This document shows, in pieces, positions 1 through 64,000 of a stretch of DNA of 64,000 nt (positions within the stretch are counted from its first letter, which is position 1; the number at the start of each line of letters is the position of its first letter). Made by a program: the position numbers and the translations under genes. Location of the stretch: the IMG/VR virus record IMGVR_UViG_3300037722_000240, positions 1 through 64,000 of that record; one strand, given 5' to 3'. Below the pieces are notes generated by a model that saw only the letters and a list, made by a program, of their open reading frames with translations, did not search any database and was not told the DNA's origin. The stretch comes from a virus (lineage: Duplodnaviria > Caudoviricetes).

Positions 1-69
1 GATGGTAGTAGAGCATTTCAGATACTAAACTCGGAGGACTAGGAAAGTATAATCAATATTAAAAAGAAA

Positions 70-279
70 ATGGGAGAAGAGAAAATGACAGTTAGCCATC
101 CAAGTATATTTCATAATCAAGAAAAGAAGTATAAGGTACGCAAGGCAGAGACAGCAGTAGGGCTAATCAGTTGTCCAAACTGTGGTAAAGAATTTAGCGC
201 CCATGATAAACTTAATACAGGAGCAACCGTATTCCGTTCTCATTCAGATGTACCACTAGAGGGAAAAACATGGGACTAA
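70..279 (+). CDS. hypothetical small Zn-ribbon protein
   Basis: 69-aa ORF with CPNCG motif; overlaps the next ORF. Confidence 0.55.
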   Translation: MGEEKMTVSHPSIFHNQEKKYKVRKAETAVGLISCPNCGKEFSAHDKLNTGATVFRSHSDVPLEGKTWD

Positions 280-512
280 GACTAACAATCCTAATCTCTA
301 TAGCATCGCTGTTACTCATGGGGTGTTCATCGGGGCCTGTAATAAATAACAATGTTAATGCTATGGGTATTTCAGATGACAATGGTGTAATAATATCCTG
401 TAGTAGTTTAGATTTTTCAGGTGCTTTATGTAGAACGCGTTATCAAGATGGTTTGGAATGTGTATTTTATGATGGATATAATAAAGGGGGATTAGATTGT
501 AATTGGCCCTAA
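270..512 (+). CDS. small lipoprotein
   Basis: Hydrophobic N-terminus ending in lipobox LLMG-C; GAGG RBS upstream; C-terminal C..FYDGYNKGGLDCNW. Confidence 0.7.
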   Translation: MGLRLTILISIASLLLMGCSSGPVINNNVNAMGISDDNGVIISCSSLDFSGALCRTRYQDGLECVFYDGYNKGGLDCNWP

Positions 513-576
513 ATTTGAAATTTGTTAGTAGTGTATTTTTATCATTTTGCCGCTTTGTTCACAATTCTATATTTCG

Positions 577-600
577 TAATTTCTCTGGAACGCCTGTTAC
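577..600 (+). promoter_or_regulatory. TAATT-N14-GTTAC motif, copy 1
   Basis: TAATT 577-581, 14-nt spacer, GTTAC 596-600; same spacing as 8 other intergenic copies. Confidence 0.6.
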
Positions 601-653
601 TCAGATTTGAACGAAGTATAAACTAATGTTTATATAGATATAATATGTACCCC

Positions 654-686
654 AAAGCTCGGCATGGTTCCGAGCTTTTTGTTTTT
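654..686 (+). terminator. intrinsic terminator
   Basis: Stem AAAGCTCGG/CCGAGCTTT, 7-nt loop, followed by TTGTTTTT. Confidence 0.65.
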
Positions 687-864
687 GTACCTGATGGTAC
701 ATATATCGTGGTACCCAAAACATGATGATAACGGGACCATTAAAGGGAGTACGTGTTGTTAGGTGCTGGTGCTTATACTGCTTTAGTATGGGAACCAAAA
801 CTTGGTATTTTTCAGTAGATGGTGCAATAATGAAAGAATCGGGCCAAGTGGTAGTTGATTAATC

Positions 865-892
865 TTGACAAGGTGGTATGATTGTATAGATT
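865..892 (+). promoter_or_regulatory. sigma70-type promoter candidate for the amidoligase operon
   Basis: TTGACA 865-870, 16-nt spacer, TAGATT 887-892; followed by hairpin GATTCAGCT/AGCTGAATC (889-918); AAGGAGGT RBS before 1000. Confidence 0.45.
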
Positions 893-999
893 CAGCTTGC
901 CTCTTCGGGAGCTGAATCTTCACTTATTAAGTAATAGACTAACGTGGATTTTTATTAATATGAAAATTTATAAAATTTATTATCCTTAAAGGAGGTAAG

Positions 1000-2508
1000 A
1001 TGAAAAGAGGGTTTGAAATTATTGATTCTGTAGGTATAGAATTAGAGTTTTCTAATATTAATAGAGAAGATACTAAATTTTTAACGGATATGAAAAAGTT
1101 TCTTCCTGGATTTCAAGTTAAGCATGATGCTTCTTGTGAAAGCAAAGTACTAACTTTTGCTGGACAAGAAGTTGAGGCTAATGCTAAGACTCTAAAACAA
1201 ATGGCACCTTATTTTCTTAATACAGTAATTGGTGGAGAAGTAGCATCCCCAGTGATTGATTCATGTTCTCCAGAATGGGTAGATAATATTTTTTCTCTTT
1301 GTGAATTACTAAGACAACACGGAGAATTGGAAGATACTGTAAGAGATAGTTTCCACGTTCATGTTAATATCTCCGAACAAGCCCCTCTATTTGTTTTGAA
1401 AAATCTTCTAAAACTTTCAGCCGCATATGAAGCAGTAATGTTTAGACTTGGAGGAATGGGTCGAAATAATAGAGGAGAAGAAAATTTCTTCTGTTATCAA
1501 AGGCCTTATCTTGGAAATGGACCTCCAGTAGTTATGATTGGTAAAGAAAATTATCCTATTCTATGTTACGAGGATTTGATGCAAAGTAAGGACAAAGAAG
1601 AGTTTTTTGGAAGATATGGGGATTCATATTATCATTTTGACCATAGAGCAAGATATGTAACACAGAGATATATGGTAACAAATTTTTACTCAATATTAAG
1701 TATGGGCTCTTTTGAATTTCGTACAGCTAATAAAACACTTAATCCTAGATATATTATTGCATGGACTAACTTTTGTAAGGCTTTTGTACAAAAAGCTTGG
1801 GTAGGTCCATCTTTGTTAGATGAAATTACTTTTGAAATGCCTCTCTATAAAGGCAATGTAATAAGTATGGATGAATTTTTGAACGCCTTGAAATTTTTAC
1901 CTTTATTAGAGCCTTCAACTATTGATATTTTATTAGAAATTTGGGAATCCAGTCCTACACCAAGATTTGATAACAAATGGAGGTATACTCATCTTAGAGA
2001 CCCAACAAAATTTTCAACTATAATGTATGCGCCACATACAATAAGTGGTAAAATAGAAAAACCAGTTTTTGAGGATATTCATAATCAAGTTCCTGAAATA
2101 AGAGTTCCTGTAGAAGAATTAGGTATAGGAATTGAATGGGATGCACCAGTTGTTAATATTAACAATGAGAATCAAAGAGAAGTTATTCAAGATAGACTTT
2201 GGAATGTATCTTTTAATGGCGGCAATCAATTTTATGATATTAGAGGTCTTATGGACTTTGCAGTTATTGATAATCATATAATGTATGGCCCTATAAGTTA
2301 TAATGATATAATTTTTTATATAGAAATGCGGCTTAGAGTTAATGATGCTGGACGAGTTTTCTTATATTCTTGGCAACATCGGGATAATATTGATGTGGAA
2401 GGTCAATTTGAAATGTTTGGTATGCATATTAATTTTCCCGATGCTTATAATAGAGTAACAGATTACATACAGGACGTTTGGCCCGAATTTTACGAGGAAA
2501 ACATGTAA
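1000..2508 (+). CDS. putative amidoligase (glutamine-synthetase/GCS-like COOH-NH2 ligase, Amidoligase_2-type)
   Basis: Motifs VGIELEF, HDASC, GGEVASPV, SFHVHVN, FEFRT; strong RBS. Confidence 0.8.
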   Translation: MKRGFEIIDSVGIELEFSNINREDTKFLTDMKKFLPGFQVKHDASCESKVLTFAGQEVEANAKTLKQMAPYFLNTVIGGEVASPVIDSCSPEWVDNIFSLCELLRQHGELEDTVRDSFHVHVNISEQAPLFVLKNLLKLSAAYEAVMFRLGGMGRNNRGEENFFCYQRPYLGNGPPVVMIGKENYPILCYEDLMQSKDKEEFFGRYGDSYYHFDHRARYVTQRYMVTNFYSILSMGSFEFRTANKTLNPRYIIAWTNFCKAFVQKAWVGPSLLDEITFEMPLYKGNVISMDEFLNALKFLPLLEPSTIDILLEIWESSPTPRFDNKWRYTHLRDPTKFSTIMYAPHTISGKIEKPVFEDIHNQVPEIRVPVEELGIGIEWDAPVVNINNENQREVIQDRLWNVSFNGGNQFYDIRGLMDFAVIDNHIMYGPISYNDIIFYIEMRLRVNDAGRVFLYSWQHRDNIDVEGQFEMFGMHINFPDAYNRVTDYIQDVWPEFYEENM

Positions 2509-3786
2509 ATGTGCCAACTAACAATGTTCGATACATCAACTGAGACAAAATTAACCAGACACTTAGTTAGACCATTAACTGAAATGAATATTCTTGGAAT
2601 TAATGCGAGTGCCAATCATGATGGTTTTGGATATATGTTATTTGAGAATCCTGGAGAAATTTTTAAAGATGGGGTTTCGGCTACACATTATTGGACTAAA
2701 GAATTTTCTAAATTTTATAAAAAATATGAAAATCCTAATGGTATATATCATGTAAGAGCAGCAAGTGGATTTGGAGTAAATAAAGTTGTAAAAGATGAAA
2801 ATGCCCATCCATTTAAGCATGGAAATATTGTAGTTGCTCATAATGGAACTCTTAGAGAGAAAGAGGATTATTTTCTTTCAGACAGGGAACTTGATATTTC
2901 AAACTTATATAATAATTTGTGGATTGATAGTGAGCGGTTTTGTTTTGCCCTTAATGAAATTTGTGGAGATGATTTACTAGAAGCAAAACATATTGAACAA
3001 GCCTATGATATGTTTACTGATATATTTGCCTTTTTAATCTATGATATTAGACAGCCTGAAAAGGTATTTATAGTTAGAGGTAAAACAAAGCAATTACATT
3101 GTCTAACTGTTTACAGTGGTAAGAAAAGAATTGGTATGATAATTAATACAGGTCAATGGGAATTACTATATTTAGCAAAAATGATAAAATATACTCTTGG
3201 TGAATATTTGAATATAAATAAATTGTCTGTAGGAGTTGCAATATTAGAAGAAGAGGGTATTTATGAATATACCATTGGTAGTTATAATATAGGAAAGCCT
3301 GTACGTAGGATTAAAGAAACTTCTTCTACTGATTTTAAGAAACCCGTTGCTGATGTACAACCTTCTTGGAAAAAGTCTAGCTTTCAACCAGAATTTAATG
3401 ATATAAATACTCCTACCCACAATAAACAAACTATTCAAGCTTATTGTCTCATTGCTGAGCTTTGTCATGAAATGAACTTATCTCTTAAGGAGATTTGGAT
3501 ACTATCCGAAATATTCAATGGTAAGAATATATGCTTATATAATCTACAGGAAATGGAGGATTTTCTAGAATTATTGAAAGAAATAGATAACGATGCTACT
3601 TATGCAGGAAAAATGAAGGAATGGGCTAATCTAAAAGAAGAATTTAAAATGAGTGCTTTAGAGTTTTATAAACAAACTGATATTCATTTTCCTTATTTAT
3701 TGGCATCTAGAAAGGATATTAAATCTGTTGGAGTTAAAATTAGAAAACTAATTAAAAACGCCAAAAAGGAGGAAAACAAAAAGTGA
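2509..3786 (+). CDS. class II (Ntn) glutamine amidotransferase
   Basis: N-terminal M-C nucleophile; HDGFG, HVRAAS, NAHPF, HNGTL, DSE motifs. Confidence 0.85.
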   Translation: MCQLTMFDTSTETKLTRHLVRPLTEMNILGINASANHDGFGYMLFENPGEIFKDGVSATHYWTKEFSKFYKKYENPNGIYHVRAASGFGVNKVVKDENAHPFKHGNIVVAHNGTLREKEDYFLSDRELDISNLYNNLWIDSERFCFALNEICGDDLLEAKHIEQAYDMFTDIFAFLIYDIRQPEKVFIVRGKTKQLHCLTVYSGKKRIGMIINTGQWELLYLAKMIKYTLGEYLNINKLSVGVAILEEEGIYEYTIGSYNIGKPVRRIKETSSTDFKKPVADVQPSWKKSSFQPEFNDINTPTHNKQTIQAYCLIAELCHEMNLSLKEIWILSEIFNGKNICLYNLQEMEDFLELLKEIDNDATYAGKMKEWANLKEEFKMSALEFYKQTDIHFPYLLASRKDIKSVGVKIRKLIKNAKKEENKK

Positions 3787-4541
3787 AATATTTGCTCTAT
3801 AATCCTAAATCCTATATTACTGCTAGAGCTTTAGCTTCTCAATTAGGTTTAAGATATCATAAAAATTCAGAAAGAGTTGCAGATTTAGGAGGATATCCTG
3901 TAATTAGATACGGAAATTCTATGGGAACATTTCGTAGAGATACAGACTTAAATGCCCCCAATGTAATTAAAATGTGCTCGGATTCTTTGAAATTTTGTAG
4001 ATGGGCTAAGGATAATGATGTTTTTACACCATTTTATGAGAAAATATTTTCACAGACTCTTCCTGAGTTTCCTTTTCTTCTAAGAAAAAGGTGGCACAGA
4101 GCGGGAAGAGATATTATAATAATTCATAATGAATTAGATATGAAACATGCTTGGAGTAAATTTGGACAACAAGAAATTCTTACAAGGTATTCTGTACCAC
4201 TTTATAGAACAACGTATGAACTTAGAGTTCATGTAGTTTTAGATAATATTCCTAGAATATTTGTAAAACAAAGAACCGCAGATGTAGCGGATGGAGATAT
4301 TATTAGAACTTCCCCTAGAGGTTGGCACTATTCTATTAGAGAAAGTTTAGGCTATAAATATGAAAAAGCTCAGGCTCTAGCACTAAATATAGCTAAAAAG
4401 ATTGGACTCAAATTTGGTGGAATTGATATGGCATGGTGTCCAGACTATAAACAATATATTATTTGGGAAATTAATACAGCGCCAGGACTTTCTTTAAATA
4501 GTTTAGCTATTTATGCCGATGCATTGAGACCCTATGTTTGA
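3783..4541 (+). CDS. ATP-grasp ligase (RimK/phiEco32-like)
   Basis: YELRVHVV, FGGIDMAW, IWEINTAPGL motifs; GTG start coupled to upstream stop. Confidence 0.85.
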   Translation: MKYLLYNPKSYITARALASQLGLRYHKNSERVADLGGYPVIRYGNSMGTFRRDTDLNAPNVIKMCSDSLKFCRWAKDNDVFTPFYEKIFSQTLPEFPFLLRKRWHRAGRDIIIIHNELDMKHAWSKFGQQEILTRYSVPLYRTTYELRVHVVLDNIPRIFVKQRTADVADGDIIRTSPRGWHYSIRESLGYKYEKAQALALNIAKKIGLKFGGIDMAWCPDYKQYIIWEINTAPGLSLNSLAIYADALRPYV

Positions 4542-5355
4542 ACTTTTTATAGGACAACGCCAAATAGTTAGAGAATTAGATGCTATTGCTGCGGGATTAA
4601 AGAATAAAAGAGATGGTATAAATATTCTATTAAGAGGCCCTGCTGGTTGTGGTAAAACAACTTTATCCAGAATATTCTGCTATGAACTAGCAGGTAGAAA
4701 CTTTAGTTACCAAATCCCCAAGGATAATTTAAGATTACCATACGGACTTGACGGATTAAGAGCACACATTATAGATGAAATTCATATGGCAAAAGATTTT
4801 GAAAATTTTTATCCTGTTATGGATGCAGGAAACAAAGTGATAATATTTTGTACAACCGAGGCTGGAGTTCTTCCTGACCCTTTCACAAGCAGGTGTATAA
4901 CTCTTTCTTTTGCAGAATACAGTATGCAGGATATTTGCACAATTATAGTAAATTATGGAAAAGACCTAAGTTTTCCAATAACAGAAGGAACTGCTAAATT
5001 AATTTCAGAGCGTTCTAGAGGAAATCCCAGAGTTGCGAAAAATTATTTGAAAAGAGTTAAGTTTTTAATTGATAGAGGTTATCATAACAAAACTATTCCA
5101 GGAATTATAGCCGCTTTTGAAGAAATTGGAATCTTTAAAGGAGGTTATACAGATTTGGATATGAGATATTTGAAATTTCTGTCAAGAATAGGAAGAGCAA
5201 GTTTGCAAACAATTTCTAGAAGTTTGGGTATAGATATAGAAACACTTAAAAATGATATTGAACCATTTCTTATGGATAAAGGCCATATATCAATTACAAG
5301 TCGAGGACGTAATTTTATTGACTGGAGAAATGGAGAGTTAAGAAATGAGCAGTAG
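4534..5355 (+). CDS. ruvB: RuvB-like AAA+ ATPase (Holliday-junction branch-migration motor homologue)
   Basis: FIGQ, Walker A GPAGCGKTT, Walker B IIDEIH, TTEAG..F.SR, SRGNPRVA, C-terminal winged-helix EPFL...G.I..TSRGR, all matching RuvB hallmarks. Confidence 0.85.
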   Translation: MFELFIGQRQIVRELDAIAAGLKNKRDGINILLRGPAGCGKTTLSRIFCYELAGRNFSYQIPKDNLRLPYGLDGLRAHIIDEIHMAKDFENFYPVMDAGNKVIIFCTTEAGVLPDPFTSRCITLSFAEYSMQDICTIIVNYGKDLSFPITEGTAKLISERSRGNPRVAKNYLKRVKFLIDRGYHNKTIPGIIAAFEEIGIFKGGYTDLDMRYLKFLSRIGRASLQTISRSLGIDIETLKNDIEPFLMDKGHISITSRGRNFIDWRNGELRNEQ

Positions 5356-6670
5356 TTTCGGTATAGATGATATTAGTATAATAACTTTTGCTGGAGAGGA
5401 AGCAGCTTCTAGAGAAATAACATCAAATCTTGATGGTATAGAAACTTGGGGGACTCCCCATATGTTTAAAGGTAAACTCTCTATGATTCTTTTACATCAA
5501 TATAACGACAGAATGATGTTGACTGTAAATTCAAAATTTGCGGACGATTCTTTAGGAGGAAGAGGCCCTGATATTCAAGAAGAACTAAAAAGAATAGTGG
5601 TAGATGCCGTTATTGACTTTGAAACAAGAAGAAACTTTATTCCCAAAATTTTAATTTTAGCGGATGATTTTACTCCATTATTTTATGCAAAAGAGAAGAA
5701 TCAAAAATTCTACCTTGATATAGATGAATCAGACCTCAAAAATTATAACTTTGAACCCATAACTATTTCAGCACTTAAAAGTCTAATAGATTCTTGTAAT
5801 ACCACTGCTTTAGTATGGTGTGTAGGAAATGTTGTTATGAAAAATTTCATTAGTTGGCCCTCCAATATCTTAGGTGCATTAGTTTTAGATGCCTATTGTG
5901 ATAAAGCAATTCCTCTATCTTCTGTCAGAGGTAAAGTGCTTACTGAAATTACTAGAGACGGTTTTGGATTTTTGGTTTCCTATTTGTGGAGATTTCTTTA
6001 TCCAGATAAGAGTTTAAATCATGACCAAATTAGTCTTATATATGAACAATTTAGAAAATCAACAGGTGGCTCTAAAAATGCTTTACCACATATTCCTTTA
6101 ACTTGGAATGATGAGGACATTGAGGGTATTAATATCACAAGAATTAAGAGAGATATTGAAGTATTTACATCTAATAAAGGTAAAAACGTAGATATAGGTA
6201 CATCTAAAGAAATTGTAAAAGTCCATAATCCCGTTTTTGATAACGAGGAATTAAATACAGCTCTTGATATGATTAATGATGGACTTAGAAAAAGCATGAA
6301 AAAGAGTATTACAAAAGATACTGGCAGACCTAGCTATAATCTTTCTGAAATAGTATCACAGTCTGCTACAGAGAATCAAATATATTTAAATGATGAAACC
6401 TATAATCAAGTTCACGATGTAAAGATTGATTGTGATATTGAAGTTTCCAGTTGTATATTACTAAAACAAAATATAGCTGTTGGTCAGCTTGTTTATGGAG
6501 TATTAGAGATAATAGTTCCTGCGGGTATTATAGCAGAGGAGGAAAGAGAAAATATTGAAAAACAATTAGGAGAATCAAAGGGCATTCCTTTGATAATTTT
6601 TGAAGAAAAAGATACGGAATCTATAGCTAAACACTTTGCAGAAATTCTAGAAGAGCAGGAGGAAGAATAA
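5345..6670 (+). CDS. hypothetical protein (441 aa) coupled to the RuvB-like gene
   Basis: Long ORF with GGAG RBS, overlapping the upstream gene; no family recognised. Confidence 0.8.
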   Translation: MSSSFGIDDISIITFAGEEAASREITSNLDGIETWGTPHMFKGKLSMILLHQYNDRMMLTVNSKFADDSLGGRGPDIQEELKRIVVDAVIDFETRRNFIPKILILADDFTPLFYAKEKNQKFYLDIDESDLKNYNFEPITISALKSLIDSCNTTALVWCVGNVVMKNFISWPSNILGALVLDAYCDKAIPLSSVRGKVLTEITRDGFGFLVSYLWRFLYPDKSLNHDQISLIYEQFRKSTGGSKNALPHIPLTWNDEDIEGINITRIKRDIEVFTSNKGKNVDIGTSKEIVKVHNPVFDNEELNTALDMINDGLRKSMKKSITKDTGRPSYNLSEIVSQSATENQIYLNDETYNQVHDVKIDCDIEVSSCILLKQNIAVGQLVYGVLEIIVPAGIIAEEERENIEKQLGESKGIPLIIFEEKDTESIAKHFAEILEEQEEE

Positions 6671-7083
6671 TGGAAAATATGCCTAAAATCTTATGTCCAC
6701 ATTGTGATAGAAATTTATCTTTCAAAATTATATTTGAAAATATTTATGGAAAAGTAAAACTAACAAGTAGAGAAAATACTATTAATATAGGATTATCTGG
6801 ATTGGTTATGCAAAATAGTAAAATAATTCCCACTAGTTTATTTTGTAAATACTGTAATAAGGATATAGAGACTTCAAAAATTATTATATTTAATGCTAAA
6901 AATAAAACGTCGGAATCTGCTATTGATGATTATATGGTTCTTAAGGTTAGCAAGGAGGGTAATAGGGCACAATATTTACTTTACAATAAACATGATGAAA
7001 AACTTGAAAAATTACTCCATGATTACAAAGTATATGAATATTCTGTAGAACAGCTTCCTTTGTTATTGAATGTTCAAGGGTAA
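6670..7083 (+). CDS. hypothetical Zn-finger protein
   Basis: CPHC...CKYC pair; start overlaps upstream stop. Confidence 0.7.
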   Translation: MENMPKILCPHCDRNLSFKIIFENIYGKVKLTSRENTINIGLSGLVMQNSKIIPTSLFCKYCNKDIETSKIIIFNAKNKTSESAIDDYMVLKVSKEGNRAQYLLYNKHDEKLEKLLHDYKVYEYSVEQLPLLLNVQG

Positions 7084-8080
7084 AAAAATGTCCACTATAA
7101 CTTTTGGAACTGACCCAGAAGTATTTATTTATAGAGATACTAAGAAATATGGTTCTAGAAATATTCCTGTTCCTATCATTATTCCACCAGCCGCACTAGT
7201 AGATGATTATGGCGCAGAAATTCATGAAGAAGATAATAAAAAGGTTCTTGTAAAAGACCGCGATTTTCAATGGTCAGAAGATGGTGCAGCAATTGAAGCC
7301 CAAATTCTTCCATCAGATACTTCTTATAGCTTTAATAATAAATTTGCAAGTTCTTTGTCGAGTCTTTCATCTTACATTCGTAATTTGAATCCAGAACTAA
7401 AAGTTTCTACTCTTCCTTTGGGATATTTTGATACAAATATTTATTGGAAGAAAAGAGATGAAAATTTTAGACAGTGTGTTATATTTGGATGTGACCCTGA
7501 CCAATCTCCAGATATTTATAGAGAAATTGGCTTAGAATCTTGGGATAATTATGGAGAAGAATTAGACGTTAGTTCACATACTTTTAGATATGCTGGCGGA
7601 CATCTTCATATACAAAGTCCAGAAAACAATCCAGAACTTTATTTTCCTATATGGGATATGGCATCAATAATTTTTGACACTATAATTGGTTTGACTAATA
7701 CATCACTTGAAAGAACTGCTGACATAAAGGAATTAGAATTAGCTAGACTTAAGTATTATGGAAAACCAGGAAGAATCAGATTGCAAGATTATGGACATGG
7801 AAAAATGGGAATCGAGTATAGAGTTATGTCTAATTATTGGCTTACTGGTTTAAGAAGTAATATTAATACTATTCTATCTTCGGCAAAAATAGCTGTTAGT
7901 ATTATAGAGGAGGGTCAATCAGAGGCATTTGTGAATCAAATTTATCAGCGAATTCCAGAAATTTATCAAACTATCATAGCATTGGATGAATCTTCTGCAA
8001 AACAAATTCTTGAAGAAGAACTTTCAAAAGCACTAGAAAATGGGTATTTAAATTTGACTAGTTTTTATGACGGGAGTTAG
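7070..8080 (+). CDS. phiEco32-like COOH-NH2 ligase type 2 (likely start ATG 7088)
   Basis: TFGTDPEVF, DGAAIE, FGCDPD, RYAGGHLHI, YGKPG.IR..YG, GIEYRVMSNYWL. Confidence 0.9.
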   Translation: MFKGKKMSTITFGTDPEVFIYRDTKKYGSRNIPVPIIIPPAALVDDYGAEIHEEDNKKVLVKDRDFQWSEDGAAIEAQILPSDTSYSFNNKFASSLSSLSSYIRNLNPELKVSTLPLGYFDTNIYWKKRDENFRQCVIFGCDPDQSPDIYREIGLESWDNYGEELDVSSHTFRYAGGHLHIQSPENNPELYFPIWDMASIIFDTIIGLTNTSLERTADIKELELARLKYYGKPGRIRLQDYGHGKMGIEYRVMSNYWLTGLRSNINTILSSAKIAVSIIEEGQSEAFVNQIYQRIPEIYQTIIALDESSAKQILEEELSKALENGYLNLTSFYDGS

Positions 8081-8082
8081 GA

Positions 8083-8868
8083 ATGGTGGCAAAAATAAGC
8101 AATAAAAACTTGATTAATAAATTGAGTAGTTTTATACAGTATAAAAATAAAAAATCTAAAAATCAATATTCATGCCAAAGCGTTATTTATGGAACTGTAT
8201 CTGAAACAGAATCAAATACTAATATAAGTACATCAATTTGTTTTGCATCAATTCATGCTAAACTAGAAAAATTTAATAAGAATACAAATTTTTATTACGT
8301 TATAACTCATGTTCCAGAACTATTTAATATGAGTAGTTTAATAAAAGAATTAAATACACTATTTGAATACTATATTGAAATTAGAAAAATAAACTCAGGC
8401 CAACCTAATAGCCTGATATTGGAGGTTTGTAATATTAAGGGTTTTGAAAATAATGTAATTAAACATTGTACACTTATATTACTATCAGTTATTATTAGAG
8501 CAATGGATGAAGAGGGTGCCCGAATGATTCTTAGTAATAGAAAGGGTAAGAAAACACCTAAAATAAAAAACATTACTGAACTTCTTAAAGAATTTATTCC
8601 CGCATCTAATATGGGGCATAATGTAAATGATGCTATTTCGTATATTTATAGAACACGTAATAAATCTTTATTCAACTCTGCTATTAAAAGATATTTAATG
8701 ACTATTAGTGCAATATGTGGGGTTGAAAGAAATAATAAACTAAAAATCAAAGAGCCTATTAAGGAGTTTATGAAAGGCTATAGAGCAAGATTTACATTTA
8801 TTAGACAGACTACTAGTTATAAAATTCTAGAACATATTTATAATACATCACAAAAGGAGAAAGCATAA
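8083..8868 (+). CDS. hypothetical protein, paralogue of 9513-10244
   Basis: Shares CFAS and L(S/A)(V/S)IIR(A/T)MD motifs with 9513-10244. Confidence 0.75.
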   Translation: MVAKISNKNLINKLSSFIQYKNKKSKNQYSCQSVIYGTVSETESNTNISTSICFASIHAKLEKFNKNTNFYYVITHVPELFNMSSLIKELNTLFEYYIEIRKINSGQPNSLILEVCNIKGFENNVIKHCTLILLSVIIRAMDEEGARMILSNRKGKKTPKIKNITELLKEFIPASNMGHNVNDAISYIYRTRNKSLFNSAIKRYLMTISAICGVERNNKLKIKEPIKEFMKGYRARFTFIRQTTSYKILEHIYNTSQKEKA

Positions 8869-9516
8869 ATGAATGTTGGAGTTTCAACACAGGGAATGTT
8901 TGACCACAATATGTGGCAAAGACTTATTAGAACTGTATTTCATGATACTTCAATAAATGTATTTCAGCTAAAACACGACAGTCCTTTGAAAGAATTTGAA
9001 CATTTAAATTTCTTTATTTTTGATGGGGGTGCTGATGTTCACCCTAGACTGTATGGAGAAATTAAAGAAGATAGAACTTTTGTAAATGAATATAGGGATT
9101 TTGTTGAAATTAACACCTATGCAACAATGGAGGCACTATTTCCTGATATTAATTTTGTAGGAATTTGTAGGGGGCATCAATTTTTAAATGTGATGCGGGG
9201 TGGAACTTTATTCCAGGATTTAGGTAAAATTAATAAACCCCACCCAGCACTTCATAGTGTTAATATTGTTAATAAAGAATCTTTACTTTATAAATATGTT
9301 AATGCTCCAAAAATGTGGGTTAATTCTGCCCACCATCAGGCTATCAAAGTTCTTGGAGAAGGATTAATATCTACAATGGTTGATTCTAAACATAATATTA
9401 TTGAAGGCATTGAGGGGGATAAAATTAGAGCAGTACAAAGTCACCCTGAAATGTGGACAAGAGATTATTCACACGTTAATGAAGTTCTTAGTTATCTATT
9501 CAGGAGGAACGAATGA
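8869..9516 (+). CDS. class I glutamine amidotransferase-like / peptidase C26 (gamma-glutamyl hydrolase family)
   Basis: DGGADVHP..YGE, GICRGHQ.LNV..GGTL, VNSAHHQAI, VQSHPE (Cys-His-Glu triad). Confidence 0.9.
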   Translation: MNVGVSTQGMFDHNMWQRLIRTVFHDTSINVFQLKHDSPLKEFEHLNFFIFDGGADVHPRLYGEIKEDRTFVNEYRDFVEINTYATMEALFPDINFVGICRGHQFLNVMRGGTLFQDLGKINKPHPALHSVNIVNKESLLYKYVNAPKMWVNSAHHQAIKVLGEGLISTMVDSKHNIIEGIEGDKIRAVQSHPEMWTRDYSHVNEVLSYLFRRNE

Positions 9517-10244
9517 CTGATAAAGAATTAATAAACGAACTAAAGAAAATACATCAACGCACTATCAAAGATAGATTTGAAAGATATGATACTTTCTTTA
9601 ATTTCTTTATTGGAAAAGAACATATAAAAGATTATTGTTTTGCATCCCTTTTTAGAATATTGAGGGAAAGACATCTATCACAACTTTATGCTACAAGAAT
9701 GCTATTGTATTTTAATAGAAATGAAACGATATTTGATTATAATACAATTTTTAATGAATTAAACATTGTTTTTGGTGGAATGTTTACAATAACACGGTAC
9801 TATAGCGGTTCAAGAACACAAAGAATTATTGATATTAAATCCGATGAAAAAGCTCATAATATACTAAGGTGGATGGGGCTTTATTTGATGGCAAGTATTA
9901 TTAGAACTATGGACATGAAATTTTATAGCCAATGGCGGGAGGCTATTAATGATAAAAGAATTACTCGCATAGAAAATCTTAGACAATTACTTGCAGTAGG
10001 TCATAATAAAATTTCATGGATTAAGTCACTTTGCGTAAACAATATTATGAGTAACTCTCCTCAAGACAGTGATTATTACGATACTTTTCTATCAAATATG
10101 CAATCAATATTTGGTGTTGATGGTATTTATTCCACAGTAACTAACCGCGATTGTTCAACGGCTCAAAGTAGTTTTAGAGGGTGGTATCAACAAAGAATTA
10201 CTAATTATCTTTTTGAACTATTAGATAGAAAACAGCATGAATAA
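9513..10244 (+). CDS. hypothetical protein, paralogue of 8083-8868
   Basis: Coupled start; YCFASL and LMASIIRTMD motifs. Confidence 0.75.
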   Translation: MTDKELINELKKIHQRTIKDRFERYDTFFNFFIGKEHIKDYCFASLFRILRERHLSQLYATRMLLYFNRNETIFDYNTIFNELNIVFGGMFTITRYYSGSRTQRIIDIKSDEKAHNILRWMGLYLMASIIRTMDMKFYSQWREAINDKRITRIENLRQLLAVGHNKISWIKSLCVNNIMSNSPQDSDYYDTFLSNMQSIFGVDGIYSTVTNRDCSTAQSSFRGWYQQRITNYLFELLDRKQHE

Positions 10245-10404
10245 GCTATTAAATTTTATTATCAAATTATTATTCAATATTGATAATAATTCAAATAATA
10301 TTGAATTAGCAGTAGAAGATATTGACTTTAATCCTAAAGAAGATGAACAAGATTTGGTGGAGTTTCTATTAGAGGACCAGCACCACGGAGTATTAGGTGG
10401 GTAG
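10237..10404 (+). CDS. small acidic hypothetical protein (55 aa, not in ORF track)
   Basis: ATG 10237 overlapping upstream gene end; open to TAG 10402-10404 (MNKLLNFIIK...HGVLGG). Confidence 0.5.
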   Translation: MNKLLNFIIKLLFNIDNNSNNIELAVEDIDFNPKEDEQDLVEFLLEDQHHGVLGG

Positions 10405-10455
10405 TGGGTGCTGGTCCAGAATTCGGTTTAGTATGAGAACCAAAAGGAGAGTCTG

Positions 10456-10698
10456 ATGTACCAAGTGAACGTAGCCTTTAGAGGATACATATGTAGATAT
10501 TTTATTAACACCAGTGATAGAGCATATGCACTAAAAATAACTACGGCTTGTTTTAGACAAGATTTTCCTGGTAAAAATATTTCTTCTATCGTAGCTACTT
10601 ATATTGGAGATTTTATTGCTATTCTTACACAAGAGGGCGCTGTAGAATATACTAGAACTATTCCTCAATTAAAGCTAGAGGAGGGTTTACCTAAATGA
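10456..10698 (+). CDS. hypothetical protein
   Basis: AAGGAG RBS; coupled to next ORF. Confidence 0.7.
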   Translation: MYQVNVAFRGYICRYFINTSDRAYALKITTACFRQDFPGKNISSIVATYIGDFIAILTQEGAVEYTRTIPQLKLEEGLPK

Positions 10699-10928
10699 CA
10701 GAAGAAATGTTAGTAATATTACCCTGCCCTAAGTGTATGAAATTAGAAAAAACAAATATCATAGAATTAGCTAATGAAGAGGCTATAGTAAGAAATATGG
10801 GTATTCCTTTACAAGAAGGAATATTAACTATTAGTTTTGTTTGTAGTAATTGTGATACCACTGTTTATGCAGAAATCAAAACCGCTGAATATATGCAACA
10901 ACAGTTGAATGAATTTGGGGAAATTTAG
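10695..10928 (+). CDS. hypothetical Zn-ribbon protein
   Basis: CPKC...CSNC; ATGA overlap. Confidence 0.7.
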   Translation: MTEEMLVILPCPKCMKLEKTNIIELANEEAIVRNMGIPLQEGILTISFVCSNCDTTVYAEIKTAEYMQQQLNEFGEI

Positions 10929-10995
10929 TGCCTCTAAATACTATAAGAGACATTATTTGCTTTGGTCTATTTGCAGTTTGTATACATTTGTTTAG

Positions 10996-11223
10996 ATGGT
11001 GTATAAAAGAAATGAGGAGAAACTGATGAAACTAAGTATAGCAAAGCAGTTACAAACAGAATTAGGTAATTTAGATGTAATAATTTCAGATAGAGCTATA
11101 AAAATTACAACATTGCAGGCCGAGCAGAAGATTCTATTAGATAATCGAGAAAGAGTAAAGATTGCTTTAGATAAAGTCAGCGATTATAGAGACTATACTA
11201 ATGATAAAGTTTGCTTACTATGA
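10996..11223 (+). CDS. hypothetical coiled-coil protein
   Basis: GAGGAG RBS points to an internal ATG (MKLSIAKQ...); heptad-like pattern. Confidence 0.6.
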   Translation: MVYKRNEEKLMKLSIAKQLQTELGNLDVIISDRAIKITTLQAEQKILLDNRERVKIALDKVSDYRDYTNDKVCLL

Positions 11224-11234
11224 TACGAATATCC

Positions 11235-11283
11235 TAATTTTTATATGGAGGCTGTTACTCAGAAATACTAACAAACTTTGTTT
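11235..11283 (+). promoter_or_regulatory. TAATT-N14-GTTAC-N18-TTTGTTT motif, copy 2
   Basis: TAATT 11235, GTTAC 11254, TTTGTTT 11277, intergenic. Confidence 0.65.
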
Positions 11284-11420
11284 ACAACATATTTCGGTGC
11301 CCGAAATGTAGACATAACTGTAAATTTTTCACGGTTTCATTATAAAATTCAATAAAATACAGGGGTAGGACATGCAAATATCTACAAAAACAAATTTCTT
11401 ATCGAAGGGAGGTTAGTTGA

Positions 11421-11780
11421 GTGATATATCCAAAAGAAACAAAAAGTTTGTTTGTAGCAATATTTTATGATGATTCTCCCTTAGTAATTCCTATCATAGC
11501 TGAGAATATTATTCAAGCGGAAGAACTAATGCAACAGAAGTACAAAGAATCTATAAATTATACAGATGAACATGAAATAAAAGGTCCTTACAAAATACCC
11601 GCACTCGGGCCTTTATTTATAGTGGATACCCTAAATATGGAGGTACTTAATTCAGAAGAAGAGTATCTACATTTTATAGGAGATTCTGGTAATAATGAAT
11701 GTTTTAATTGTGATAATGTTCCTCCCGGTATTAATATTCCAGGAGAAATACAGGATATAAATGAGGAGATTATACTATGA
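11421..11780 (+). CDS. hypothetical protein
   Basis: GGGAGGT RBS, GTG start, coupled to next ORF. Confidence 0.7.
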   Translation: MIYPKETKSLFVAIFYDDSPLVIPIIAENIIQAEELMQQKYKESINYTDEHEIKGPYKIPALGPLFIVDTLNMEVLNSEEEYLHFIGDSGNNECFNCDNVPPGINIPGEIQDINEEIIL

Positions 11781-11998
11781 TATTATACATTTTCTCTTTG
11801 GTTTGCAAACTAAATTACATAATACTTTCTACTACAAGTATGAGAACTACTATTGATTCAGAATTTTACATAAGTGCTTTATGTACCGAATTAGAAGGTT
11901 GCAAAAAATATGGTATAAATACAGCTTTGGATGGATTAGCCACTTTAATTTCACAAGCAGAAGAATTTATTGAAGATAAGTTATCAAGCGAGTTTTAA
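11777..11998 (+). CDS. hypothetical protein
   Basis: GAGGAG RBS, ATGA overlap. Confidence 0.6.
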   Translation: MILYIFSLVCKLNYIILSTTSMRTTIDSEFYISALCTELEGCKKYGINTALDGLATLISQAEEFIEDKLSSEF

Positions 11999-12233
11999 CA
12001 TGGAACATAAAAAAATACTAAACAGGCTATTAGTAGTTCTTACTAAGCTTTCTAGTATTACTTTGAATACAAAAGCATTTAATATAGCCGAAAGAGATAT
12101 GGCGGGAACTTTTATACTAAACTTAAAACATTGTTCATCTCTTCAAAAATATTCAATATCAAAAACAACCATTATTAATGCTATAGATGAGGCAGAATCT
12201 TTTGTTAATAAACTGCTAAGGGTGGAGGTATAA
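11970..12233 (+). CDS. hypothetical protein (likely start ATG 12000)
   Basis: Fills the gap in the operon; C-terminus resembles that of 11777-11998 (A...I..AE.F). Confidence 0.6.
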   Translation: MKISYQASFNMEHKKILNRLLVVLTKLSSITLNTKAFNIAERDMAGTFILNLKHCSSLQKYSISKTTIINAIDEAESFVNKLLRVEV

Positions 12234-12455
12234 ATGTCTGATAAAGAAGTTAAATGGAAGTTTTCAACAACTTATGATACAGTAAATTCAAGTGTTACTT
12301 ATAGTCGAATTGAAGAATGGAGTAAGGCAATGAAAGAGAAATATAACGATAAAATTCTTTGTAACAATTGTGGTAATGTAATTTCAAAAGAAGTCCAAGA
12401 AGAGTTTGAAGGATATTGTTGTATTGACTGTAAGTATGCAGAATATATATTATGA
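12234..12455 (+). CDS. hypothetical Cys-rich protein
   Basis: GGAGGT RBS; CNNC...CCIDC. Confidence 0.7.
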   Translation: MSDKEVKWKFSTTYDTVNSSVTYSRIEEWSKAMKEKYNDKILCNNCGNVISKEVQEEFEGYCCIDCKYAEYIL

Positions 12456-12838
12456 ATATTCCCAATTTTATACTTCAATTATTTGACTATAGGATTAAAA
12501 ATCAGGCCACTACAATTACTTATTATCAACATAAGGTAGCAAAAATGACTACACTGCTAGAAGATGAAAGATGGAAAACAAATACTTTAGCACAAATTCT
12601 TAAAGTTGGTGTAAAAAATTATGTAGACGTAACAAAGGAGACATTAAACATGACGAATAATAGTCCCCAAGTTAAGCAAGAAATTGAACGAATTGAAAAT
12701 GCTTTTATTAGCGGTAATATTTCCTCAAAAGATGCAGAAAATAAATTGACAAAAAATGTGGGAATGACACCACTTGTTGCAAAAAGATTTATTCAACGAT
12801 GGGCAGAATCTACTGGAAGAAAGAGTAGTACAGAATGA
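12452..12838 (+). CDS. hypothetical protein
   Basis: Coupled ORF, 128 aa. Confidence 0.7.
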   Translation: MNIPNFILQLFDYRIKNQATTITYYQHKVAKMTTLLEDERWKTNTLAQILKVGVKNYVDVTKETLNMTNNSPQVKQEIERIENAFISGNISSKDAENKLTKNVGMTPLVAKRFIQRWAESTGRKSSTE

Positions 12839-13281
12839 GCGGCAATCTCCCTACTTGGTTATTTTATGAATATAGTAAAAATCGTCTTGAAGAACATTTT
12901 AAACACATAACCCCTGAGATAACTTCTGTATTATTTTCTATTCCACGTACAACTCATATAAACGATTCAGTAATTATTAATTTTAATAAACATGGAAAGT
13001 TTATTTTGCACCCAGATATGTCTAATTGTGGTTTAATGCATTGTCACAATTTTGAATTCTTTAATAGTACACCATACCCTATATTTGATTCTATATTTAG
13101 GTCTTTTCTATCAGCATTTGGTAAATCCGCTGTTATGTATACTACTAGTAAAAGACAAGTTAATCATATGAAATATTTTGAAAAGAGTCTGTTCTGGTAT
13201 TGTTGTGATGTTGTTTGGAGAAATAGAAGTAGTGGTAATAATATTTATACTTGGATATTTACTAAGAATAAGGTGGGTTAA
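12835..13281 (+). CDS. hypothetical protein, paralogue of 13282-13773
   Basis: LP.W, NCG, Y.T...Q.....YF..S.FW and N..S.N.I..W motifs shared with next ORF. Confidence 0.75.
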   Translation: MSGNLPTWLFYEYSKNRLEEHFKHITPEITSVLFSIPRTTHINDSVIINFNKHGKFILHPDMSNCGLMHCHNFEFFNSTPYPIFDSIFRSFLSAFGKSAVMYTTSKRQVNHMKYFEKSLFWYCCDVVWRNRSSGNNIYTWIFTKNKVG

Positions 13282-13773
13282 ATGAATATCAAAACAGAAC
13301 TTCCAGAGTGGTTTTGTGACCATTTTTATTATGATACTCTTGTAGAATTCTCGGAACAAATAAATGAATATATTGATAAGAATTATAAAGGTAAAGCATC
13401 TGTTGATACAGGCTATACAGAAGATTATCTTCAATTTTATATTAGTCTAGAAGAGGATAAAGGTTTCTTTATGGAATTTACAATAGGAGATTTTCCATTG
13501 AATTGTGGTATATTTATTGTAGCAGGGCTTAATTTTCATGTGGACAATATAATATTCAAAAAAGAAACCGATGTCTTTGGGTTCTTTACAAATCTGCTTA
13601 ACTTTATAGCTACAGAAAATAGATTTGGTGCCTTTCTATACAGTACAGCAGATTATCAAGATAAATTGGAACATTATTTTTCTGCAAGCCCGTTTTGGAA
13701 GAAACACCCTACAGTATTTACAAATTTAAGAAGTCAAAACAAAATTTCTTTATGGCTTCATCGAGTTAGATAA
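13282..13773 (+). CDS. hypothetical protein, paralogue of 12835-13281
   Basis: Same shared motifs; starts immediately after upstream stop. Confidence 0.75.
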   Translation: MNIKTELPEWFCDHFYYDTLVEFSEQINEYIDKNYKGKASVDTGYTEDYLQFYISLEEDKGFFMEFTIGDFPLNCGIFIVAGLNFHVDNIIFKKETDVFGFFTNLLNFIATENRFGAFLYSTADYQDKLEHYFSASPFWKKHPTVFTNLRSQNKISLWLHRVR

Positions 13774-13787
13774 AAAGAGGCTATAAA

Positions 13788-14033
13788 ATGTATTTTGTAG
13801 TAAAAGAAAAAATGACCGAAAAACCTATTCTTTTTATTCTTACACCCTCTTTAGTAAAGGCAAAGTCACTTATGGCAGAATGGGCAGTAAATAATGACCA
13901 TGTAAATAGTGATGGAGAATTGGTCCATTTTTATGATACTCATTATATTGTTGAAATTAATTATCAACTATTTGATGAATACGTTAGCCCCAAGTGGGAA
14001 GTAATATTTCAAGAAGTAGGAGAAACTAAATGA
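13788..14033 (+). CDS. hypothetical protein (N-terminus shared with 14427-14684)
   Basis: MYFVVKEKMTEKPILFI; GAGG RBS. Confidence 0.7.
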   Translation: MYFVVKEKMTEKPILFILTPSLVKAKSLMAEWAVNNDHVNSDGELVHFYDTHYIVEINYQLFDEYVSPKWEVIFQEVGETK

Positions 14034-14425
14034 TTACTCTACAAGAACTAGCCGATAAATATCTCTATCTAAAAAGAGAAAGAGGAAAAGAAGTAAATGA
14101 ACTACAAAAATTTCTACAAACACATAGATACCTTTTTTCTACAAATCGCACCACAGATGCTCATGAATTTACTTATACTGAGAGAATTGTTGAGGGAATA
14201 AGTGTTGATATTTATTGGAGTCCTAGAAGCGGGGTTATTAACATTGTTACAGGAACTCTTTATTCTGAGTTTGGGCACTATATAGTTGAAAGAGATTCTC
14301 CACCAGACCCGGAGAAGATAAAGAAAGCTATTCAACATAAGATTAATAGTATGTCTGATAATTATAAGTTTGATATTAAAAAGATAAGAGATTCGATTTC
14401 TATACTAAAGAAAGCAGGATTATAA
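14030..14425 (+). CDS. hypothetical protein
   Basis: AGGAG RBS; coupled. Confidence 0.7.
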   Translation: MITLQELADKYLYLKRERGKEVNELQKFLQTHRYLFSTNRTTDAHEFTYTERIVEGISVDIYWSPRSGVINIVTGTLYSEFGHYIVERDSPPDPEKIKKAIQHKINSMSDNYKFDIKKIRDSISILKKAGL

Positions 14426-14426
14426 A

Positions 14427-14684
14427 ATGTACTTTGAGGTAAAAGAGATAATGACTGAAAAACCTATTCTTTTTATCTCTGCTTCTTCTAAACGACAAGC
14501 TTTTAAGTTTGCAGATAATTTTCTACTTTATAACGAGCGTCATTGGAAAAACCATCGTATGGTTCAAATTACTAAGAAAAAGTTTGATAAATTTGCTAAT
14601 CGTTCTTATGGTATAATTTATGAAGATTCACCTAAAGCCTACCTTGGTTATTATCTTAATAGACGATATGATGGAGAAAATTAA
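14427..14684 (+). CDS. hypothetical protein (N-terminus shared with 13788-14033)
   Basis: MYFEVKEIMTEKPILFI. Confidence 0.7.
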   Translation: MYFEVKEIMTEKPILFISASSKRQAFKFADNFLLYNERHWKNHRMVQITKKKFDKFANRSYGIIYEDSPKAYLGYYLNRRYDGEN

Positions 14685-14686
14685 TA

Positions 14687-15040
14687 ATGAGTTACGCTAG
14701 AAAAAGTACATCAGATTTATATTTAGTAGGAACTACAGGGCATGGTGGTAACATTATTTATGAATGTATGTCATGTGAATTAATGGATAAAGTACAACAA
14801 GAATCTATATTCCAAGCTGGAATATTTTACGAAATATATCCCACATATATTATGCACAATCATACTGCCATGATGCGTCATTTAAGACATCATATGCTTG
14901 CCGGCCATCAAGTTAATTATGAAACAATAGTTAGAGTATTGAGTGAGTATTATGATAAAGTTTTTCCAAAGGAAAGTAAATACATTTCAGATGAATATTC
15001 CAAGTTATTTGCTCAGTTTGATTATGAACAAGAGGAGTAG
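14687..15040 (+). CDS. hypothetical protein, possible C2H2-type metal site
   Basis: ECMSC...HNH...MRHLRHH; GGAG RBS. Confidence 0.65.
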   Translation: MSYARKSTSDLYLVGTTGHGGNIIYECMSCELMDKVQQESIFQAGIFYEIYPTYIMHNHTAMMRHLRHHMLAGHQVNYETIVRVLSEYYDKVFPKESKYISDEYSKLFAQFDYEQEE

Positions 15041-15048
15041 TACGAGCA

Positions 15049-15246
15049 ATGAAACTGAATAAACTAAAGTTCAGGATGCTATGTCCAAACTGTCATGCTT
15101 ATGTTTATATTCATTCTGTAGGCATTAATATAAATAGTTTACAGAATGGGAATATTGGTATTAGTTATGACTGTCCAACATGTAAATCAACTCTACAAAT
15201 ACAATTACAAAGTAGTGAAATAATACAAAGTAGTGAAATAAAATAA
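15049..15246 (+). CDS. hypothetical Zn-ribbon protein
   Basis: CPNC...CPTC; GAGGAG RBS. Confidence 0.7.
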   Translation: MKLNKLKFRMLCPNCHAYVYIHSVGININSLQNGNIGISYDCPTCKSTLQIQLQSSEIIQSSEIK

Positions 15247-15252
15247 TTATCT

Positions 15253-15301
15253 TAATTTTTATACACAACCTGTTACTCACGATTCAAAACTAATTTTGTT
15301 T
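15253..15301 (+). promoter_or_regulatory. TAATT-N14-GTTAC-N18-TTTGTTT motif, copy 3
   Basis: TAATT 15253, GTTAC 15272, TTTGTTT 15295; AAGGAG RBS and ATG 15329 follow. Confidence 0.65.
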
Positions 15302-15328
15302 CACACAAATAAGGAGAGAAACTAAACT

Positions 15329-15508
15329 ATGATGCCACAACAAGATTACGAGCGAGAATTTAGTAAAATAATAAATATGTCAGTACATACTAATAATCAC
15401 ACTTATATAACATATAAACTTGTTAGATTTGCTGTATCTATTTTAATGCATATACTAAGAGAACGATATAACGATATTTTGAGGAAAACTAACGATGCCA
15501 CAAACTAA
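15329..15508 (+). CDS. small hypothetical protein (59 aa, not in ORF track)
   Basis: AAGGAG RBS, ATG 15329, TAA 15506-15508 (MMPQQDYEREF...DATN). Confidence 0.6.
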   Translation: MMPQQDYEREFSKIINMSVHTNNHTYITYKLVRFAVSILMHILRERYNDILRKTNDATN

Positions 15509-15752
15509 CGATACTACACAATTACTACAATATCAATTATTTCTATGTACAGATTCTTTTATAACTAGACTAGATTATACTACTGCTAAAGAAATGTGGA
15601 AAGTATGTATACGTAATAATTATAATTTTATAGAATGGAAAGAGTTTTATACAGAACAAGACGCAGAAGAATATGCTCAAAGCCATCTCCGTAGATATAC
15701 TCATTGGATTTGTTTTAGTTCAGATACTAAGCAGGAAATATTTAGGTCGTAA
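15495..15752 (+). CDS. hypothetical protein
   Basis: GAGG RBS; overlaps upstream ORF end. Confidence 0.6.
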   Translation: MPQTNDTTQLLQYQLFLCTDSFITRLDYTTAKEMWKVCIRNNYNFIEWKEFYTEQDAEEYAQSHLRRYTHWICFSSDTKQEIFRS

Positions 15753-15769
15753 TATGAGTTCATTAATTC

Positions 15770-15818
15770 TAATTTATATAGCGTCGCGGTTACTTGAAAA
15801 CACTAACTTACTTTGTTT
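15770..15818 (+). promoter_or_regulatory. TAATT-N14-GTTAC-N18-TTTGTTT motif, copy 4
   Basis: TAATT 15770, GTTAC 15789, TTTGTTT 15812; lies just after the stop at 15752. Confidence 0.65.
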
Positions 15819-15902
15819 TACTGAAAGATTCATAAAAAAAAACAAACACCGGCATAAAGTATTGTCGGTGTATTTTTTTGTCCAGGAATCTGGTACAGTG
15901 GT

Positions 15903-16139
15903 ATGGTGGTACCTAAGGGGATTGTATTAGGAGAACCAAGGGGCGGTTATGGTACAGGTACTCTTTTAGTGCGAGAACCGGGTATCCGTATATTGGCCCA
16001 CCGGACACCAGGAATATTAATCCCCGGTTCAAATAAGATTTACGTTATAAAACATAGATTTATCTATACAATTGGATACTTGACCTGGTCCACATACCTG
16101 GCGTATAATCAAGCTGAGGCAGGCCCGCGTCAATTTTGA
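15903..16139 (+). CDS. possible hypothetical protein
   Basis: 78-aa ORF, weak RBS, Gly/Pro-rich. Confidence 0.35.
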   Translation: MVVPKGIVLGEPRGGYGTGTLLVREPGIRILAHRTPGILIPGSNKIYVIKHRFIYTIGYLTWSTYLAYNQAEAGPRQF

Positions 16140-16208
16140 CTGGTACGTGGGCGTGCTTTTTGTTTACAGGATGCGGTTGGTGCCGTTCAATAGCCAAGGA
16201 GAATCCAT

Positions 16209-16649
16209 ATGGCAAAGAATAGAAAGGCCCAAGCCGCAGGTACTGACGAGGCCGCTGACGCCCCAGTTAGTGCCGCTGGTTCCATCATGCAACAGATAAT
16301 TGATGGAACCGTAAGTCAACTGGTGTTTATCATCAACCCTGCACCGTTTATCCGTGAGGACTCGGTGGAAGAGGGTGAAATGCACCGTGGTAATACTCCG
16401 TGGTTGATTCACTTGCCTGCACTTGGAGTTACGGTACAGGCATTGAACCACAACGGAGAACCCAAGGTCGGATATTATGACTATCGGGAGGCGATGGACC
16501 ACGCTCGCCAGATTTGGAACCGATGTGTCGAGGACCCGTCAATTATTGAGGGTCTCCGTACCGAGTCAGCAAGTTATTGGCCTGGAACCGTTCATTCAGA
16601 CGGTAAGATTATGTTCAGGTACATCGACGTTCAGCCTCTCAATTTGTAG
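16209..16649 (+). CDS. hypothetical protein
   Basis: AAGGAG RBS, protein-like composition, GC-richer codons. Confidence 0.8.
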   Translation: MAKNRKAQAAGTDEAADAPVSAAGSIMQQIIDGTVSQLVFIINPAPFIREDSVEEGEMHRGNTPWLIHLPALGVTVQALNHNGEPKVGYYDYREAMDHARQIWNRCVEDPSIIEGLRTESASYWPGTVHSDGKIMFRYIDVQPLNL

Positions 16650-16720
16650 TCTGAACGTCTAGTATGTACCGCATCCTGTAAACTCCTCTTTCGCTTGGGT
16701 TCAGAAAAAGGAGAAATCAC

Positions 16721-16906
16721 ATGAACCCCAATTTAGAATACCGAACCAGATTTATGATTCAAGGCGATTACTACGAAGAATTACCCAGGAGGCGGTCCCA
16801 ATTCAAGGTAATTGGTTCACATCAAACCGATGTGCCTATTGAAAAGAAAGCGGAATGTACCGATAATCCGCATCGAGACGATAGACCACAAACTCGGTTC
16901 AAATAA
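16721..16906 (+). CDS. small hypothetical protein
   Basis: AAAGGAG RBS. Confidence 0.55.
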   Translation: MNPNLEYRTRFMIQGDYYEELPRRRSQFKVIGSHQTDVPIEKKAECTDNPHRDDRPQTRFK

Positions 16907-16921
16907 AGGAAAAGTGTACCA

Positions 16922-17425
16922 ATGGCAAAGAAAGCTACAAATGGTAAAGTAACTGCACCAATTCTTCCTCAGCCGCGTACAATATCACAATCGCCGCTGT
17001 ATACCCTTGTACCAACAATTAGGGACCAGTTTCGGCGAGTTGAACTTCGAGATGCGAATGGTGCGGTCAAGGCTATCTTGATTGACCAGGACCAGAAGAA
17101 GGAACAAAATGTTGGTGAAGCGAATCTGAACTTCCTTTGTGGTTTAATTCTAGGCGCTACTGGCGGTCGAGGGGACAAACCCGATGGTGCATGTATTTGG
17201 GTTGCTGGTAACGCTACCCAAATGAAGAATTTGAACGATTACATTCTGTACATGGAACCACGAACGCGTGGAACCATTTTGGAAGCGCCGGTATCGAGGT
17301 TTCTGAGTATCGTTTCGGCCCGTGCCGCCGTCTTGGGACCATCATTGGAGAAGTACCCTCCAACGGTTAAGGTGCGTGATGTAAGTATTGGTGCGGAAGA
17401 AGAGGAGGTCGAAGTCGTTTTATAA
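16922..17425 (+). CDS. hypothetical protein
   Basis: AAAGGA RBS; acidic C-terminus. Confidence 0.8.
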   Translation: MAKKATNGKVTAPILPQPRTISQSPLYTLVPTIRDQFRRVELRDANGAVKAILIDQDQKKEQNVGEANLNFLCGLILGATGGRGDKPDGACIWVAGNATQMKNLNDYILYMEPRTRGTILEAPVSRFLSIVSARAAVLGPSLEKYPPTVKVRDVSIGAEEEEVEVVL

Positions 17426-17450
17426 GCTGTAGCACCCTCACCACAATAAG

Positions 17451-17655
17451 TGAGCGGTACGGAGGTCAACATGACTCTGTACCGCTCATTAGTGGGTTAA
17501 GGAGAGGTTATAAAGATGGTTCGGAAATCAATCGAACATTAGGAGGGCACCTATTGCCCGTCTTTATAACCTATCCTATCTACATTGTACCATAGGAGCT
17601 AATCCCCACACCGGGTAGGATACCCATATTAGTTTAGCCAGGTTACAATGTAGAT
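17451..17655 (+). ncRNA. candidate structured RNA domains upstream of the tRNA
   Basis: Three consecutive long stems: 17451-17488 (17 bp, one bulge), 17505-17572 (13-15 bp closing two inner hairpins), 17578-17655 (12 bp perfect, branched interior). Confidence 0.5.
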
Positions 17656-17658
17656 TCT

Positions 17659-17731
17659 GGGCCCATAGCTCAGGGGTTAGAGCAGCCGGCTCATAACCGG
17701 TAGGTCGTAGGTTCAATTCCTACTGGGCCCA
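17659..17731 (+). tRNA. tRNA with CAU anticodon, most likely tRNA-Ile2 (lysidine type); elongator Met not excluded; CCA not encoded
   Basis: Acceptor GGGCCCA/TGGGCCC, D-arm AGCTCAG-GGGTT-AGAGC, anticodon loop CTCATAA (CAT 17692-17694), T-arm GTAGG-TTCAATT-CCTAC, discriminator A; lacks the initiator C1-A72 mismatch. Confidence 0.92.
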
Positions 17732-17734
17732 CTA

Positions 17735-17989
17735 CACCAGTATTACACCGTGGAACAACCATTTATAATGGTAACCGGTAAGATACTGGTGGATATAGAC
17801 GCTCTGCCAAGCGGATTGACTGAGTACCACTCCGTCGGCACCAAGATAGCAACACCATAGACAGTAAGTGTACCACTTATGTTGCCTTGGTAGCCTACCC
17901 CAACATATGGGTAGCATTACCGGGTGTTATAGGAAGTAGAATAGAGGGTATATAGAGTACCAAGGTGCTTTGGCAGAGCGCCTTTTTTT
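17735..17989 (+). ncRNA. candidate structured RNA downstream of the tRNA, ending in a U-tract
   Basis: CACCAGTAT/ATACTGGTG (17735-17791); CGCTCTGCCAA 17800-17810 pairs with TTGGCAGAGCG 17970-17980 around nested stems; T7 at 17983-17989. Confidence 0.55.
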
Positions 17990-18014
17990 ATTAATCTTTA
18001 TGGTTCAGATGTCC

Positions 18015-18038
18015 TAATTTCTACAGACAACCCGTTAC
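18015..18038 (+). promoter_or_regulatory. TAATT-N14-GTTAC motif, copy 5
   Basis: TAATT 18015, GTTAC 18034; just after the U-tract. Confidence 0.6.
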
Positions 18039-18394
18039 CGGTGGTGCGAACCAGGGTTTAGGGGTTCGCTGATATCAACTTACGATACTGGTGCAGATAT
18101 CGCTTTAGTGTGGGAACCGGCTGTTTGGGACGGTGGTACCTAGGGCGTATACCAAGTTGTACCATATTTGTGGTGCGCGTACTAGTGAGATACTGGTTCC
18201 CATACTCTTCCATTTTAAAGGCGTCACGCTCAGACGAGCGTATAGTACAGGAACCGGAAAATCTGGTAGTATACCTGGTAGTTTCGATATGATTGGTTAT
18301 TGAAATACAACGTACCATATAGTATACTAAGATGATGGAAAGTGTGGGGTCTGTGTACCACAAAAACCGGTTCGATTACCAGGAGGATGGTGCA

Positions 18395-18907
18395 ATGCGT
18401 AAGAAACGAATAGCCATACGCGAAACTGGTACAGAGTTTGAAACTGGGGTCGTTTTTAGTCCAAGCTGGGACGACTTCAAAGCAGTGTTAGGCAGACTTT
18501 GGGAATTGGGCATGGAACCAGAAATCATGCCATATAACACATCAATCCAAGAAACATTGAGAAACCGGTCTATAGCCAACAAAGTGGTTCCTGATATGTT
18601 GGCTAAGGCAGAGTACCGAAAACTTCACGAAAATGCACCTTTTGTGGTACAAGCTGGTCTATGGGTTATTGCATGTTACAATTACAAATGGTGCAGAGGC
18701 CCTTATCCTGGCACCATAAAGAAATATAGGGCACCAAAGCGGAAGCCTGTAATGGAGTTTCGGTGCCCTTACTGTGGTAACATATGGACACCGAACCCCC
18801 GGTTCAAGAATAGAAAGGTGATACTATCACAATTTGCTTCTTGGATTGCGAACCACAAATCGTGCAATTCCGTTACTCACATTGAGTTAGCACCAGGAGT
18901 AGTATAA
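18395..18907 (+). CDS. hypothetical protein with Zn-finger (track start 18332; RBS favours 18395)
   Basis: AGGAGG before ATG 18395; CPYCG...H..C motif. Confidence 0.75.
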   Translation: MRKKRIAIRETGTEFETGVVFSPSWDDFKAVLGRLWELGMEPEIMPYNTSIQETLRNRSIANKVVPDMLAKAEYRKLHENAPFVVQAGLWVIACYNYKWCRGPYPGTIKKYRAPKRKPVMEFRCPYCGNIWTPNPRFKNRKVILSQFASWIANHKSCNSVTHIELAPGVV

Positions 18908-19389
18908 TGAATATCTTCTATTTGGACCAGGAACTAGACAAGATAGCTGAGTACCACGCCGATAGGCATGTAATCAAAATGCCGGTAGAAAGTGCACAAA
19001 TGTGTAGCACCGTAGCAAGAGAACGGTGCGGGATTGATGTTGGTTATAAATCAGTGTTTATCAACCATCCTTGTACCAGATGGACGGCGGCAAGCCGAGA
19101 AAACTGGTCCTGGAACCTATCTCTTGCAACATGGTTGTGTGCTGAGTATACGCACCGCTGGGGCAATATACATGCCACAACTGACGTTATTGTGGAACTT
19201 ACTGAGCACAAGAACCAGATTTTGAAACATCTACCAGATGTTCCTTTCACTGAACCACCAAAAGTGGTTTCTGCTGAATTCAAGCACTTGCCAACAGTGG
19301 ACGCGTACCGGCAATACTATATTGTAGTGAAACAACGACTTCACAAGTGGACCAATCGACCTATACCAGAGTGGATTCCAAATGAATGA
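18907..19389 (+). CDS. pyrimidine-dimer DNA glycosylase / endonuclease V-like phage protein
   Basis: MNIFYLD...AEYHADRHVIKMPVESAQMCST, NHPCTRW, AYRQYY, KWTNRPIPEW. Confidence 0.75.
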   Translation: MNIFYLDQELDKIAEYHADRHVIKMPVESAQMCSTVARERCGIDVGYKSVFINHPCTRWTAASRENWSWNLSLATWLCAEYTHRWGNIHATTDVIVELTEHKNQILKHLPDVPFTEPPKVVSAEFKHLPTVDAYRQYYIVVKQRLHKWTNRPIPEWIPNE

Positions 19390-19474
19390 CGATACGGTCC
19401 GTAAGTTAGTTTGGTGGTTAACGTCTCAACCTTGGTGGCCTGAGATATGGGAATATCTAAGGAGGAACCAATGA
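19382..19474 (+). CDS. possible 30-aa Trp-rich peptide (not in ORF track)
   Basis: MNDDTVRKLVWWLTSQPWWPEIWEYLRRNQ; overlaps both neighbours as in coupled genes. Confidence 0.4.
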   Translation: MNDDTVRKLVWWLTSQPWWPEIWEYLRRNQ

Positions 19475-19680
19475 GTCTGATTGAAGACCCAGAACAACAC
19501 GACTGTACCGGCGAAGTCCTAGAGATACCGGAGGATTATTATGATTACAAAGATAATGATGGACCGTACCGAGAGGACGATATTCGAGAATGGAGTTCCG
19601 GTAGCGAATCTGTCCGAAGAGGTAGTGATGACGTGTCCAGAGTGTTTGGCACCAGCGGTACGGGTCATCACCCTGCATGA
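19471..19680 (+). CDS. acidic hypothetical protein (RBS favours start 19471)
   Basis: AAGGAGG RBS; overlaps the next ORF. Confidence 0.45.
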   Translation: MSLIEDPEQHDCTGEVLEIPEDYYDYKDNDGPYREDDIREWSSGSESVRRGSDDVSRVFGTSGTGHHPA

Positions 19681-20005
19681 TAAGATATACTACGGCCATT
19701 CTGGTACAGGGGGTGATTTCGGCCATATGTGCGAAGCTGACCCGATAGATGCACCAGACGCTATTACCATTCTGGAATACGGAGAACCGCGGTACCTAGG
19801 ATGGGAGCACCACGAGTATGAATCCGAACCAGAACCAGGAAAGCCAGAAGAATATCCTGATTGGGTTCAAGATTTTCTGGATAGTATAGATAGTGATGAC
19901 CCATTCGATGACCCAGATTATCGGGACCAGTTAAACAATCCTGATAATTGGATTTCTGGTTTAGATGATGAAGATGGTCCCATTAGCCCAATAGGGAATA
20001 TATGA
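19541..20005 (+). CDS. hypothetical Zn-binding acidic protein (start uncertain)
   Basis: CPEC...H..C motif, Asp/Glu-rich tail. Confidence 0.65.
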   Translation: MITKIMMDRTERTIFENGVPVANLSEEVVMTCPECLAPAVRVITLHDKIYYGHSGTGGDFGHMCEADPIDAPDAITILEYGEPRYLGWEHHEYESEPEPGKPEEYPDWVQDFLDSIDSDDPFDDPDYRDQLNNPDNWISGLDDEDGPISPIGNI

Positions 20006-20196
20006 TGTGTGGTGCGTGTGACACCAAAGCATCTATTCGAGCCCGAAAATGGGTACAGGAAACCCGTGAACGAGTTATGAACCAGGAGGCCGCCAATGCT
20101 TTACTACGTTTGTGTCCGCACCAAGAGTTCAATAAGAAAGTGTTTGGTTCAAGCACCAAACGGGTTTGTCGCTGTGATGTATGTAATCTTGCATGA
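20002..20196 (+). CDS. Cys-rich hypothetical protein
   Basis: CGAC...CPH...CRCDVC; ATGA overlap. Confidence 0.7.
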   Translation: MMCGACDTKASIRARKWVQETRERVMNQEAANALLRLCPHQEFNKKVFGSSTKRVCRCDVCNLA

Positions 20197-20362
20197 CATA
20201 CAACATCCACTACGAACCGAGATTAGAAACGTGGAGGTTGAACCATTCTATGTGTACCAAGACCGTTATGTAGATGGTTATTACTCAGGTTTCTATATGT
20301 ACACTGTACCAAAAGATTTCGAGTATAATCCGGGAGGTACAAACCGCATACAAGAAAACTGA
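20096..20362 (+). CDS. hypothetical protein (true start probably internal, MYVILH...)
   Basis: Tyr-rich protein-like C-terminal part fills the gap before the repeated leader. Confidence 0.5.
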   Translation: MLYYVCVRTKSSIRKCLVQAPNGFVAVMYVILHDIQHPLRTEIRNVEVEPFYVYQDRYVDGYYSGFYMYTVPKDFEYNPGGTNRIQEN

Positions 20363-20399
20363 ACCCGAACCAATTAATTTCTATCAGGAGGAAAACAAA

Positions 20400-20510
20400 A
20401 TGAACCAGTACCCGTATCTAACAAGGATGATTAAGTTGTCATGCTTGCTGTGGAAAATTCGGTACGTTATGCGAACCATAGTGAACCAGAACCAGGAGGA
20501 AACAAAATGA
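20400..20510 (+). CDS. 36-aa hypothetical peptide
   Basis: AGGAGG RBS, ATG 20400. Confidence 0.5.
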   Translation: MNQYPYLTRMIKLSCLLWKIRYVMRTIVNQNQEETK

Positions 20511-20737
20511 CACTATATACAGTACTTGTAATGATTGACTATGGTAACGGCAATATCCTAAAGAAACTGTTTTTGGTACAAGAATTAAATCCAAAAGATG
20601 CTGTGAATAAGGTATTAGCGTTACCAATGTCTAACAGTACAGCTCTTACATTAACAATAGAGTGCCGGACCACGTTTTCTGATATTAAGAAGCCGGTATT
20701 TCTTGGACATATGGCTTCAGTTCCTGTGAGAGAATAA
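20507..20737 (+). CDS. hypothetical protein (RBS favours start 20507)
   Basis: AGGAGG RBS; last + strand gene before the terminator. Confidence 0.7.
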   Translation: MTLYTVLVMIDYGNGNILKKLFLVQELNPKDAVNKVLALPMSNSTALTLTIECRTTFSDIKKPVFLGHMASVPVRE

Positions 20738-20753
20738 CCGAACCCGAACCACC

Positions 20754-20777
20754 TAATTTCCACCGGGAGCCAGTTAC
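20754..20777 (+). promoter_or_regulatory. TAATT-N14-GTTAC motif, copy 6 (overlaps terminator stem)
   Basis: TAATT 20754, GTTAC 20773. Confidence 0.55.
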
Positions 20778-20801
20778 CTCCAGTAGCTGGTTCCCTTTTT
20801 T
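20765..20801 (+). terminator. intrinsic terminator ending the left-arm transcript
   Basis: 13-bp stem GGGAGCCAGTTAC/GTAGCTGGTTCCC, 5-nt loop, T6. Confidence 0.85.
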
Positions 20802-20893
20802 ATTTGAAATCATGGTTCAAAACGAGGCTAAAGATAAATCGTACTCAGATATTGGTATTATATGCTATAGTAGTATGTATAGTATAGAGTATA

Positions 20894-20975
20894 GGGTACA
20901 AGGAGTATGTTTACTGGGTCAATCAACGTTTTAGGGGTACAATGAACATATTTATTGGGACAATCAACCTTTTCT
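20894..20975. repeat. degenerate 41-bp tandem duplication
   Basis: GGGTACAA...TTTA.TGGG.CAATCAAC.TTTT at 20894 and 20935. Confidence 0.65.
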
Positions 20976-21077
20976 TGGTATGTACTGACAAACATACACT
21001 TTGTACCATATAGTTGCACAATTCTATCGGAATATGCGTAAATGTACCATTATTGACAAATGGCTACCAGGTTGTGC

Positions 21078-21563
21078 ATATCATGGTACCTAAGACCAGC
21101 AACCCTAATTGCTTATACCTTTCCTGTTACCGTAACCAGTGGTACCTATACTATATAGCATAAAGGGATTATTGAACCATGGGTCCATTTTTAGTCGCCC
21201 ATGAACATATGTTCTACCGGGTTATTGGTACATATATTCTAATTGCTAATTTGAACCGTGTTACTGGTACACTGGTACCCATATATATACTATACATATC
21301 GTGGTACCGGGGAGCCTAATCGGGGCGAACTGGTATCGTGGTACCAATGCTGATGGTAGTGGTGCAGATTTTGTGAAAGTACACTAACCAGGAAAATGGT
21401 ACCAAATATCCACATTTTCTAATTGGCTTAACGGTACCGTTACCGGGGTATCATGGTACCACACTTTCTAATTGCCAATGTGGTACCGTTACTTTGATAT
21501 CGTGGTACCAGATATTCTAATTGCCTCATTGGTACCGTTACTGAGATATCATGGTACCGGAAA
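21078..21563 (+). repeat. GGTACC-rich degenerate array with three clear 49-bp tandem units
   Basis: Units start 21417, 21466, 21515 (TTCTAATTG..GGTACCGTTAC..RTATCRTGGTACC); degenerate units upstream; 12 GGTACC between 21085 and 21558. Confidence 0.85.
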
Positions 21564-21727
21564 CAGCGAAAATTTTTTAGAACCAATGTTCTGGTTCCTG
21601 GGCGCGATTCTTCTTGGCGGATATTAGAACAGGGGTTCTAAACGCGGATCGAAATTAGCACGTTCGTTCTATAAGGGATTGGAGTCAACCTCACAACGTT
21701 GCCGAGTCAATTTAGAACGGAAGTTCT
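21203..21727. promoter_or_regulatory. cluster of GAAC-N4-GTTC operator-like palindromes (LexA/SOS-box consensus)
   Basis: GAAC-ATAT-GTTC 21203; AGAAC-CAAT-GTTCT 21579; AGAAC-AGGG-GTTCT 21626; AGAAC-GGAA-GTTCT 21714; one-mismatch AGCAC-GTTC-GTTCT 21657. Confidence 0.6.
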
Positions 21728-22379
21728 ACAGGAAATCAACCTCAGCGAGTCGCGCTTGTCCGCGTCCGCCAGCAGTCGGCCATTGCAAAATGGCCTCCGC
21801 GTTTGAGACAAAGGCCGCGAGAATTCCCAAGAAAGCGGCCGCGGGATATTCGACAGACTCGCCGTTGGCGCCAGTTAGAGTCAGACTCTGGATTGTGTAT
21901 CCTGACTCTTGTATGGCGTTATTCAGCAGCAAACCTTTGAGGGTTGACTCTGCTGAGCGACGAGTCGGGCTTGGCAGTTGGCCGCTTGCAATGCTGAGAG
22001 CGAAGTAGCTCAGCACTTGAAACGCCTCAGCGACCGCGTTTGATTCGGAAACTTGACGCGTCGCGTATGCGTGACGAATTGCTGGAGCATTGCGCCTTAA
22101 CTCGCGGCCGTTCGCGTCGCGTGCGGGTTGCCAAGCCTCCAGCACAACCTCGCGACTTTCCTTGCCAACACTCCAGACAACCCTACCGCTGACCGTCCGA
22201 TTACCGAAGGTCTGAGTTGTCGCATTGGTCATTGGAGCCTTGCTGTTGTCGTTCGGCTCACGCCTCCGACTGAAGTCGCGAATGACAGACTCGAAACTTG
22301 CCAGAATGTTAAAGCATACCGCAACAAGTGCGACATTGGCCTTAACGCTGGCGTTAACCTTTACTTGTTTCTTTGCCAT
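21726..22379 (-). CDS. GC-rich hypothetical protein (217 aa)
   Basis: AAGGA RBS, Ala-rich protein-like composition, flanked by an 18-bp inverted repeat. Confidence 0.75.
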   Translation of the reverse strand: MAKKQVKVNASVKANVALVAVCFNILASFESVIRDFSRRREPNDNSKAPMTNATTQTFGNRTVSGRVVWSVGKESREVVLEAWQPARDANGRELRRNAPAIRHAYATRQVSESNAVAEAFQVLSYFALSIASGQLPSPTRRSAESTLKGLLLNNAIQESGYTIQSLTLTGANGESVEYPAAAFLGILAAFVSNAEAILQWPTAGGRGQARLAEVDFL

Positions 22380-22450
22380 CGTAACAGATTCCTTAATGTT
22401 GACGTTGTGAGGTTGACTCCTAGGAGTCTACAATCTCGCGAGATTGTAGA

Positions 22451-22660
22451 CTAACTCTTCACTAGCAAAACAAGAATTTGATACTGGACTTTGTCTAGCA
22501 TAGCTCGATACCGTCTAGCTTCGTTCGATTCGAATTGTGCTAGGCCTCGAGTCGCGTAGTGCATCGCGTAACGATTCGCAGACGATTGATGACTCTCGAT
22601 AAGATTCAACAAGCGGCCGCGACGTGCCTTAAGTTCGTCAAGCTCCACACTCTTTAACAT
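22451..22660 (-). CDS. hypothetical protein (69 aa)
   Basis: AAGGAG RBS upstream; helical basic protein. Confidence 0.65.
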   Translation of the reverse strand: MLKSVELDELKARRGRLLNLIESHQSSANRYAMHYATRGLAQFESNEARRYRAMLDKVQYQILVLLVKS

Positions 22661-23069
22661 TGGTAACTCCTTAAGGTTGTGGATTGTAGACTCTTAGGAG
22701 TCAACCTCTTCGCGTGCACGCGTCCACGCGTACACAGTTCGATTGTCTGAGGGATAAACTCTCGCCGCCTATTCGAGTCCTTTGCAGAATCTCGCGGAGG
22801 GCATATTGGAGTCTATCATGTTAACGTGCTACCACTAGTCTATCACACATTCTATATGAATAGGGTCACGGTAATCTTAAAATATTCAAACTCGATACCA
22901 GACCTCCGGCATTGATTGCTTTAAGGTTAGACTTGACCCAATGTTAAAGGAATGGAACCCCGCCCAATTACTGAAAAAAATGTCACTGGTTCTGGGCCAG
23001 ATGGCGGCTGTGTACCCCAATGACAATGAAGGACCTTTTATTATCGGTATCGGATTGTGCCAATAAATG

Positions 23070-23095
23070 AAAAAGCCCCCTAAATAAAGGAGGCT
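23070..23095 (-). terminator. intrinsic terminator at the end of the structural/lysis operon
   Basis: Minus strand AGCCTCCT-TTATTT-AGGGGGCT-TTTT. Confidence 0.7.
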
Positions 23096-23271
23096 GTTGT
23101 AATATTGTATATAAAATACTAAGCTTATCGGAACAGTAGTATAAGTATTACATGATAGTAGAATATAAAACTAAAGGAAAGGCTAATCAAAGTTGATATT
23201 AATCCTATATAATGTGCTCAATATTCTTGGCATAATATATTGCTATACATCTACTACTACCTTTAAAGGGT

Positions 23272-23463
23272 TTAAACTGCACCTGGGTCACTGGGGCGGC
23301 CCACAGAAGCTAAATGGTACTGATTATCCGTCGCATATTCCTCTGCATCCTCTTTAGTATCAAAAGAAAGCATATATTCGCCGTCATATAGAACATCTTT
23401 TCTATTAACATACTGTAGCACCCAGCCCCATTTTTCATTGATGTATACAGGAGTTAGTTTCAT
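23272..23463 (-). CDS. hypothetical protein
   Basis: 63-aa ORF, same strand as the lysis module. Confidence 0.6.
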   Translation of the reverse strand: MKLTPVYINEKWGWVLQYVNRKDVLYDGEYMLSFDTKEDAEEYATDNQYHLASVGRPSDPGAV

Positions 23464-23514
23464 AGCACAGCCTATTGTACAGCGTATTGAGGGTAGAATG
23501 AGGGGACTTTAGTT

Positions 23515-23736
23515 TTAAGCGCCATCAGCGGTAGATGGGCGGTCAGTAAGGTGTACATGATAATTACCTCTTACAATTACACTATCAGTACCAGACCACT
23601 GTGGAGTATATGGATAATACACCCAATTATTATAGGACTGACGCCACTCTTTACCGCATACCCTACAATAACACACATCACATACAGCACAGTAATCTAC
23701 TGAATGTTTACAAACAACATGATTATGCTTATTCAT
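23515..23736 (-). CDS. Cys/His-rich hypothetical protein
   Basis: GAGGA RBS; H..C.H...C..C..C.C..C. Confidence 0.65.
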   Translation of the reverse strand: MNKHNHVVCKHSVDYCAVCDVCYCRVCGKEWRQSYNNWVYYPYTPQWSGTDSVIVRGNYHVHLTDRPSTADGA

Positions 23737-23756
23737 TTCTTCCTCTCCTATAATAA

Positions 23757-24107
23757 TTAGATACCGAATATCCGCAGAATAAATGTAATAATACCAATAC
23801 CAAGAGCAATTATCGACATCAAATTAGCACGGTTAACAGATTCTTGGTCGGCTTTGCCCGATGCTATATCCGAAAGGGCCTCTAACTTATTTATTCTATT
23901 TCCTAATTGTTCTATATCCGCCTTGGTTCCCATAGTTGCCTGCTGGTCTTTTATAGTTTCACGAAACTCATTCATCCCCTCTAGTCGGGTATTAATAGTT
24001 TGCTCAGCTTTGTCAACAGCCCGTTGAATATCTAAAAATCTTTGGTTAAAATGCTCCTTTAGAGAAACCCCGTCTTTATGAGTAAATTGGTCATTACCTT
24101 TAGTCAT
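23757..24107 (-). CDS. holin-like / membrane-anchored coiled-coil protein
   Basis: Coiled coil plus a single C-terminal TM segment, coupled to the endolysin. Confidence 0.6.
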   Translation of the reverse strand: MTKGNDQFTHKDGVSLKEHFNQRFLDIQRAVDKAEQTINTRLEGMNEFRETIKDQQATMGTKADIEQLGNRINKLEALSDIASGKADQESVNRANLMSIIALGIGIITFILRIFGI

Positions 24108-24871
24108 TATACTTTTGCCTCAATGCTGTCTACTGCGCTACGAATTTGTTCTAACTCAGATACAACGTCAATATCAGATGGAGGTTGTGGAGGAGACGGA
24201 GTTACAAATAAATTAAAGTACCATTCCTGCATTCTATCCATGTCAATATCATAGCTACTTACTCCATGAGCATGGCCTTTTCTATTTCCATCAGCTTCCC
24301 ATTGCCAATTTATGAATTGGTCCTCAGCAGGTATAGCAATACCTCCAGAGGTCTTTTCCCAACCAATAGGTACATATACAGGCATAAGTTCATTGGTGTA
24401 ATTAGCTACAAATAAATCCCAGTCATGTATCCAACCAGGTTTTATACTATAGAAGTCCTGCCATACAAACTTGGCTGTATAGATGGCCGGCATACGTACG
24501 CCTGTCCACCAAGACTTCAATAGATATAGAAATTTTAGAACTTCTCCTAGGGCTTGACTCTTAGTAACACTATGTTTATGCTCTACGTCTAATACTGGTG
24601 GAAAGGTCAAGTCTGGTGGTTGAATTCCTTCAATCATCTTAGAAAACTGTTTTTCTACATTGTATCCAGCATAAAAATAATGATAAATTCCAAAAGGGAG
24701 TCCTTCTGTCTTAGCGCCGTCAAAATTGTCCCAAAATCTTAGGTCACTATAGTATCCAATACTTTTTCTACAATAGACAAACTCTGAACCAGCACTTCTC
24801 ATGGTTTTGAAATTAACGTCCCCCTGATGAGCACTTATATCGTTTCCATTTATCCAATTCACTATACACAC
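24107..24871 (-). CDS. endolysin, glycoside hydrolase family 25 lysozyme
   Basis: DISAHQG, GIYHYF, PPVLDVE (DxE), IYT, WQW, DIDMD motifs. Confidence 0.9.
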   Translation of the reverse strand: MCIVNWINGNDISAHQGDVNFKTMRSAGSEFVYCRKSIGYYSDLRFWDNFDGAKTEGLPFGIYHYFYAGYNVEKQFSKMIEGIQPPDLTFPPVLDVEHKHSVTKSQALGEVLKFLYLLKSWWTGVRMPAIYTAKFVWQDFYSIKPGWIHDWDLFVANYTNELMPVYVPIGWEKTSGGIAIPAEDQFINWQWEADGNRKGHAHGVSSYDIDMDRMQEWYFNLFVTPSPPQPPSDIDVVSELEQIRSAVDSIEAKV

Positions 24872-24874
24872 TCC

Positions 24875-25219
24875 TTAACTTGTACTGCCTAGAGGAGAAT
24901 CTACTTTAAATCTATATTTTGTACTATAGAAGTCCTGTCCTACGGATGTTAGTTTTACCTGTAACTGGTACTGACCTTTCAGGGTAAACACGTTATCATC
25001 TTCTGTTATAGTATAAACCAAAGAACCGTCTATACCATCTGTTTCAAACTCTGGAGTAATATTTACTACAGTTCCATTAGGGCGTTCAAATTTATATAAC
25101 AAAGTAGAAAATCCCGATATATCGGCTACTTCCCACGCACTAGTATCATAATTATAATCTTCCATAATTACTTTTACTAGATAACCATAGCTTGTTTTAT
25201 ATACTACCTCTATTGTCAT
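24875..25219 (-). CDS. BppU-N-like baseplate/fibre-attachment domain protein
   Basis: F.RP.G.......DG.DG...Y...D......G.Y.LQV pattern; tail context. Confidence 0.55.
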   Translation of the reverse strand: MTIEVVYKTSYGYLVKVIMEDYNYDTSAWEVADISGFSTLLYKFERPNGTVVNITPEFETDGIDGSLVYTITEDDNVFTLKGQYQLQVKLTSVGQDFYSTKYRFKVDSPLGSTS

Positions 25220-25220
25220 T

Positions 25221-27122
25221 TTACATCCTCAATGTTTTTCTTATTTCTGATGTTATTCTTTGTACAGTTTGTAAAACTGGTGTAATTCTAGCTGTATATT
25301 GTATACCAGCATTATAACGTAATGTTGCTCTTATTTCATTAACTTTTGCTATAGAAATTGTCTTTATTCCGCTTATAACATCTGATATAGTAACATCATC
25401 TGAAAGTAGAATAGCAATTATAGCAGGTACAATGCCATTTGCTGTATCTGTTATTCCAACTGCGTCAGTAATTGTCAAAAAAAGATGTCTAGTTATTGAT
25501 ACGATATCAGATATAGATATACTATCCACTAGAGTTATAATATGCTGTACTGTTCTTGAAATAACATCTGATATAATTACTGTATTCTGAATTATTCTTC
25601 TATAATCAATAGCTCTAGATAAGGTATCTGTAATTGCAACACTATCAGAAATTAATACAGATAATGCTGTCTTTAAATAGTCTAGAACATCTGTAATTCC
25701 CACCGCATCAGCAATTAATATAATTAACTGTCTAATTGACAATACAGTATCAGAAACAGATATATTATCTACTAATGCTACTACATAGTTTATAGCTCTG
25801 AAAATAGCATCAGAAAGAGTTACTGTATCTTGAATAGACCTTCTATATTCTACTGCTCTTGAAAAAACGTCTGTTATATCTACACCATTAGAAATTAATA
25901 TAGCCACTGCTTTTATATAGCTCAGACTGTCTGTAATACCTACTGCATCCGCAATAGCAATAAAAACTACTTTGCTTGCAATTATAATATCTGTTATACC
26001 TACCCCATTTTGTAAAGTTCTAAATATCCCCCTAGCAGTAGTCAAATTATCTGTTATCCCTAAAACATTTTGAATTGTTTTGGCAAGTGTTCTAGATTCA
26101 GCTAGACTGTCAGTTATACCTATAGCATTGACTATATTCACAACTACAGACTTGAAAAAGTCTAAGGTATCAGTAATTCCTATATTATCAGATATGTTTA
26201 TAAGAAGCTGTTTAGCAGATGTTAAAATATCAGTTATTGTTAAAGAATCTTCGACTATTCTATTATACGAGACATTTCTAGATAAAATATCTGTAATTCC
26301 CACCGTATTTACTATTAGTATTGATTTTCCTAGTATAATATTTATAATATCAGTAATTCCTATAGATTCTGATATTAAAATATTTCTTCCTACAGAGGTA
26401 GAAAGTATATCGGTTATATCCAAAGAATCAGTTATAGTAGCAAAAAAGTTATCGCCGCCGCCAGCTACCGCCGCGATTCCGATTGCAACACCTATAACAT
26501 CGTCGGTACTGGCCGATGAAAGGTTGCTCCAGCCTGTTGTACTGTCAGCACTGGCGAGGTCATGTTGAACTTGAAGTGCCCACTCATTACCGCCAGCCAC
26601 AAGCTGAACTTCATCGTCCTCGGTGAAATTGGCGTCAGGCGTGATACCCGTATTGCTGGCTCCGTCCAAGACACCGGCCAGCACAGTTGTATCGGTAGCA
26701 GGGGTTGCGTGGGTTAGCGTAAGCGTTGAAACAAATCCGCCCGTGGAATCAAAGAAGAAGTCAAAGTCTACGGGAGTACCTCCATCGTAGTTTGTGACTT
26801 CGTATACTGCGATCCACTTGAGACGACTGTTCACGGCAAATGTTGCAGTGACGGCCCCGGAGCCGGGGGTTGCTCCGAGGACCGCCCTGCCAGCGGCTAA
26901 TACAGCACCTTTGCCGCCCTGAGACCCAACGCGAGAATCGGTTGTCCAAGAGCCGGAACCAGTAAAGGAGTCCACAATGGACGACAAATCAACCAAGTTG
27001 GCATTAGCTGCTGCCGTTATCACGACAAGAAGAGCATCAGCCGCTGGACTGATTGTACCAGAACTTATGTTGTTAGTATTTGCAGAATCAGTGACAAGGG
27101 TGAGCAAGGTTATGGATGGCAC
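25221..27122 (-). CDS. tail fibre-like protein with 18 x ~20-aa repeats
   Basis: Repeats ending (I/V)(G/T/S)I(T/S)D every ~20 aa after a GGG linker; GC-rich N-terminal domain. Confidence 0.7.
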   Translation of the reverse strand: MPSITLLTLVTDSANTNNISSGTISPAADALLVVITAAANANLVDLSSIVDSFTGSGSWTTDSRVGSQGGKGAVLAAGRAVLGATPGSGAVTATFAVNSRLKWIAVYEVTNYDGGTPVDFDFFFDSTGGFVSTLTLTHATPATDTTVLAGVLDGASNTGITPDANFTEDDEVQLVAGGNEWALQVQHDLASADSTTGWSNLSSASTDDVIGVAIGIAAVAGGGDNFFATITDSLDITDILSTSVGRNILISESIGITDIINIILGKSILIVNTVGITDILSRNVSYNRIVEDSLTITDILTSAKQLLINISDNIGITDTLDFFKSVVVNIVNAIGITDSLAESRTLAKTIQNVLGITDNLTTARGIFRTLQNGVGITDIIIASKVVFIAIADAVGITDSLSYIKAVAILISNGVDITDVFSRAVEYRRSIQDTVTLSDAIFRAINYVVALVDNISVSDTVLSIRQLIILIADAVGITDVLDYLKTALSVLISDSVAITDTLSRAIDYRRIIQNTVIISDVISRTVQHIITLVDSISISDIVSITRHLFLTITDAVGITDTANGIVPAIIAILLSDDVTISDVISGIKTISIAKVNEIRATLRYNAGIQYTARITPVLQTVQRITSEIRKTLRM

Positions 27123-27131
27123 TGGAAAATC

Positions 27132-27821
27132 TTACTCCACGCTCAACTGAAAGCCACCAAACAGGAAGGCGTCATCCGGGTCTACCATATGACCATGAAT
27201 CTCAAGTCGGTAAGCCGTGTATGCCTCTTCAACCGGAATGACGTACTGAAAAACGGCCGGAGGGCCGACGAAACTACACTTGCCCGTACCGAACGGGCTC
27301 TCTACTCCGGGGCGGTGGAACACCATTATCCATGGCTCATCCCAATCGACCTGTCCATAGACCGTAACCTCAGCCACGCCTTCATGCATATGGTGAGCCT
27401 CTATCATGCGAAGAACAATCGTACTGTGGCTTCCAGATACGGCCACGTCTTGCCATAGCCAGTCCTCGCCACCGATGGGCCAATCATCAAGACCGGCTAT
27501 ATCACGGTCCATCTGGGCATAACTTGTGCCGGTTGGTTCACAGACCAGTGGCCGATGGACCGTCCAGTGCCCATTCACGAACTGCCAGCCATCGAAACCC
27601 TCCTCGAAGTCTCCATTGATGAGCAGGTTTTCACCGGATGGTGGCGGAACGGTCGGCGTTGGGTCTGTACCCCCTGGCGTTGGAACTAGCGGCGTATTAC
27701 TAGCCGTTGGACGCACGCGGGGTGTTGCTGTGGGCGTTTCAGTCCGTTGAGGCATGGCCCCACTACAGGCAACCAACAGCCCCAAAAGAAGTACCAACAG
27801 AATGTATTTCAAGTAATTCAT
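27132..27821 (-). CDS. lipoprotein with Pro/Thr linker and CBM-like beta-sandwich (track start 27857; RBS favours 27821)
   Basis: Lipobox LLVA-C, PT-rich linker, NLLINGDFEEG typical of CBM4/9-like domains. Confidence 0.7.
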   Translation of the reverse strand: MNYLKYILLVLLLGLLVACSGAMPQRTETPTATPRVRPTASNTPLVPTPGGTDPTPTVPPPSGENLLINGDFEEGFDGWQFVNGHWTVHRPLVCEPTGTSYAQMDRDIAGLDDWPIGGEDWLWQDVAVSGSHSTIVLRMIEAHHMHEGVAEVTVYGQVDWDEPWIMVFHRPGVESPFGTGKCSFVGPPAVFQYVIPVEEAYTAYRLEIHGHMVDPDDAFLFGGFQLSVE

Positions 27822-27835
27822 TTCGGCATATCCTC

Positions 27836-29188
27836 CTAGTTGCTTGGGCCAATCCATCCGGATGGCACGGCACCGGCGTCAAGCTCATTACATACCTGTC
27901 CGCCACAGAAATAGATATCCCGTTCCGGCGTGTTCGGCGGGTCGAAGGCGTTGCCCAGGATGCTTGTACCAAAGGCTTTTCCATAGCGACCAGTGAATGC
28001 CGACACTAGCTTGATTGGGTGGCAGTCCGGCCCCGGTGCCGTACAAGATTGGTTCAAGTCACCGAAGCGCGTAACGAAGCCCTCCGCCGTGATGCGTCCT
28101 ACTCGTGGGTCCATATCGAATCCTTCCAAGTTATCCCATGCCACCGGTATTTCACCCACAATTTCATGGACCGTGGTTGTCGAGTTGTTGTATTTGCACC
28201 CCGGAACCGGCGAGAACGTCAGACCCCCATCTTCCGAGCACAGCCAGCGGAAGGTGAATGGGTAGGTCAGGTCGCCGGAGTCAAGCACCTGATAGATGTC
28301 ACGCGCTCTGAATAGCAGGGCGAACAGCTCGCTACCGCTGTCGATGTTCACCGGCTCGCTGATCCATGTCGTGTTGGCTCTTCGCTGACCGGCGACAAAG
28401 GATGCGTAGGTCGGATAACGGTCGCACTTCGGCTCTGGGCCGAAGCAGTCCACGGTGAAGTACGGCTCACGCGGTGAGGCATATGCCGGTAGCGGGGTGT
28501 CCGGATATTGAAGGACGGTTCCCTGGTAGGGACTGGTGCGCTGGCCGTAGTCCTGAAGCTGGTTGGCGAAGATGTAGCCATAGTCAGTGGGGTCGTCTGT
28601 TCTGCATTGACGTAGCAGTCCTACCGCACTGTGCAGTCTAGCCTCGAACTCGATGCTGTAGTCCCCGAAGCCATGATACTGGATAACAGCGGCGTCCACG
28701 CCGGTTGGGACTCCCTCCCGTCCGGTACAGCCGGTCGCGCTGGTTAGGTTGACATCCCACTTAAGTCCGCCGTGCTTGTGGGTGTTCTCTAGCGGGCTTG
28801 ATGGGTTTGTATGACCTACACTCACGCCACCAATTAGTGCCCTCAGGTCGAAACCTGGGAAGGCTTCGGCTACCTCGTCTGTAAACGGATATGTACCATG
28901 TTCATGGTCATAGCGGCAGCCTTGTGCACTGTCCCAGACTGTGTGGAACACGTTGTAGTCGTGGTCTGCAATAGCGTTAGCACACAGCGGGGCATCGGGG
29001 AATGGCTCGATTGGATCGCCCGGCTCGTCTGTTGGTGTGACACCCGGCGTATCAGTTGGAAAAGGAGTGATAGGTAAGTCCGTAGCCGTTGGTGGCGCTA
29101 CGGTTGCAGTTGGCGGTGGTGTCGGCACAGGCGCACAGGCGCTCAATAATAGTATAGCCAATACAGAACTAACTATAAATTGTTTCAT
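27836..29188 (-). CDS. lipoprotein with Pro/Thr linker, Cys-rich extracellular domain
   Basis: Lipobox LLSA-C, PT-rich linker, DHEHG and HKHGG motifs; GGAG RBS. Confidence 0.8.
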   Translation of the reverse strand: MKQFIVSSVLAILLLSACAPVPTPPPTATVAPPTATDLPITPFPTDTPGVTPTDEPGDPIEPFPDAPLCANAIADHDYNVFHTVWDSAQGCRYDHEHGTYPFTDEVAEAFPGFDLRALIGGVSVGHTNPSSPLENTHKHGGLKWDVNLTSATGCTGREGVPTGVDAAVIQYHGFGDYSIEFEARLHSAVGLLRQCRTDDPTDYGYIFANQLQDYGQRTSPYQGTVLQYPDTPLPAYASPREPYFTVDCFGPEPKCDRYPTYASFVAGQRRANTTWISEPVNIDSGSELFALLFRARDIYQVLDSGDLTYPFTFRWLCSEDGGLTFSPVPGCKYNNSTTTVHEIVGEIPVAWDNLEGFDMDPRVGRITAEGFVTRFGDLNQSCTAPGPDCHPIKLVSAFTGRYGKAFGTSILGNAFDPPNTPERDIYFCGGQVCNELDAGAVPSGWIGPSN

Positions 29189-29210
29189 TTTATTCTCCTA
29201 ATATAATCTA

Positions 29211-29753
29211 TTACGAACCTAATAGTGTAAGTTCCCAAGTAATAACTAAGGTGTCAGCAGTTAGTACATCTACAGCGGGGCTGATTTCAGCATAGGCTAG
29301 AGTATCAGTTCCATTTCCTAGAAGTGCTTCATCAATACCTGTTGAGTTTAAATCACCGGCTTCAAATGTAGATTTGTAAACAATAACATTATCATCAGTC
29401 GCGGCCCAATCACCCTTAGTTTGAGGATAGCCGGCATCCATAGCCTCATCTGCGCCAGTTTGAGTTACAAGCGCGTCGGTTGTTTTGGCTTCTGCTGTAA
29501 ATCCTGTTCCAACTCCAATAACACCGTTGGCATTATCAACTTTGGTTCTTTCTGGTGTTTCTTGTAGAAGGTCAGCAATTAGGGCATCGCCCTCATTTGT
29601 AACAATATTATGGTTTATAGAAACCATTGGTTTAGCTGGTATATTAAATAGTCTATCTAACCAAGTTCTTTTTCTATTCTTTACTTGACCATCAGGACCA
29701 TAAACAGTTGCATTAACTAAACCCTTGATTCCCAGATTGTTTTTTCTAATCAT
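29211..29753 (-). CDS. conserved phage tail-associated protein
   Basis: HNIVTNEG...I motif, ...ADTLVITWELT ending; GGAG RBS. Confidence 0.65.
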   Translation of the reverse strand: MIRKNNLGIKGLVNATVYGPDGQVKNRKRTWLDRLFNIPAKPMVSINHNIVTNEGDALIADLLQETPERTKVDNANGVIGVGTGFTAEAKTTDALVTQTGADEAMDAGYPQTKGDWAATDDNVIVYKSTFEAGDLNSTGIDEALLGNGTDTLAYAEISPAVDVLTADTLVITWELTLLGS

Positions 29754-29803
29754 TTTGTATCTCCTATTTATATTACTTCCCGTTTTGGGAAGTTTACTAT
29801 ACT

Positions 29804-29812
29804 ATTATACCA
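29804..29812 (-). promoter_or_regulatory. extended -10 promoter (TGGTATAAT) inside the tail module
   Basis: Minus strand TG-G-TATAAT in the 84-bp gap upstream of 29753; hairpin ACTTCCC/GGGAAGT 29775-29793 downstream. Confidence 0.5.
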
Positions 29813-29837
29813 TTAATTTATATGTTTAAGCTAAATA

Positions 29838-31295
29838 TTACCCGTAAGGCCATACTACATAAACACTCCCTATATCTGGTACCCATCCCTGCCCTGTATC
29901 TAAAAATAAAGTAGTACCGTCAGGCTCATATAATTTAATTCTATCTATACCGCTAGATGTAAATGTTATATAATCTACAGATAAATTTGTTCTTCTTTTT
30001 GTCTCTAATAAACTCGGTATATTATTATAAATTTCTCCTTTACATCCTACAGGAAAATTTGATATTATTAAAGAAGATTCAGTAGTTCTTACACTAAATT
30101 CATGAATTCTCCACCAGTTTGCACTAGCTTTATGACATTGCATTTTTACATATCTTCCTGCACTAGATGAGATAAAATTATCTGATTCATTAAATATATA
30201 TTCTATCCAACCTCCAGTATATGCGGGAGGCGATGTTTCCCATTCTGCAACAAATTCCTCCTCGCCACCAAAAGCACCAGTAGATGATAACCATATATTA
30301 AACCAATCATCTGGTACATCGCTAGAAGCAGAATCATTATAAATTCTAACAGCATCTATGGTTTTAGTACTTCCCATATCAAATACAATATAAGGCTCAT
30401 CCTGTAAAGCATCAGCATAAGCAAAATCCGTTAGATTATCATTTATACTGTTTGCAGTATCATTCCATGTTGGAGCCCCAGTACCCCCTGTATCAAAGAC
30501 AGAAAAATTATTACTTACCTCAGAAGATTCTAACCAACCTCCACCAGAAATAGTTGTATAAAACTTTAATGATGCACTGCCTCCACCTATTCCTGAAATA
30601 GTAGTAAATTCTAGCCCATTCTCTGTACCATTTACTACTACAGCTCGCCCCGCTTGACCTGTATATGTTGATGGGGTATCATCTAATCCTATAAAATCTA
30701 GTCCAGTATAAGTGCCATTAAAAGTTACTGCATCATCAAAAACAGCTCCACTATCAAATGTCAGTAATCCGGTAACATTTCTACTACCAGTTACTAATAA
30801 ATACTGAGTATGGTCGTCGTCTAACAGTCCAGTAAGAGCCCCGTGGTCTGTTACCCCCCCGCCTCCCCCACTACTTGCCGAAACAGTAATAGTAGCAGTA
30901 CCTTCATTTAGTGTTGCTACAACTCCATCCCCTACAAAATTAAGAACTGTAGCATTTCCTAAGCTCGTCCCTTCATCAGCTATTCCTACAGGAATAATTC
31001 CGCTAGCAAGTTCTAGTAAATTTAATCTATATCTAATATGAGATAGATTATCATAAAGAGTTCCACTAGGAACATTTGTTTGAATTCCTAAATAAGCCGC
31101 CTCTGTAGTATCATATGCTACTCTCTGCTGAGGAAGATAACCAAAAGTACCGCCAATGGGAGTTCCACTACCTCCGCTAGTTCCTGGAATTCCCCCTAGA
31201 TTTATAGGTGAACTCCACCATTTATTAAAGCGAGATACATCTCGCATGGTTTCGAGCAGTTCTTCTTGATAATTTCTTACAATTGTAGGGGGCAT
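29838..31295 (-). CDS. tail fibre / receptor-binding protein with discoidin (F5/8 type C-like) domain
   Basis: DHGALTGLLDDDHTQYL fibre motif; FDMGSTKTIDAVRIYN...GRYVKM...WWRIHEF discoidin pattern. Confidence 0.75.
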   Translation of the reverse strand: MPPTIVRNYQEELLETMRDVSRFNKWWSSPINLGGIPGTSGGSGTPIGGTFGYLPQQRVAYDTTEAAYLGIQTNVPSGTLYDNLSHIRYRLNLLELASGIIPVGIADEGTSLGNATVLNFVGDGVVATLNEGTATITVSASSGGGGGVTDHGALTGLLDDDHTQYLLVTGSRNVTGLLTFDSGAVFDDAVTFNGTYTGLDFIGLDDTPSTYTGQAGRAVVVNGTENGLEFTTISGIGGGSASLKFYTTISGGGWLESSEVSNNFSVFDTGGTGAPTWNDTANSINDNLTDFAYADALQDEPYIVFDMGSTKTIDAVRIYNDSASSDVPDDWFNIWLSSTGAFGGEEEFVAEWETSPPAYTGGWIEYIFNESDNFISSSAGRYVKMQCHKASANWWRIHEFSVRTTESSLIISNFPVGCKGEIYNNIPSLLETKRRTNLSVDYITFTSSGIDRIKLYEPDGTTLFLDTGQGWVPDIGSVYVVWPYG

Positions 31296-31865
31296 TTATA
31301 TAATTCTCACTTCTTCTAAATCTGTAACTATGGCTCCACTAATCATTGCTGTCCAATTTGTAGGATAGATGGCTACCAAAAGAGCATCTATACCACTACC
31401 AGTTGTAGCTATAAGTACTTTTTGATTTGATATGCCAGATAGTCCAATTAAAAATCTAGGACTTTCGGGGATTTCTGGAAATACTACATCTATTCCTAAC
31501 TCGTTAGGTACACCACTAGCTAATGCCCATGAATTTTGTGTTTCTGGATAATAGCTAGTATAAATATCCATTCTATCTTGTGTATAAAAATTTACTATAC
31601 CGGCTGTAGCTAAAGATAGCCCATAATCAGTTAGAAAGTTACTAATCATTGTATTACTATTTACTGATGATGTAGTAATATCAGGACTTATATCATCAAC
31701 ATTTCCACCTGAAACAGTAGTTCTAGATATTCTCCACGTTCCTACATATACAAAATTAGTATCAGCAAATAGTCGAGCAATTTGATGCATATTGCCTACA
31801 GCACCAGACCATATAACTTGTTTATTCTCCCAAGAATCTGTTGTTTTCCACACCACTGTAGCCAT
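31296..31865 (-). CDS. tail-associated hypothetical protein
   Basis: Coupled in tail operon; beta-rich. Confidence 0.7.
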   Translation of the reverse strand: MATVVWKTTDSWENKQVIWSGAVGNMHQIARLFADTNFVYVGTWRISRTTVSGGNVDDISPDITTSSVNSNTMISNFLTDYGLSLATAGIVNFYTQDRMDIYTSYYPETQNSWALASGVPNELGIDVVFPEIPESPRFLIGLSGISNQKVLIATTGSGIDALLVAIYPTNWTAMISGAIVTDLEEVRII

Positions 31866-34621
31866 TACTCAAATGTCCTATAATCAAACGCATCTAAATC
31901 ATTACCGCTCTGTCCTGTGGATGGGTCTATTTCAAACCTGTCTGTAAAAAATTCCTCAAAATCAATAAAATCTAATGTTCTACAAAATCGTCTATTATTT
32001 GAACTACTTTTATCTAAATTTCCATAAAAATATTGATAATTTAATTGTTCGGGTTCTGGATAAAGAGCTACTATCATATAATCGTCATCAAAATCAGTAT
32101 TAGGTAAATATGTTGTAGCTCCATTAGTATATCTTACCAGAGGATTATTTGATACATCTTCTTCCATACCAACAGGCTCGACATTTCCAAATCCAGGAAT
32201 TCCTAAAGCTGATGTATCCATAATATCTTCTTTTATAACAGAACTATTTTCGTAAAATCTTTGAATTGTAGAAGGAGCAGTTGTTACAAAGTAGCCATGA
32301 TAAGAGTAAATATTACCAGTCCTAACATTTGCTAAATTAGCACCTCCTTTAAATGTTCCACTTCCACTAACAGTTCTGTTTATACTGAATTCATGTGTAA
32401 TATCTCCTGTAGAAAAATCAATAGAAATGACAGGAACATGGGTATGAGTTTCACTTGGGCCTGCAGTAACTCTCCAAAAATGTTGTAAAGTAAAACACTT
32501 TCCTGAACTATCAACTGCTAATTGAGAAACTCTACTTGCCCCGTTCATGTTGTAAGAAGTACCTAAAGAATCTATAGTTTCATCGTAATCAACATATGCG
32601 CTAATTTCAGATATAGGATTATCAGTAACTACTCTAGCATGTATAATAAATGTGTTTGCCGATGCAGAAAACACATCTTCCCAACCAGAAAAACAAATTC
32701 TAGCGGCGTCTGTATCAGAGTCTGGGTCAAAATGTATTCTATAATTTCTGTATCTGTCATTAGCAGATGCTGTAAAAAACTGCTCATCGTGTATTTTATC
32801 CCAAGTTACCCCACTATCATTAGTTCTAAATACTTCACATCTAGCGCCGTTAACGTGTGTATGGGTAGCATCTGCGTGTATTACGGCAGCATACGCTATA
32901 GTTCTATTACTAGGTAATGACCATATACCTATTCTATAAATACCATTAGCATTTGTTAATCCTACATTTAGAGGCAATGATGTAATCGGACCCTCTCCGT
33001 CCCAAACTCCCGCCAAAAGCCTTGCATTACCCACTGTTTTTGCCCAATAAATACTTTCAACGGGAGTTTCAGTAATAATAGTAGGCCTTCCTGATATTAG
33101 AACATATGATGAATTATCTATAGCCCCTATAATATCATGTGCTACAACATCATAGTCTGAACCAGATGGTACAATCCCTGACGGTGGAGTATGTAACTGA
33201 ATACTGCCCCAAGTAGTTCCAAAGTTTTTAGTTGTATAAATCCACGCTCTAAAAAATCCTGTTGGCATAATTGATGGGCCTGATACTAGTACATGGAATG
33301 TTCCGTATCTAGTAGGCTCATCTACTACCTTCTTTAGCTTTAAATCCGTGTATTGAGGGACTTCATCGTCGCCCACATCGTTTACAGGAGTAGGAAGGTC
33401 TGGAACAGCTACCCAAAATCCAGTAAAATATGGCCGTCTATATATACCGGCCTCTGTAATAATCATGCTTTGTCCATAACTATTTACAGATATATTACTT
33501 ACATTTAGTTCCCCTGCTGTCGTTAATCCAGCGTTAGTGGGAACAAATGATTCCCCACCATCCCAAGAAACACCTACTCCCCCACTAATTGTTGACACAT
33601 ATACAGGGCTTGGAGGTAGAGCAATTGAAAGTCTTGGACATTTCTCTCCAAATGTTAATCTTGTTGTAGCTCCATCAGGCCCTACCCTAGCATATATACT
33701 AGTAATTACTCTAGAACCATCGTAATTCCAATCCTCATGCCAATCTATATTAGCTATTTCTCCCACCTGCAATGTAGGATAAAATCCATCCAAAGTAAAT
33801 AATTGAATGTCGTCTATACTATTAACTACACTTAAAATTCTAGATGCTACTATATAACTGTATAATTGTCTTGTTATGGCGGGATTGGTTACAACTACCG
33901 TCTTATCTGCAATAAGCTCAGATATCTCTGTCCGTGCTGTAGCAAATACTTGTTCTGATAGCCCTGTTTCTATATTAAATCTAAACCCACCATATACTTT
34001 TACTACATTTCTGGTTTTATCTGTGCTTAGGGTTCTTTCAGCCGCTACTGCCGTATCAACAGTTATCTGAGGCTCAGAAGTATTCAATCTAAATGTCTTT
34101 AGTTTATCTAATACTGAATCATATTTTACATAATATGCGGCTAATCTCTCTAATCTAGCTATAGCATCACCCACAGTTTGAAATCCTAGTGGAGTTCCTG
34201 GGTCAACCGTTACATTTGAACTAGCCTGAAACGATACACTAAGGCCTGCCAACCCTGCTAAATAACTAATCCAGTAGTTTACAGATTCCCCATTAGATTC
34301 TAATTGTTCAGGTATAAAGTAATCAAATAGCCTAATAGACTTATCAGCACCCTGAATAATATATGAACCTGGGTCGTAACTTTTAGTAATATCTACTAAA
34401 TATCCCCTTAGTACTCTAGTAGCAGAGCCCCCGTAACGCTCCCGTATTACTATTGAATCATAAGGATTTAATACCGTCGGATGTTCAGGGCTTAACTCTA
34501 ATGTAAATGAATCCCCCATTTCACAAATGCTAGATTTGCGTTCATAAGAAATTACATATTCAGTTCTATCAGTACCCTCTATTTCTATTTGAACATAGTC
34601 GGGTGTATAAAGCTCTGCCAT
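31865..34621 (-). CDS. tail tip / baseplate hub (Tal-like) protein with beta-propeller extension
   Basis: N-terminal hub region paralogous to 34624-35598; Asp-box-like SWDGGESF, TKNFGTTW, TNDSGVTW. Confidence 0.7.
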   Translation of the reverse strand: MAELYTPDYVQIEIEGTDRTEYVISYERKSSICEMGDSFTLELSPEHPTVLNPYDSIVIRERYGGSATRVLRGYLVDITKSYDPGSYIIQGADKSIRLFDYFIPEQLESNGESVNYWISYLAGLAGLSVSFQASSNVTVDPGTPLGFQTVGDAIARLERLAAYYVKYDSVLDKLKTFRLNTSEPQITVDTAVAAERTLSTDKTRNVVKVYGGFRFNIETGLSEQVFATARTEISELIADKTVVVTNPAITRQLYSYIVASRILSVVNSIDDIQLFTLDGFYPTLQVGEIANIDWHEDWNYDGSRVITSIYARVGPDGATTRLTFGEKCPRLSIALPPSPVYVSTISGGVGVSWDGGESFVPTNAGLTTAGELNVSNISVNSYGQSMIITEAGIYRRPYFTGFWVAVPDLPTPVNDVGDDEVPQYTDLKLKKVVDEPTRYGTFHVLVSGPSIMPTGFFRAWIYTTKNFGTTWGSIQLHTPPSGIVPSGSDYDVVAHDIIGAIDNSSYVLISGRPTIITETPVESIYWAKTVGNARLLAGVWDGEGPITSLPLNVGLTNANGIYRIGIWSLPSNRTIAYAAVIHADATHTHVNGARCEVFRTNDSGVTWDKIHDEQFFTASANDRYRNYRIHFDPDSDTDAARICFSGWEDVFSASANTFIIHARVVTDNPISEISAYVDYDETIDSLGTSYNMNGASRVSQLAVDSSGKCFTLQHFWRVTAGPSETHTHVPVISIDFSTGDITHEFSINRTVSGSGTFKGGANLANVRTGNIYSYHGYFVTTAPSTIQRFYENSSVIKEDIMDTSALGIPGFGNVEPVGMEEDVSNNPLVRYTNGATTYLPNTDFDDDYMIVALYPEPEQLNYQYFYGNLDKSSSNNRRFCRTLDFIDFEEFFTDRFEIDPSTGQSGNDLDAFDYRTFE

Positions 34622-34623
34622 CC

Positions 34624-35598
34624 TTACCTCGTTAAAGTTACGTTTTGAACAAATCCGCTTCTATCTATAACAGATTCTACTCTGTATATAAACCAATCTC
34701 CTGAAACTCCTGTATAAGCATCTGTAACAGTTGCAACATCTCTAGCTACAATTTGATGGTCGCCTTCTATACTTAATGTAAGTCTTTCAGTTAATCTATT
34801 AAATAGAGCTAAGTTAAAATCAGCCGCTAATTGACATTTTCCAACTGTATCAAGATAGGGAGTAGCTATAACAGCAGTTTTATAAAAACCTGCTGGAAGA
34901 TATGGGCTTACAGCAGAAGCATCTGCACTAATATTATCTTTTCCATATACAACTACTCTATTTCTAAGATTTTCCGTGGACTTGGTATAATCTATAGCCG
35001 TTACATTATCAGTGCCTACTGTCCAGGAATAAGATGAAGAATCTCCAGCCATTACATATGGTTTTCTATCCAATAATTGAATATCACCATTCCTATCGGC
35101 GTAAATATGCCAAGCCATCATATCAACAATACTTTTAGCCGCCGCCCACGCCATAATCAAGTTTATTTCAATAGGGCCATTAGTACCCCAAGTAACACTT
35201 AAAGGTAAATTAGCATTAATTCCACTAATATCTGCTTCGGCTAAAATACCCGCAACTAAAGTCTCTGTAGATACATTTTCAAAACTCAAGGGGTTTTCTG
35301 GATCATCAGATGCTATAAAGTAATCCAATGCTTTAGCTAATACATCTTCAAAAGTTATAGTAACAGTTCTTTCTAATGTATTTTGTGTAATATCTCTAAC
35401 AAAACCTTCAAATACTTTATCTGTATTGCCTAAGTATCCTATTCTAAAAGAAAACGAATCTCCCAAAGAAAGAGATGTACCATCTCCCTCTATGATGGCC
35501 TGTGCCACTGGGGAATTAAAGGATTCTATAAGTCTAATACTAGTAACATTATCAATAGCAGTTATATTATGAGCTACTATTCTAATTACTGGGGGCAT
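34624..35598 (-). CDS. baseplate hub / tail tip protein (XkdQ/gp27-like)
   Basis: Position after TMP and Dit-like gene; NLRNRVVVYG and GDHQIVARD..TVTD patterns. Confidence 0.65.
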   Translation of the reverse strand: MPPVIRIVAHNITAIDNVTSIRLIESFNSPVAQAIIEGDGTSLSLGDSFSFRIGYLGNTDKVFEGFVRDITQNTLERTVTITFEDVLAKALDYFIASDDPENPLSFENVSTETLVAGILAEADISGINANLPLSVTWGTNGPIEINLIMAWAAAKSIVDMMAWHIYADRNGDIQLLDRKPYVMAGDSSSYSWTVGTDNVTAIDYTKSTENLRNRVVVYGKDNISADASAVSPYLPAGFYKTAVIATPYLDTVGKCQLAADFNLALFNRLTERLTLSIEGDHQIVARDVATVTDAYTGVSGDWFIYRVESVIDRSGFVQNVTLTR

Positions 35599-35599
35599 A

Positions 35600-35962
35600 T
35601 TATGTCCTTACGGTACAAGTTACTTTATATACGGGAGCTGTTTCATCCTGTAATGGGTCTACTCTTTGAGCATATACATTTTGTCTTGATGATTGTACAT
35701 TCATAAGTAAAACGGTAACGCCTCCAGGAATTAAATCAGTAACTAGGGATACATTACTACCAGAACCATTCATAATGGTTTCTAAATATCCCGAACCTAT
35801 TACCGTTCCTGCTAAATTATGAGTTCTATTAGGAGTCATAATATAGTGAAATACGGATTCGGACCCGGCGATAGGTTGAAGCTCTGCAATTACTGGCTCA
35901 TTAATCTCTTCATCACCGTCAACATATATATCTGCTCCATTTATTTTCCAAATACTTGACAT
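35600..35962 (-). CDS. putative distal tail protein
   Basis: 120 aa directly after the tape measure. Confidence 0.5.
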   Translation of the reverse strand: MSSIWKINGADIYVDGDEEINEPVIAELQPIAGSESVFHYIMTPNRTHNLAGTVIGSGYLETIMNGSGSNVSLVTDLIPGGVTVLLMNVQSSRQNVYAQRVDPLQDETAPVYKVTCTVRT

Positions 35963-35964
35963 TT

Positions 35965-38900
35965 TTACTCCACTATATAGCCAACAGTTCCGGTTCTTTT
36001 CTTAGCTGTCTTGAAATCATTAAATAGCCTCTTTTGAAGAGTTTGCATAATTTGAGAACCATCAATAATAATAGGAATTGTAGCTTCAAGAGCTGTATTA
36101 ATTGTAACCGGAATTGAGCTTGGCATATTCGCTATAACACCTTCAAAAAATCTTTGAACATCGGGGCCTATATCACTAGCCAACCATCTCTCCGGTTGAT
36201 TTATTGGTGTACCAGATGTCTTTAATGAACTATCCAAAGATTTTCCAAAAACGTCACCAATTTTTTGTAAAATTAATGGGTTATATACTTCACCAGTAGC
36301 ACTTCTATCATTAGCTAATTGAAAGCCTAATATAGTTTGAGCTATTAGATTTTTTGATGTAGTACTTAATTCTCTATCTATTGATTTTTGTATAGTTCTA
36401 TCATCTACTGCCCCCCTTCCGGGTAATGGAAGGTTTGTCAATCCTCCACCACCCCCTCCCCTTGGAAACGGGGTGTCTGAGAAGTAGATTCCAGGAGTAG
36501 CAGGAATAAACGCCGTCATTCCTTCTGGAATATTGAAAATACCCTCTAATTGTTCTTGGTTTATTTCAATCAAATCTTGCATAGCCAAGTTCAATAGAGA
36601 AAGGTCAACATGTAAAGTATCAATACCATCTTCAAATATAATAGCAGTATCTTGTCTACTTGGTTGGAAAGCGCCTCCAGTAGCGGCTATTAAGCTATTA
36701 GCTATAGCTTGTTCCATTGCTTCTAATCTTGGCACATCTGCGGTTGATAGACCTTTACCTCTAAAGTCTTGGAAACCTATTGACCTAAATCCAGTACCCA
36801 GTCCTTGTTCTTGAAGTGCTTCTTGAATAAATTTTTGAGGGACTTTAGTAGTAAAATCTAAGAAGCTTCTTTCAACGCCTTCCCCTATAGCAAGCATGGC
36901 GTCCTCGCCTCGGTCACGCAGTTCTTCTCTAATATGTTCCGGCAATTTTTGTCCGGTTGCTAATTCTATAGCATCAAACCATTCTTCTTGAAGTTGTTCA
37001 GCAATTTGAATAGTTGTTTGTGCTTGACGCTGACTAACATCCCCCAATTCTATAACTCCTGGAACTTGTGTAAGTCTAGTTTCAACTTGAAGAGATGTGG
37101 CTCCATATAACTGACCAAAATTTGATACAGCAAGATTAAAAGCTTCCGCTGACCCTGTTCCTTCATCCAAGGCTTTCTTTGTTAGTAGTACATCATTTGC
37201 TAGAGTATTTAATCTAGTTCTTTCTTCATCTGAAATATTTAGTAAAACGTCTAAAAGACTATTCAAATCCTCATTTATACCAGCAGTATCAAAAGCGGAT
37301 ACAAATGTTCTGGCTTGATTGTCTAATCTACCAATTAATTGTTCCGCCTCTTGTAACTGTCTAACACCTATTCCAGATTCTCCTCTTTGGAATCTCTGTA
37401 ACTGCTGTTCATAGAATTGACTGCCCGCTATTTTAGATGCTCGTTCTATTTCATCAGCTCTACCGGCGGATATAGGAGTAAAAGCCCCTTCATCTAATTT
37501 TCCTAAATCTTCTCTAATTTGTAAAATCTCTCTATAAGCGGCAAGCTGTTCTTCTGTTATTTGGTCCCGCCCTAATAAACGATTAGCTAAAAATCCTCCT
37601 ATACCCCCTCCTCCGCCAATATCCTGTCCCGAAGCCGCCTGTAACTGGCCTAATCTCAAAGTTTCTGGAGTTATTTCTTTTGCTCCAAAAATATTACCAA
37701 TACCTGACAATAATCTTAAATTAAATTCATTGGCAAATCCCGGTTCAATTATACCCTCTAATTCTTCTAATCTTGTTTGAACCCTCTCTTGCGCTGTTTC
37801 AGGAGCAGGCTGAATTGTTCTTAATCTTTCTATTTCCTGAGAAATACTTGTCAAATCTTTAGTAGCAGTATCTACAAATGCTCCACCAATAACAGTTCCT
37901 ATAGCTATTCCAATAGGATTACCTTGTGAAATAAGACCACCAGCAATAGCACCGGCTATTTGTCCACCTGCCCTAGCAAAGTCTCTTTCTTGCTCTCTTC
38001 CCCCTCCAGCGGCCAATCCGCTAACAATACTACCTCCAGCGGCAATAGCGGGAATAGCGGCCCCTAGTAGCCCAGTTCCTCCTAAAAGCTTACTTAACCC
38101 TGTTCCTCTAAATCCTTGGTCTAAAAATGATAATCCTTGTCCAATTGTAGGGTCTAATCCCTGTCCAGGAAGGTATCCCCTCCCTGTTGGTAGTTTGCCA
38201 GCAAGCGCCAGTCTTTGAGCGCCGGCCCCCCCTAATAAATTTGCAACTCCAAGAGGTAATGGTCTATTTAGAGCTTGACCTGCTTTAGTAAAATCAAGTA
38301 ATCCAACAGTAAGCAATAATCCGGCTATTACTGGAGTAGCATCGCCTATACCTCTGACTACGCTATTTAGTGCATCTACAAAAAGTGTTAAACCTTGAAC
38401 TATTAGAGTAATAGTAGATAAAATTCCTCCCTCCTGTCCAAGAGTTTGAGCCAGTCCTGTAAGAGCGTTTTGTAGTTGCTGAATTGCTACAGCTACAGTG
38501 TCTAACTTGATTCCCATAGCCTCAGCCGCGTCACCAGAAGCAGTTAGAGATACTTCCGTTAGCTCTAATGTTCTCTGGTCAACGCCCAATAATGTAGCTA
38601 ATTGCGCTCCTCTACGGAAACCTCCACCCACAATATTTGTAATTTCTTGAACATCTTCTGGTGATAAGAATCCTTTATCACGAAGACTTATTATTTCAGC
38701 CATAATTTCCGTAAAACTTCTCATTTGACCATTAACATCACGAACAGCTATACCAAAACTAGCCAAAGCGGTTTCTGCCTGTGGGCTTTGTACTCCAGAA
38801 ATAAAACCTCTAAGAGCATTACCAGTTTCATCTGCTGAAAGTTTTGTGGCTTCTGCTAAAGCCGCCGCCATTCCATTTAATGCATCAAAAGAAATGCCGG

Positions 38901-40284
38901 CATCCTCAGCGGCTGTTCCTACAATAGCATAAGTTGATGCCAGAGTATTAATAGATACGTTAGCGTTCTTAGACACTGCAATCCAAGAATCCATGATTTG
39001 AGACCCGTCTGTTAATTCTAGTTTAGCCTGTCTTAATGCTCCTACTAATGTATCTAGAGCTTCTGCTTGTTCTATACCCGCTAGCTGAGAAAGAATCATA
39101 GAATCTTTCAATAGTACTTGGGTTGCTACAGTTCTTTCAGCCTCGTCACCTATTGATGCTGTTGCCGCCGCGGCTTCATTATATCCAGCCAGGACTCCAG
39201 TTAAACTAGTTCCTGTTTCTTTAGCTATACGAGCGGCGGCTTCAAATACACCAGTAATACCTTGTGTTGTTTCAGAAAGTACAATCTGTGCTTCGGCTAA
39301 TGAAGTTTGTAGTTCTATAGATTCACTAATTAACTGATTTAAAACTCTAATAGGCGTATATACAAGACCAATAGCAACTGTCCATTTTATAACTTCTAGG
39401 GTATCTCGTATAATACCGCCAGTAAATGATTGAAACTTTCTAGATGTATTAGATAAAACGTTTCCATACCTATCCATTACAACTTGGGCCTTTACCATAG
39501 CACCGGCACTATTTGTAGCTTCTACTGTCATAAATTGCATACCAGTAGCCGCATCAATTATAGGCTTGTGTATTTGTCCCGCTGTAAGCTTCAACTTATC
39601 TAAAGCCTGCTGAAAATTTAATAATCCAGCAGACCCGCCAGGAATTAGTCCTTCAATGTTAGAAATTTGAGAAACAGGTAAAAGGCCTTTTTCAGGAAAT
39701 CTGTTAGATACTTGTCCTTCGGGCAATCCTGTACCAGCCGCTCTTAATATTCCCCTACGATCCCCTAAAGCATTTATCATGCCTCTAATGGCGTCTGCTC
39801 TAGCTCTATCTACAAGTAATTGTTTTTCTGCCTGAGAAAGGGATAATCTTCGTTGCTCAACTTCATCAGATATAGCGGCGGCTACTCCTTTTTCGGCTGT
39901 TTGTGCTCTTAGTAGGCCTTCTATAAGGTCAGCATTTCTAGCTTTTTCCGATTGGAAGTATCCAGAAGGAGAACCTGCTATTGCCTGCCTTCTAATATTC
40001 ATAACCTCTGGAAGTCTTGCTTCTGTAGCGGCTACTTGCAGTAGTTCATTTCTTAATTTAGCTACTGCGGGTGCATTAACTCCTAACTCTCTAAGACCTA
40101 CAGAAACTTTATTAATAGAAGTAGCCAAAGCATCAAAGGAGCCGGTAATTCTAGTCCCCTCTAATTGATTTAAAACATTAATAAGCTCACTAAGAGTAGT
40201 AGCGGCTGTTGAACTTTGTTCACTTAAATGTGATAAGTTTGTAATTATATTTCTAAGATTTTGTTCAACTCTTTGTGATGCCAT
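35965..40284 (-). CDS. tape measure protein (TP901-like core)
   Basis: 1439 aa, Ala/Gly-rich helical, core ..SKNANVSINTLA..A.LAEA...A.ETGNALR; follows the chaperone genes. Confidence 0.92.
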   Translation of the reverse strand: MASQRVEQNLRNIITNLSHLSEQSSTAATTLSELINVLNQLEGTRITGSFDALATSINKVSVGLRELGVNAPAVAKLRNELLQVAATEARLPEVMNIRRQAIAGSPSGYFQSEKARNADLIEGLLRAQTAEKGVAAAISDEVEQRRLSLSQAEKQLLVDRARADAIRGMINALGDRRGILRAAGTGLPEGQVSNRFPEKGLLPVSQISNIEGLIPGGSAGLLNFQQALDKLKLTAGQIHKPIIDAATGMQFMTVEATNSAGAMVKAQVVMDRYGNVLSNTSRKFQSFTGGIIRDTLEVIKWTVAIGLVYTPIRVLNQLISESIELQTSLAEAQIVLSETTQGITGVFEAAARIAKETGTSLTGVLAGYNEAAAATASIGDEAERTVATQVLLKDSMILSQLAGIEQAEALDTLVGALRQAKLELTDGSQIMDSWIAVSKNANVSINTLASTYAIVGTAAEDAGISFDALNGMAAALAEATKLSADETGNALRGFISGVQSPQAETALASFGIAVRDVNGQMRSFTEIMAEIISLRDKGFLSPEDVQEITNIVGGGFRRGAQLATLLGVDQRTLELTEVSLTASGDAAEAMGIKLDTVAVAIQQLQNALTGLAQTLGQEGGILSTITLIVQGLTLFVDALNSVVRGIGDATPVIAGLLLTVGLLDFTKAGQALNRPLPLGVANLLGGAGAQRLALAGKLPTGRGYLPGQGLDPTIGQGLSFLDQGFRGTGLSKLLGGTGLLGAAIPAIAAGGSIVSGLAAGGGREQERDFARAGGQIAGAIAGGLISQGNPIGIAIGTVIGGAFVDTATKDLTSISQEIERLRTIQPAPETAQERVQTRLEELEGIIEPGFANEFNLRLLSGIGNIFGAKEITPETLRLGQLQAASGQDIGGGGGIGGFLANRLLGRDQITEEQLAAYREILQIREDLGKLDEGAFTPISAGRADEIERASKIAGSQFYEQQLQRFQRGESGIGVRQLQEAEQLIGRLDNQARTFVSAFDTAGINEDLNSLLDVLLNISDEERTRLNTLANDVLLTKKALDEGTGSAEAFNLAVSNFGQLYGATSLQVETRLTQVPGVIELGDVSQRQAQTTIQIAEQLQEEWFDAIELATGQKLPEHIREELRDRGEDAMLAIGEGVERSFLDFTTKVPQKFIQEALQEQGLGTGFRSIGFQDFRGKGLSTADVPRLEAMEQAIANSLIAATGGAFQPSRQDTAIIFEDGIDTLHVDLSLLNLAMQDLIEINQEQLEGIFNIPEGMTAFIPATPGIYFSDTPFPRGGGGGGLTNLPLPGRGAVDDRTIQKSIDRELSTTSKNLIAQTILGFQLANDRSATGEVYNPLILQKIGDVFGKSLDSSLKTSGTPINQPERWLASDIGPDVQRFFEGVIANMPSSIPVTINTALEATIPIIIDGSQIMQTLQKRLFNDFKTAKKRTGTVGYIVE

Positions 40285-40517
40285 TATCCAATCTCACTCT
40301 CATCAATTTCAAATATAACCTCATCTTTTGGTGAATCTTTATATAAAACTCTATCAAACCATTCATCCAATTTTTCAGGAGGTAGGTACCAAATATAATC
40401 ATCGGGAGGTCTCTTATCTTTGGGTAATTCCTTGAAGGATTCTACCTGCGCTCGCTTTCTAAGTACATAGCTTATAGTCCAAGGAAGTTCATCTATAGGC
40501 GGTAATTTTTTATGCAA
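40284..40517 (-). CDS. tail assembly chaperone C-terminal extension (gpT-like, reached by -1 frameshift)
   Basis: In the -1 frame of 40556-41299 and open back through the slippery site; no RBS of its own seen. Confidence 0.75.
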   Translation of the reverse strand: MHKKLPPIDELPWTISYVLRKRAQVESFKELPKDKRPPDDYIWYLPPEKLDEWFDRVLYKDSPKDEVIFEIDESEIG

Positions 40518-40555
40518 CGGAATCTTCGTATTGCTATGTATAGTCCAATACGACG

Positions 40556-41299
40556 CTATTGCGTTGCTTCTGGCAATTTTTTTAGCTCTTCTATACCAAG
40601 CTCTAAACTTTTATAGTTCTCTACCAAAATAGTCTTTATTACAGTAGCGGCATTATCAAAAGTATCAAATGAACTAAATGCGGGTTTCTTGAAATCAGCC
40701 CCCAAATATGTTGCATAATAGGTGCACATATCATAGTAACTACTGTTCATTTCCTCAGAGCAAAGTCTATCCATAAGAAGTGCCTGATAGGTAGAATATA
40801 GTTCTGCTTTTTTTACACTACTTAGTTCTTTTCTTCTTTCTTTACTTATTTTCTGTATATTTTTATCTAATTCTTTTGCAAATTTAACAGGATAGGAGTC
40901 TATTTCTTCTTGAAACTTTTCCTGAGCCTCTAAACTATCATCGGATTTAGGAGACTTGGGCTCCTTTACCTTTGTATCCCTTAATGCTTCTGCTTGAATA
41001 TCAGGCAAAAGCAGTAAAATAATCATAGAAACAAGGGTTTCTTTATCCTGAAATTCCTTTATTTCATTTACAAAAGCAACTCTTTCGTCACTACCTTCTT
41101 TTTGCAAATTCCTTCTTAGTTCTGCTGACTTTCTCAAAGCATAAGCTCTTGCTCTATTAAGGTCAGCATCCCCAACCAAGCGAAGGTGTACCGTCATATT
41201 TAGGTCCCTAGCAGGGTCCCTAAGTTCGACTTCTTTAGTCCATCTGAATAGTTGGGAAATATCCACATCATTTTTATCAATTTCTCTTTTTCTAGACAT
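40556..41299 (-). CDS. tail assembly chaperone (gpG-like)
   Basis: Between tail tube and TMP; GGAGAGG RBS. Confidence 0.8.
   Translation of the reverse strand: MSRKREIDKNDVDISQLFRWTKEVELRDPARDLNMTVHLRLVGDADLNRARAYALRKSAELRRNLQKEGSDERVAFVNEIKEFQDKETLVSMIILLLLPDIQAEALRDTKVKEPKSPKSDDSLEAQEKFQEEIDSYPVKFAKELDKNIQKISKERRKELSSVKKAELYSTYQALLMDRLCSEEMNSSYYDMCTYYATYLGADFKKPAFSSFDTFDNAATVIKTILVENYKSLELGIEELKKLPEATQ
40577..40583 (-). other. -1 programmed ribosomal frameshift site A AAA AAA
   Basis: CTA AAA AAA TTG near the end of the chaperone; the -1 frame reads KKIARSNAIASYWTIHSNTKIPLHKKLP without a stop. Confidence 0.75.
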
Positions 41300-41323
41300 T
41301 TTTTCCTCTCCAATTTAATAATT

Positions 41324-41365
41324 AAAAGGGGCCACAACAATCAAAAAGATTGATGTAGCCCCTTT
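41324..41365 (-). terminator. terminator-like hairpin after the tail tube gene
   Basis: AAAGGGGC...GCCCCTTT outer stem with inner CAATC/GATTG; T-run on the minus strand. Confidence 0.65.
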
Positions 41366-41394
41366 GTTATTACTCCCTTTGGCTAACTTTTAGT

Positions 41395-42582
41395 TTATCT
41401 CGAACCACTGTAGATAATTATATCACCATCTTCTGACTTAAAGTCGAATGTTTGTTGAGCGTTGGCATTCACGTTTGAAGTGTAGCCATCACTTGTAATT
41501 ACTACAGCAGGAACGTATACTGTCTTTAGAATAGTAAACGGTTCCACTTTATCTGCTGGGTCTTGTAGCGCCAGGTCTAGTGAAATATTTGCGGCTGTAT
41601 ACTCAGAAGCTTTCCACTCGGTATCACCCGAAGCAAGGCTTCCAGTTGAGAATAGGTCAATTAATTCAGTATCCGTGTCCAAAACCGTAATAGTTCCGGT
41701 TACACTAGGAACTTGTAGCTGATAACCAACTACGTCCCTATTACCCATCTCTCTAACTGTTTCTGGATTGAATGTGCCATTCAAAGTAACTGATTGTACA
41801 CGGTCAATACCATTAGCTGATAATAGAACAGGAACATCCAAACCACGAATAGCGGCTGGCATAACTGTTTCTGCTACATCGGCCCAATTAGTACCTGTAG
41901 GTACAGCTTGATAAATTACTAATAGCTGGCTAGTTCTAGAATCAAATGTAGTTAATGTAGTACCTGCTACTGAATATTCTCCAGTAGCGGGGCCAGCGGC
42001 AACTTCTTCTAGATATATACCATCAAGAATAACAGAAATAGCCTCATTTCCATTCTTTAGTGTAACAGGTGTTTCTGCCAAAGAAAACGAAGTTGTTCCG
42101 GTTACAAACTTTTCAACCACAATATCGTTTTTGAACCATCTTTTCTCGGTTCCGATAAGTGTATATTCCTCAGTTGATTCTCCATCTACTGAGTAGCTGA
42201 ATGAGAAATCACGAACAGTACATTTTCTGGCGTGGGCCATCTTAACGTAATCTTCTAGAGAAGCGTCTTTAATTTGTGCAATAAGGTCTGCTTCTTTAAT
42301 TTCGCTAATACTTACACCTGATGCGGGATACGCTGTATAATCATTTCCTGTTAGAATTGAAAACAGCTTAATACCAACATCCATTGACTGGAATGTGGCA
42401 GTAACATTTGGAGCATCTTCTACTGTACCAGCGTGTAGGCGATTACCCAACTCATCAATGTCCGTTGATGGTCTATCAGCGGTGATTGATAACCTCTGGA
42501 TTCGTGGAACTACAAGGGCGTCCTTTTCTCCCACTAATTTTAATTGAACATGCTTAGACGGAATCGCGACTCTACGACTCAT
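41395..42582 (-). CDS. major tail (tube) protein
   Basis: 395 aa upstream of chaperone/TMP; strong GGAGG RBS; downstream terminator. Confidence 0.75.
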   Translation of the reverse strand: MSRRVAIPSKHVQLKLVGEKDALVVPRIQRLSITADRPSTDIDELGNRLHAGTVEDAPNVTATFQSMDVGIKLFSILTGNDYTAYPASGVSISEIKEADLIAQIKDASLEDYVKMAHARKCTVRDFSFSYSVDGESTEEYTLIGTEKRWFKNDIVVEKFVTGTTSFSLAETPVTLKNGNEAISVILDGIYLEEVAAGPATGEYSVAGTTLTTFDSRTSQLLVIYQAVPTGTNWADVAETVMPAAIRGLDVPVLLSANGIDRVQSVTLNGTFNPETVREMGNRDVVGYQLQVPSVTGTITVLDTDTELIDLFSTGSLASGDTEWKASEYTAANISLDLALQDPADKVEPFTILKTVYVPAVVITSDGYTSNVNANAQQTFDFKSEDGDIIIYSGSR

Positions 42583-42598
42583 TTAACAATTCCTCCAT

Positions 42599-43051
42599 TT
42601 AGAACGGGTTGTATTCAGAATAAAATCTGATACTTGTTCTCCAATACATTTTTTCTACGAGTTCGGGAAAAATTCTTACAGGCATAGCCGTTATATCGGT
42701 GGCTCTTAGCAACCCCAACTGTGTTGGAGAAACGCTAGGTGGAAACCCCTCATCATAATCATAAACAGGAATTCCTGTATTTAATTCTTCCAGTGTTTTG
42801 TACGAAAGTTCGTCCCTCTGGTCTTTATTTTTACCTATAACATCAAGTACCCACAGTCTTTCATTTAACCTATCCCTATTACCCATCTCATATTCTACTG
42901 GTCGTATTACATCACTTTCGACTGTGATTGAGGGAAGCTGTAAATCTGCTTCTGGGTACCCATCATTAATGGTTAACCAGTCCAGATGTTCAGAAAAGAT
43001 GTCTCTCAACCAGTAGTATATACTTAGGTCTATTTTTCTTTGTAGATGCAT
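42599..43051 (-). CDS. tail terminator / completion protein
   Basis: 150 aa just upstream of the tube gene; LPSITV...YEMG pattern. Confidence 0.6.
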   Translation of the reverse strand: MHLQRKIDLSIYYWLRDIFSEHLDWLTINDGYPEADLQLPSITVESDVIRPVEYEMGNRDRLNERLWVLDVIGKNKDQRDELSYKTLEELNTGIPVYDYDEGFPPSVSPTQLGLLRATDITAMPVRIFPELVEKMYWRTSIRFYSEYNPF

Positions 43052-43896
43052 TATACTAATCTCACACCTAGTAGCTGTCTTTTAGGAGTTATATAAATTT
43101 CATACTTTCTTCCTTTATCATAAAAGGCACCTAAAACTTGTTCTGGTACAAATTGTTGAGGATTTTCAAAAAATACATCAGCGGCCCTTTCTAGTTCAGC
43201 CTCTTCATCAAGTCTAACCTGTTCAAGAGCGGCGTCAAACAACTGTTGTGCCGCCTTTCTACTATTTTCTAGAAAATGAGTACCAGCAAATCTAGGATAG
43301 CGATATCTTAGATTATGGTTTCCAACCTCTAGCCACAGCCAATAGGGTGTTTTTCCTCTCCAAAAGCCCATTCTTACATTTATAGCTCTTGGATAATATG
43401 TACTTATAGCCCTATTTTGTTTTCTAATAGAAGTTTCCTGACTTTTTGCAGGAGGGGCTATACCCTCTCTAGCAGGTTGATATACAAATACTTTCCAAAA
43501 GTGTGCTCTTCTTTCTATAGGCTTTTCTGTATCTACCTTAAGAACGTGTCTAGCCGCTTGAACACCATCATTAAAATCATTCCAGTTTCCAGCTATATCC
43601 TCTGCATTGAAATAGATTTCTCCGTCATTAGTAATTTTTACCAATTCAGGGTCACTAAAATTTTCTACCAACGGTCCACTCAGTTCTGGAGTATCATATT
43701 CTTTTGTTATTGCGACAGCATTTAGTAAATTAGTTTGAATAATTTGATATATCTGTTCTCTAACCTGACCAAAAGCTATGGCTATACGACCTTTACCTCC
43801 CGCACCAAGAGCATTTGTTTCTAACCAACGAGCCCACTCTTTAGCACGAAAGCTCATTTGTCTTATCACTTCTGGATCAGAATAATCTACTGGCAT
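43051..43896 (-). CDS. neck / tail-completion-region protein
   Basis: Position; YWLWLEVG...RFAGTHFLE resembles HK97 gp10-like C-terminal patterns. Confidence 0.5.
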   Translation of the reverse strand: MPVDYSDPEVIRQMSFRAKEWARWLETNALGAGGKGRIAIAFGQVREQIYQIIQTNLLNAVAITKEYDTPELSGPLVENFSDPELVKITNDGEIYFNAEDIAGNWNDFNDGVQAARHVLKVDTEKPIERRAHFWKVFVYQPAREGIAPPAKSQETSIRKQNRAISTYYPRAINVRMGFWRGKTPYWLWLEVGNHNLRYRYPRFAGTHFLENSRKAAQQLFDAALEQVRLDEEAELERAADVFFENPQQFVPEQVLGAFYDKGRKYEIYITPKRQLLGVRLV

Positions 43897-43897
43897 A

Positions 43898-44131
43898 TTA
43901 TTTCATAATCAGGCCTTCAACATCTCCGAATAAAGTTCTCATCGTAGAACGTGTATAATCGTTCATACCATCTAAAATAATTTTTCTTACAAACTTGTAT
44001 TCGTTAGATTCAGGCTCCATACTTTCCTCTAACTCGGCTAACATCATAGCTATAAACTTATTTCTCTTTTTGGTAATATACTTTACTACATCAATAACAT
44101 CCAATCCATCAATAGTAACCTTTGCTTCCAT
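43898..44131 (-). CDS. hypothetical protein
   Basis: Coupled ORF with GGAG RBS. Confidence 0.7.
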   Translation of the reverse strand: MEAKVTIDGLDVIDVVKYITKKRNKFIAMMLAELEESMEPESNEYKFVRKIILDGMNDYTRSTMRTLFGDVEGLIMK

Positions 44132-44132
44132 C

Positions 44133-44582
44133 TTATTCTCCTTCCTTCTCCTGTAGCGTTACAAGTATTCTATTTATCTCAGGAACGCCTCTAAGGTCTA
44201 CAGCCTTCTTAACATATTCTCGATTATCTACTACGAAATATGAACTATTATTTACATATTCCATATTAGCAACGGTATGCTTAAATTGTACCAAAGCATC
44301 GCCATCAACTATATAGCCGCCCACTTCAAATACCGGAGTATCAATTTGTCTAGTTCTAATATGAGCTATAACTTCCACGCCAGATACGGTTTCCAACCAC
44401 CAATTTCCTCCACAAACAGGACAATACTGATTTGTGGAAAGATTAGTTACAGGGTTTAGAGAATCTCCAGAAAATGTACAAGGTATGCCAGATATAGTGG
44501 TGTAAATAGTAATATTTCTTCCAATGGCATCCCTTATCTGGTCTGTTATATCTGTTGTATTAGTAGGCCATGTTGCTATCAT
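44133..44582 (-). CDS. head closure (stopper)-like protein with Cys insert
   Basis: Position; C...CPVCGG insert; V.VD.REY...VDLRGV..INR pattern. Confidence 0.55.
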   Translation of the reverse strand: MIATWPTNTTDITDQIRDAIGRNITIYTTISGIPCTFSGDSLNPVTNLSTNQYCPVCGGNWWLETVSGVEVIAHIRTRQIDTPVFEVGGYIVDGDALVQFKHTVANMEYVNNSSYFVVDNREYVKKAVDLRGVPEINRILVTLQEKEGE

Positions 44583-45808
44583 TATTCCAATACTTCTCTA
44601 AAAATATTATGAAATTTCATGGAAATTTTCTTCCAAGAATATTCAGGACTTGTTATTCTATTATACGATTTATCAGCCATTCGTGCCAGTTCTTCTCCCC
44701 CACTTCTCCAGTCATTATATGCATATTCTAGAGCCTCAACAACACTATATAAATCAGGAACTCTTGCTAAGGTATGTGTTTCAGTATACATAAAAGTTTC
44801 ATCTGCTTTTATTAATATACCACTATCTTTCCATAACTCTGAACAAGCTGAATGATTAGGAACTATTTGAGGACGACGGGCCGCCCCATGTTCCCAATTT
44901 GTAAGACCCCACCCTTCTCCTAAACTAGTATTAATACCTATTGAAGTACCATTATAAACTTCATTAAGACGGCTGTCTGGAATATTAGGCATATTATGAT
45001 GAGTAGATGATATAATTAGCTTTTCATCAAAGAAATATCTATTGGCTAATTTTATAATATCATAGCCTACATCTTTAGCCCCCATGTGAAGATATAATCT
45101 AACATCGGGTTTATCCTTTTGAAACTCTGCAAAAGCTCGAATAGTTATATCTATACGTTTTCTAGGTTGATTTCTATTAGCATTTAATATAATGAAATCT
45201 GATCTAAAAGACGGTTGTTTACTTACAGGGTAGAGAGCTTCGCGAGCTATTATCTCACCAGTTTTGATAAGCCTTCCTGCTCTATCAAATACGTCTCCAA
45301 GAGGATGAAAAATCCTAGTATCTATTCCATGAGGTATTACGCTAAGCTTATCTTGTAAACCAGGTTCGGCCTGTAATACTACCCTTCTCCCGAATTCTGT
45401 GTAAACACATACACTCTCTACCGATTCATAACCAGCATACCATACGGGGTCGTGCTCCTCTGCATCTACAGGAAAATACACAACGATTGGAATATCATTA
45501 ATCTTTGCTTCCTCTAGAATTTTTAGGTACTGAGATATAACCCAAGGGTCGTTAAGAATAAATATTAAATCAGGTTTAATCTCTTTGATTAGATTAACTA
45601 CTCTACCAAATCCCCATACATCCCCGCCAAGCATTGCTGGATAAATCTTATGTTTGAAATCATTAGGGTCCCCCATATAGTTAATACCTAAATGGTGAAC
45701 CTCATATTTTCTAGGTAAATTTGAAATAATACTATGATTTACTCTGGCAAAACCAGTAGTAGCTACTGCATCACCAATCCAAAAAATCTTTTTCCTATCC
45801 TTTTTCAT
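44582..45808 (-). CDS. glycosyltransferase, GT-B fold (GT4-like)
   Basis: TGFARV, VIPHGID, NRNQPRKRID, TSLGEGWGL..WE..A (EX7E-like), IVPNHS. Confidence 0.9.
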   Translation of the reverse strand: MKKDRKKIFWIGDAVATTGFARVNHSIISNLPRKYEVHHLGINYMGDPNDFKHKIYPAMLGGDVWGFGRVVNLIKEIKPDLIFILNDPWVISQYLKILEEAKINDIPIVVYFPVDAEEHDPVWYAGYESVESVCVYTEFGRRVVLQAEPGLQDKLSVIPHGIDTRIFHPLGDVFDRAGRLIKTGEIIAREALYPVSKQPSFRSDFIILNANRNQPRKRIDITIRAFAEFQKDKPDVRLYLHMGAKDVGYDIIKLANRYFFDEKLIISSTHHNMPNIPDSRLNEVYNGTSIGINTSLGEGWGLTNWEHGAARRPQIVPNHSACSELWKDSGILIKADETFMYTETHTLARVPDLYSVVEALEYAYNDWRSGGEELARMADKSYNRITSPEYSWKKISMKFHNIFREVLE

Positions 45809-45821
45809 TAGTCTCTCCTAA

Positions 45822-46307
45822 TTAGTATTCATTTGGATTATTTATATATCCCGGTAAATGTGACTTACCTGGAGAAGCCAGTCTCTTTTGAGGAGGCTTC
45901 AATATACTAGTTAATTCCTTCCAATCTCTTACTAATGATGAATCTTTTCTCCTACCCGCCTCTATGTTGGAATATGAAATCTCAGCATCACGCCACGCTC
46001 CCAAGTTCCAAGATAGATTCTCCAACTCGCCCGTTTTTATTAAAATAGATGCCATTAATACAATAGGACGATTATCTACATCTTGAATAACAGGCGGAGT
46101 AGCATGAAGAAATTTGACATGAGGGTTTCTATAGACCTCATCATTTTCATCTAGAAGATATTTAAAATTCCACCACGATTGTAGGCCTTCCACAGATGCA
46201 ACTAAAGCTATTTCTAGCCACTCTTCTGTGTACCTAGACTCATCTCTGTCACCTACAGCAAGTCTAAGACGCGATAGTAAATAAGTAATATCTACTGTTT
46301 CTGTCAT
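45822..46307 (-). CDS. head-tail adaptor (connector)-like protein
   Basis: LRLAVGD...YT.EWL pattern; position after capsid genes. Confidence 0.6.
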   Translation of the reverse strand: MTETVDITYLLSRLRLAVGDRDESRYTEEWLEIALVASVEGLQSWWNFKYLLDENDEVYRNPHVKFLHATPPVIQDVDNRPIVLMASILIKTGELENLSWNLGAWRDAEISYSNIEAGRRKDSSLVRDWKELTSILKPPQKRLASPGKSHLPGYINNPNEY

Positions 46308-46309
46308 TA

Positions 46310-46813
46310 TTACTCTTCTTCATTTGATTGATATGATGATAACTGTATTTCAGAAAGTTTTTCTTCAATACGGCCTACGATTGCATCTGATTTTTCTAAT
46401 TCTCTAGCCCTATTTAAAAGTCTAAAAACCGGAGCCTCGTCTGTAAATTTATCCAACTTAGCCTTAAAAGCAAGGAACTTCATTTGTAGCATTTCATCTA
46501 GTTTTTCATCTGAAATACTATTTGGGGATTCCGGCAATTTAGGAAGTGGGCCTTCTACAGCAGATAGTCTACCGGCTTCAAAATGCTTTCTATTAATTTT
46601 CTTGAAAAAAGCATTTGCTTTATCAGACCAAATTTCTACCATTGTACCATCACGTTCAGATGTTTTTGCGTAGTCCCCACTAAGAATTAATTCTTGGGGT
46701 TCTTGAGAAAACTCATCTAAAACTGTAACATGAACCTTTCCTAGAATAGTTTTCTTATATCTAGCGAGAGGCTCACCGTCCTGCATCATAGAAAATAAAT
46801 CATTACCTGCCAT
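46310..46813 (-). CDS. hypothetical head-associated protein
   Basis: AAGGAG RBS; follows the capsid gene. Confidence 0.75.
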   Translation of the reverse strand: MAGNDLFSMMQDGEPLARYKKTILGKVHVTVLDEFSQEPQELILSGDYAKTSERDGTMVEIWSDKANAFFKKINRKHFEAGRLSAVEGPLPKLPESPNSISDEKLDEMLQMKFLAFKAKLDKFTDEAPVFRLLNRARELEKSDAIVGRIEEKLSEIQLSSYQSNEEE

Positions 46814-46839
46814 TTTTGTTCTCCTTATTATTTATAGTA

Positions 46840-46869
46840 GGGAGAGGGCCAAGTTAATGACCCTCTCCC
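46840..46869 (-). terminator. GC-rich hairpin downstream of the major capsid gene
   Basis: GGGAGAGGG/CCCTCTCCC 9-bp stem; weak U-tract. Confidence 0.5.
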
Positions 46870-46881
46870 AAGTTTTATAAC

Positions 46882-47793
46882 TTAGCTCAAAGCACCCAAA
46901 ACAAAGATTCCCATAGCATTATCAATAATCAAACCAAACTGTTGATAAATTTCTAGCATCCACTGAGGAGGGGTTGGGTTCATATCACTCCACTGCTTTG
47001 TTTTCACATCGCCATAGGTAATAAAGTCTCCAACATTCTCACCAATGACAAGAATCTTGTCAGTTGGAATTAGAGCATTATAGTCCTCTAAGTTGTCGAA
47101 TACTTGCTCAATTGCTCTAATAGGAACTCCATAATAGCGACCCAACATACCAGTTTGACGAATTTCGTCAATAGCTGTTTGTGAGCCCTCTACGTTTGAA
47201 CCATCACTCCAGAAAGCACCAAACTTAGTAATAGGTGTTACAGCCGCTCTAGAACCAAGAATTACCTTAGCTCCAGCGGTAGTCAAGTTAATCTGGTCAA
47301 TAGCACTCTCCAGAGCAGTAGATGTAATGGCACCGCCTACTGCTGTATAGTTATCTGGAGTATTAACCGCTGACCATACTGTGCTTAGTGCAGTAAATAC
47401 TTTTTGAACATAGAAATCATTTAGCTTCTGGGCCATTTCTCTACGAATTTCTGCTACTGTGCCAATCTCACCGCTTTCTAGTTCCCACTGGTTATAAGTA
47501 ACCTTCACGTCAGCACCGTCTAGAATGTAGTTCATACGGTCTGATACTGTGATTTCTGATGCCAAATGCACTGCACCGGGAACTAATGTACGAACCTCAA
47601 TACCCTTTCTAATTTTCTTTACCAAGCTATCGCCGGGCTTTAGACTACGAGTATTTAGAATATCACCAACAATTTGATTTGTTAGGTGATTAGGTTGTAC
47701 AAACTCTACGATGATTTCAGCAAGAGCGTCCCTCTTATTAGGGTCTCTCATATAAGAAGCAACGGCCTGTGCTAATCTCTCGTTATCTTTCAT
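46882..47793 (-). CDS. major capsid protein (HK97 fold)
   Basis: 303 aa after protease/scaffold and decoration genes; G.LGRYYGVPI and ILVIG patterns; AAGGAG RBS. Confidence 0.8.
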   Translation of the reverse strand: MKDNERLAQAVASYMRDPNKRDALAEIIVEFVQPNHLTNQIVGDILNTRSLKPGDSLVKKIRKGIEVRTLVPGAVHLASEITVSDRMNYILDGADVKVTYNQWELESGEIGTVAEIRREMAQKLNDFYVQKVFTALSTVWSAVNTPDNYTAVGGAITSTALESAIDQINLTTAGAKVILGSRAAVTPITKFGAFWSDGSNVEGSQTAIDEIRQTGMLGRYYGVPIRAIEQVFDNLEDYNALIPTDKILVIGENVGDFITYGDVKTKQWSDMNPTPPQWMLEIYQQFGLIIDNAMGIFVLGALS

Positions 47794-47819
47794 GTTAGGC
47801 TATCTCCTTTATAATAAAA

Positions 47820-48404
47820 TTATAGTGTCCTAAATGTTAGTTCACCGGTCTCAGAATTATATCTTTCGACCCTTGCTACTGTAGCTGAACCACCAGCATC
47901 GTGTGCAAGTTTTCCTGCTTCTGCGGCTGTATCGTCTGCCGCATTCAAGACTTCTAGCGGCGCACCGGGAACTTCCAGTGCGGCGTCATATACCCAAGCT
48001 CCCGAAGGAACTGTGAATACGCCTCTATCAAAGGCTAGTGCTTGGAAACCAGATGGGATTGTTACTCCATCACGATTTCCTGGGTATGTCAAATGAACTG
48101 CCGCAGTAAATGGAACATTTGCGGCTTGGTCAAATCCATGTCTCAATGCCCAATCAAAACTAGGCTGAGGTACAAACATTTTAATAGGACCATGTGCGGT
48201 AGCATTGCTAACAGGCCATGTTACGATATATTTAGCTAGTGCGGCTTCTGCGGATGTTGCAGGAACCTTAACTCCGGGCAGGTCAGTACGGCTTCCAAAG
48301 TCGTGTTCACCTGGAGTATTCTCTGTCATAAGAACCATACGGCCCTCTGGAATATCCGCTACAACAACGCAACCTACAATGTCCGTGTATTTATTGATTT
48401 GCAT
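47820..48404 (-). CDS. putative capsid decoration / cement protein
   Basis: Between scaffold and capsid; GGAGG RBS. Confidence 0.55.
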   Translation of the reverse strand: MQINKYTDIVGCVVVADIPEGRMVLMTENTPGEHDFGSRTDLPGVKVPATSAEAALAKYIVTWPVSNATAHGPIKMFVPQPSFDWALRHGFDQAANVPFTAAVHLTYPGNRDGVTIPSGFQALAFDRGVFTVPSGAWVYDAALEVPGAPLEVLNAADDTAAEAGKLAHDAGGSATVARVERYNSETGELTFRTL

Positions 48405-48426
48405 GACTCTATATCCTCCAAGTCAA

Positions 48427-49596
48427 TTACTTGTCAAAAGTCTCACGAAGAAACTCTACTGCGTCCCTCGTGCTGACTCTTCCATTACCAGGGTCGTCAG
48501 ATGAATCTATGCCCGGTAAATCAGATGTTAAATTAATTGAGGCCTCTGCGTCAGCATTTGAAACGGCTTTTCTACTAAAAGCAACAAGTTCCTGAATGAA
48601 GAAATCAAGGGATGCTTCCGTCATTTCAAGCAAAATTTCCTCTTTCTCATTCATAAAATCGTCGTCTACAGTAATTTTAGCATCGTTTAACTTCTGGCGA
48701 ATGCCATCAAGTTTTTCCTGCTTCTGCTTTGCCTCGTCTGCTTCATTCTTAAACTGTTCTAGAGTCGCATATTTAGGTTTCAACTCTTCGAGTTCAACCT
48801 TTAGGGGCTCTAGCGTTTCGATTGTAGTAGTTGCTGTTTCTAGTTGTTTCTTAAACGTATCTAGGTCAGCTTGAAGTCCATTCACAATCTTTTCATGGTC
48901 TTCGCGAGTAATTGTATCCATTGGTTCGTTTTCTCCTCTAATTAAGATTTCATTAATCTCTGCGAGAATTGTTGTTTCCATTTCTGATAAATCTTTACCA
49001 TCAGAAATTTTAGCTAAAATAGTATTAAATTTGGTATTAGCCTCTTTACTAATAGATGCTACCGCTAAAACAGGAGTTCGTCCCATATATGACGGTAAAT
49101 CTACAATTGTAGCCGCGTTCATAACAACGCCTCTTAAATTAATATGACCATCGTCTGTAGTTTCTGAGATAGAATCATCATATTTTAATTCCCAAGAAAC
49201 ATTAACAGGTTGGCCGTTATTAAATCTTTGTTTAATAAGGTCAATATCTTCTGGACGTTCGGCACTCCATAGAGCGGCGATAGCCTCGATATGGTCCTCG
49301 TTTTCTCTTAGATGGGTAATAGTTCCAATAGGCTTGCTACCAAGGTGATTCAGTTCCAAAGCCTCTGCCGCTTGTTCAGAAAGTTTGACTGGCATAAACA
49401 TACCAGTTTTTATAATGTTGGCAAATTCTTCTTTTGGAACTCTTTGTTCATTAGCATTAGGTTTATCATCTGTTAAAATAAACTTAATCCAAGTAACAAA
49501 AGGGTTCTGTGACAATGATGCCATAGATTCTCCTGCACTAGAACTATTGTTCACAATTAATTGTACACTTTTTGCTAATATATTGTCAGTTTGCAT
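48427..49596 (-). CDS. prohead protease with C-terminal scaffold
   Basis: N-terminal protease-like domain (H..KPIG, NVSWEL) plus acidic coiled-coil C-terminus. Confidence 0.7.
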   Translation of the reverse strand: MQTDNILAKSVQLIVNNSSSAGESMASLSQNPFVTWIKFILTDDKPNANEQRVPKEEFANIIKTGMFMPVKLSEQAAEALELNHLGSKPIGTITHLRENEDHIEAIAALWSAERPEDIDLIKQRFNNGQPVNVSWELKYDDSISETTDDGHINLRGVVMNAATIVDLPSYMGRTPVLAVASISKEANTKFNTILAKISDGKDLSEMETTILAEINEILIRGENEPMDTITREDHEKIVNGLQADLDTFKKQLETATTTIETLEPLKVELEELKPKYATLEQFKNEADEAKQKQEKLDGIRQKLNDAKITVDDDFMNEKEEILLEMTEASLDFFIQELVAFSRKAVSNADAEASINLTSDLPGIDSSDDPGNGRVSTRDAVEFLRETFDK

Positions 49597-49622
49597 AGTA
49601 TTTTATCCCTTTTAAGCCCATT

Positions 49623-49835
49623 TTATTGATTTTTATTGGGTCCTAATGCCGTACCAATGGCATTTAATCCCTCAAATAAATTTAGCTCATGTTGATTAAA
49701 AGACGCTTTTTCGTCTTGTTGTGGTGTTCTTCCATGCCTCTTAAAGTAAGCAATTGCACAAATGCGTTGAGCATCTTTTTCTGAATGGCCTCTGCTTATC
49801 TCAGACTTTACACATTCTTTATATTCTTTAGGCAC
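49623..49835 (-). CDS. small head-module protein (70 aa; GTG start 49835, not 50033)
   Basis: GGAGG-5nt-GTG overlapping the portal stop; MPKEYKECVK...AQRICAI. Confidence 0.65.
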   Translation of the reverse strand: MPKEYKECVKSEISRGHSEKDAQRICAIAYFKRHGRTPQQDEKASFNQHELNLFEGLNAIGTALGPNKNQ

Positions 49836-51345
49836 TGCTACCTCCAGCGGAATTCTCTGGTGCATTACCACCGGAAGGTCTACCGGGCTCATTAGAATGA
49901 GGAACTGGCTGGAAAGGCTGTAGACTTCTGGCCTTAAACTTTTCATCCTCATGTTCTCTCTTGTCCAGTTGTTCATCCAAGATATAGCCATATGCCTTAG
50001 AGTAATCTTCTCTTGACAAGTTACCCGTCTCATACAAGCCCTTTATACCTTCAAAGAACAACTGCATACTCATTAGATTAATAGGCTTAAACTCTATTAC
50101 TGGTACATTGTTTATAGACTCATTATTTTTCGCTAGTTCAAAATAAACTGTATTAATAATAGGCAATAATGCTCTTCTTAATCTATCCATTGTATGAACC
50201 GGAGAAAGAGTAGCAATTTGGGGGTCTGATGCAAATGAACGCTCCGTCTCTCCAGTAATCAAGATTCTAGGAAACCCTAAAGCAACTAAAATATCTTGAT
50301 TCACGGTTTCATATTTATTATTATCAAGCAGTGCTTTTACATCGGGAAATATCCACTGCAAATCAACCGTATGATTAGTAACAAGCAAGAATACTCTTTC
50401 AATATCATCCTGTGCTAAATTATCTCTCCACTTGAATTTACTTTCAATTTTGTCAACTTCGTCCGATTGGTCCTCGGTTAAAGGAAACTCATCGCTTCCT
50501 AGCTTACCATGTAAAATAGCACTAATAACTCTTGCGGCAATAGAATAATCCATTCGTCTTAGATTTCTCTTATGCTTTAATGCTTCTAGTGCTGAATAAA
50601 GATAAGGGATTGGGTACTGAGAATCTGCTAGAGACGTTGATTTTATTATGAGAGGGTTTTCTAGACGAATTTTGGTTTCCCCTTCTAAAATCTGTTCTAC
50701 AAATTTTGGATATAAAGTAGCAATTTTTCTATATAATTCTTTATCTTCTCCACCATCATCATAATGCCCCTTATTCCTAATAAAACTTAAAACATCTTCT
50801 GGCATTATTACGAAGTATGATTCTTCGTTACCTATGGGTGGACGTTTTATTTCTATATCTTTAGAATCTCTAAGCCACATTTCTGTAGGATATAGTAAAC
50901 TAGATAGCCTAGAAATTCTCTTTTTTCTTAGAAATTCTTGATTTACTCTGGTTAGTTTTATTTCTGGAACCAACAGTCCAGTTAATAGATACTCAAAAGC
51001 CGCTTTTCTTATAAAGTCATACAGGTCATTAGATATAGCATTGAATACATCCTGTTCTTGTTGACTTAATCTAGTAGCGCCCTCTGTATTGATTACCAAA
51101 TCAGTAATTGCTAGGTCTACCATCTTACCAATAACTGTTGAAGCTAAAGGGTCATGTCTAAAAAAGAATCTACAATCTCTTATTATATTCCTGTAGTCTC
51201 TATGTTCTTTTGATGTAAGAAGGTCTACTATTCCTATCCAGGGATTTGGTTCCATAGTACTAGTGTTTCCCGGATAGAAAGAAAACCCTGCTGTAGCCAG
51301 TGATAATTTCTTATTATTTTCTGCCATTATATTCCTCTTACCCAC
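49828..51345 (-). CDS. portal protein
   Basis: 505 aa directly after terL; DPLASTVI.K and I..ALG.P.IL..G patterns. Confidence 0.8.
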   Translation of the reverse strand: MGKRNIMAENNKKLSLATAGFSFYPGNTSTMEPNPWIGIVDLLTSKEHRDYRNIIRDCRFFFRHDPLASTVIGKMVDLAITDLVINTEGATRLSQQEQDVFNAISNDLYDFIRKAAFEYLLTGLLVPEIKLTRVNQEFLRKKRISRLSSLLYPTEMWLRDSKDIEIKRPPIGNEESYFVIMPEDVLSFIRNKGHYDDGGEDKELYRKIATLYPKFVEQILEGETKIRLENPLIIKSTSLADSQYPIPYLYSALEALKHKRNLRRMDYSIAARVISAILHGKLGSDEFPLTEDQSDEVDKIESKFKWRDNLAQDDIERVFLLVTNHTVDLQWIFPDVKALLDNNKYETVNQDILVALGFPRILITGETERSFASDPQIATLSPVHTMDRLRRALLPIINTVYFELAKNNESINNVPVIEFKPINLMSMQLFFEGIKGLYETGNLSREDYSKAYGYILDEQLDKREHEDEKFKARSLQPFQPVPHSNEPGRPSGGNAPENSAGGSSA

Positions 51346-52889
51346 CTAAAGGCGCTCATTAGTACAGGCTTCTTTTTACCAAAAAGTTGGTCCGTTGTTT
51401 TTACATAGTAAGCTATAATTCCAGCTAACAATGCTGAAACATTGTGGTCGTCGCCTCTCTTACCGCCGCCCGGTGTAAGGGTCTTGAATGAAATTTCTCC
51501 ATTTTGATTCTTAGTATAAGTCATTCTTTCCATTTCTGTAACCAGTTCTGTATCTGTAGAAGAATATACAATCCTATGAGCATTGGTATATTCTTGTAAA
51601 AGAGTAACACTGTATGGCTTCAATTTTACTTTGATTTCCTCACCATCATCAGATTCTCCTAATGTTAACCAAGAACCAAACTCTACAGGATACAATCGTT
51701 TCTTATAATTCTTGTGTATATAATTCTCATCTAGTAACATCTGCTGTGTTAAAGCTTTACCAGATGAGCCCGCATCTATTCCCCAAATTTCAGGATAACC
51801 GAATTTTGTATCTAAAAAGTCTAATAGCTTAATTTGTATAGGATACTCCACTTTTTGCAAAACAATACGAGCATGTTGTTTAATCTTACCATTCTTCTCA
51901 TATAATACCACAATTGATGTAGGGTCTGTATATCCCAAGTCAACCCCAATTATCGTTAAATCTATCTTTTCTGGCAATTGAGGAAGCAAAGCAAGTCGAT
52001 GAACCATCTCTTCATAAGTTTTAACGTCGATACCGGAGAACTTTATCTTATGAACGGGGTAGTTGTCTATTTGCATTAATCTTCTATCAAATACAGCAAA
52101 GGTTGGGGAACCATGTCTACCCAAAACAAAATGAGTGTAATCCTCGCTATCTACTCCTCCATACTGTACTAGGTTTCTTTCCTCATCCTCATCTGAATAT
52201 CTAGGATTATCATGGGCGGATGTTCTATGGTGGCTGAAATTATCATCAACTTCGTCTACATGATAAAGAACATTATTCTCTCGCAATCCCGTAGGTACTC
52301 CAGATACGAATAGTCTAAACCCAGGTTCCCATGTATTAAGGGTAGGCTGTAGTTCCATCCAAGTTCCCCAAGGATAATAACCCGCCTCATCTAGTATAAC
52401 CTCTGGCGTGTGCAAACCAATAACATTTGCCCCTGTTCCACTCTGTCCAGCAATACGGCATAATAGATGCCCGCCATTAACCAGCTTTATCGTATAATTA
52501 GAAGCGTTGATACCCTTGTACGGCTCCAAATAGTGCTTTAGCAAATCATTATTTCTAAAGTCCTTGGTCAGCCCGAAAAACACTGGTTCTAAGTGAACCT
52601 TGTTTGGAACGGTGTATACAATATAGTCACCATTATGGAGATTATTGGTCATAGACCAAATAATTCTTCCCTTTAATGCTTCTGTCTTTCCAACGGCACG
52701 GGCACAGCAGAGAGAAACGTAACTATTAAAGTCAGCAACATATTCTTTTTGATATTTAGAGTACTCCCATTTTTGCTGTTTCCAGTCCGGTATATCTAGA
52801 GTTCTATAAAATTCTCCAGATAAAACAGGGTGTCTAATAAGCTCATATAATATTAAATCTTCGTGCGTTACTTTTTCTGCAATAGCCAT
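51327..52889 (-). CDS. terL: terminase large subunit
   Basis: Walker A CARAVGKTE, Walker B VILDEAG, VSGVP, nuclease IGVDLG and DDHNVSAL. Confidence 0.88.
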   Translation of the reverse strand: MAIAEKVTHEDLILYELIRHPVLSGEFYRTLDIPDWKQQKWEYSKYQKEYVADFNSYVSLCCARAVGKTEALKGRIIWSMTNNLHNGDYIVYTVPNKVHLEPVFFGLTKDFRNNDLLKHYLEPYKGINASNYTIKLVNGGHLLCRIAGQSGTGANVIGLHTPEVILDEAGYYPWGTWMELQPTLNTWEPGFRLFVSGVPTGLRENNVLYHVDEVDDNFSHHRTSAHDNPRYSDEDEERNLVQYGGVDSEDYTHFVLGRHGSPTFAVFDRRLMQIDNYPVHKIKFSGIDVKTYEEMVHRLALLPQLPEKIDLTIIGVDLGYTDPTSIVVLYEKNGKIKQHARIVLQKVEYPIQIKLLDFLDTKFGYPEIWGIDAGSSGKALTQQMLLDENYIHKNYKKRLYPVEFGSWLTLGESDDGEEIKVKLKPYSVTLLQEYTNAHRIVYSSTDTELVTEMERMTYTKNQNGEISFKTLTPGGGKRGDDHNVSALLAGIIAYYVKTTDQLFGKKKPVLMSAFRWVRGI

Positions 52890-53548
52890 TATCTAGGCAC
52901 CTTAGACCAATAGTTTATAAATTCTTCTATTTCTTCAAAGCTATAAAAATGTCTAGCAAATCTAGAGTTGTATACCTTTTCTAAATAAGATTGTGATATG
53001 ACTCCATTAGTTTTAGACCACCTATAGTAAGGTGCGGCCTTTCTATGTTGCTCCACAGTTCTATGTATATGAGAAAGTTTTATATCAATGTTCAAAAATT
53101 CTTTTATATACTTGTTTCCTTTATTATTGTAATCTTCGATTCTAAAAACTAGAAGTTTATTATCATATATTGCATATTCATTGAATAGTGTATTATAAAC
53201 ATCTATTCCTAAAAACGGTTCAATTTTATTTTCAAACCAGTTTAAACAAATTTCAGGGGGATATTTTGAAATTAATAAATCAACCAGCCGCTGTGAATCT
53301 TTTACAGAATATTGTAAATAGTGTTTATCAAACTTAGTTATATTATGAAAAAAAGCAGACAGGTTTCTAGCTACGGGGTCCCTAACCGGAGATATATATT
53401 TATCATTTGGTGTGGGATTTTTTACCCTATCCAATCTATGAGTATGTCCTGCATCTATTCCCGCATTTATAAGGTCCCTTTGCACAGAACGAGAACCAAC
53501 CTTTCCCATTTGATATACTATAATATTAGACATCAAATAAACTCTCAT
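52889..53548 (-). CDS. sulfotransferase-fold protein (capsular-polysaccharide-synthesis 'NKWYS'-like)
   Basis: VYQMGKVGS.SV (5'-PSB-like), RDPVARNLSAFF (3'-PB-like), WF...I..FLGIDVY. Confidence 0.65.
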   Translation of the reverse strand: MRVYLMSNIIVYQMGKVGSRSVQRDLINAGIDAGHTHRLDRVKNPTPNDKYISPVRDPVARNLSAFFHNITKFDKHYLQYSVKDSQRLVDLLISKYPPEICLNWFENKIEPFLGIDVYNTLFNEYAIYDNKLLVFRIEDYNNKGNKYIKEFLNIDIKLSHIHRTVEQHRKAAPYYRWSKTNGVISQSYLEKVYNSRFARHFYSFEEIEEFINYWSKVPR

Positions 53549-54185
53549 ATTTTATTTTAGGAAGTATATCTTCTGAAAGGGCTGTTTTTTCTGTAGCGTT
53601 CCAAAGCTGTCTATGATGAGCATTGTAATATGTTCTAGCTAATCTATATGCTTTTTCTGACATTCTTAAATTTGGAGGGTCCCATCTTATTCCTTTTCCA
53701 AAATACTCTTTATGAAAATGATTAGGGTCATCACCTTCTGAAACTATACCCCTCCCCCTCTTTTTTACAGACCCACTTTGGTCGTAATAGTGGTCTAGAC
53801 CAACCACATAAACGGGGTTCATACCCATATAATAGGCTAATTGCATTGCTACAAAAGTAACTGTATGCCCCTGCCATATTGGTTTACTAGCGTCGGGTTG
53901 AAATCTTGGAATGTCGGAAGTCCAGTGTAGTCTTTGGGTACCTGGTAAAGAATTAGAAAAAATATCTTTACAACGAACTTTAAGAATCTCATTACCAAAC
54001 TGTTTTTCTACTAAATCGTTGCATACTACAAGATAAGTAATTGGTAGACCTTCTTTTAGATATCCTCTATTCAAAGCAATTACTACATCGTTTTTCATAA
54101 GGGTTACATCTATATCATTTAAACTATTACCATTGGCGATTATAAAGCCCCTTTGTCCCTGATGTTTATTATAATATACTTTCAT
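53526..54185 (-). CDS. DUF115/Maf-like or GT42-like glycosyltransferase-fold protein
   Basis: FIIANGNSL, IALNRGY, AYYMG.NPVYVVGLDH, PNHF...YF. Confidence 0.65.
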   Translation of the reverse strand: MKVYYNKHQGQRGFIIANGNSLNDIDVTLMKNDVVIALNRGYLKEGLPITYLVVCNDLVEKQFGNEILKVRCKDIFSNSLPGTQRLHWTSDIPRFQPDASKPIWQGHTVTFVAMQLAYYMGMNPVYVVGLDHYYDQSGSVKKRGRGIVSEGDDPNHFHKEYFGKGIRWDPPNLRMSEKAYRLARTYYNAHHRQLWNATEKTALSEDILPKIKYESLFDV

Positions 54186-54828
54186 AAATCTCCCCTAACA
54201 ATCTTCTATAATCTGCAAACTCCGCCATGTCATGATAAAATTCCATCTTAAAAGTACTCAGTCCAAACCGTCTTATCGCTAAGTTTATAGCATCTGTATA
54301 ACTTAAAGGCTCATTTTTATTCCATAATTTTGCTACATCTAGTGACCACACAAGCGCCCCCCAAGCATCATATACTCCATCTTTTAATGGTTGTTTATTT
54401 AGTACTTCCTTAGATTCATAGTTTATAATCCCAAATCTTTCCGGCATAGTAGTGGAATGAACTCCTAGTTGAAAAGGGGCATTATTTATACTTCTAAAAG
54501 TCCCTAGAGGTATATAGGTATCTGGCATAACAAATAAATTAGTTTCTGTATTCCAAGAAAAAGAGCTTTCTATAGCACTATATATATCATTGACTCCGTC
54601 TTGAATTTTAAATATTATATCACTATCGCGATATCTAAAATGACTCGCATGTGCAGATATCTTTTCTGGAGTTGTTATAATAACTACCCTCTCTGCCCCG
54701 CCCACTCGACATGTAAGCACAGCTCTATCTATTAGATGCTCATTATGGCCCGTTGGAAGCAATTCCTTGTAATAGCCTCCCCATCTTGAACCAGTGCCGG
54801 CGGCAGGTATAATCCCTGTTATAGTCAT
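54169..54828 (-). CDS. sugar nucleotidyltransferase (NTP_transferase, RmlA-like)
   Basis: GIIPAAG.GSRW...KELLP, MPD, P.RFGII. Confidence 0.8.
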   Translation of the reverse strand: MTITGIIPAAGTGSRWGGYYKELLPTGHNEHLIDRAVLTCRVGGAERVVIITTPEKISAHASHFRYRDSDIIFKIQDGVNDIYSAIESSFSWNTETNLFVMPDTYIPLGTFRSINNAPFQLGVHSTTMPERFGIINYESKEVLNKQPLKDGVYDAWGALVWSLDVAKLWNKNEPLSYTDAINLAIRRFGLSTFKMEFYHDMAEFADYRRLLGEIYESIL

Positions 54829-55415
54829 TGCCTGTATTTCTCCAAAAACCGTTTTCTATTTAATTCTCTAATTTCAGAATATTTTGAAATATCATATCGA
54901 GTTTTTCCTTCAAAATGAGTTATCGGAAACTTTTGCTTCTGAATACTAAAACCCGCATTCTTTACTCTACGGCAGTAATCAACATCTTCAAAAGCGGCAA
55001 CCTCAAACTGCTCATCAAAATATCCTACAGTATTCAAAATTTTTCTAGAAATTAGCATAAGATGGCCTACTGTATACCCTCCCCATGCTTTTTGTAAAGT
55101 ATCTCCATACATTACATCTGGAGAAAGTTGTGTTACTATATTATAAAAAGAATTATTACATAACATGTCATTATTAAGTATAAGAATCCAGTCAGCATTG
55201 GTACATAGTTTAATACCTACATTAATCGCCGCGGCATAAGAACTTAGTGGAATTCTTTTTAGTAAAACACCATCTATTTCTGAATAGGGGTTTTCAGAAC
55301 CATTATCTATTAAGACTATATTACACAAGGGTTCTTTATTTAATAAAGATTGTATAAAAGGCTCTGTATATTGTTTCCACCGATTTATGCCAATAATTAC
55401 AGCATATAATTTCAT
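54825..55415 (-). CDS. glycosyltransferase family 2
   Basis: IVLIDNGS, YAAAIN.G, LILNND, GYFDE.F...FEDVDYC.R. Confidence 0.85.
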   Translation of the reverse strand: MKLYAVIIGINRWKQYTEPFIQSLLNKEPLCNIVLIDNGSENPYSEIDGVLLKRIPLSSYAAAINVGIKLCTNADWILILNNDMLCNNSFYNIVTQLSPDVMYGDTLQKAWGGYTVGHLMLISRKILNTVGYFDEQFEVAAFEDVDYCRRVKNAGFSIQKQKFPITHFEGKTRYDISKYSEIRELNRKRFLEKYRQ

Positions 55416-56281
55416 TTTTTCATCCAGGACTCTATGATTTTTACTTCGTTATCTCTAGTATCAATTTTTAACCCATTCACCGGGTTTTTTCTAGATTCTT
55501 TACCCGGTTCCCCGCCCCATTTTTGAACATAGAATTTCTTATTTAAGGGAAAATATTTATCATTTGTTTTCTTCATACCCGCTTCATGTATAGTCCTACT
55601 CCAAAAATGAAAATAGGGGGAGTTTCTAGTCCTGACCAACTTAGCTCCAGATAATTGTGCTCGCCTAGCATAATCATTATCTTCGTAGTATGCCGGATAA
55701 AAATTAACATCTACGTATCCTATCTTGTCAAATATAGACCTTTTGAATAAGCATAGATTATGGCTGTCGCCTATTATTCCATAATTTCCCAAATCAGCTA
55801 ACTCTCCGGTCATAGGAGGCTCGGCTTCTTTCCATACATAAAAATTTTCGTCTATTAAATTAAAATTTCCATCAAATTTATTTCGATACTGTGGAAATTT
55901 TCTAACAAATTTTCTTGGGGTTAGAACGGCTACCCCACTAATCCACTCATATTCCGTAGAGTTAGCCACGAGTACCAAATTGTCAATAGAACCGGGAAAC
56001 GCCATAACATCATTTCCCATAATTATAACATTAGCATTAGGATTTTCATTCCAAGCTATATCGTATAAGTCATTAATAGCACTAGGAAACCCCCAGTTTT
56101 TTTGACGTTGTTTACAGTATATTCCCTGAGAGTTGCACCACTCTTTAGTACCGTCTCCTTGATTATCAGAAATAACTAGAAGCTTGAATGGAGTTGTAGT
56201 ACCATCTATTATGGATTTTATAGCCAATTTTGTATATTTTAGATTCCCATATGTAGCTACTCCAATATATAAATCTACCAT
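55412..56281 (-). CDS. glycosyltransferase family 2
   Basis: NWGFP.AIN, IMGNDV, GYVD.NF.PAYYEDNDY.RR. Confidence 0.85.
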   Translation of the reverse strand: MVDLYIGVATYGNLKYTKLAIKSIIDGTTTPFKLLVISDNQGDGTKEWCNSQGIYCKQRQKNWGFPSAINDLYDIAWNENPNANVIIMGNDVMAFPGSIDNLVLVANSTEYEWISGVAVLTPRKFVRKFPQYRNKFDGNFNLIDENFYVWKEAEPPMTGELADLGNYGIIGDSHNLCLFKRSIFDKIGYVDVNFYPAYYEDNDYARRAQLSGAKLVRTRNSPYFHFWSRTIHEAGMKKTNDKYFPLNKKFYVQKWGGEPGKESRKNPVNGLKIDTRDNEVKIIESWMKK

Positions 56282-56943
56282 TAGGGCACCACTACATTCT
56301 CTAAATTCTTATTATCTGTTTCGTAAAGAGTTGAAAGTTTTACATCAAACTTTTCTCCACATCTTTCGCAAGTACAATGAAGAATATTATGAGCATCCGG
56401 ATAGTTTAACCAAACAGTAGATAATAGCATTTTACATTCAGGACAAAAGATATAAAGCATTCTTTCTTTATAAAATATTCTGGCCTTTTCTCTCAAATCT
56501 TCAATGGCATTAACTACGCTTGCTTCTTTACTCATTTTTCTAATTTTTCTAGTAAGTTGAAGGTCCCCTGAAATATCCGAAATATTTTTTACTAGTCTAG
56601 TTTGAATACCACTAATCTTGTCTAGTACTTGAACTATAACAGGGTCGTCTGCATCCTTTCTTAAAGCAAAAGCAGTTAGGTCGAGTTCCTCTAACTGTAG
56701 TTGAGAAAGTAGAAGGCTACGAAGTTGTGATAAATCGTTCGCCTTCATATCCGTTAAATCGTAGTCCTTGCCTAACTCTTCTAATTTTTCATCTAGTTTT
56801 TCTTTTAGCCTTTCTGGAGATATTTCATATTCATCGGTAGCAATGTCCAAAGCGGCTTCAAATTCTTCATCAGACATGTCTCGATACTGAACTAGATTTC
56901 TAAGCTTCGCTTTATTCGGAAGCGTCATTCTTTCTTTTCCCAT
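56281..56943 (-). CDS. hypothetical helical protein with C-terminal Zn ribbon; candidate terminase small subunit
   Basis: CPEC...CERC; first large gene of the packaging operon; no other TerS candidate next to terL. Confidence 0.45.
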   Translation of the reverse strand: MGKERMTLPNKAKLRNLVQYRDMSDEEFEAALDIATDEYEISPERLKEKLDEKLEELGKDYDLTDMKANDLSQLRSLLLSQLQLEELDLTAFALRKDADDPVIVQVLDKISGIQTRLVKNISDISGDLQLTRKIRKMSKEASVVNAIEDLREKARIFYKERMLYIFCPECKMLLSTVWLNYPDAHNILHCTCERCGEKFDVKLSTLYETDNKNLENVVVP

Positions 56944-56951
56944 TATACTCC

Positions 56952-57140
56952 CTATATATTACAACTTGACCACCCACAATTGGGGCAAGTTTTACAACGT
57001 CCATTGATTATCATTTCTTCTTCACAATCGGGGCAGGGGTTCCATTTTTCTTTCTTAATTTCTACTTTAATAAAAGCACTGTCAATACTGGCGTATGCAA
57101 CAATGCCTCCCTCATCGGCGGGGGCAAAACTGAGTTCCAT
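56952..57140 (-). CDS. small Zn-ribbon protein
   Basis: CPDC......GRCKTCPNCGWSSC; AGGAGG RBS. Confidence 0.7.
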   Translation of the reverse strand: MELSFAPADEGGIVAYASIDSAFIKVEIKKEKWNPCPDCEEEMIINGRCKTCPNCGWSSCNI

Positions 57141-57153
57141 ATTTCCTCCTTAA

Positions 57154-57184
57154 ATTATAGCACTTATGCATATTTTTTGCATAA
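57154..57184 (-). promoter_or_regulatory. extended -10 (TGCTATAAT) with upstream 7-7-7 inverted repeat
   Basis: Minus strand TGCTATAAT 57162-57154; TTATGCA-N7-TGCATAA 57164-57184. Confidence 0.4.
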
Positions 57185-57196
57185 ATCTGTAGGTTT

Positions 57197-57379
57197 TTAC
57201 TCATTTAGTAGTAATAAATTAGGGTTCTTTCTTGCTTTCTTTGTACATTCGCCTTTATGAAGAAATATACTTTCAGTTCTTAAAGGCAAGGTATAATAGT
57301 CTTTAAATTCTATTTTCTTTTTACACACAGGACATATATGAGTATGCCTGTGGTCCCACATTTTCAATTTTCTAGTCAC
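57197..57379 (-). CDS. small Zn-finger-like protein
   Basis: CPVC...H..C. Confidence 0.55.
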   Translation of the reverse strand: MTRKLKMWDHRHTHICPVCKKKIEFKDYYTLPLRTESIFLHKGECTKKARKNPNLLLLNE

Positions 57380-57593
57380 TCTGGCCCGCTCTTACGTACT
57401 TAAGAACAGTTCTAGAAAGTCTTTCAGTTAATAACTTTCTATCTCCACTAGCAATATAATTTACCAATCTATTTAAATCTTCTCTTAGAAATGGCACCAT
57501 TATAACGTCATGCTCGTTCTCACACTCCCTTGCTTTTTCAACATCTTTGTAATATTTCTGACAATAAAAGCAAGTATGTTTATTCTCCAACAT
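57372..57593 (-). CDS. small C2H2-like protein
   Basis: CFYC...CE..H. Confidence 0.65.
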   Translation of the reverse strand: MLENKHTCFYCQKYYKDVEKARECENEHDVIMVPFLREDLNRLVNYIASGDRKLLTERLSRTVLKYVRAGQSD

Positions 57594-58584
57594 AATGTTC
57601 TAATCTCCTCTTAGCTACCTGTAAACTTTTATTCTCGATTTCCACTCCGGTAACGTGGTCCCATCCTGCCAATAGGCATCCTATCATTTCTGAACCAGTA
57701 CCAGAAAAAGGAACAAAGAGTCTTCTAGGAGCATAGGCTCCCGGTGGCAAAATAAGACTTGATAAGTACCTTATCAAATCAATTGGTTTAATAGTAGGAT
57801 GTGGGTTCTTTTCGTTTAATCCGGCGTTCTTTTCTTTTACAGTAGGTTTCATCTGATAAAAGAAATCATCAAAAGGTAAATCAAAACCGTCTGTACCTAT
57901 CAAATTAGCAGGCCACCTTCCCTTGGTATTGATTTTCTGTATATACTTTGGTCGAATCTTTTCTCCAAATCCAGACCACTCCTCTAAAACATTTATAGGT
58001 ACCGGTTCCCCTGCAACACGGCCAGCACCAATATTCCAAACACCCGCTCCAGTTTTTTCAATAGCATCCCACATTTTACCGGGGTACGCTTTTTGAAAAA
58101 CACATATGGGTTCAATAGAGCCCTTTAACACGTTTCTGTTATAATAAAAATCGTCCCAACCATCTTCTTTCACTTTGGTTGGGTGAGGAAATCCCTGACT
58201 ATTTATCCAAGCTATCAAGGGGTAAATAATAAAACCGGCCTCTTCAATAGCTGAGGCCATTCTATGATAATTTCTAGAGTGACTAAACGCCATTCCTATA
58301 GCACCATCATGCATTAATTCTCCGAACACTTTCCAAGTGTCGGAATAAAAGGCTATATCCGTGTCCCATTCTACTCCAAGAAATCCACTCGCTAATCTTG
58401 CTAAACCATCTGAGCGATTTCTAATCCTATCCGCTACAATCCCCTCTGAATCTTTATTCATATTTCCATAACGCTTTTGAACAGTATCTAAAAAGTAGGG
58501 TGGGTCACAAATAAGAGCGTGAAACTTTGGGCCATCATATTCCTTAGCCCATTCTACAACATCGGTATTATATAAGTGATACAT
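57580..58584 (-). CDS. DNA amino-methyltransferase (N6-A/N4-C, beta-type order)
   Basis: Catalytic DPPY near the N-terminus, HPT.KP, SAM-binding PFSGTGS near the C-terminus. Confidence 0.9.
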   Translation of the reverse strand: MYHLYNTDVVEWAKEYDGPKFHALICDPPYFLDTVQKRYGNMNKDSEGIVADRIRNRSDGLARLASGFLGVEWDTDIAFYSDTWKVFGELMHDGAIGMAFSHSRNYHRMASAIEEAGFIIYPLIAWINSQGFPHPTKVKEDGWDDFYYNRNVLKGSIEPICVFQKAYPGKMWDAIEKTGAGVWNIGAGRVAGEPVPINVLEEWSGFGEKIRPKYIQKINTKGRWPANLIGTDGFDLPFDDFFYQMKPTVKEKNAGLNEKNPHPTIKPIDLIRYLSSLILPPGAYAPRRLFVPFSGTGSEMIGCLLAGWDHVTGVEIENKSLQVAKRRLEHYVGE

Positions 58585-58774
58585 AATATGTAATAAAAAA
58601 AAGATATGCTATTTCTAAACTAAACCCTGTAATAAATACCAACATTTCATTTTCTACAAATATATCTCCTATATACCACGCCAATCCAAGAGGCCAAAAT
58701 AATATCAACACCAAAATAATCAATGGCAAAGTTAATATGACATAAAAACTTGTTATAACTTTTTGTATATTCAT
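58568..58774 (-). CDS. small membrane protein
   Basis: Two hydrophobic segments; GGAG RBS. Confidence 0.65.
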   Translation of the reverse strand: MNIQKVITSFYVILTLPLIILVLILFWPLGLAWYIGDIFVENEMLVFITGFSLEIAYLFFITYYVSLI

Positions 58775-58809
58775 TACCGTACTCCTTATTATACTACAAC
58801 AGGGTGTCC

Positions 58810-59022
58810 TTATGACGGTTCCTCTAGGTTTTCACTATTGACAATGACATCGAAATCGTTTATAATATCGTCTATGTAGTCAAGAAGCAGGTGGTGGTTT
58901 TCGATTTCGGGCAAGTTTATACCAGGAGCCACTTCCATTACCGATAGCATAGTTTCATGGTGCCTCTTGCGGCTAGTCAGGTAAGCTTTAAATAGTACTA
59001 GTCTTTTTCTAATATCATCCAT
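58810..59022 (-). CDS. hypothetical protein
   Basis: AAGGAGG RBS; first gene after the leftward promoter. Confidence 0.75.
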   Translation of the reverse strand: MDDIRKRLVLFKAYLTSRKRHHETMLSVMEVAPGINLPEIENHHLLLDYIDDIINDFDVIVNSENLEEPS

Positions 59023-59062
59023 GTATGAACCCTCCTTTGATTTGCTACACAGGGATTTCCCT

Positions 59063-59091
59063 ATTATAGCATATATTCATTAATTTGTCAA
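59063..59091 (-). promoter_or_regulatory. consensus sigma70 promoter (leftward)
   Basis: Minus strand TTGACA-17-TATAAT with TG extension. Confidence 0.88.
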
Positions 59092-59105
59092 GAGGGAGTT
59101 GGTAC

Positions 59106-59134
59106 TTGACAGATGAGCGGTTTTATGGTATAAT
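59106..59134 (+). promoter_or_regulatory. consensus sigma70 promoter (rightward, replication operon)
   Basis: TTGACA 59106-59111, 17-nt spacer, TG-G-TATAAT ending 59134. Confidence 0.88.
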
Positions 59135-59230
59135 AGGACTACTGTCCTGAGAGGAAGGTTAAGTTAATTAATAGTTAATAATATATAATAGTTAAAAATA
59201 ACTTTAATAATTAAAGTCTAAGGAGGTTAA

Positions 59231-61183
59231 ATGAGATTAATTAAGGACCTTGGTTCGGAAAATATGAAAGTTCTTATTTCACGCTTACAGAACGAAGATA
59301 TTATAGGATTCGATGTTGAAGCGTCATCACTAGATGTATATGAATCGGTTCTGCTTTTGATACAAATTAGTTTTAAGGATAGAGAAACCTTTGTTATTAA
59401 CGTAGGTAAGGCAGACCCCAAGATTATAAGATATGTATTAGAGCTAATACATGATAGAAATATTTTAACTATAGGTCACAATTTTAAATTTGATGCTAAA
59501 ATGATTTATCATCATTTTGGAATACTATTTAAAAATCCATTTGATACTATGCTAACAGAAACTTTAACAAAGCCGGGTGTATCTATGTTGTATCCATCAT
59601 TAGATGACCTGTTAGAGAAGTATTTTAACATTAGAAAAGACATGAATATTAGACATACTTTTTATGGTAAAACGGATTTTGATTTTACACCCGACCAATA
59701 TAACTACGCTTCTAGGGACGTAGAATTTCTTATTCCAATGGCAGAAATTCAGGGAAATTTAATTGACAGAATAGATATGCAAAAAGTTTGGAAAATGGAA
59801 ATGAATTTGATACCTGTTATTGCTATGATGGAGTATCAGGGAATTTCTTTTGACCAAAAAAGTTGGATGGCTTTAGCAAAGATAGCCGAACAAAAAAGTC
59901 AAGAATATGAAAGTAAAACGCTTGTCTATATGGCGGACAATTTTCATAAAATAGCTCCTAATACTAATAACGCTCTAGAAGCTATAGATTCTCTGAGTAT
60001 AAGAGAGGACCTTGCTGGTGGAAAATTTACTGCAAAGTTTAGAAGAAAACAATACGAGCAGATAACTCCTAGAGAAGAGATTGTAGCAACAGTAATTCCT
60101 CTTATAAATATGGCAAGTCCTAAACAAGTGGTTAATATTCTTAATAAGTTAGGGATTTCTACAAAATCATCATCAGAAAAAGAGCTTCAAAGATTTAGGG
60201 GTAATGAGTTTGTTGACCTGTTGTTAAATTATAGGGGGTATTTCAAAAAGAGCACTGCTTTTGGTGAAGAGTTTCTAAAATATGTAAACCCTATAACCAG
60301 TAAAATACATACTGATTATAGTCAGTTAGGGGCAGTTACAGGAAGGTGGGCCAGTAGTAATCCTAATATGCAACAAATTATAGCGGATTTTTTATATAGA
60401 GCTTGTTTTATAGCACTACCTTCATACAAGCTAGTTACTTTAGACTACTCACAAATAGAGCTAAGATTGATGGCTGAAACTAGTGGGGAATCTTTGATGA
60501 TAGACGCCTTCAATAATGGCGTAGACCTTCATGCTTTAACAGCATCCCTTGTTTTTGATATACCATTAGAGAAGGTTACAGATGAAAAGAGGCAAGTTGG
60601 AAAAACTTTGAACTTCGCTGTTATCTATGGAACTACCGAGTACGGGTTGAATTATAACTTTGGATGGTCATTAGAACAAGGCAAGGAATACTTGGATAAA
60701 TTCTTTTCTCAATACAAAACGTTATCTAGATTTTTAGCTGTTATGGGCAGTGAAATTATTAAAAGAGGGTATAGTACAACTCATTATGGTAGACGAAGAT
60801 ACTTAACTTATCCTAAGTCCCCTGTAGGGATTTTTCCTTGGCTTTATAACAAGAAAATTTCTAAAGCCAAAAGACAGGGTATCAATCAAATAATTCAAGG
60901 GGACGCGGCCGAAATTCTAAAACTGGCTATGCTAGATATGTTCCATGATAATCCCTTTGGTTGGGAAAAGTTTAGAATGTTATTACAAGTACATGACGAA
61001 CTTGTTCTAGAAGTACATGATAGTTTAGTTGAAACATATTATGAAGATGGGGAAGAAAAATTCAGGCTTAACGCAGATGCTAAAACATTTGTTGATAAAT
61101 GTATGCTAAAGCCTGCTAACTATTTTTTGAACAGAGTACCTATTGAATATAACTCAAAGGTAGATAAAGTATGGATAAAATAG
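59231..61183 (+). CDS. polA: family A DNA polymerase (3'-5' exonuclease + polymerase, no 5' nuclease)
   Basis: Exo FDVE, HNFKFD, YASRD; motif A LDYSQIELR, motif B KTLNFAVIYG, motif C QVHDEL. Confidence 0.95.
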   Translation: MRLIKDLGSENMKVLISRLQNEDIIGFDVEASSLDVYESVLLLIQISFKDRETFVINVGKADPKIIRYVLELIHDRNILTIGHNFKFDAKMIYHHFGILFKNPFDTMLTETLTKPGVSMLYPSLDDLLEKYFNIRKDMNIRHTFYGKTDFDFTPDQYNYASRDVEFLIPMAEIQGNLIDRIDMQKVWKMEMNLIPVIAMMEYQGISFDQKSWMALAKIAEQKSQEYESKTLVYMADNFHKIAPNTNNALEAIDSLSIREDLAGGKFTAKFRRKQYEQITPREEIVATVIPLINMASPKQVVNILNKLGISTKSSSEKELQRFRGNEFVDLLLNYRGYFKKSTAFGEEFLKYVNPITSKIHTDYSQLGAVTGRWASSNPNMQQIIADFLYRACFIALPSYKLVTLDYSQIELRLMAETSGESLMIDAFNNGVDLHALTASLVFDIPLEKVTDEKRQVGKTLNFAVIYGTTEYGLNYNFGWSLEQGKEYLDKFFSQYKTLSRFLAVMGSEIIKRGYSTTHYGRRRYLTYPKSPVGIFPWLYNKKISKAKRQGINQIIQGDAAEILKLAMLDMFHDNPFGWEKFRMLLQVHDELVLEVHDSLVETYYEDGEEKFRLNADAKTFVDKCMLKPANYFLNRVPIEYNSKVDKVWIK

Positions 61184-61668
61184 ATACGACTAATCCTCCC
61201 TACATGGCGTGTGGTCATAGAGCTAATAGTTTAGGCAAAAAGGCGGGGGATAATGAACTAGGATGGGCATGTGTTATATGTAGTTGTTTTGATGTTATTG
61301 AGAAACCACATTTAGAAGGACGCAGAGCAAGATGCACTTCTTATGGCAGACCGTGGGGGCGGGATTTTCATTGTATATATATAAATGACAAAAGAACAGA
61401 TGTAAATTCTTGTAGAAGCAAGGAAACAATTTGTAATTGTGAAAGACCTTCTGATGAGTTTTTGCCCTTCTTTGAGTACAGAGGAAAGGGCTCAAAATAC
61501 GCTAAGCAACATTGTGCTAATTGTAGATATGTGGAAATAGCACACATAAAGAAACAGAAAGAATTTTTTGTACCAAAACATTCGAGTAAAATTTGTGATA
61601 ATTTTACTCCTGTTGGACCTCAAGAATTTGACGCATTTTATTGTGGATGTTCCGTTGGATGGGACTAG
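61171..61668 (+). CDS. Cys-rich metal-binding hypothetical protein
   Basis: Numerous Cys in CxxC/CxC clusters; overlaps the polymerase end. Confidence 0.7.
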   Translation: MDKIDTTNPPYMACGHRANSLGKKAGDNELGWACVICSCFDVIEKPHLEGRRARCTSYGRPWGRDFHCIYINDKRTDVNSCRSKETICNCERPSDEFLPFFEYRGKGSKYAKQHCANCRYVEIAHIKKQKEFFVPKHSSKICDNFTPVGPQEFDAFYCGCSVGWD

Positions 61669-61676
61669 GAGAATAA

Positions 61677-62729
61677 ATGGCAAAGAAAGAATATAAAAGT
61701 TTTGATGAAATGGTTATAGAAGAGTTTGGTGAGGATTTTTTATTGAAAGATGAAAGTGAAGAAGTTTTATCTATTTCTACAGGTGCCTTGTCTATTGATG
61801 TATCCACAGGTATAGGGGGAATTCCTTTGGGAAGAGTTACTGAAATATTTGGACCTGAGTCTGGAGGTAAGACAACTCTTTCTTTAGGTATAGTTAAGAA
61901 CGCTATGAAGCAAGGATTAAATTGTTTATATGTGGATACAGAAAATAGTTTGGATTTAGCATACGTTAGGGATATTTTGGGAGAAAATTATGATGAAAGC
62001 CTACTTACTATAGTTCAACCTGAATCAGCAGAAAGCGCCTTTAAGTTAACCGAGGCCGGCATTAATAGTGGTTTTAGAGTTATAGTTTTTGATTCTATAG
62101 CATCATTATCCCCCGACGAGGAGTTGGAAAAACCCTTTGACAAAGCAACAATGATGCTGTCTCCTAGATTGATTTCTAAATTTCTTAGAAGAAATATATT
62201 CTCTATCAATAAAAAGAAAATAGTTTTTATTTTTACTAACCAAGTAAGAGCAAAAATAGGGGATTTTTTTGGGGGCTATACCACTCCGGGGGGTCACGCA
62301 TTAAGACATTATATATCCCTAAAAATTTATATTTCAAAAGGTAAAGCTATTAAAGACGGTACAGCAAAAGATGCGGAACAGATTGGAAACTTTGTAAATT
62401 TTACTATTCAGAAGAATAAAGTTGGAAAACCCTATAGACAGGCTACTACAAATCTATACTATGGAAAGGGCATTGATTTTGAGGTAGATGTAATATCGTT
62501 TGGTTCTTTACTAGGGGTTATTAAGAACAGGGGCTCCTATTTCGGGTTTGAGGATGATACTATTGGTTCCAGCCCCGGTATTCTGAATACGGCCCAGTAT
62601 CTAAAAGAAAACCCTGAACTACTTGACAGAATAGTAGATTTGTGCTATAATGTAGTAGATTCGGAAAGGAACCACTTTATTTCAAAGGAGGCGGTTGCCA
62701 ATGACGACGGTGATGTTGAAGAAAGATAA
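61677..62729 (+). CDS. recA: RecA recombinase (phage UvsX/RecA)
   Basis: GGIP.GRVTEIFGPESGGKTT, VFDSIA, FTNQVR.KIG, TTPGG.AL. Confidence 0.95.
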   Translation: MAKKEYKSFDEMVIEEFGEDFLLKDESEEVLSISTGALSIDVSTGIGGIPLGRVTEIFGPESGGKTTLSLGIVKNAMKQGLNCLYVDTENSLDLAYVRDILGENYDESLLTIVQPESAESAFKLTEAGINSGFRVIVFDSIASLSPDEELEKPFDKATMMLSPRLISKFLRRNIFSINKKKIVFIFTNQVRAKIGDFFGGYTTPGGHALRHYISLKIYISKGKAIKDGTAKDAEQIGNFVNFTIQKNKVGKPYRQATTNLYYGKGIDFEVDVISFGSLLGVIKNRGSYFGFEDDTIGSSPGILNTAQYLKENPELLDRIVDLCYNVVDSERNHFISKEAVANDDGDVEER

Positions 62730-62955
62730 AGACATACCTAGTGTTATATTACAGGGGCATGGACTAAAAGAATTAGTTAATATTTTAGATGCTGATTCTT
62801 TGAACACTAAAGAGTTACTCGTTGATACTTTTAGATTTGTAATTAATTATTATGTTGGTACAGGTGTTGTATTAGAAAAGGATGATTACCTTATACGCCT
62901 GTTTATGCATTTATTATACCACTATGGAAAAGAGGAGGGCTGGCTAAATGAGTAA
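62695..62955 (+). CDS. hypothetical protein
   Basis: AAGGAGG RBS; overlaps the recA end. Confidence 0.65.
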   Translation: MPMTTVMLKKDKDIPSVILQGHGLKELVNILDADSLNTKELLVDTFRFVINYYVGTGVVLEKDDYLIRLFMHLLYHYGKEEGWLNE

Positions 62956-63265
62956 AGAGGATGCGGTAGGCGGGGTTCTTAACAGAACTAGCGCAATTAG
63001 TAGAACATATTCTTTAGGGGATTTCAAAAATATAAAGGTATTTGATAATATTGTTAATATTCCAGAGGATTTGGCATTAGACCCTATAGCTATAGAAAGT
63101 ATTCAATTACATCAGCTTATTACTATAGAAATTGCTTATAGAAATTATTTAACATTGATTAAAGAAATTCCTTATGATATGGATAGTGATGAAGCACTTC
63201 AGGCCTTAGATGATATGCAGAAGGCCACTATAAATACGCTAAATGAGCGACTAAATAGGAGATAA
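62948..63265 (+). CDS. hypothetical protein
   Basis: GAGGAG RBS; coupled. Confidence 0.7.
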   Translation: MSKEDAVGGVLNRTSAISRTYSLGDFKNIKVFDNIVNIPEDLALDPIAIESIQLHQLITIEIAYRNYLTLIKEIPYDMDSDEALQALDDMQKATINTLNERLNRR

Positions 63266-63267
63266 CC

Positions 63268-64000
63268 ATGAGCGCGTTTGCAGATATTCCAGAAAGCCAG
63301 AATGGAGAGGGCGGTGGGGGTTCGGAGTTTAGACAGATTTTTTATACCAAGATTATTCCCGGTGTAAATTCTCGTATAAGGATTTTAGATAGTAAGGCGG
63401 TTCATTTTCAGAAGTATTTTATTCCGAGCCAGAGAATTAGTATTATTGCTCCAGAAGATGAGGAACAAGACCCTATTTGGCAAAATAACGGTAGATTATT
63501 GAAAGAAAATCCTAATAGTAAGCCTAATGAGATTAAGGGTTTTATTCCTAGACAAAATCGTTATGTTGTGAATGTACTTAATAGAACATTAGTCAAAAGA
63601 ACTCCTGCGGGAAACATTGTATTTCCGGGTGTTTCGGGCTTTCCTACACACGACCCAGAAACAGGAGAATTAATTGCAAATATTGAACCTACTCCTCTAA
63701 ATAGAGTAGAAATTCTAGAAAGAGGTCCGACACTGTTTTCTCAGCTTAATCAAATTAATCAGCAAGTTTGTGATGATGCTGGAAATCCGTTAGGACTTAC
63801 TACATTTGATATTGTAATTTCTGCTACAGGGCAGGGCCGTAAGATGGTTACGAATGTTATTCCATATGCAAATCATAATGATGTTGTAGAGATATCACAA
63901 GAAGAATTGTATGATATTGAAAATGAAGTAGGAATTAGATTACAGCACGATGAGATTGTAAAGGTTCTCAATGGTGTATCTTTGAAAGATATCTTTGCCG
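63268..64000 (+). CDS. T4 gp32-like single-stranded DNA-binding protein (3' truncated by window end; not in ORF track)
   Basis: AGGAG RBS, ATG 63268, open to the window end: MSAFADIPES..RIRILD..HF..PRQNRYVVNVLNR..FDIVIS.TGQGRK; replication context. Confidence 0.6.
   Translation, partial: MSAFADIPESQNGEGGGGSEFRQIFYTKIIPGVNSRIRILDSKAVHFQKYFIPSQRISIIAPEDEEQDPIWQNNGRLLKENPNSKPNEIKGFIPRQNRYVVNVLNRTLVKRTPAGNIVFPGVSGFPTHDPETGELIANIEPTPLNRVEILERGPTLFSQLNQINQQVCDDAGNPLGLTTFDIVISATGQGRKMVTNVIPYANHNDVVEISQEELYDIENEVGIRLQHDEIVKVLNGVSLKDIFA

Follow-up and report, generated by a model that had tools for sequence, protein, structure and literature searches.

We found that the phage amidoligase operon in the 64,000-nucleotide window (the whole stretch of DNA analysed, from the 77.7-kb record of an uncultured phage whose habitat is soil and sediment) carries an eleventh coupled gene, overlooked until now, for a mini-protein whose conserved Gly-Gly tail may be what the operon enzymes act on. 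Judged from sequence, the locus is an eleven-gene, single-unit variant of the phiEco32-type amidoligase cassette, whose ligases would extend the Gly-Gly tail or amidate such an extension, with the tail as a carrier or tag, an interpretation that we favor with somewhat less than even confidence. We regard the mini-protein as the best clue to the substrate.

The preliminary description had placed ten coupled ORFs at 1000-10244, and their coordinates, all on the plus strand, were reproduced exactly, with successive gaps from ORF1 to ORF10 of 0, -4, -8, -11, -1, -14, +2, 0, and -4 nt and Shine-Dalgarno sites preceding most of the ORFs. Six of these genes encode enzymes and four encode fast-evolving nonenzymes; the listed content (ligases, glutamine amidotransferases, a RuvB-like ATPase, a 441-aa unknown, a Zn finger, and a paralogous pair) was borne out. 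The count of ten was too low, since the 55-aa ORF11 (10237-10404, also plus strand), which overlaps the ORF10 stop by 8 nt, had been missed. A terminator-like plus-strand hairpin with a T-run (654-688) closes the unit upstream of the operon, near a copy of the phage motif TAATT-N14-GTTAC (577-600), and the best sigma-70-like promoter match, TTGACA-16-TAGATT, a consensus match only, lies upstream of ORF1 at 865-892 on the same strand. At the other end, a 13- to 14-bp hairpin without a T-run covers the final ORF11 codons and stop (10374-10417, plus strand; -30.5 kcal/mol, z -3.1) and probably either delimits the operon transcript at its 3' side or acts as a stabilizer. In relatives, the operon is surrounded by nucleotide-metabolism and DNA methylase genes.

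The body of ORF11 is variable, but its C terminus is conserved as a tail, L-L-[DE]-D-x-x-x-G-[IVM]-x-G-G-stop (here ...FLLEDQHHGVLGG). When an HMM built on the final 24 mini-protein residues was searched against 41,748 stop-to-stop segments, it gave 17 matches (14 distinct), all on the operon strand and either at the 3' end of the operon or within ~1.1 kb; the next-best match had an E value of 3.9. The 14 distinct tails sit on mutually unrelated bodies, with identities of 53% in the tails versus 10% in the bodies, and all of them keep D(-9), G(-5), G(-2), and G(-1). The mini-proteins are 42 to 105 aa long and have an acidic, helix-like segment as well as the GG end, and the 20 database clusters of the mini-protein are all 55 to 72 aa long and end in GG without exception. 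Loci L049/50 encode a precursor-like form with four residues beyond GGG. In the lineage of L002 and L010, the tail has decayed in the ORF that follows the C26 gene, and an intact one is found ~9 kb upstream on another small protein; thus, selection seems to keep the tail in the genome and not a particular body. The tail is also present in loci L049/50 and L052, which have no RuvB-like gene, and its reader is therefore not the AAA+ protein alone. No tail protein was found within the 21 kb of sequence covered at L004/L005, where the operon is intact, and none was detected in the distant loci L012, L074-L078, L081, L088, and L090, which keep the enzymes and the RuvB-like gene.

The operon is predicted to encode three intact ATP-dependent carboxylate-amine ligases. 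ORF1 (1000-2508; 502 aa) is of the Amidoligase_2 type (GS/GCS2-like; E 3e-10), has homologues in 49 clusters, and carries a variable C-terminal extension of ~140 aa that is missing from shorter relatives (367 to 387 aa). ORF3 (3783-4541; 252 aa) is a RimK-like ATP-grasp ligase (phrog_2599, E 2e-18; Pfam RimK weak, E 0.003) that matches ATP-grasp genes of phiEco32/LUZ24-type phages, and ORF7 (7070-8080; 336 aa) is a phiEco32-type COOH-NH2 ligase (type 2, GS-like; phrog_3815, E 7e-23) that matches 209 phage records at identities below 30%. Two further predicted enzymes are intact, Cys-nucleophile proteins of the glutamine amidotransferase/gamma-glutamyl hydrolase type. The Cys1 Ntn enzyme ORF2 (2509-3786; 425 aa), a class II glutamine amidotransferase or amidohydrolase (GATase_4, E 6e-7; GATase_6, E 7e-5), combines an N-terminal Met-Cys with a family-specific C-terminal domain of ~200 aa; Met-Cys opens all homologues in which the called start coincides with that of the gene and elsewhere is internal to the longest-ORF call. 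ORF9 (8869-9516; 215 aa) is a class I GATase/Peptidase_C26 protein (E 1e-26) alignable to Lin1909 and PuuD. Among the family searches proposed earlier, those for Amidoligase_2, GATase_6, and Peptidase_C26 gave matches, and that for PF14395 stayed below the family cut-off for ORF7 (just E 0.034). The catalytic residues are not degenerate: across six loci with just 30 to 61% enzyme identity, the invariant positions include E14, E16, H42, E47, E80, E109, E111, R115, H119, H121, R223, E239, and R241 of ORF1; C2, R83, N112-G113, and D140 of ORF2; K162 and E229-x-N231 of ORF3; and the Cys-His-Glu triad C100, H192, and E194 of ORF9, while ORF7 has 79 invariant residues, including E17, H178, and H180. 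The role of eraser, suggested earlier for the C26 enzyme, is just one option, and ORF9 could equally be the glutaminase partner of the neighboring ligase.

The proposed kinship to phiEco32-type clusters was supported. That cassette was predicted in 2009 by Iyer, Abhiman, Burroughs, and Aravind (Mol Biosyst 5:1636, as reported in PMC10580990; Pfam PF14395 and PF12224). Both are early or middle phage operons with function predicted only, and they have five enzyme families in common: COOH-NH2 ligase, Amidoligase_2, RimK-like ATP-grasp, Cys1 class II GATase, and a C26- or GGCT-type gamma-glutamyl enzyme. The operon enzymes match phiEco32/LUZ24/7-11-type phages, with ORF7 and ORF3 at just 22 to 29% identity to the phages of that type, and the same set of enzymes occurs, in a different gene order, in phages 7-11 and Vp_R1. 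As the preliminary description held, the present version is larger and includes an AAA+ motor: no counterpart of the RuvB-like ATPase, ORF5, ORF6, or ORF8/10 was detectable in the cassettes of 7-11 and Vp_R1, and neither of these two classical cassettes showed a Gly-Gly tail. The new elements are an AAA+ protein without the putative RuvA-docking stretch, ORF5, ORF6, ORF8/10, and the mini-protein. The host phages differ as well; the source phage has a tape-measure protein and is therefore long-tailed, not a podovirus like those of the phiEco32 type. The genes are co-conserved in relatives, with the canonical order 1-2-3-4-5-6-7-8-(8)-9 kept in ~20 fetched metagenomic loci at enzyme identities reaching down to ~35 to 40%, so that the arrangement is far beyond chance; the enzyme genes also persist in rearranged and RuvB-less forms of the operon.

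In the mechanism that we favor, the enzymes would form amide bonds (of the glutamyl or glutaminyl type) via acyl-phosphate intermediates and would amidate carboxylates with glutamine-derived ammonia or else trim gamma-glutamyl groups. The acceptor would be the free carboxylate at the C-terminal end of the tail. The mini-protein would then be a carrier or primer, comparable to LysW with LysX, S6 with RimK, and the scaffold peptide TglA with its ligase; alternatively, it would be a tag that gets passed on. RimK-family ATP-grasp enzymes act on protein C termini (RimK/S6 and LysX/LysW). In the LysW systems with LysX/ArgX, and in RimK with S6, such a ligase modifies a small acidic protein at its C-terminal residue, and the protein then carries the growing product until a hydrolase releases it; however, LysW has a Zn-ribbon body ending in EDWGE, whereas the present tails end in G-x-x-G-G on mutually unrelated bodies, and the downstream enzymes are not alike. 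Scaffold-peptide systems of the PEARL type (TglA/TglB, 3-thiaglutamate) likewise use a small product with a conserved C terminus as a reusable primer, to which amino acids are added with ATP, modified, and then cleaved off, but they rely on LanB-like enzymes and aminoacyl-tRNA instead of ATP-grasp and GS-like ligases. To our knowledge, C-terminal Gly-Gly has no acceptor role for any of the enzyme families of the operon, and the tail could be a docking or regulatory tag instead.

A possible, if doubtful, alternative is that gamma-glutamyl-type chemistry of the enzymes serves to make or remodel either a small metabolite with amide linkages or a peptide of the host envelope or peptidoglycan, which might block superinfection or reprogram the host, with the mini-protein as a regulator or an unrelated passenger. 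Small-molecule precedents exist for these enzyme families (GCS2/YbdK, PuuA/PuuD, EgtA/EgtC, MurT/GatD, and glutathione synthetase). The "protect and release" pairs PuuA/PuuD and EgtA/EgtC in particular combine a GS/GCS2-like ligase with a hydrolase that removes gamma-glutamyl groups (C26 in PuuD, GATase_4-type Ntn in EgtC), but they act on free small molecules in bacteria, and no orthology was shown (the best NCBIfam PuuD match, E 3e-8, is far under the cut-off). Some cassettes have a GGACT or GGCT gene nearby (L004 and Vp_R1), some operons have no detected tail protein, and for phiEco32 Iyer et al. (2009), as reported in PMC10580990, suggested a cell-wall modification preventing superinfection. 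However, this alternative leaves unexplained both why the Gly-Gly tail is conserved so strongly and in a position-specific way beside the operon and why it moved to another body in one lineage, and domain and profile searches found no transporter, membrane, or cell-wall-binding domain in the operon. No result of our analysis points to a host envelope, nucleotide, or antidefense metabolite target as proposed before; from that interpretation, the gene content, cassette kinship, and larger size held.

We regard it as unlikely that the mini-protein is a conjugatable, Pup-like tag, which a GS-like ligase would join by its tail to lysines of host or phage proteins (after optional extension of the C terminus by the ATP-grasp enzyme) and the Cys hydrolases would mature or remove, with the AAA+ protein processing the tagged targets. 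The GS-like carboxylate-amine ligase superfamily includes the Pup ligase PafA and the deamidase Dop, whose partners are a disordered acidic protein of ~64 aa ending in GGQ or GGE and an AAA+ protein. Pupylation (Pup, PafA, Dop, and Mpa of Actinobacteria) resembles the operon in its GS-like ligases (two here), AAA+ ATPase, amidohydrolase step, and small protein that is mostly unconserved except for an acidic C-terminal region (Gly-Gly-X at its end in Pup); the precursor-like form of L049/50 is a further likeness. However, the mini-proteins gave no Pup family match, they end in Gly where Pup has Glu or Gln, no ligase of the operon is an orthologue of PafA or Dop, the AAA+ protein resembles RuvB instead of Mpa and one sublineage dispenses with it, and a proteasome or protease partner is absent. 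ORF8 (8083-8868; 261 aa), an alpha/beta protein of no known family (model pLDDT 80, pTM 0.84), gave weak fold matches, PafA (Z 4.4) and Dop (Z 3.8) among them, but these are under the noise level, and profile comparison of ORF8 with the ligases was negative. ORF10 (9513-10244; 243 aa) is a second paralogue of the ORF8 family (BLASTP E 4e-7; one HMM matches both) and likewise matches no known family; only C53 and R139 of ORF8 are invariant in 33 sequences, and the presence and position of ORF10 differ between relatives.

ORF4 (4534-5355; 273 aa) is a RuvB-like AAA+ ATPase with a C-terminal winged helix (RuvB_C, E 5e-12; NCBIfam RuvB, E 6e-33, although its 114 bits are far below the equivalog cut-off of 282; PDB RuvB, E 1e-13 to 3e-22). 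Walker A and B, the arginine finger, sensor 2, the lid, and the RuvB_C winged helix align with the RuvB Holliday-junction motor, and G35-K41-T42 (Walker A), D81-E82 (Walker B), R120, and R166 are invariant over six loci. Unlike RuvB, ORF4 sits inside a ligase operon, is ~60 residues shorter, and lacks a ~20-residue stretch between Walker B and sensor 1, which we take to be the presensor-1 beta-hairpin that binds RuvA. The source phage encodes its own RecA, DnaB, PolA, and nucleases. That the gene is a recombination or replication passenger, within the operon but functionally no part of it, would fit this phage gene set and the absence of the gene from one otherwise intact sublineage (L044/49/50/52/56), but seems improbable: wherever present, rearranged loci included, the gene directly follows the ATP-grasp gene, overlapping or abutting it except in L012 and L081 (a ~65-aa ORF between), even where ORF7 identity drops to ~28 to 33%; no RuvA gene was found in the 77.7-kb record; and no close ORF4 homologue occurs outside the operon context among 50,697 phage records. 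In our preferred interpretation, ORF4, ORF5, and ORF6 would form an accessory motor-adaptor submodule, unable to work with RuvA and acting on either nucleic acid or protein.

ORF5 (5345-6670; 441 aa) belongs to no known family and evolves fast (22 relatives among 1.84 billion representatives; 2% invariant columns, none catalytic-looking); its predicted model has a pLDDT of 72, and fold searches were weak, with a winged-helix-like middle part at residues ~168 to 252 (Z about 5 to 6). It is very unlikely that phage DNA (or RNA) is the target, with the motor, ORF5, and the Zn-ribbon ORF6 recruiting the ligases for amide-linked hypermodification, a role suggested by the RuvB DNA-motor architecture of ORF4, the winged-helix-like segment of ORF5, and the neighboring genes of relatives, but opposed by the weakness of that winged-helix match, the lack of a thymidylate-synthase-type (hydroxymethylase) gene in the 77.7-kb record and of a DNA kinase or transglycosylase among the ORFs scanned, the RuvB-less sublineage, and the classical cassettes without any such motor. 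ORF6 itself (6670-7083; 137 aa) has two Cys pairs (CPHC ... CKYC), keeps C12, C59, and C62 invariant in 32 sequences, and is still detectable in distant loci by hhalign.

Domain searches bore out the family calls that the preliminary description had made for all ten plus-strand ORFs at 1000-10244. ORF1 was an Amidoligase_2-type ligase (PF12224, 40.7 bits against a cut-off of 22) and ORF2 a class II glutamine amidotransferase (GATase_4, 29.2 bits against a cut-off of 23) whose homologues keep the Met-Cys start. The ATP-grasp protein ORF3 matched phrog_2599 (E = 2e-18) and scored 17.6 bits against Pfam RimK, under the cut-off of 21. The COOH-NH2 ligase ORF7 scored below threshold against PF14395 alone (13.8 bits, cut-off 25), but its PHROG match was strong (phrog_3815, E = 7e-23, residues 57 to 316), and by tblastn it matched annotated COOH-NH2 ligases in 209 phage records. 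ORF9 was a Peptidase_C26/class I GATase (94 bits), and ORF10 was a paralogue of ORF8 (BLASTP E = 4e-7). Across six loci, 12 to 25% of the alignment columns were invariant in the enzymes, and all expected catalytic residues were among them: Cys2, Asn-Gly, and Asp in ORF2; Cys100, His192, and Glu194 in ORF9; the E-x-N motif in ORF3; the acidic and His motifs in both GS-like ligases, ORF1 and ORF7; and Walker A, Walker B, the arginine finger, and sensor 2 in the AAA+ protein ORF4. Just 2 to 4% of columns were invariant in the 441-residue orphan ORF5, the Zn-ribbon protein ORF6, and ORF8. The operon genes also kept the same order in relatives. Thus, with intact catalytic residues and genes that stay together, neither of the two in silico signs that the preliminary description had named as evidence against its reading was seen, and the ten-gene operon was confirmed.

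The virus record, of which the window is the first 64 kb, is linear, 77,677 bp long, and 87% complete by CheckV estimate. Tape-measure, portal, and large terminase genes on its minus strand mark a tailed phage, and the plus strand carries PolA, RecA, DnaB, nuclease, and DNA methylase genes. Near-identical DNA occurred in sediment and soil metagenomes; no RNA run was listed among the sequencing runs containing it. Successive ORFs in 1000-10244 were spaced by 0, -4, -8, -11, -1, -14, +2, 0, and -4 nt, with Shine-Dalgarno sequences at most junctions. Upstream of ORF1 lie a terminator-like hairpin (654-688) and a sigma-70-like site (865-892). On the plus strand, the motif TAATT-N14-GTTAC, compatible with a phage-specific promoter or with a unit boundary, occurred nine times against 0.4 expected (577-600, 11235-11258, 15253, 15770, 18015, 20754, and 21420-21541), bracketing the operon with no copy inside. 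The hairpin, the sigma-70-like site, and a motif that flanks the block and never interrupts it fit a single transcription unit.

ORF1 had 49 homologue clusters at about 40 to 55% identity, on contigs holding the same gene order. A metagenome scan seeded with the ORF7 family gave 56 loci; all loci were annotated by HMM, and about 20 had the canonical order 1-2-3-4-5-6-7-8-(8)-9. In the distant forms (loci L074-L078, L088, L090, L012, and L081), ORF5 and ORF8 were no longer recognizable; by hhalign, an ORF6-like Zn-ribbon was present in L081, L088, and L090, marginal in L012, and not detected in L077.

An eleventh plus-strand gene, ORF11 (10237-10404, 55 codons), overlaps the ORF10 stop by 8 nt and ends ...FLLEDQHHGVLGG, just inside a 13- to 14-bp hairpin. 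Small ORFs of 42 to 105 aa in the relatives either overlap the last operon gene or lie 0.7 to 1.1 kb downstream. The N-terminal parts of these mini-proteins were mutually unrelated (some hydrophobic, others acidic or basic, and one transmembrane-like), whereas the last 12 to 14 residues read L-[LI]-[DE]-D-[KM]-x-x-G-[IVM]-x-G-G-stop; pairwise identity was 53% in the tail versus 10% in the preceding part. An HMM of the last 24 residues, run on all 41,748 stop-to-stop segments from the two strands of each locus, gave 17 matches (14 distinct), all on the operon strand and next to the operon, with a runner-up at E = 3.9. D(-9), G(-5), G(-2), and G(-1) were invariant in all 14 distinct tails. In a collection of 5.8 billion proteins we found 20 mini-protein clusters, each 55 to 72 aa long, ending in GG, and free of Pfam families; position -5 was Cys in one cluster and Ser in another. 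The 105-aa member in L040 (5711-6028) begins with a hydrophobic, transmembrane-like segment, and the other bodies look soluble.

In the lineage of L002 and L010, the ORF behind the C26 gene has the end ...KILGS or is truncated at ...LLED, and another small protein, about 9 kb upstream beside a DNA methylase gene, terminates in ...FLNDKLESVLGG. This 65-aa protein directly follows an N6/N4 DNA methylase gene (L002, 12-209; L003, 374-571; L010, 2055-2252), and its positional counterparts in L001 and L004 have no such tail. In this lineage the tail seems to have been transferred to a new body. With a decayed tail after the C26 gene and an intact one about 9 kb upstream, it behaves as a portable module, retained by selection at one place or another in the genome. 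The tail was not detected in L004 and L005 or in the distant loci that also lack a recognizable ORF5 and ORF8.

ATP-grasp and GS-like ligases activate a carboxylate as an acyl phosphate for coupling to an amine, and Cys1 Ntn and triad GATases supply ammonia from glutamine or hydrolyze gamma-glutamyl amides, as in PuuD and EgtC. ORF1 adjoins ORF2 in nearly all loci, and the C26 gene often lies beside ORF7 in other cassettes, which weakly suggests two ligase-plus-glutaminase pairs. We tentatively favor the Gly-Gly tail as the working substrate of these enzymes, a reading that we rate as possible and a little short of probable. The acceptor would be the free alpha-carboxylate of the tail, and the mini-protein may serve either as a primer or carrier, in the manner of RimK/S6, LysX/LysW, and scaffold-peptide pathways, or as a tag passed to targets, by analogy with Pup. 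LysW is a small acidic protein with a conserved Glu tail (EDWGE), whereas the mini-proteins have a Gly-Gly tail and fall outside the LysW family; only the RimK-family ATP-grasp partner is shared. If the tail is the acceptor, it would make the chemistry of the enzyme family as a whole accessible in vitro; otherwise, the operon is one more uncharacterized copy of a known cassette. The likelihoods that we attach to the different readings overlap and are not intended to sum to one.

ORF7 and ORF3 matched the COOH-NH2 ligase and ATP-grasp genes of phiEco32/LUZ24/7-11/CW02/RIO-1-type phages at 22 to 29% identity, and all five enzyme features of the phiEco32-type cassette (ORF7, ORF1, ORF3, ORF2, and a C26 partner) were clustered in a genome with phage terminase, portal, tape-measure, and PolA genes. 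Salmonella phage 7-11 and Vibrio phage Vp_R1 have a COOH-NH2 ligase, Amidoligase_2, GATase II, and ATP-grasp in a different order, with an additional GGCT in Vp_R1. We detected no counterparts of ORF5, ORF6, or ORF8 among the cassette neighbors in these two phages, and their small ORFs had no common C-terminal tail. The operon had no megablast match among 50,697 phage records, and no sequenced phage is close at the DNA level; ORF1 had no tblastn match in the phage records; IMG/VR held one locus of the same type (L011). One passage in the literature (PMC10580990) credits Iyer et al. 2009 with the suggestion that the cell wall is modified to prevent superinfection, a function given as a prediction, and our searches found no report of the substrate of the phiEco32-type cassette. 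The operon core is therefore of a known kind, its function still a prediction in the literature; the operon is a variant of a known phage cassette with a predicted function, and the interpretation in the preliminary description was supported in part. A classical small-molecule or envelope target, which would agree with the cell-wall prediction and leave the conserved tail aside, is doubtful here.

Judged by its sequence, ORF4 is clearly RuvB-derived: it matched the RuvB HMM at E = 6e-33 and RuvB in the PDB at E = 1e-13 to 3e-22, and it has the AAA+ motifs, the RuvB lid, and the RuvB_C winged helix. However, it scored 113 to 114 bits against the RuvB equivalog models (TIGR00635/NF000868), under their cut-offs of 282 to 299, and is about 60 residues shorter than RuvB. 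The alignment skipped residues 132 to 154 of the C. jejuni RuvB chain, which fall between Walker B and sensor 1; ORF4 has about 4 residues there (about 20 missing), and we take the skipped stretch to be the presensor-1 beta-hairpin that docks RuvA domain III in RuvAB structures. RuvA_N had no match in the record at its 87% completeness. No comparable gene was found in any amidoligase cassette of the 50,697 phage records, where the matches were ordinary bacterial-type RuvB. One sub-lineage (L044, L049, L050, L052, and L056) has no RuvB-like gene, and the tail was found in RuvB-less loci, so the AAA+ protein is not the sole reader of the tail. In the distant loci, the place after the ATP-grasp gene is still taken by a RuvB-like gene, with or without an intervening ORF of about 65 aa. 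That ORF4 is a mere passenger, which would be compatible with the other readings, has the loss of the gene in one sub-lineage for it and its persistence elsewhere against it, and we consider it improbable.

Pup-like conjugation, one version of the tail as a substrate, is similarly unlikely. In its favor, the ORF1- and ORF7-type ligases presumably share the broad GS-like superfamily with PafA and Dop. Pup ends in GGQ or GGE, whereas the mini-protein tails end in GG, and ten mini-proteins searched for Pup (PF05639) had no Pfam match even at an E value of 10. PafA/Dop models were absent from the NCBIfam matches of the operon proteins, and the AAA+ protein is RuvB-like, not Mpa-type. As regards ubiquitin-like, E1-dependent modifiers, ThiF/E1 (PF00899) had no match in the record, and since the bodies are unrelated in sequence, the shortest of them about 30 residues, a common beta-grasp fold is unlikely. 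Searching the literature for phage amidoligases paired with a carrier protein or with a tag resembling Pup gave nothing relevant. The full scheme, in which phage amidoligase cassettes are directed at protein tails and the ATP-grasp and GS-like ligases would here extend and/or amidate a portable Gly-Gly tail before its conjugation to targets, in a ubiquitin- or Pup-like manner without E1 and with the RuvB-derived AAA+ protein handling the tagged substrate, deserves little confidence. A nucleic-acid target, for all the RuvB ancestry of ORF4, is very improbable.

Tail-directed tagging, if true, would answer the 17-year-old question of what the phiEco32-type cassette, present in hundreds of phages, acts on. 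The variant offers two handles, a co-inherited mini-protein in which only the free Gly-Gly C terminus is conserved and a RuvB-derived ATPase without the presumed RuvA dock. It owes its value to this ATPase and most of all to the Gly-Gly-tailed mini-protein, through which the substrate question becomes directly testable.

The accessory proteins gave fewer leads. ORF5 had 22 relatives among 1.84 billion representatives, with conservation that was not enzyme-like, and its AlphaFold model (pLDDT 72, moderate) contained only a winged-helix-like segment (VIA-align Z of 5 to 6). The best Foldseek rows suggested an RNA-ligase adenylyltransferase (E of about 1e-3, TM of 0.17 to 0.19), which we rejected because neither a conserved Lys nor a KxDG motif occurs in the family. 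The ORF8 model had a pTM of 0.84, and only Cys53 and Arg139 were invariant in 33 sequences of the ORF8/ORF10 family. No fold match at E < 1e-3 was found in the PDB or BFVD; profile comparison by hhalign with the families of ORF7 and ORF1 was negative, as was a profile search through the sequences in the PDB. VIA-align comparisons with PafA, Dop, GCL, YbdK, and arginine kinases gave Z values of 3.7 to 4.7, below the noise level, and the GS/guanido-kinase likeness of the model stays a lead. ORF5 and ORF10 had no usable match in the ESM Atlas.

Several minor observations concern the neighborhood and the relatives. In the RuvB-less loci L049 (about 9050-9178) and L050 (about 12240-12365), the tail ...IEDMKNGVGGG is followed by four residues, IKCH, and the stop, a form that in sequence resembles a precursor that would need C-terminal trimming. 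A 65- to 67-aa ORF without a Gly-Gly end lies between the ATP-grasp and RuvB-like genes in the rearranged distant loci L081 (15239-15436) and L012 (7941-8144) and might be a lineage-specific mini-protein partner. A GGACT/gamma-glutamyl cyclotransferase gene lies about 1.2 kb past the operon in one relative and also within the Vp_R1 cassette; such genes (L004, 19480-19857; L005, 15009-15386; L007, 14906-15349) are a further hint of gamma-glutamyl chemistry. Among 185,579 prokaryote species genomes, the ORF7 family had a sole match at 30% identity, a 2.9-kb contig (L092) in a Woesearchaeota MAG; it is probably a mis-binned viral fragment and thus gives no clue to the host. The G+C content rises from about 30% to 43 to 49% over 16 to 24 kb and 26 to 30 kb, near tRNA-Met (17659-17732) and several ORFs without a Pfam match, so that 16000-30000 is mosaic in composition relative to the 30% G+C early region. 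Three small plus-strand ORFs (80, 77, and 75 aa) at 10456-11223 lie downstream of the operon hairpin and before the following copy of TAATT-N14-GTTAC, and the middle one bears CPKC...CSNC.

What the first reader, a model, noticed from the sequence alone, without database searches (positions are those of the whole stretch)
17451..17655. Three back-to-back RNA stem domains immediately 5' of the tRNA
D1 (17451-17488) is a 17-bp stem with one bulge. D2 (17505-17572) has AGGTTATAAAGAT/GTCTTTATAACCT closing TTCG/CGAA and GGGCA/TGCCC hairpins. D3 (17578-17655) has a perfect ATCTACATTGTA/TACAATGTAGAT stem closing GCTAAT/ATTAGT and GGGTA/TACCC. D2 and D3 are tRNA-sized (68-78 nt), branched, and D3 lies only 3 nt from the tRNA, as in a processed tRNA-like array. 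G-U pairs favour the + strand as the RNA. Candidates are tRNA mimics or decoys (e.g. against anticodon nucleases) or part of a larger unknown ncRNA.
Basis: partly seen in the sequence, partly recalled or inferred. Interest (0 to 1): 0.72.

Follow-up and report, generated by a model that had tools for sequence, protein, structure and literature searches.

The report
Stem-loop leader before a phage tRNA
Three very stable RNA stem-loop domains do sit just upstream of a phage tRNA gene, but they look like terminator-derived spacer and processing hairpins of an mRNA-tRNA transcript rather than tRNA mimics, so the finding is real but fairly ordinary.

Summary
D1, D2 and D3 fold as described. Windows covering them have the strongest folding z-scores among the first 24 kb scanned, and each domain beats its shuffles. 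They lie in a 906-nt gene-free gap of an uncultivated phage (IMG/VR record, 77.7 kb), co-oriented with the flanking genes, the tRNA(CAT) and the only canonical terminator (17962-17989).

The tRNA-mimic reading is not supported. Neither Rfam nor ARAGORN sees anything tRNA-like, and no known RNA family matches.

The one informative relative is L060, whose flanking proteins are 60-70% identical.
- It has a D1 orthologue (3 compensatory pairs, none broken) that carries a U-tract. The window's D1 has lost that U-tract.
- It has a plain hairpin orthologous to D2's basal stem (5 compensatory pairs).
- It has no D2 interior, D3, tRNA or D4.

Another relative (L054) has a related tRNA(CAT) at the same position with a short, simple leader. 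Covariance models of D2 and D3 find no other copy anywhere.

Best reading: D1-D3 are non-terminating intercistronic stem-loops between the last ORF and a co-transcribed tRNA. They probably define processing sites and protect RNA ends.

No expression data could be obtained. This scan has not noted the element on other DNA.

The parts
15770..15793 (+). Nearest upstream copy of the phage-specific promoter-like motif TAATT-N14-GTTAC, and the likely start of the transcription unit that runs into the tRNA
   Evidence: 11 copies in the window against 1.5 expected, all on the + strand. There is none between 15793 and 18015.
16922..17425 (+). Last protein-coding gene of the unit (167 aa, no known family). 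It is the synteny anchor used to find relatives.
17450..17489 (+). D1: an 18-bp hairpin orthologous to the terminator hairpin of relative L060, but without a U-tract here (tail AUUAGUGGG against UUUUUGGGG in L060)
   Evidence: Of 14 aligned pairs, 10 are the same, 1 changed on one side, 3 changed on both sides and 0 are broken.
17490..17499 (+). Linker that lies within the conserved word GGGTTAAGG (17494-17502), also present after D1' in L060
17500..17577 (+). D2: a three-way junction. Basal stem 17500-17517/17560-17577; P2 17519-17537; P3 17545-17559. The basal stem is orthologous to hairpin hpX of L060. The 42-nt interior is specific to this phage.
   Evidence: Of 16 aligned columns, 8 are the same, 5 changed on both sides and 3 are broken. 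Model R1 finds no other copy.
17578..17655 (+). D3: an extended irregular hairpin. Lower stem 17578-17591/17641-17655; middle helix 17596-17603/17628-17635; apical hairpin 17613-17625. No homologue was found.
   Evidence: Model R2 finds no other copy.
17656..17658 (+). 3-nt spacer (TCT) between D3 and tRNA position +1. RNase P cleavage after it is expected but inferred.
17659..17732 (+). tRNA with anticodon CAT. It is not an initiator (G1-C72). It has C4-G69 and C5-G68, so it is probably tRNA-Ile2. No CCA is encoded.
17735..17791 (+). D4: a 57-nt hairpin starting 2 nt after the tRNA, absent from relatives
   Evidence: (z = -4.5)
17797..17989 (+). Multibranched domain closed by an 11-bp stem (17800-17810/17970-17980) and T7 (17983-17989). 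It is the only canonical intrinsic terminator of the gap. L060 has a counterpart.
   Evidence: In the closing stem, 7 of 10 pairs changed on both sides, and the first inner hairpin is conserved.
18015..18038 (+). Next promoter-like motif TAATT-N14-GTTAC, the likely start of the following unit

Best explanation
D1-D3 are the structured spacer between the last ORF (16922-17425) and a tRNA(CAT) that is transcribed on the same RNA. The unit probably starts at the promoter-like motif at 15770 and ends at the stem plus U7 at 17962-17989.

- D1 is the former intrinsic terminator of the ORF cluster. It has lost its U-tract, so polymerase reads through to the tRNA.
- D2 is a conserved post-terminator hairpin whose loop has grown two extra hairpins in this lineage.
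- D3, and D4 on the other side, bracket the tRNA within 2-3 nt.
- RNase P cutting at tRNA +1 would leave the upstream mRNA ending in D3 plus UCU. That is a 3' end protected from 3'-5' exonucleases by D3, D2 and D1.
- The long, near-perfect helices (12-18 bp) are also plausible RNase III-type entry sites that separate mRNA from tRNA.

Shown: the structures, their strand, absence of coding, orthology and covariation of D1 and of the D2 basal stem, loss of the U-tract, and absence of tRNA-likeness.

Inferred: co-transcription, the cleavages and the protective role.
For: - Exceptional folding of the region and of each domain.
- No gene was called in the gap in independent assemblies.
- D1 is orthologous to L060's hairpin plus U5, with 3 two-sided compensatory pairs, 1 one-sided change and 0 broken. 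The window's tail is AUUAGUGGG, not a U-tract, and the terminator scan does not call D1.
- The D2 basal stem aligns with L060's hpX: 5 two-sided compensatory pairs, 8 identical, 3 broken.
- The hairpin after the gene has a U-tract in L060, L047 and L055. It lacks one where a co-oriented tRNA or ORF follows closely (L054, L051, L057, L063), and also in the window, where the tRNA starts about 170 nt on.
- There is no promoter-like motif between 15793 and 18015 and no sigma-70-like site in 17426-17658.
- The only hairpin followed by a strong T-run is at 17962-17989. The scan also lists two weak terminator-like sites, inside D2 and D3.
- A related tRNA(CAT) sits at the same position in L054, with the same acceptor stem apart from pair 7-66.
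- G-U pairs occur only in the + strand reading.
Against: - There are no expression data.
- Only one relative is informative, and I made the D2/hpX alignment by hand.
- D3 and the D2 interior have no homologue, so there is no evidence of selection on them. D3 alone is only moderately unusual (z = -3.7), and its reverse strand folds better (-28.8 against -24.8 kcal/mol).
- L054 expresses a related tRNA behind a short, simple leader, so the elaborate domains are not needed for tRNA expression.
- A test for hairpins just upstream of the phage's other tRNAs gave only a weak trend.
Confidence: 0.5

Rival explanations
1. Neutral debris. The gap is a recombination junction inside a mosaic GC-rich module. 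D1-D3 would be decaying or duplicated terminator hairpins with no present function.
For: - The region lies in a 7-kb island of 45-49% GC inside a roughly 30-35% GC genome.
- The content of the gap differs in every relative.
- D1 looks like a terminator that lost its U-tract. D2's P3 plus the following GUCUUUAUAA is called terminator-like and shares a 12-nt word with the terminator hairpin of L051 (E = 1.5).
Against: - The stems are perfect or nearly so over 12-18 bp, which decay would erode.
- D1 and the D2 basal stem keep pairing through 8 two-sided changes.
- D3 and D4 abut the tRNA within 2-3 nt.
Confidence: 0.22
2. One large ornate phage ncRNA of about 560 nt (17426-17989) with the tRNA embedded in a linker. 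This would be analogous to GOLLD RNA, where phage tRNAs sit in the linker. D1-D3 would form its 5' domain and D4 plus the multibranched domain its 3' domain.
For: - GOLLD and ROOL are phage RNAs near tRNA islands. One GOLLD lies downstream of a Met-tRNA, and tRNAs occur in the GOLLD linker (bioRxiv 10.1101/2024.12.08.627333).
- D1, the D2 basal stem and the multibranched domain all recur in L060 with compensatory changes.
- The whole stretch is non-coding and very stable.
Against: - There is no GOLLD, ROOL or other Rfam match at E<=10.
- The domains fold independently, with no predicted long-range helices.
- L060 lacks D3, the tRNA, D4 and the D2 interior, and D1' there has its own U-tract, which would cut the RNA in two.
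Confidence: 0.12
3. DNA-level palindromes, such as binding sites for a phage protein, cruciforms or an origin or packaging signal.
For: - The inverted repeats are detectable as DNA, and both strands fold almost equally well.
Against: - G-U pairs in all three domains would be mismatches in DNA.
- The arms change by compensatory substitution rather than staying fixed as a protein site would.
- Each stem has a different sequence, so no common recognition word exists.
- The D1 orthologue carries a U-tract on the + strand.
Confidence: 0.08
4. One reading: D2 and D3 are tRNA mimics or decoys released from a tRNA-like array, for example against anticodon nucleases.
For: - Sizes of 68-78 nt, branched D2, and D3 ending 3 nt before a genuine tRNA.
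- Twelve to thirteen base pairs in the closing stems equals the length of a coaxial acceptor/T-arm helix. This is my own observation, not a test.
Against: - There is no tRNA or tRNA-like match in Rfam at E<=10 or ARAGORN down to 80% thresholds.
- There is no four-way junction, T-loop, D-loop, anticodon-type loop or 3' CCA-like tail.
- D2's stem is orthologous to a simple hairpin.
- There is no second copy in this or related phages.
Confidence: 0.03

Closest known systems
Intrinsic (Rho-independent) terminators and non-terminating intercistronic hairpins that stabilise mRNA 3' ends
   Same: D1 occupies the position of the hairpin-plus-U-tract terminator found after the same gene in relatives L060 and L047. 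It is a GC-rich 18-bp hairpin. D2's P3 hairpin followed by GUCUUUAUAA is also terminator-like.
   Different: D1 has no U-tract here. D2 and D3 are branched or extended 78-nt domains rather than simple hairpins. Three of them are stacked back to back and followed by a tRNA.
Phage T7 early-region RNase III processing signals (my own knowledge, not tested here)
   Same: Both are irregular hairpins of about two helical turns with internal loops, lying between cistrons of a polycistronic phage transcript. In T7, cleavage leaves a 3' hairpin that stabilises the upstream RNA. D3 (14 bp, an internal loop, then 8 bp) and D1 (18 bp) have that general shape.
   Different: There is no sequence similarity and no evidence of cleavage. 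The host and its RNase III are unknown. Here the downstream partner is a tRNA.
Stable RNAs 'species 1 and 2' (rnaC, rnaD) of the phage T4 tRNA gene cluster (my own knowledge, not tested here)
   Same: These are small structured non-tRNA RNAs encoded next to phage tRNAs, co-transcribed with them and released by tRNA-processing enzymes. Their function is unknown.
   Different: The T4 RNAs are conserved among T4-like phages and are known to accumulate. D2 and D3 are so far unique to one phage, and their accumulation is unknown.
GOLLD and ROOL large ornate phage RNAs
   Same: They are phage-encoded, highly structured and non-coding, and they lie next to tRNAs. GOLLD can carry a tRNA in its linker and has been found downstream of a Met-tRNA.
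   Different: There is no covariance-model match. The region here is smaller (about 560 nt), is built from independently folding hairpin domains, and shows no predicted pseudoknots or long-range helices. It is conserved only in pieces in one relative.

Membership tests
tRNA / tRNA-like RNA (Rfam clan CL00001; ARAGORN) | Cloverleaf scored by the covariance model or ARAGORN | tested here: not met
   (E<=10): only 17659-17731 matches; nothing in D1-D3 at default or 80% thresholds, and the 60% calls do not coincide with D2 or D3.
tRNA / tRNA-like RNA (Rfam clan CL00001; ARAGORN) | T-loop, D-loop and a 7-nt anticodon-type loop (pyrimidine-U-NNN-purine-N) | tested here: not met
   Read from the sequence. 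The D2 loops are AAAUCAA and CCUAU, and the D3 apical loop is GGA. None fits.
Intrinsic terminator | GC-rich hairpin | tested here: met
   D1 folds at -27.3 kcal/mol.
Intrinsic terminator | U-tract directly after the hairpin | tested here: not met
   The window's D1 tail is AUUAGUGGG and is not called by the scan. The orthologue in L060 has UUUUU.
GOLLD / ROOL RNA (Rfam) | Match to the family covariance model | tested here: not met
   no hit at the gathering score or at E<=10.
T-box leader, riboswitches, Y RNA, 6S, self-cleaving ribozymes (all Rfam 15 families) | Match to any family covariance model | tested here: not met
   the only other rows are chance-level (mir-460 at E = 0.23 on D3, L10 leader at E = 1.4, FopS at E = 2.6).
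RNase III processing signal | About 20 bp of (interrupted) double helix | tested here: met
   D1 has 18 bp, D2's basal stem 17 bp, and D3 14 + 8 bp.
RNase III processing signal | Cleavage by RNase III | not testable with these tools
   This needs an in vitro assay or RNA-end mapping.
Repeated mobile element (MITE-like) | Several copies in the genome or in relatives | tested here: not met
   Models R1 and R2 find only the source copy in G000, G001-G004 and 24 loci.

The most novel reading that the evidence does not exclude
The whole 17426-17989 stretch is one new class of ornate phage RNA that carries a tRNA in its middle, as GOLLD does. D1-D3 would be a 5' domain that acts together with the conserved 3' multibranched domain, for example to scaffold, sequester or deliver the tRNA-Ile2-like tRNA during infection.
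Probability: 0.1. Interest if true: 0.7.

Novelty: new member of a known kind. Interest (0 to 1): 0.33.

Why it matters
If the best reading holds, this is a clean natural example of two things. A phage converts a terminator into a read-through hairpin to express a newly placed tRNA. Hairpin loops also grow into branched domains. That is useful for annotating phage tRNA loci but not surprising. It would matter more only if the domains prove to be stable, independently acting RNAs or parts of a large tRNA-carrying RNA. That needs expression data and more relatives.

Tried and rejected
- Known RNA family: Rfam at gathering thresholds on the whole window and at E<=10 on 17300-18400 reports nothing but the tRNA.
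- tRNA-likeness: ARAGORN at relaxed thresholds gives nothing meaningful.
- Homologues by DNA: blastn against 50,697 phage records matches only the tRNA. Exact-word scans of IMG/VR for the D3/tRNA junction and for the L054 tRNA gave 0 hits. The scan for the window's tRNA found two unrelated tRNA arrays. A motif from the 3' multibranched domain gave 119 chance hits, none a relative.
- Homologues by synteny: the flanking proteins were searched in IMG/VR, JGI metagenomes, GTDB genomes and the 5.8-billion-protein set.
  - Seven independent contigs of the same phage are 100% identical across the part of the gap each spans, so they give no variation.
  - Only L053/L060 and L054 are informative.
  - More distant relatives, and the terminase relative G001, have a plain hairpin or terminator here.
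- Second copies: models R1 and R2 found none. The one weak R1 hit (E = 0.16) is a plain 14-bp palindromic intergenic hairpin at G000 64108-64136.
- Mini-ORFs: three U(U/A)AGGAG words (about 17498, 17538, 17592) and two tiny frames (8 aa starting at the ATG at 17516; 13 aa starting at the TTG at 17554) are visible. I rejected them because L060 has no start codon at the matching place.
- attP or integration site: no integrase or recombinase is recognisable nearby.
- General rule that hairpins abut this phage's tRNAs: weak. Five of ten leading tRNAs would have one, counting D3 (too long for the scan) with the four the scan found, but individual empirical p is only 0.05-0.13.

Full report
**Context**

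The window is the first 64 kb of a 77.7-kb IMG/VR phage record (G000; linear, 87% complete). The finding lies in a 906-nt gap (17426-18331) between two + strand genes of unknown family. Independent gene calls on other assemblies of the same phage also leave this gap empty. ARAGORN and Rfam place a tRNA with anticodon CAT at 17659-17732.

**Observation**

This holds both in the 296-nt fold (-125.8 kcal/mol, z = -8.3) and when each is folded alone:

| Domain | z-score |
|---|---|
| D1 | -6.6 |
| D2 | -4.9 |
| D3 | -3.7 |
| D4 (hairpin just after the tRNA) | -4.5 |

- D2's basal stem is longer than stated: 17500-17577, 17 pairs with one mismatch.
- In a 200-nt sliding z-score scan of the first 24.5 kb, the two windows over D1-D3 rank first and second of 244.
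- The reverse strand folds nearly as well, as any helix-rich region does.
- The helices hold 5-6 G-U pairs and no A-C pairs in the + reading.
- Every neighbouring feature is on the + strand: genes, tRNA and the hairpin plus T7 at 17962-17989.

**What it is not**

- Rfam 15 gives only the tRNA at gathering thresholds. At E<=10 on 17300-18400 it adds only chance-level rows. So there is no tRNA-like element, T-box, riboswitch, ribozyme, Y RNA, GOLLD or ROOL.
- ARAGORN at 80% of its thresholds finds nothing in D1-D3. At 60% its calls do not coincide with the domains.
- Covariance models built from D2 (R1) and D3 (R2) find no second copy in the whole phage record, in five related phage records or in 24 related loci. 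These are therefore not repeated or mobile elements.

**Relatives**

- Seven independent contigs that carry the identical upstream protein are 100% identical to the window across the part of the gap each spans, so they give no variation.
- The terminase-level relative G001 (complete, 96 kb) has the downstream gene but no tRNA or stem domains before it.
- The informative relatives came from homologues of the flanking proteins.

L060 (with its shorter twin L053; flanking proteins 60% and 70% identical) has a 730-nt gap. It holds, in order:
1. a small hairpin;
2. a D1 orthologue followed by UUUUU;
3. the shared word GGGTTAAGG;
4. a simple hairpin (hpX);
5. a multibranched domain of about 165 nt closed by a 15-bp stem and U7.

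It has no tRNA, no D3 and no D4.

Pair-by-pair tallies (D1 also by RNAalifold):

| Helix | Aligned | Same | One-sided change | Two-sided change | Broken |
|---|---|---|---|---|---|
| D1 vs D1' | 14 pairs | 10 | 1 | 3 | 0 |
| D2 basal stem vs hpX | 16 columns | 8 | 0 | 5 | 3 |

- The D2 tally rests on my own alignment and on only two sequences.
- The 3' multibranched domains also correspond. The closing stem has 7 of 10 pairs changed on both sides, and the first inner hairpin is conserved.

L054 (upstream protein 58% identical) has a small hairpin without a U-tract after the same gene. About 70 nt after the stop codon comes a tRNA(CAT) with the same acceptor stem apart from pair 7-66, and then a hairpin plus U9.

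More distant relatives have one plain hairpin after the gene.

**Reading**

- D1 sits where relatives have the gene cluster's terminator. It is held as a helix by compensatory change, but in this phage the U-tract is gone (AUUAGUGGG).
- The hairpin carries a U-tract in L060, L047 and L055. It lacks one where a co-oriented tRNA or ORF follows closely (L054, L051, L057, L063).
- The phage's own promoter-like motif TAATT-N14-GTTAC (11 copies against 1.5 expected) occurs at 15770 and 18015 and nowhere between. No sigma-70-like site lies in 17426-17658.
- The simplest model is therefore one transcript: ORFs, D1, D2, D3, tRNA, D4, multibranched domain, terminator.
- D2 is a conserved hairpin whose loop expanded by 42 nt.
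- D3 and D4 are lineage-specific and clamp the tRNA within 2-3 nt.
- RNase P cleavage at +1 would leave the upstream RNA ending in three consecutive stable domains. That is a classic protection against 3' exonucleases. The 12-18-bp helices are also plausible RNase III sites.
- All steps after 'one transcript' are inference. No expression data could be obtained.

**Rivals**

1. Functionless debris of terminators at a mosaic junction. The locus lies in a 45-49% GC island within a roughly 30-35% GC genome, and gap content differs in every relative. The perfect stems and the compensatory changes argue against pure decay.
2. A single large ornate RNA with an embedded tRNA, by analogy with GOLLD. 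GOLLD is phage-borne, lies near tRNA islands and sometimes has a tRNA in its linker. Against this, there is no model match, there are no long-range helices, and D1' in L060 has its own U-tract.
3. DNA-level palindromes. G-U pairs and covariation argue against this.
4. tRNA mimics. This was tested and not met.

**Verdict**

The structures are real and unusually strong. They are best explained as ordinary kinds of element: read-through terminator relics and processing or stability stem-loops in an mRNA-tRNA co-transcript. They are present in a lineage-specific, elaborated form. Interest is modest unless expression data show discrete stable products or a single large RNA.

Noticed in passing
window 16000-23000: GC content jumps from about 0.30 to 0.45-0.49 and falls back afterwards. 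A second rise to 0.54-0.58 occurs at 27000-29000. The left junction is real, because an independent 13-kb contig (L040) spans it. The island's genes have their relatives in higher-GC metagenome contigs, one of them labelled a Chloroflexi MAG. It looks like a horizontally acquired module.
   Followed up: partly
window 17659-17732: The tRNA(CAT) has G1-C72 (so it is not an initiator) plus C4-G69 and C5-G68. By my recollection these are TilS identity pairs of tRNA-Ile2. ATA makes up 31.6 per 1000 codons and 39% of Ile codons in the phage's large genes, so an AUA-reading tRNA would be useful. No CCA is encoded.
   Followed up: partly
window 17797-17989 and L060 2897-3066: The multibranched domain closed by a long stem plus U7 recurs in L060. 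Its closing stem is almost fully covarying, and the first inner hairpin is conserved (GACUGA...GUACCACUC). A sigma-70-like promoter (ATTACA-16-TATAAT, 17742-17769) lies inside D4 and could drive this domain separately. In L063 the same position holds a 13-bp stem with a 32-nt loop plus U6. Terminator loops in this phage group appear to expand.
   Followed up: partly
window 590-1000: A 400-nt non-coding leader lies between the promoter-like motif at 577 and the amidoligase operon (which starts at 1000). It is strongly structured (z = -4.4; the 601-800 window scored z = -5.2 in the scan) and holds two terminator-like hairpins. It may be an attenuator or leader RNA.
   Followed up: no
G000 64108-64136 (L028 4109-4137): A perfect 14-bp palindromic hairpin, AGGAGGGGGGTAC/ATGTACCCCCCCTCCT, lies between two genes with no U-tract. 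It has the same AGGAG...GTAC style as the D2 basal stem and L060's hpX. GGAG/CUCC-armed, GTAC-containing intercistronic hairpins seem to be a habit of this phage group.
   Followed up: no
G000 72830-77675 (L028 12831-17676): There is an array of 12 tRNAs plus a tmRNA, interspersed with small ORF-like gaps. Rfam at E<=1 finds no RNase P RNA in 60000-77677, where another first-stage note (e1-5873617) proposed one with a gene nested in P3.
   Followed up: partly
window 577-21541: The motif TAATT-N13-16-GTTAC occurs 11 times, all on the + strand, against 1.5 expected. Copies sit directly after terminators and before gene clusters, which fits a phage-specific promoter.
   Followed up: partly
L039 4498-4971 (G001), L047 4560-4940, window 18040-18330: The non-coding stretch upstream of the ORF18332 homologue is rich in GGTAC/GGTACC words in every relative examined. 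It may be an array of regulator-binding sites.
   Followed up: no

Follow-up and report, generated by a model that had tools for sequence, protein, structure and literature searches.

Gene content and layout of the locus

The window, by which we mean the whole stretch of 64,000 nucleotides analysed here, belongs to a 77.7-kb record of an uncultured virus whose genes include a portal, a terminase, a family-A DNA polymerase and an amidoligase/GATase. The tRNA described below was the sole match in the INPHARED phage collection and the terminase has a single relative, with 26% identity, so this phage has no cultured relative. Amidoligase and glutamine-amidotransferase-like genes are located at the left end of the window (1000-3786), and L002, a contig of a related lineage, likewise carries a GATase at positions 1-338. 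Such genes are often members of phage DNA base-hypermodification clusters. The G+C content is about 32% (30-36%) over most of the window and reaches 40-49% in an island at 16-23 kb; a second jump, to 54-58%, is found at 27-29 kb. The left junction of the island, near 16 kb, is seen in independent assemblies, including contig L018, which spans positions 14422-19925 with 100% identity. The G+C shift is thus not due to a chimera.

The element studied here lies inside this island, between a 167-aa ORF (16922-17425) and an ORF for a Zn-ribbon protein, the annotated start of which is at 18332. The latter was called as a 191-aa protein, and its true start is probably at 18395, since the -10 box of a promoter (18323-18328) abuts the ATG at 18332, every homologue has its first residue at M22, and the ATG at 18395 is preceded by a GGAGG. 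With a start at 18395, the noncoding gap is about 970 nt long.

The hairpins, the tRNA and the element described next are on the plus strand. Three hairpins precede the tRNA, namely D1 (17451-17488, fold z -9.0), D2 (17500-17577, z -5.2) and D3 (17578-17655, z -3.5). D1 is kept in L002 with compensatory changes; the L002 copy bears a T5 run, whereas the copy in the window has lost its T-run. A match of the FinP family to the L002 hairpin (25 bits for a threshold of 45) was considered as noise. The tRNA itself (17659-17732) has a CAU anticodon, corresponding to Met or Ile2, and no encoded CCA; it was identified by ARAGORN and by Rfam (RF00005, 74 bits). The tRNA model gave no match to D2, D3 or the interior of the element at E up to 10, so that a decayed tRNA as their origin is unsupported. 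Two nucleotides past the tRNA begins hairpin D4 (17735-17791), an inverted repeat with a folding energy of -22.8 kcal/mol and a z of -4.6, which confirms that this previously proposed hairpin is real. Its 3' arm is one copy, at 17782, of a 16-nt direct repeat (GATACTGGTK...ATA) that is found again at 18084 and 18189, in the regulatory region past the terminator. A promoter-like ATTACA-N16-TATAAT within D4 (17742-17769) was discarded, as such sites occur at chance level (4 found for 3.4 +/- 1.7 expected).

No sigma-70-like promoter was found between the 167-aa gene and the tRNA when the window was scanned. Given this result and the missing T-run of D1, it is plausible that a single transcript comprises the upstream gene, D1-D3, the tRNA, D4 and the element, up to position 17990. 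D1-D3 (17451-17655), 5' of the tRNA, are likely to be on the same transcript as the tRNA, and the element would be co-transcribed with it as well.

The closing helix and the interior it encloses

The preliminary description of this DNA had proposed an RNA of about 190 nt, closed by an 11-bp stem and containing a set of nested helices. The closing helix and its U-tract hold as an RNA-level element of the plus strand, 3' of the tRNA: CGCTCTGCCAA (17800-17810) pairs perfectly with TTGGCAGAGCG (17970-17980) and a T7 (17983-17989) follows directly. Eight of the 11 perfect pairs are G-C pairs. With one A-C mismatch, the helix extends to 17797/17983, which makes 13 pairs in all, with arms at 17797-17810 and 17970-17983. 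Nine of the pairs form with a probability of 0.98-1.0, and the 5' arm pairs with a probability of about 1.0. The whole element has a folding energy of -66 kcal/mol and is more stable than shuffled sequences (z -3.5 to -3.7).

An 11-bp inverted repeat with such a loop size is not rare by itself. The window contains 11 perfect 11-bp inverted repeats with loops of up to 200 nt, compared with 5.5 +/- 1.9 in shuffled sequences, and three of the 11 fall within 17505-17980. The T-run and the positional homologues found in relatives show that this pairing is not due to chance. A GC-rich helix followed by a U-tract of at least five residues, as expected of an intrinsic terminator, is present here as 11 perfect pairs plus two, followed without a gap by U7. 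The short loop of about 3-8 nt that is also expected is not found in the long-range helix, which encloses 159 nt, but it is found in an alternative local hairpin (17962-17984; plus strand, 10 pairs including G-U, -11.3 kcal/mol), which has a 3-nt loop. This hairpin uses the 3' arm of the closing helix and sits before the same T-run, and it was picked by the terminator scanner in the window instead of the long-range stem.

The 159-nt interior (17811-17969) has a weakly defined fold. The minimum free energy structure of the element has an ensemble frequency of 0.0014. Among the five nested helices that had been proposed, TAAGTG/CACTTA is well supported, with a pairing probability of 0.94, and GAGT/ACTC reaches 0.5-0.64. 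The others are weak: CTACCC/GGGTAG reaches 0.14-0.41, and neither GCACC/GGTGC (0.08) nor AACACC/GGTGTT (0.01) is likely. Relative to composition-matched shuffles, the whole element has a z of -3.7, whereas the interior folded alone has a z of only -1.33, with 32 of 300 shuffles folding equally well. The inner helices thus look like what chance would give, and in these folding models the excess stability of the element stems from the closing helix. The interior is also lineage-specific, as blastn comparison of the gap with the other lineages revealed no similarity outside the tRNA. Two small ORFs within the element, of 61 aa on the minus strand and 36 aa on the plus strand, showed neither a Pfam match nor conservation.

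The homologous position in related lineages

Relatives were collected from homologues of the two flanking proteins and from locus searches. Eight contigs (L012 and L018-L024) belong to the same phage and show 100% identity over the region of the element. Outside it they are identical too, in coding and noncoding DNA, save for a single mismatch and, downstream of the element in L012, an 89-nt deletion; they therefore carry no information on constraint. The deletion (L012 1286-1288, window 19083-19171), in a contig that comes from another sample, truncates a 160-aa gene of phrog_624 with a weak resemblance to Pyr_excise. The other relatives form six lineages, whose flanking proteins are 60-70% identical to those of the window in L002/L025, 58% in L026, and 42-50% in L005-L011, L013/L014, L015/L029-L031 and L027/L028. 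Single-protein locus searches of viral contigs gave nothing, nor did a search with alignment A2 against viral contigs or with alignment A3 against genome contigs. Alignment A3 identified a single distant locus among viral contigs, L032, in which extra ORFs replace the element.

The seven lineages have a common gene order, with a gene of the 167-aa family, a variable noncoding stretch, a hairpin with a T-run, a TGGTWC box about 10 nt further on, a conserved region, a TTGAC-N17-TATAAT promoter and the Zn-ribbon gene. A GC-rich hairpin with a T-run is present at the homologous site, upstream of the conserved promoter, in seven of seven lineages. In the window, the stem of 11(+2) bp encloses 159 nt and is followed by T7. 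The stem has 15 bp, enclosing 131 nt, in L002 (T7), 13 bp, enclosing 32 nt, in L005 (T6), 15 bp, enclosing 18 nt, in L026 (T9), and 11 bp, enclosing 9 nt, in L014 (T8). In L015 and L027, stems of about 10-12 bp and about 10-13 bp, respectively, each enclose 6 nt and precede a T5. The stem sequences are unrelated across lineages; what is kept is the pairing and not the sequence. It had been argued that a simple terminator would not close such a branched interior. This argument is not supported, since the six other lineages have intrinsic terminators, of ordinary form or with long stems, enclosing 6-131 nt at the same position. Hairpins with a long stem and a large loop are common in these phages.

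Two relatives allow the tRNA and the large interior to be separated. In L026, the closest tRNA-bearing relative, tRNA(CAU) is followed 6 nt on by the plain 15-bp, 18-nt-loop terminator, which indicates that the large structure is dispensable for the tRNA. Conversely, L002 has the large element and no tRNA. The interior and the tRNA are hence not linked.

L002 is the only lineage with a comparably large element. A covariance model built from the window element alone (R1) matches it end to end, with 16 bits and a rough E of 0.004. This score comes from a fully compensated closing stem, a sequence block past the 5' arm and the U-tract, whereas the inner helices are disrupted or give way to inserts that do not align. 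Compensatory changes, which had been put forward as a test of the proposed RNA, are thus observed in the terminator stem only and in none of the inner helices, in a small sample where L002 is the sole large homologue. In L002, no local hairpin precedes the T7, which leaves the long-range stem as the sole candidate for the terminator hairpin; the T-run is nevertheless conserved. The interior of L002 folded alone has a z of -3.7. It also contains, at 5482-5511, a near-consensus sigma-70 promoter (TTGATA-N18-TATAAT, 11/12), a transcript from which would be without the 5' arm of the closing stem.

The best local alignment between the two interiors (z 3.7; 2 of 200 shuffles) is a 19-nt block, GATTGACTGAGTACCACTC, at 17814-17832 on the plus strand, which is identical at 16 of 19 positions in L002 (5415-5433) and located at the same offset. 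The block includes GTACCAC, a second copy of which, at 17870, forms the tip of the TAAGTG hairpin. Its predicted helix context differs between the window and the L002 elements. The block pattern was found in no other viral contig, and three times in 596 Gb of genomes, which is at or below chance level. Among these three matches, R1 gave a 19-nt local match over the block in L035 (9 bits, E 0.16) and nothing in L036 and L037.

Past the terminator, noncoding DNA is conserved up to the next gene over 340-750 nt in six lineages (window 17990-18394; L002 5564-6000; L005 3131-3505; L014 2582-3006; L015 2641-3006; L027 3797-4546). Alignments of three and six lineages and motif counts delimit a conserved regulatory region at 17990-18299, with the boxes TGGTWC, CGTTACC (often followed by GGTACGWACC) and CTTCCATTTAAAGG, and with many GTACC/GAACC sites. 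It is followed by the sigma-70-type promoter of the downstream gene, TTGAAA-N17-TATACT (18300-18328, plus strand), which is kept in six lineages and has a GTACC in its spacer and another near +25. The sequence between the terminator and the gene has the look of an early promoter region under dense regulation. At 16-23 kb, GGTAC/GTACC is enriched about 6-fold, with 70 sites seen for about 11.6 expected, in coding and noncoding DNA. The longer GTACCAC/GTGGTAC has 16 copies in the window, 13 of which are within 15.9-21.5 kb, including an array at 21 kb, in both orientations. Copies outside the island include those at positions 250 and 708. The gap of the L005 lineage contains no GTAC and has GGTTC/GAACC instead (11 copies), a swap which suggests a co-varying DNA-recognition specificity or modification motif.

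A probable terminator with an expanded loop and the competing explanations

We consider it reasonably probable that the element is an intrinsic terminator whose loop has acquired a fast-evolving insert of lineage-specific sequence. It would be the Rho-independent terminator of a unit comprising the 167-aa gene, D1-D3, tRNA(CAU) and D4. The GC-rich helix 17797-17810/17970-17983 and the U7 would stop the host RNA polymerase just ahead of the conserved regulatory region and of the next gene's sigma-70-type promoter, which would thereby be insulated from upstream transcription. The loop would have been expanded by the insert, to 159 nt in the window and 131 nt in L002, and the insert would fold on itself well enough for the arms to meet. 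In the window, the canonical local hairpin could serve the same U-tract too. After 3' processing of the tRNA, D4 and the terminator would be left over, forming a 3' trailer about 255 nt long. The stem, the U-tract, the homology of position with terminators and the absence of a conserved interior structure are observed; we infer that termination takes place at this site, that the element is co-transcribed with the tRNA and that the insert is neutral.

Characterised terminators have stems of 7-9 bp and loops of 3-5 nt, and long stems (15 bp) make operon-end terminators resist processive antitermination (PMC10325885). The stems of 11-15 bp across this phage group fit a strong boundary terminator of this kind. 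The element resembles the long-stem operon-end terminators of the TerR type (pLS20, PMC10325885) in its GC-rich helix with an immediate U-tract at the end of a unit, in its location just before an independently regulated promoter and in a stem sequence that is free to change as long as the pairing is kept. It differs from them in that the helix encloses 159 nt where theirs enclose 3-7 nt; its termination and any resistance to antitermination are predictions. Three observations count against this explanation. An enclosure of 159 nt is far beyond the 3-5-nt loops reported (PMC10325885), so that efficient closure over such a distance would have to be assumed. The terminator scanner picked the local hairpin and not the long-range stem. 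Lastly, the two lineages with large interiors have a 19-nt block in common at an identical offset, the L002 interior being well folded in addition. The shared block and the well-folded L002 interior hint at more than neutral filler. If the terminator explanation holds, this is a cautionary case in which an expanded terminator next to a phage tRNA mimics a new ornate RNA, and the two natural examples, with 131-159 nt enclosed by the only or main hairpin before a conserved U-tract, would offer a test of the loop-size limit of termination.

The element had been compared with the large ornate RNAs encoded next to phage tRNAs and proposed as a possible new member or family. Membership in a known class of large, ornate or housekeeping RNA (GOLLD, ROOL, tmRNA, RNase P, 6S, SRP, ribozyme or riboswitch) is extremely unlikely. 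The element does adjoin a phage tRNA-Met-like gene, as do some GOLLD RNAs (bioRxiv 10.1101/2024.12.08.627333), and it is phage-encoded and next to a tRNA(CAU) gene like GOLLD and ROOL. However, GOLLD RNAs exceed 800 nt and have helices P1-P27 and a universally conserved 3' domain (bioRxiv 10.1101/2024.12.08.627333), whereas the element is only about 190 nt long and has no conserved multi-helix architecture, no covariation in its interior and no Rfam match. Rfam 15 at gathering thresholds returned the tRNA alone, without GOLLD, ROOL, ribozyme or riboswitch, and relaxing the limit to E of 10 brought no match to the GOLLD model (RF01998) either. What appeared at this limit was only noise below threshold, with L10_leader at 19.5 bits for a threshold of 44, FopS at 20 bits for 56, a mir-460 match in the window, and a Plastid-ycf2 match which is the antisense of the tRNA. 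ARAGORN detected no tmRNA, and the Rfam searches none of tmRNA, RNase P, SRP and 6S. Membership in a known class is thus refuted at the sensitivity of the Rfam covariance models. The absence of an Rfam match, the terminators at the homologous spot and the lack of excess folding in the interior also speak against a GOLLD-type or new ornate family. We regard it as unlikely that the trailer 3' of the tRNA (D4 together with the closed domain, about 190-255 nt) acts as a functional small RNA specific to this lineage. Processing of the tRNA 3' end would release this RNA, and the closing helix and the terminator would stabilise it, with the GAYTGAYTGWGUACCACUC block as the functional site, for protein binding or base pairing, and the remainder as a variable scaffold. 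A conserved short block, a variable body and a terminator is the usual layout of sRNAs, and matches what is seen here. The location directly 3' of a tRNA without encoded CCA, the homologous large element of L002 with the 16/19 block at the same offset, and the stability of the L002 interior all favour such an RNA. Regulators derived from tRNA spacers are documented (e.g. PMC9514646). On the other hand, the element and the tRNA are uncoupled, as seen in L002 and L026, the window interior has no excess structure and its inner helices are not conserved. In addition, the block is in no other viral contig, and its three chance-level genome matches carry no element under R1. Sponge RNAs derived from tRNA 3'ETS (3'ETS-leuZ) and the stable species 1/2 RNAs of the T4 tRNA cluster are existing examples of non-tRNA RNAs which lie 3' of a tRNA and end at the operon terminator. 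Like them, the trailer is predicted to be able to persist after tRNA processing; unlike them, the element also occurs without a tRNA (L002), and any accumulation or targets of the trailer would be hypothetical.

The GTACCAC within the block, which is enriched in the DNA around it in either orientation, fits a DNA site as well as an RNA site. Since the block holds this enriched motif, it may be a putative protein-binding site, at the level of either DNA or RNA. That the interior matters as DNA, through GTACCAC/GTGGTAC sites bound by a putative phage or host protein, appears quite improbable. The 21-kb repeat array and the promoter region would be marked by this site as well, the small hairpins would result from the motif being partly palindromic, and the closing stem would simply be a terminator around the sites. 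This explanation is consistent with the distribution of the motif in both orientations and its enrichment in the island, as well as with the identity of GGTGGTACCTAG between the window (18131-18142) and L002 amid diverged DNA. It also agrees with the fact that the only interior block common with L002 contains the motif in a differing predicted helix context. The copies at 17824 and 17870 form the tips of the two best-supported inner helices; however, copies in one orientation in a transcribed hairpin suit an RNA explanation just as well. The motif is also not universal, as illustrated by its replacement in the L005 lineage. A combination of these ideas, which we regard as quite improbable, is that the closing helix is both a terminator and the clamp of a tRNA-trailer sRNA whose two GUACCAC-tipped hairpins bind a phage factor that recognizes the GTACCAC/GGTACC sites of the early-region promoters and of the 21-kb array. 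If true, it would link the RNA output of the tRNA operon to the control of the neighbouring promoter, and the RNA would constitute a small lineage-restricted family, comprising the window and L002 lineages.

Returning to the intrinsic terminator, the stretch upstream of it holds, depending on the lineage, nothing, hairpins, a tRNA or extra ORFs, and is an insertion hot spot. The locus would mark a place where tRNAs, small ORFs and hairpins are inserted by related phages upstream of a fixed terminator-promoter boundary. In the L013/L014 lineage, a minimal ORF (ATG-AAG-TAA) with a strong AAGGAGG lies between the D2 hairpin and the terminator (L014 2470-2500); it may be a chance occurrence or a leader-type element.
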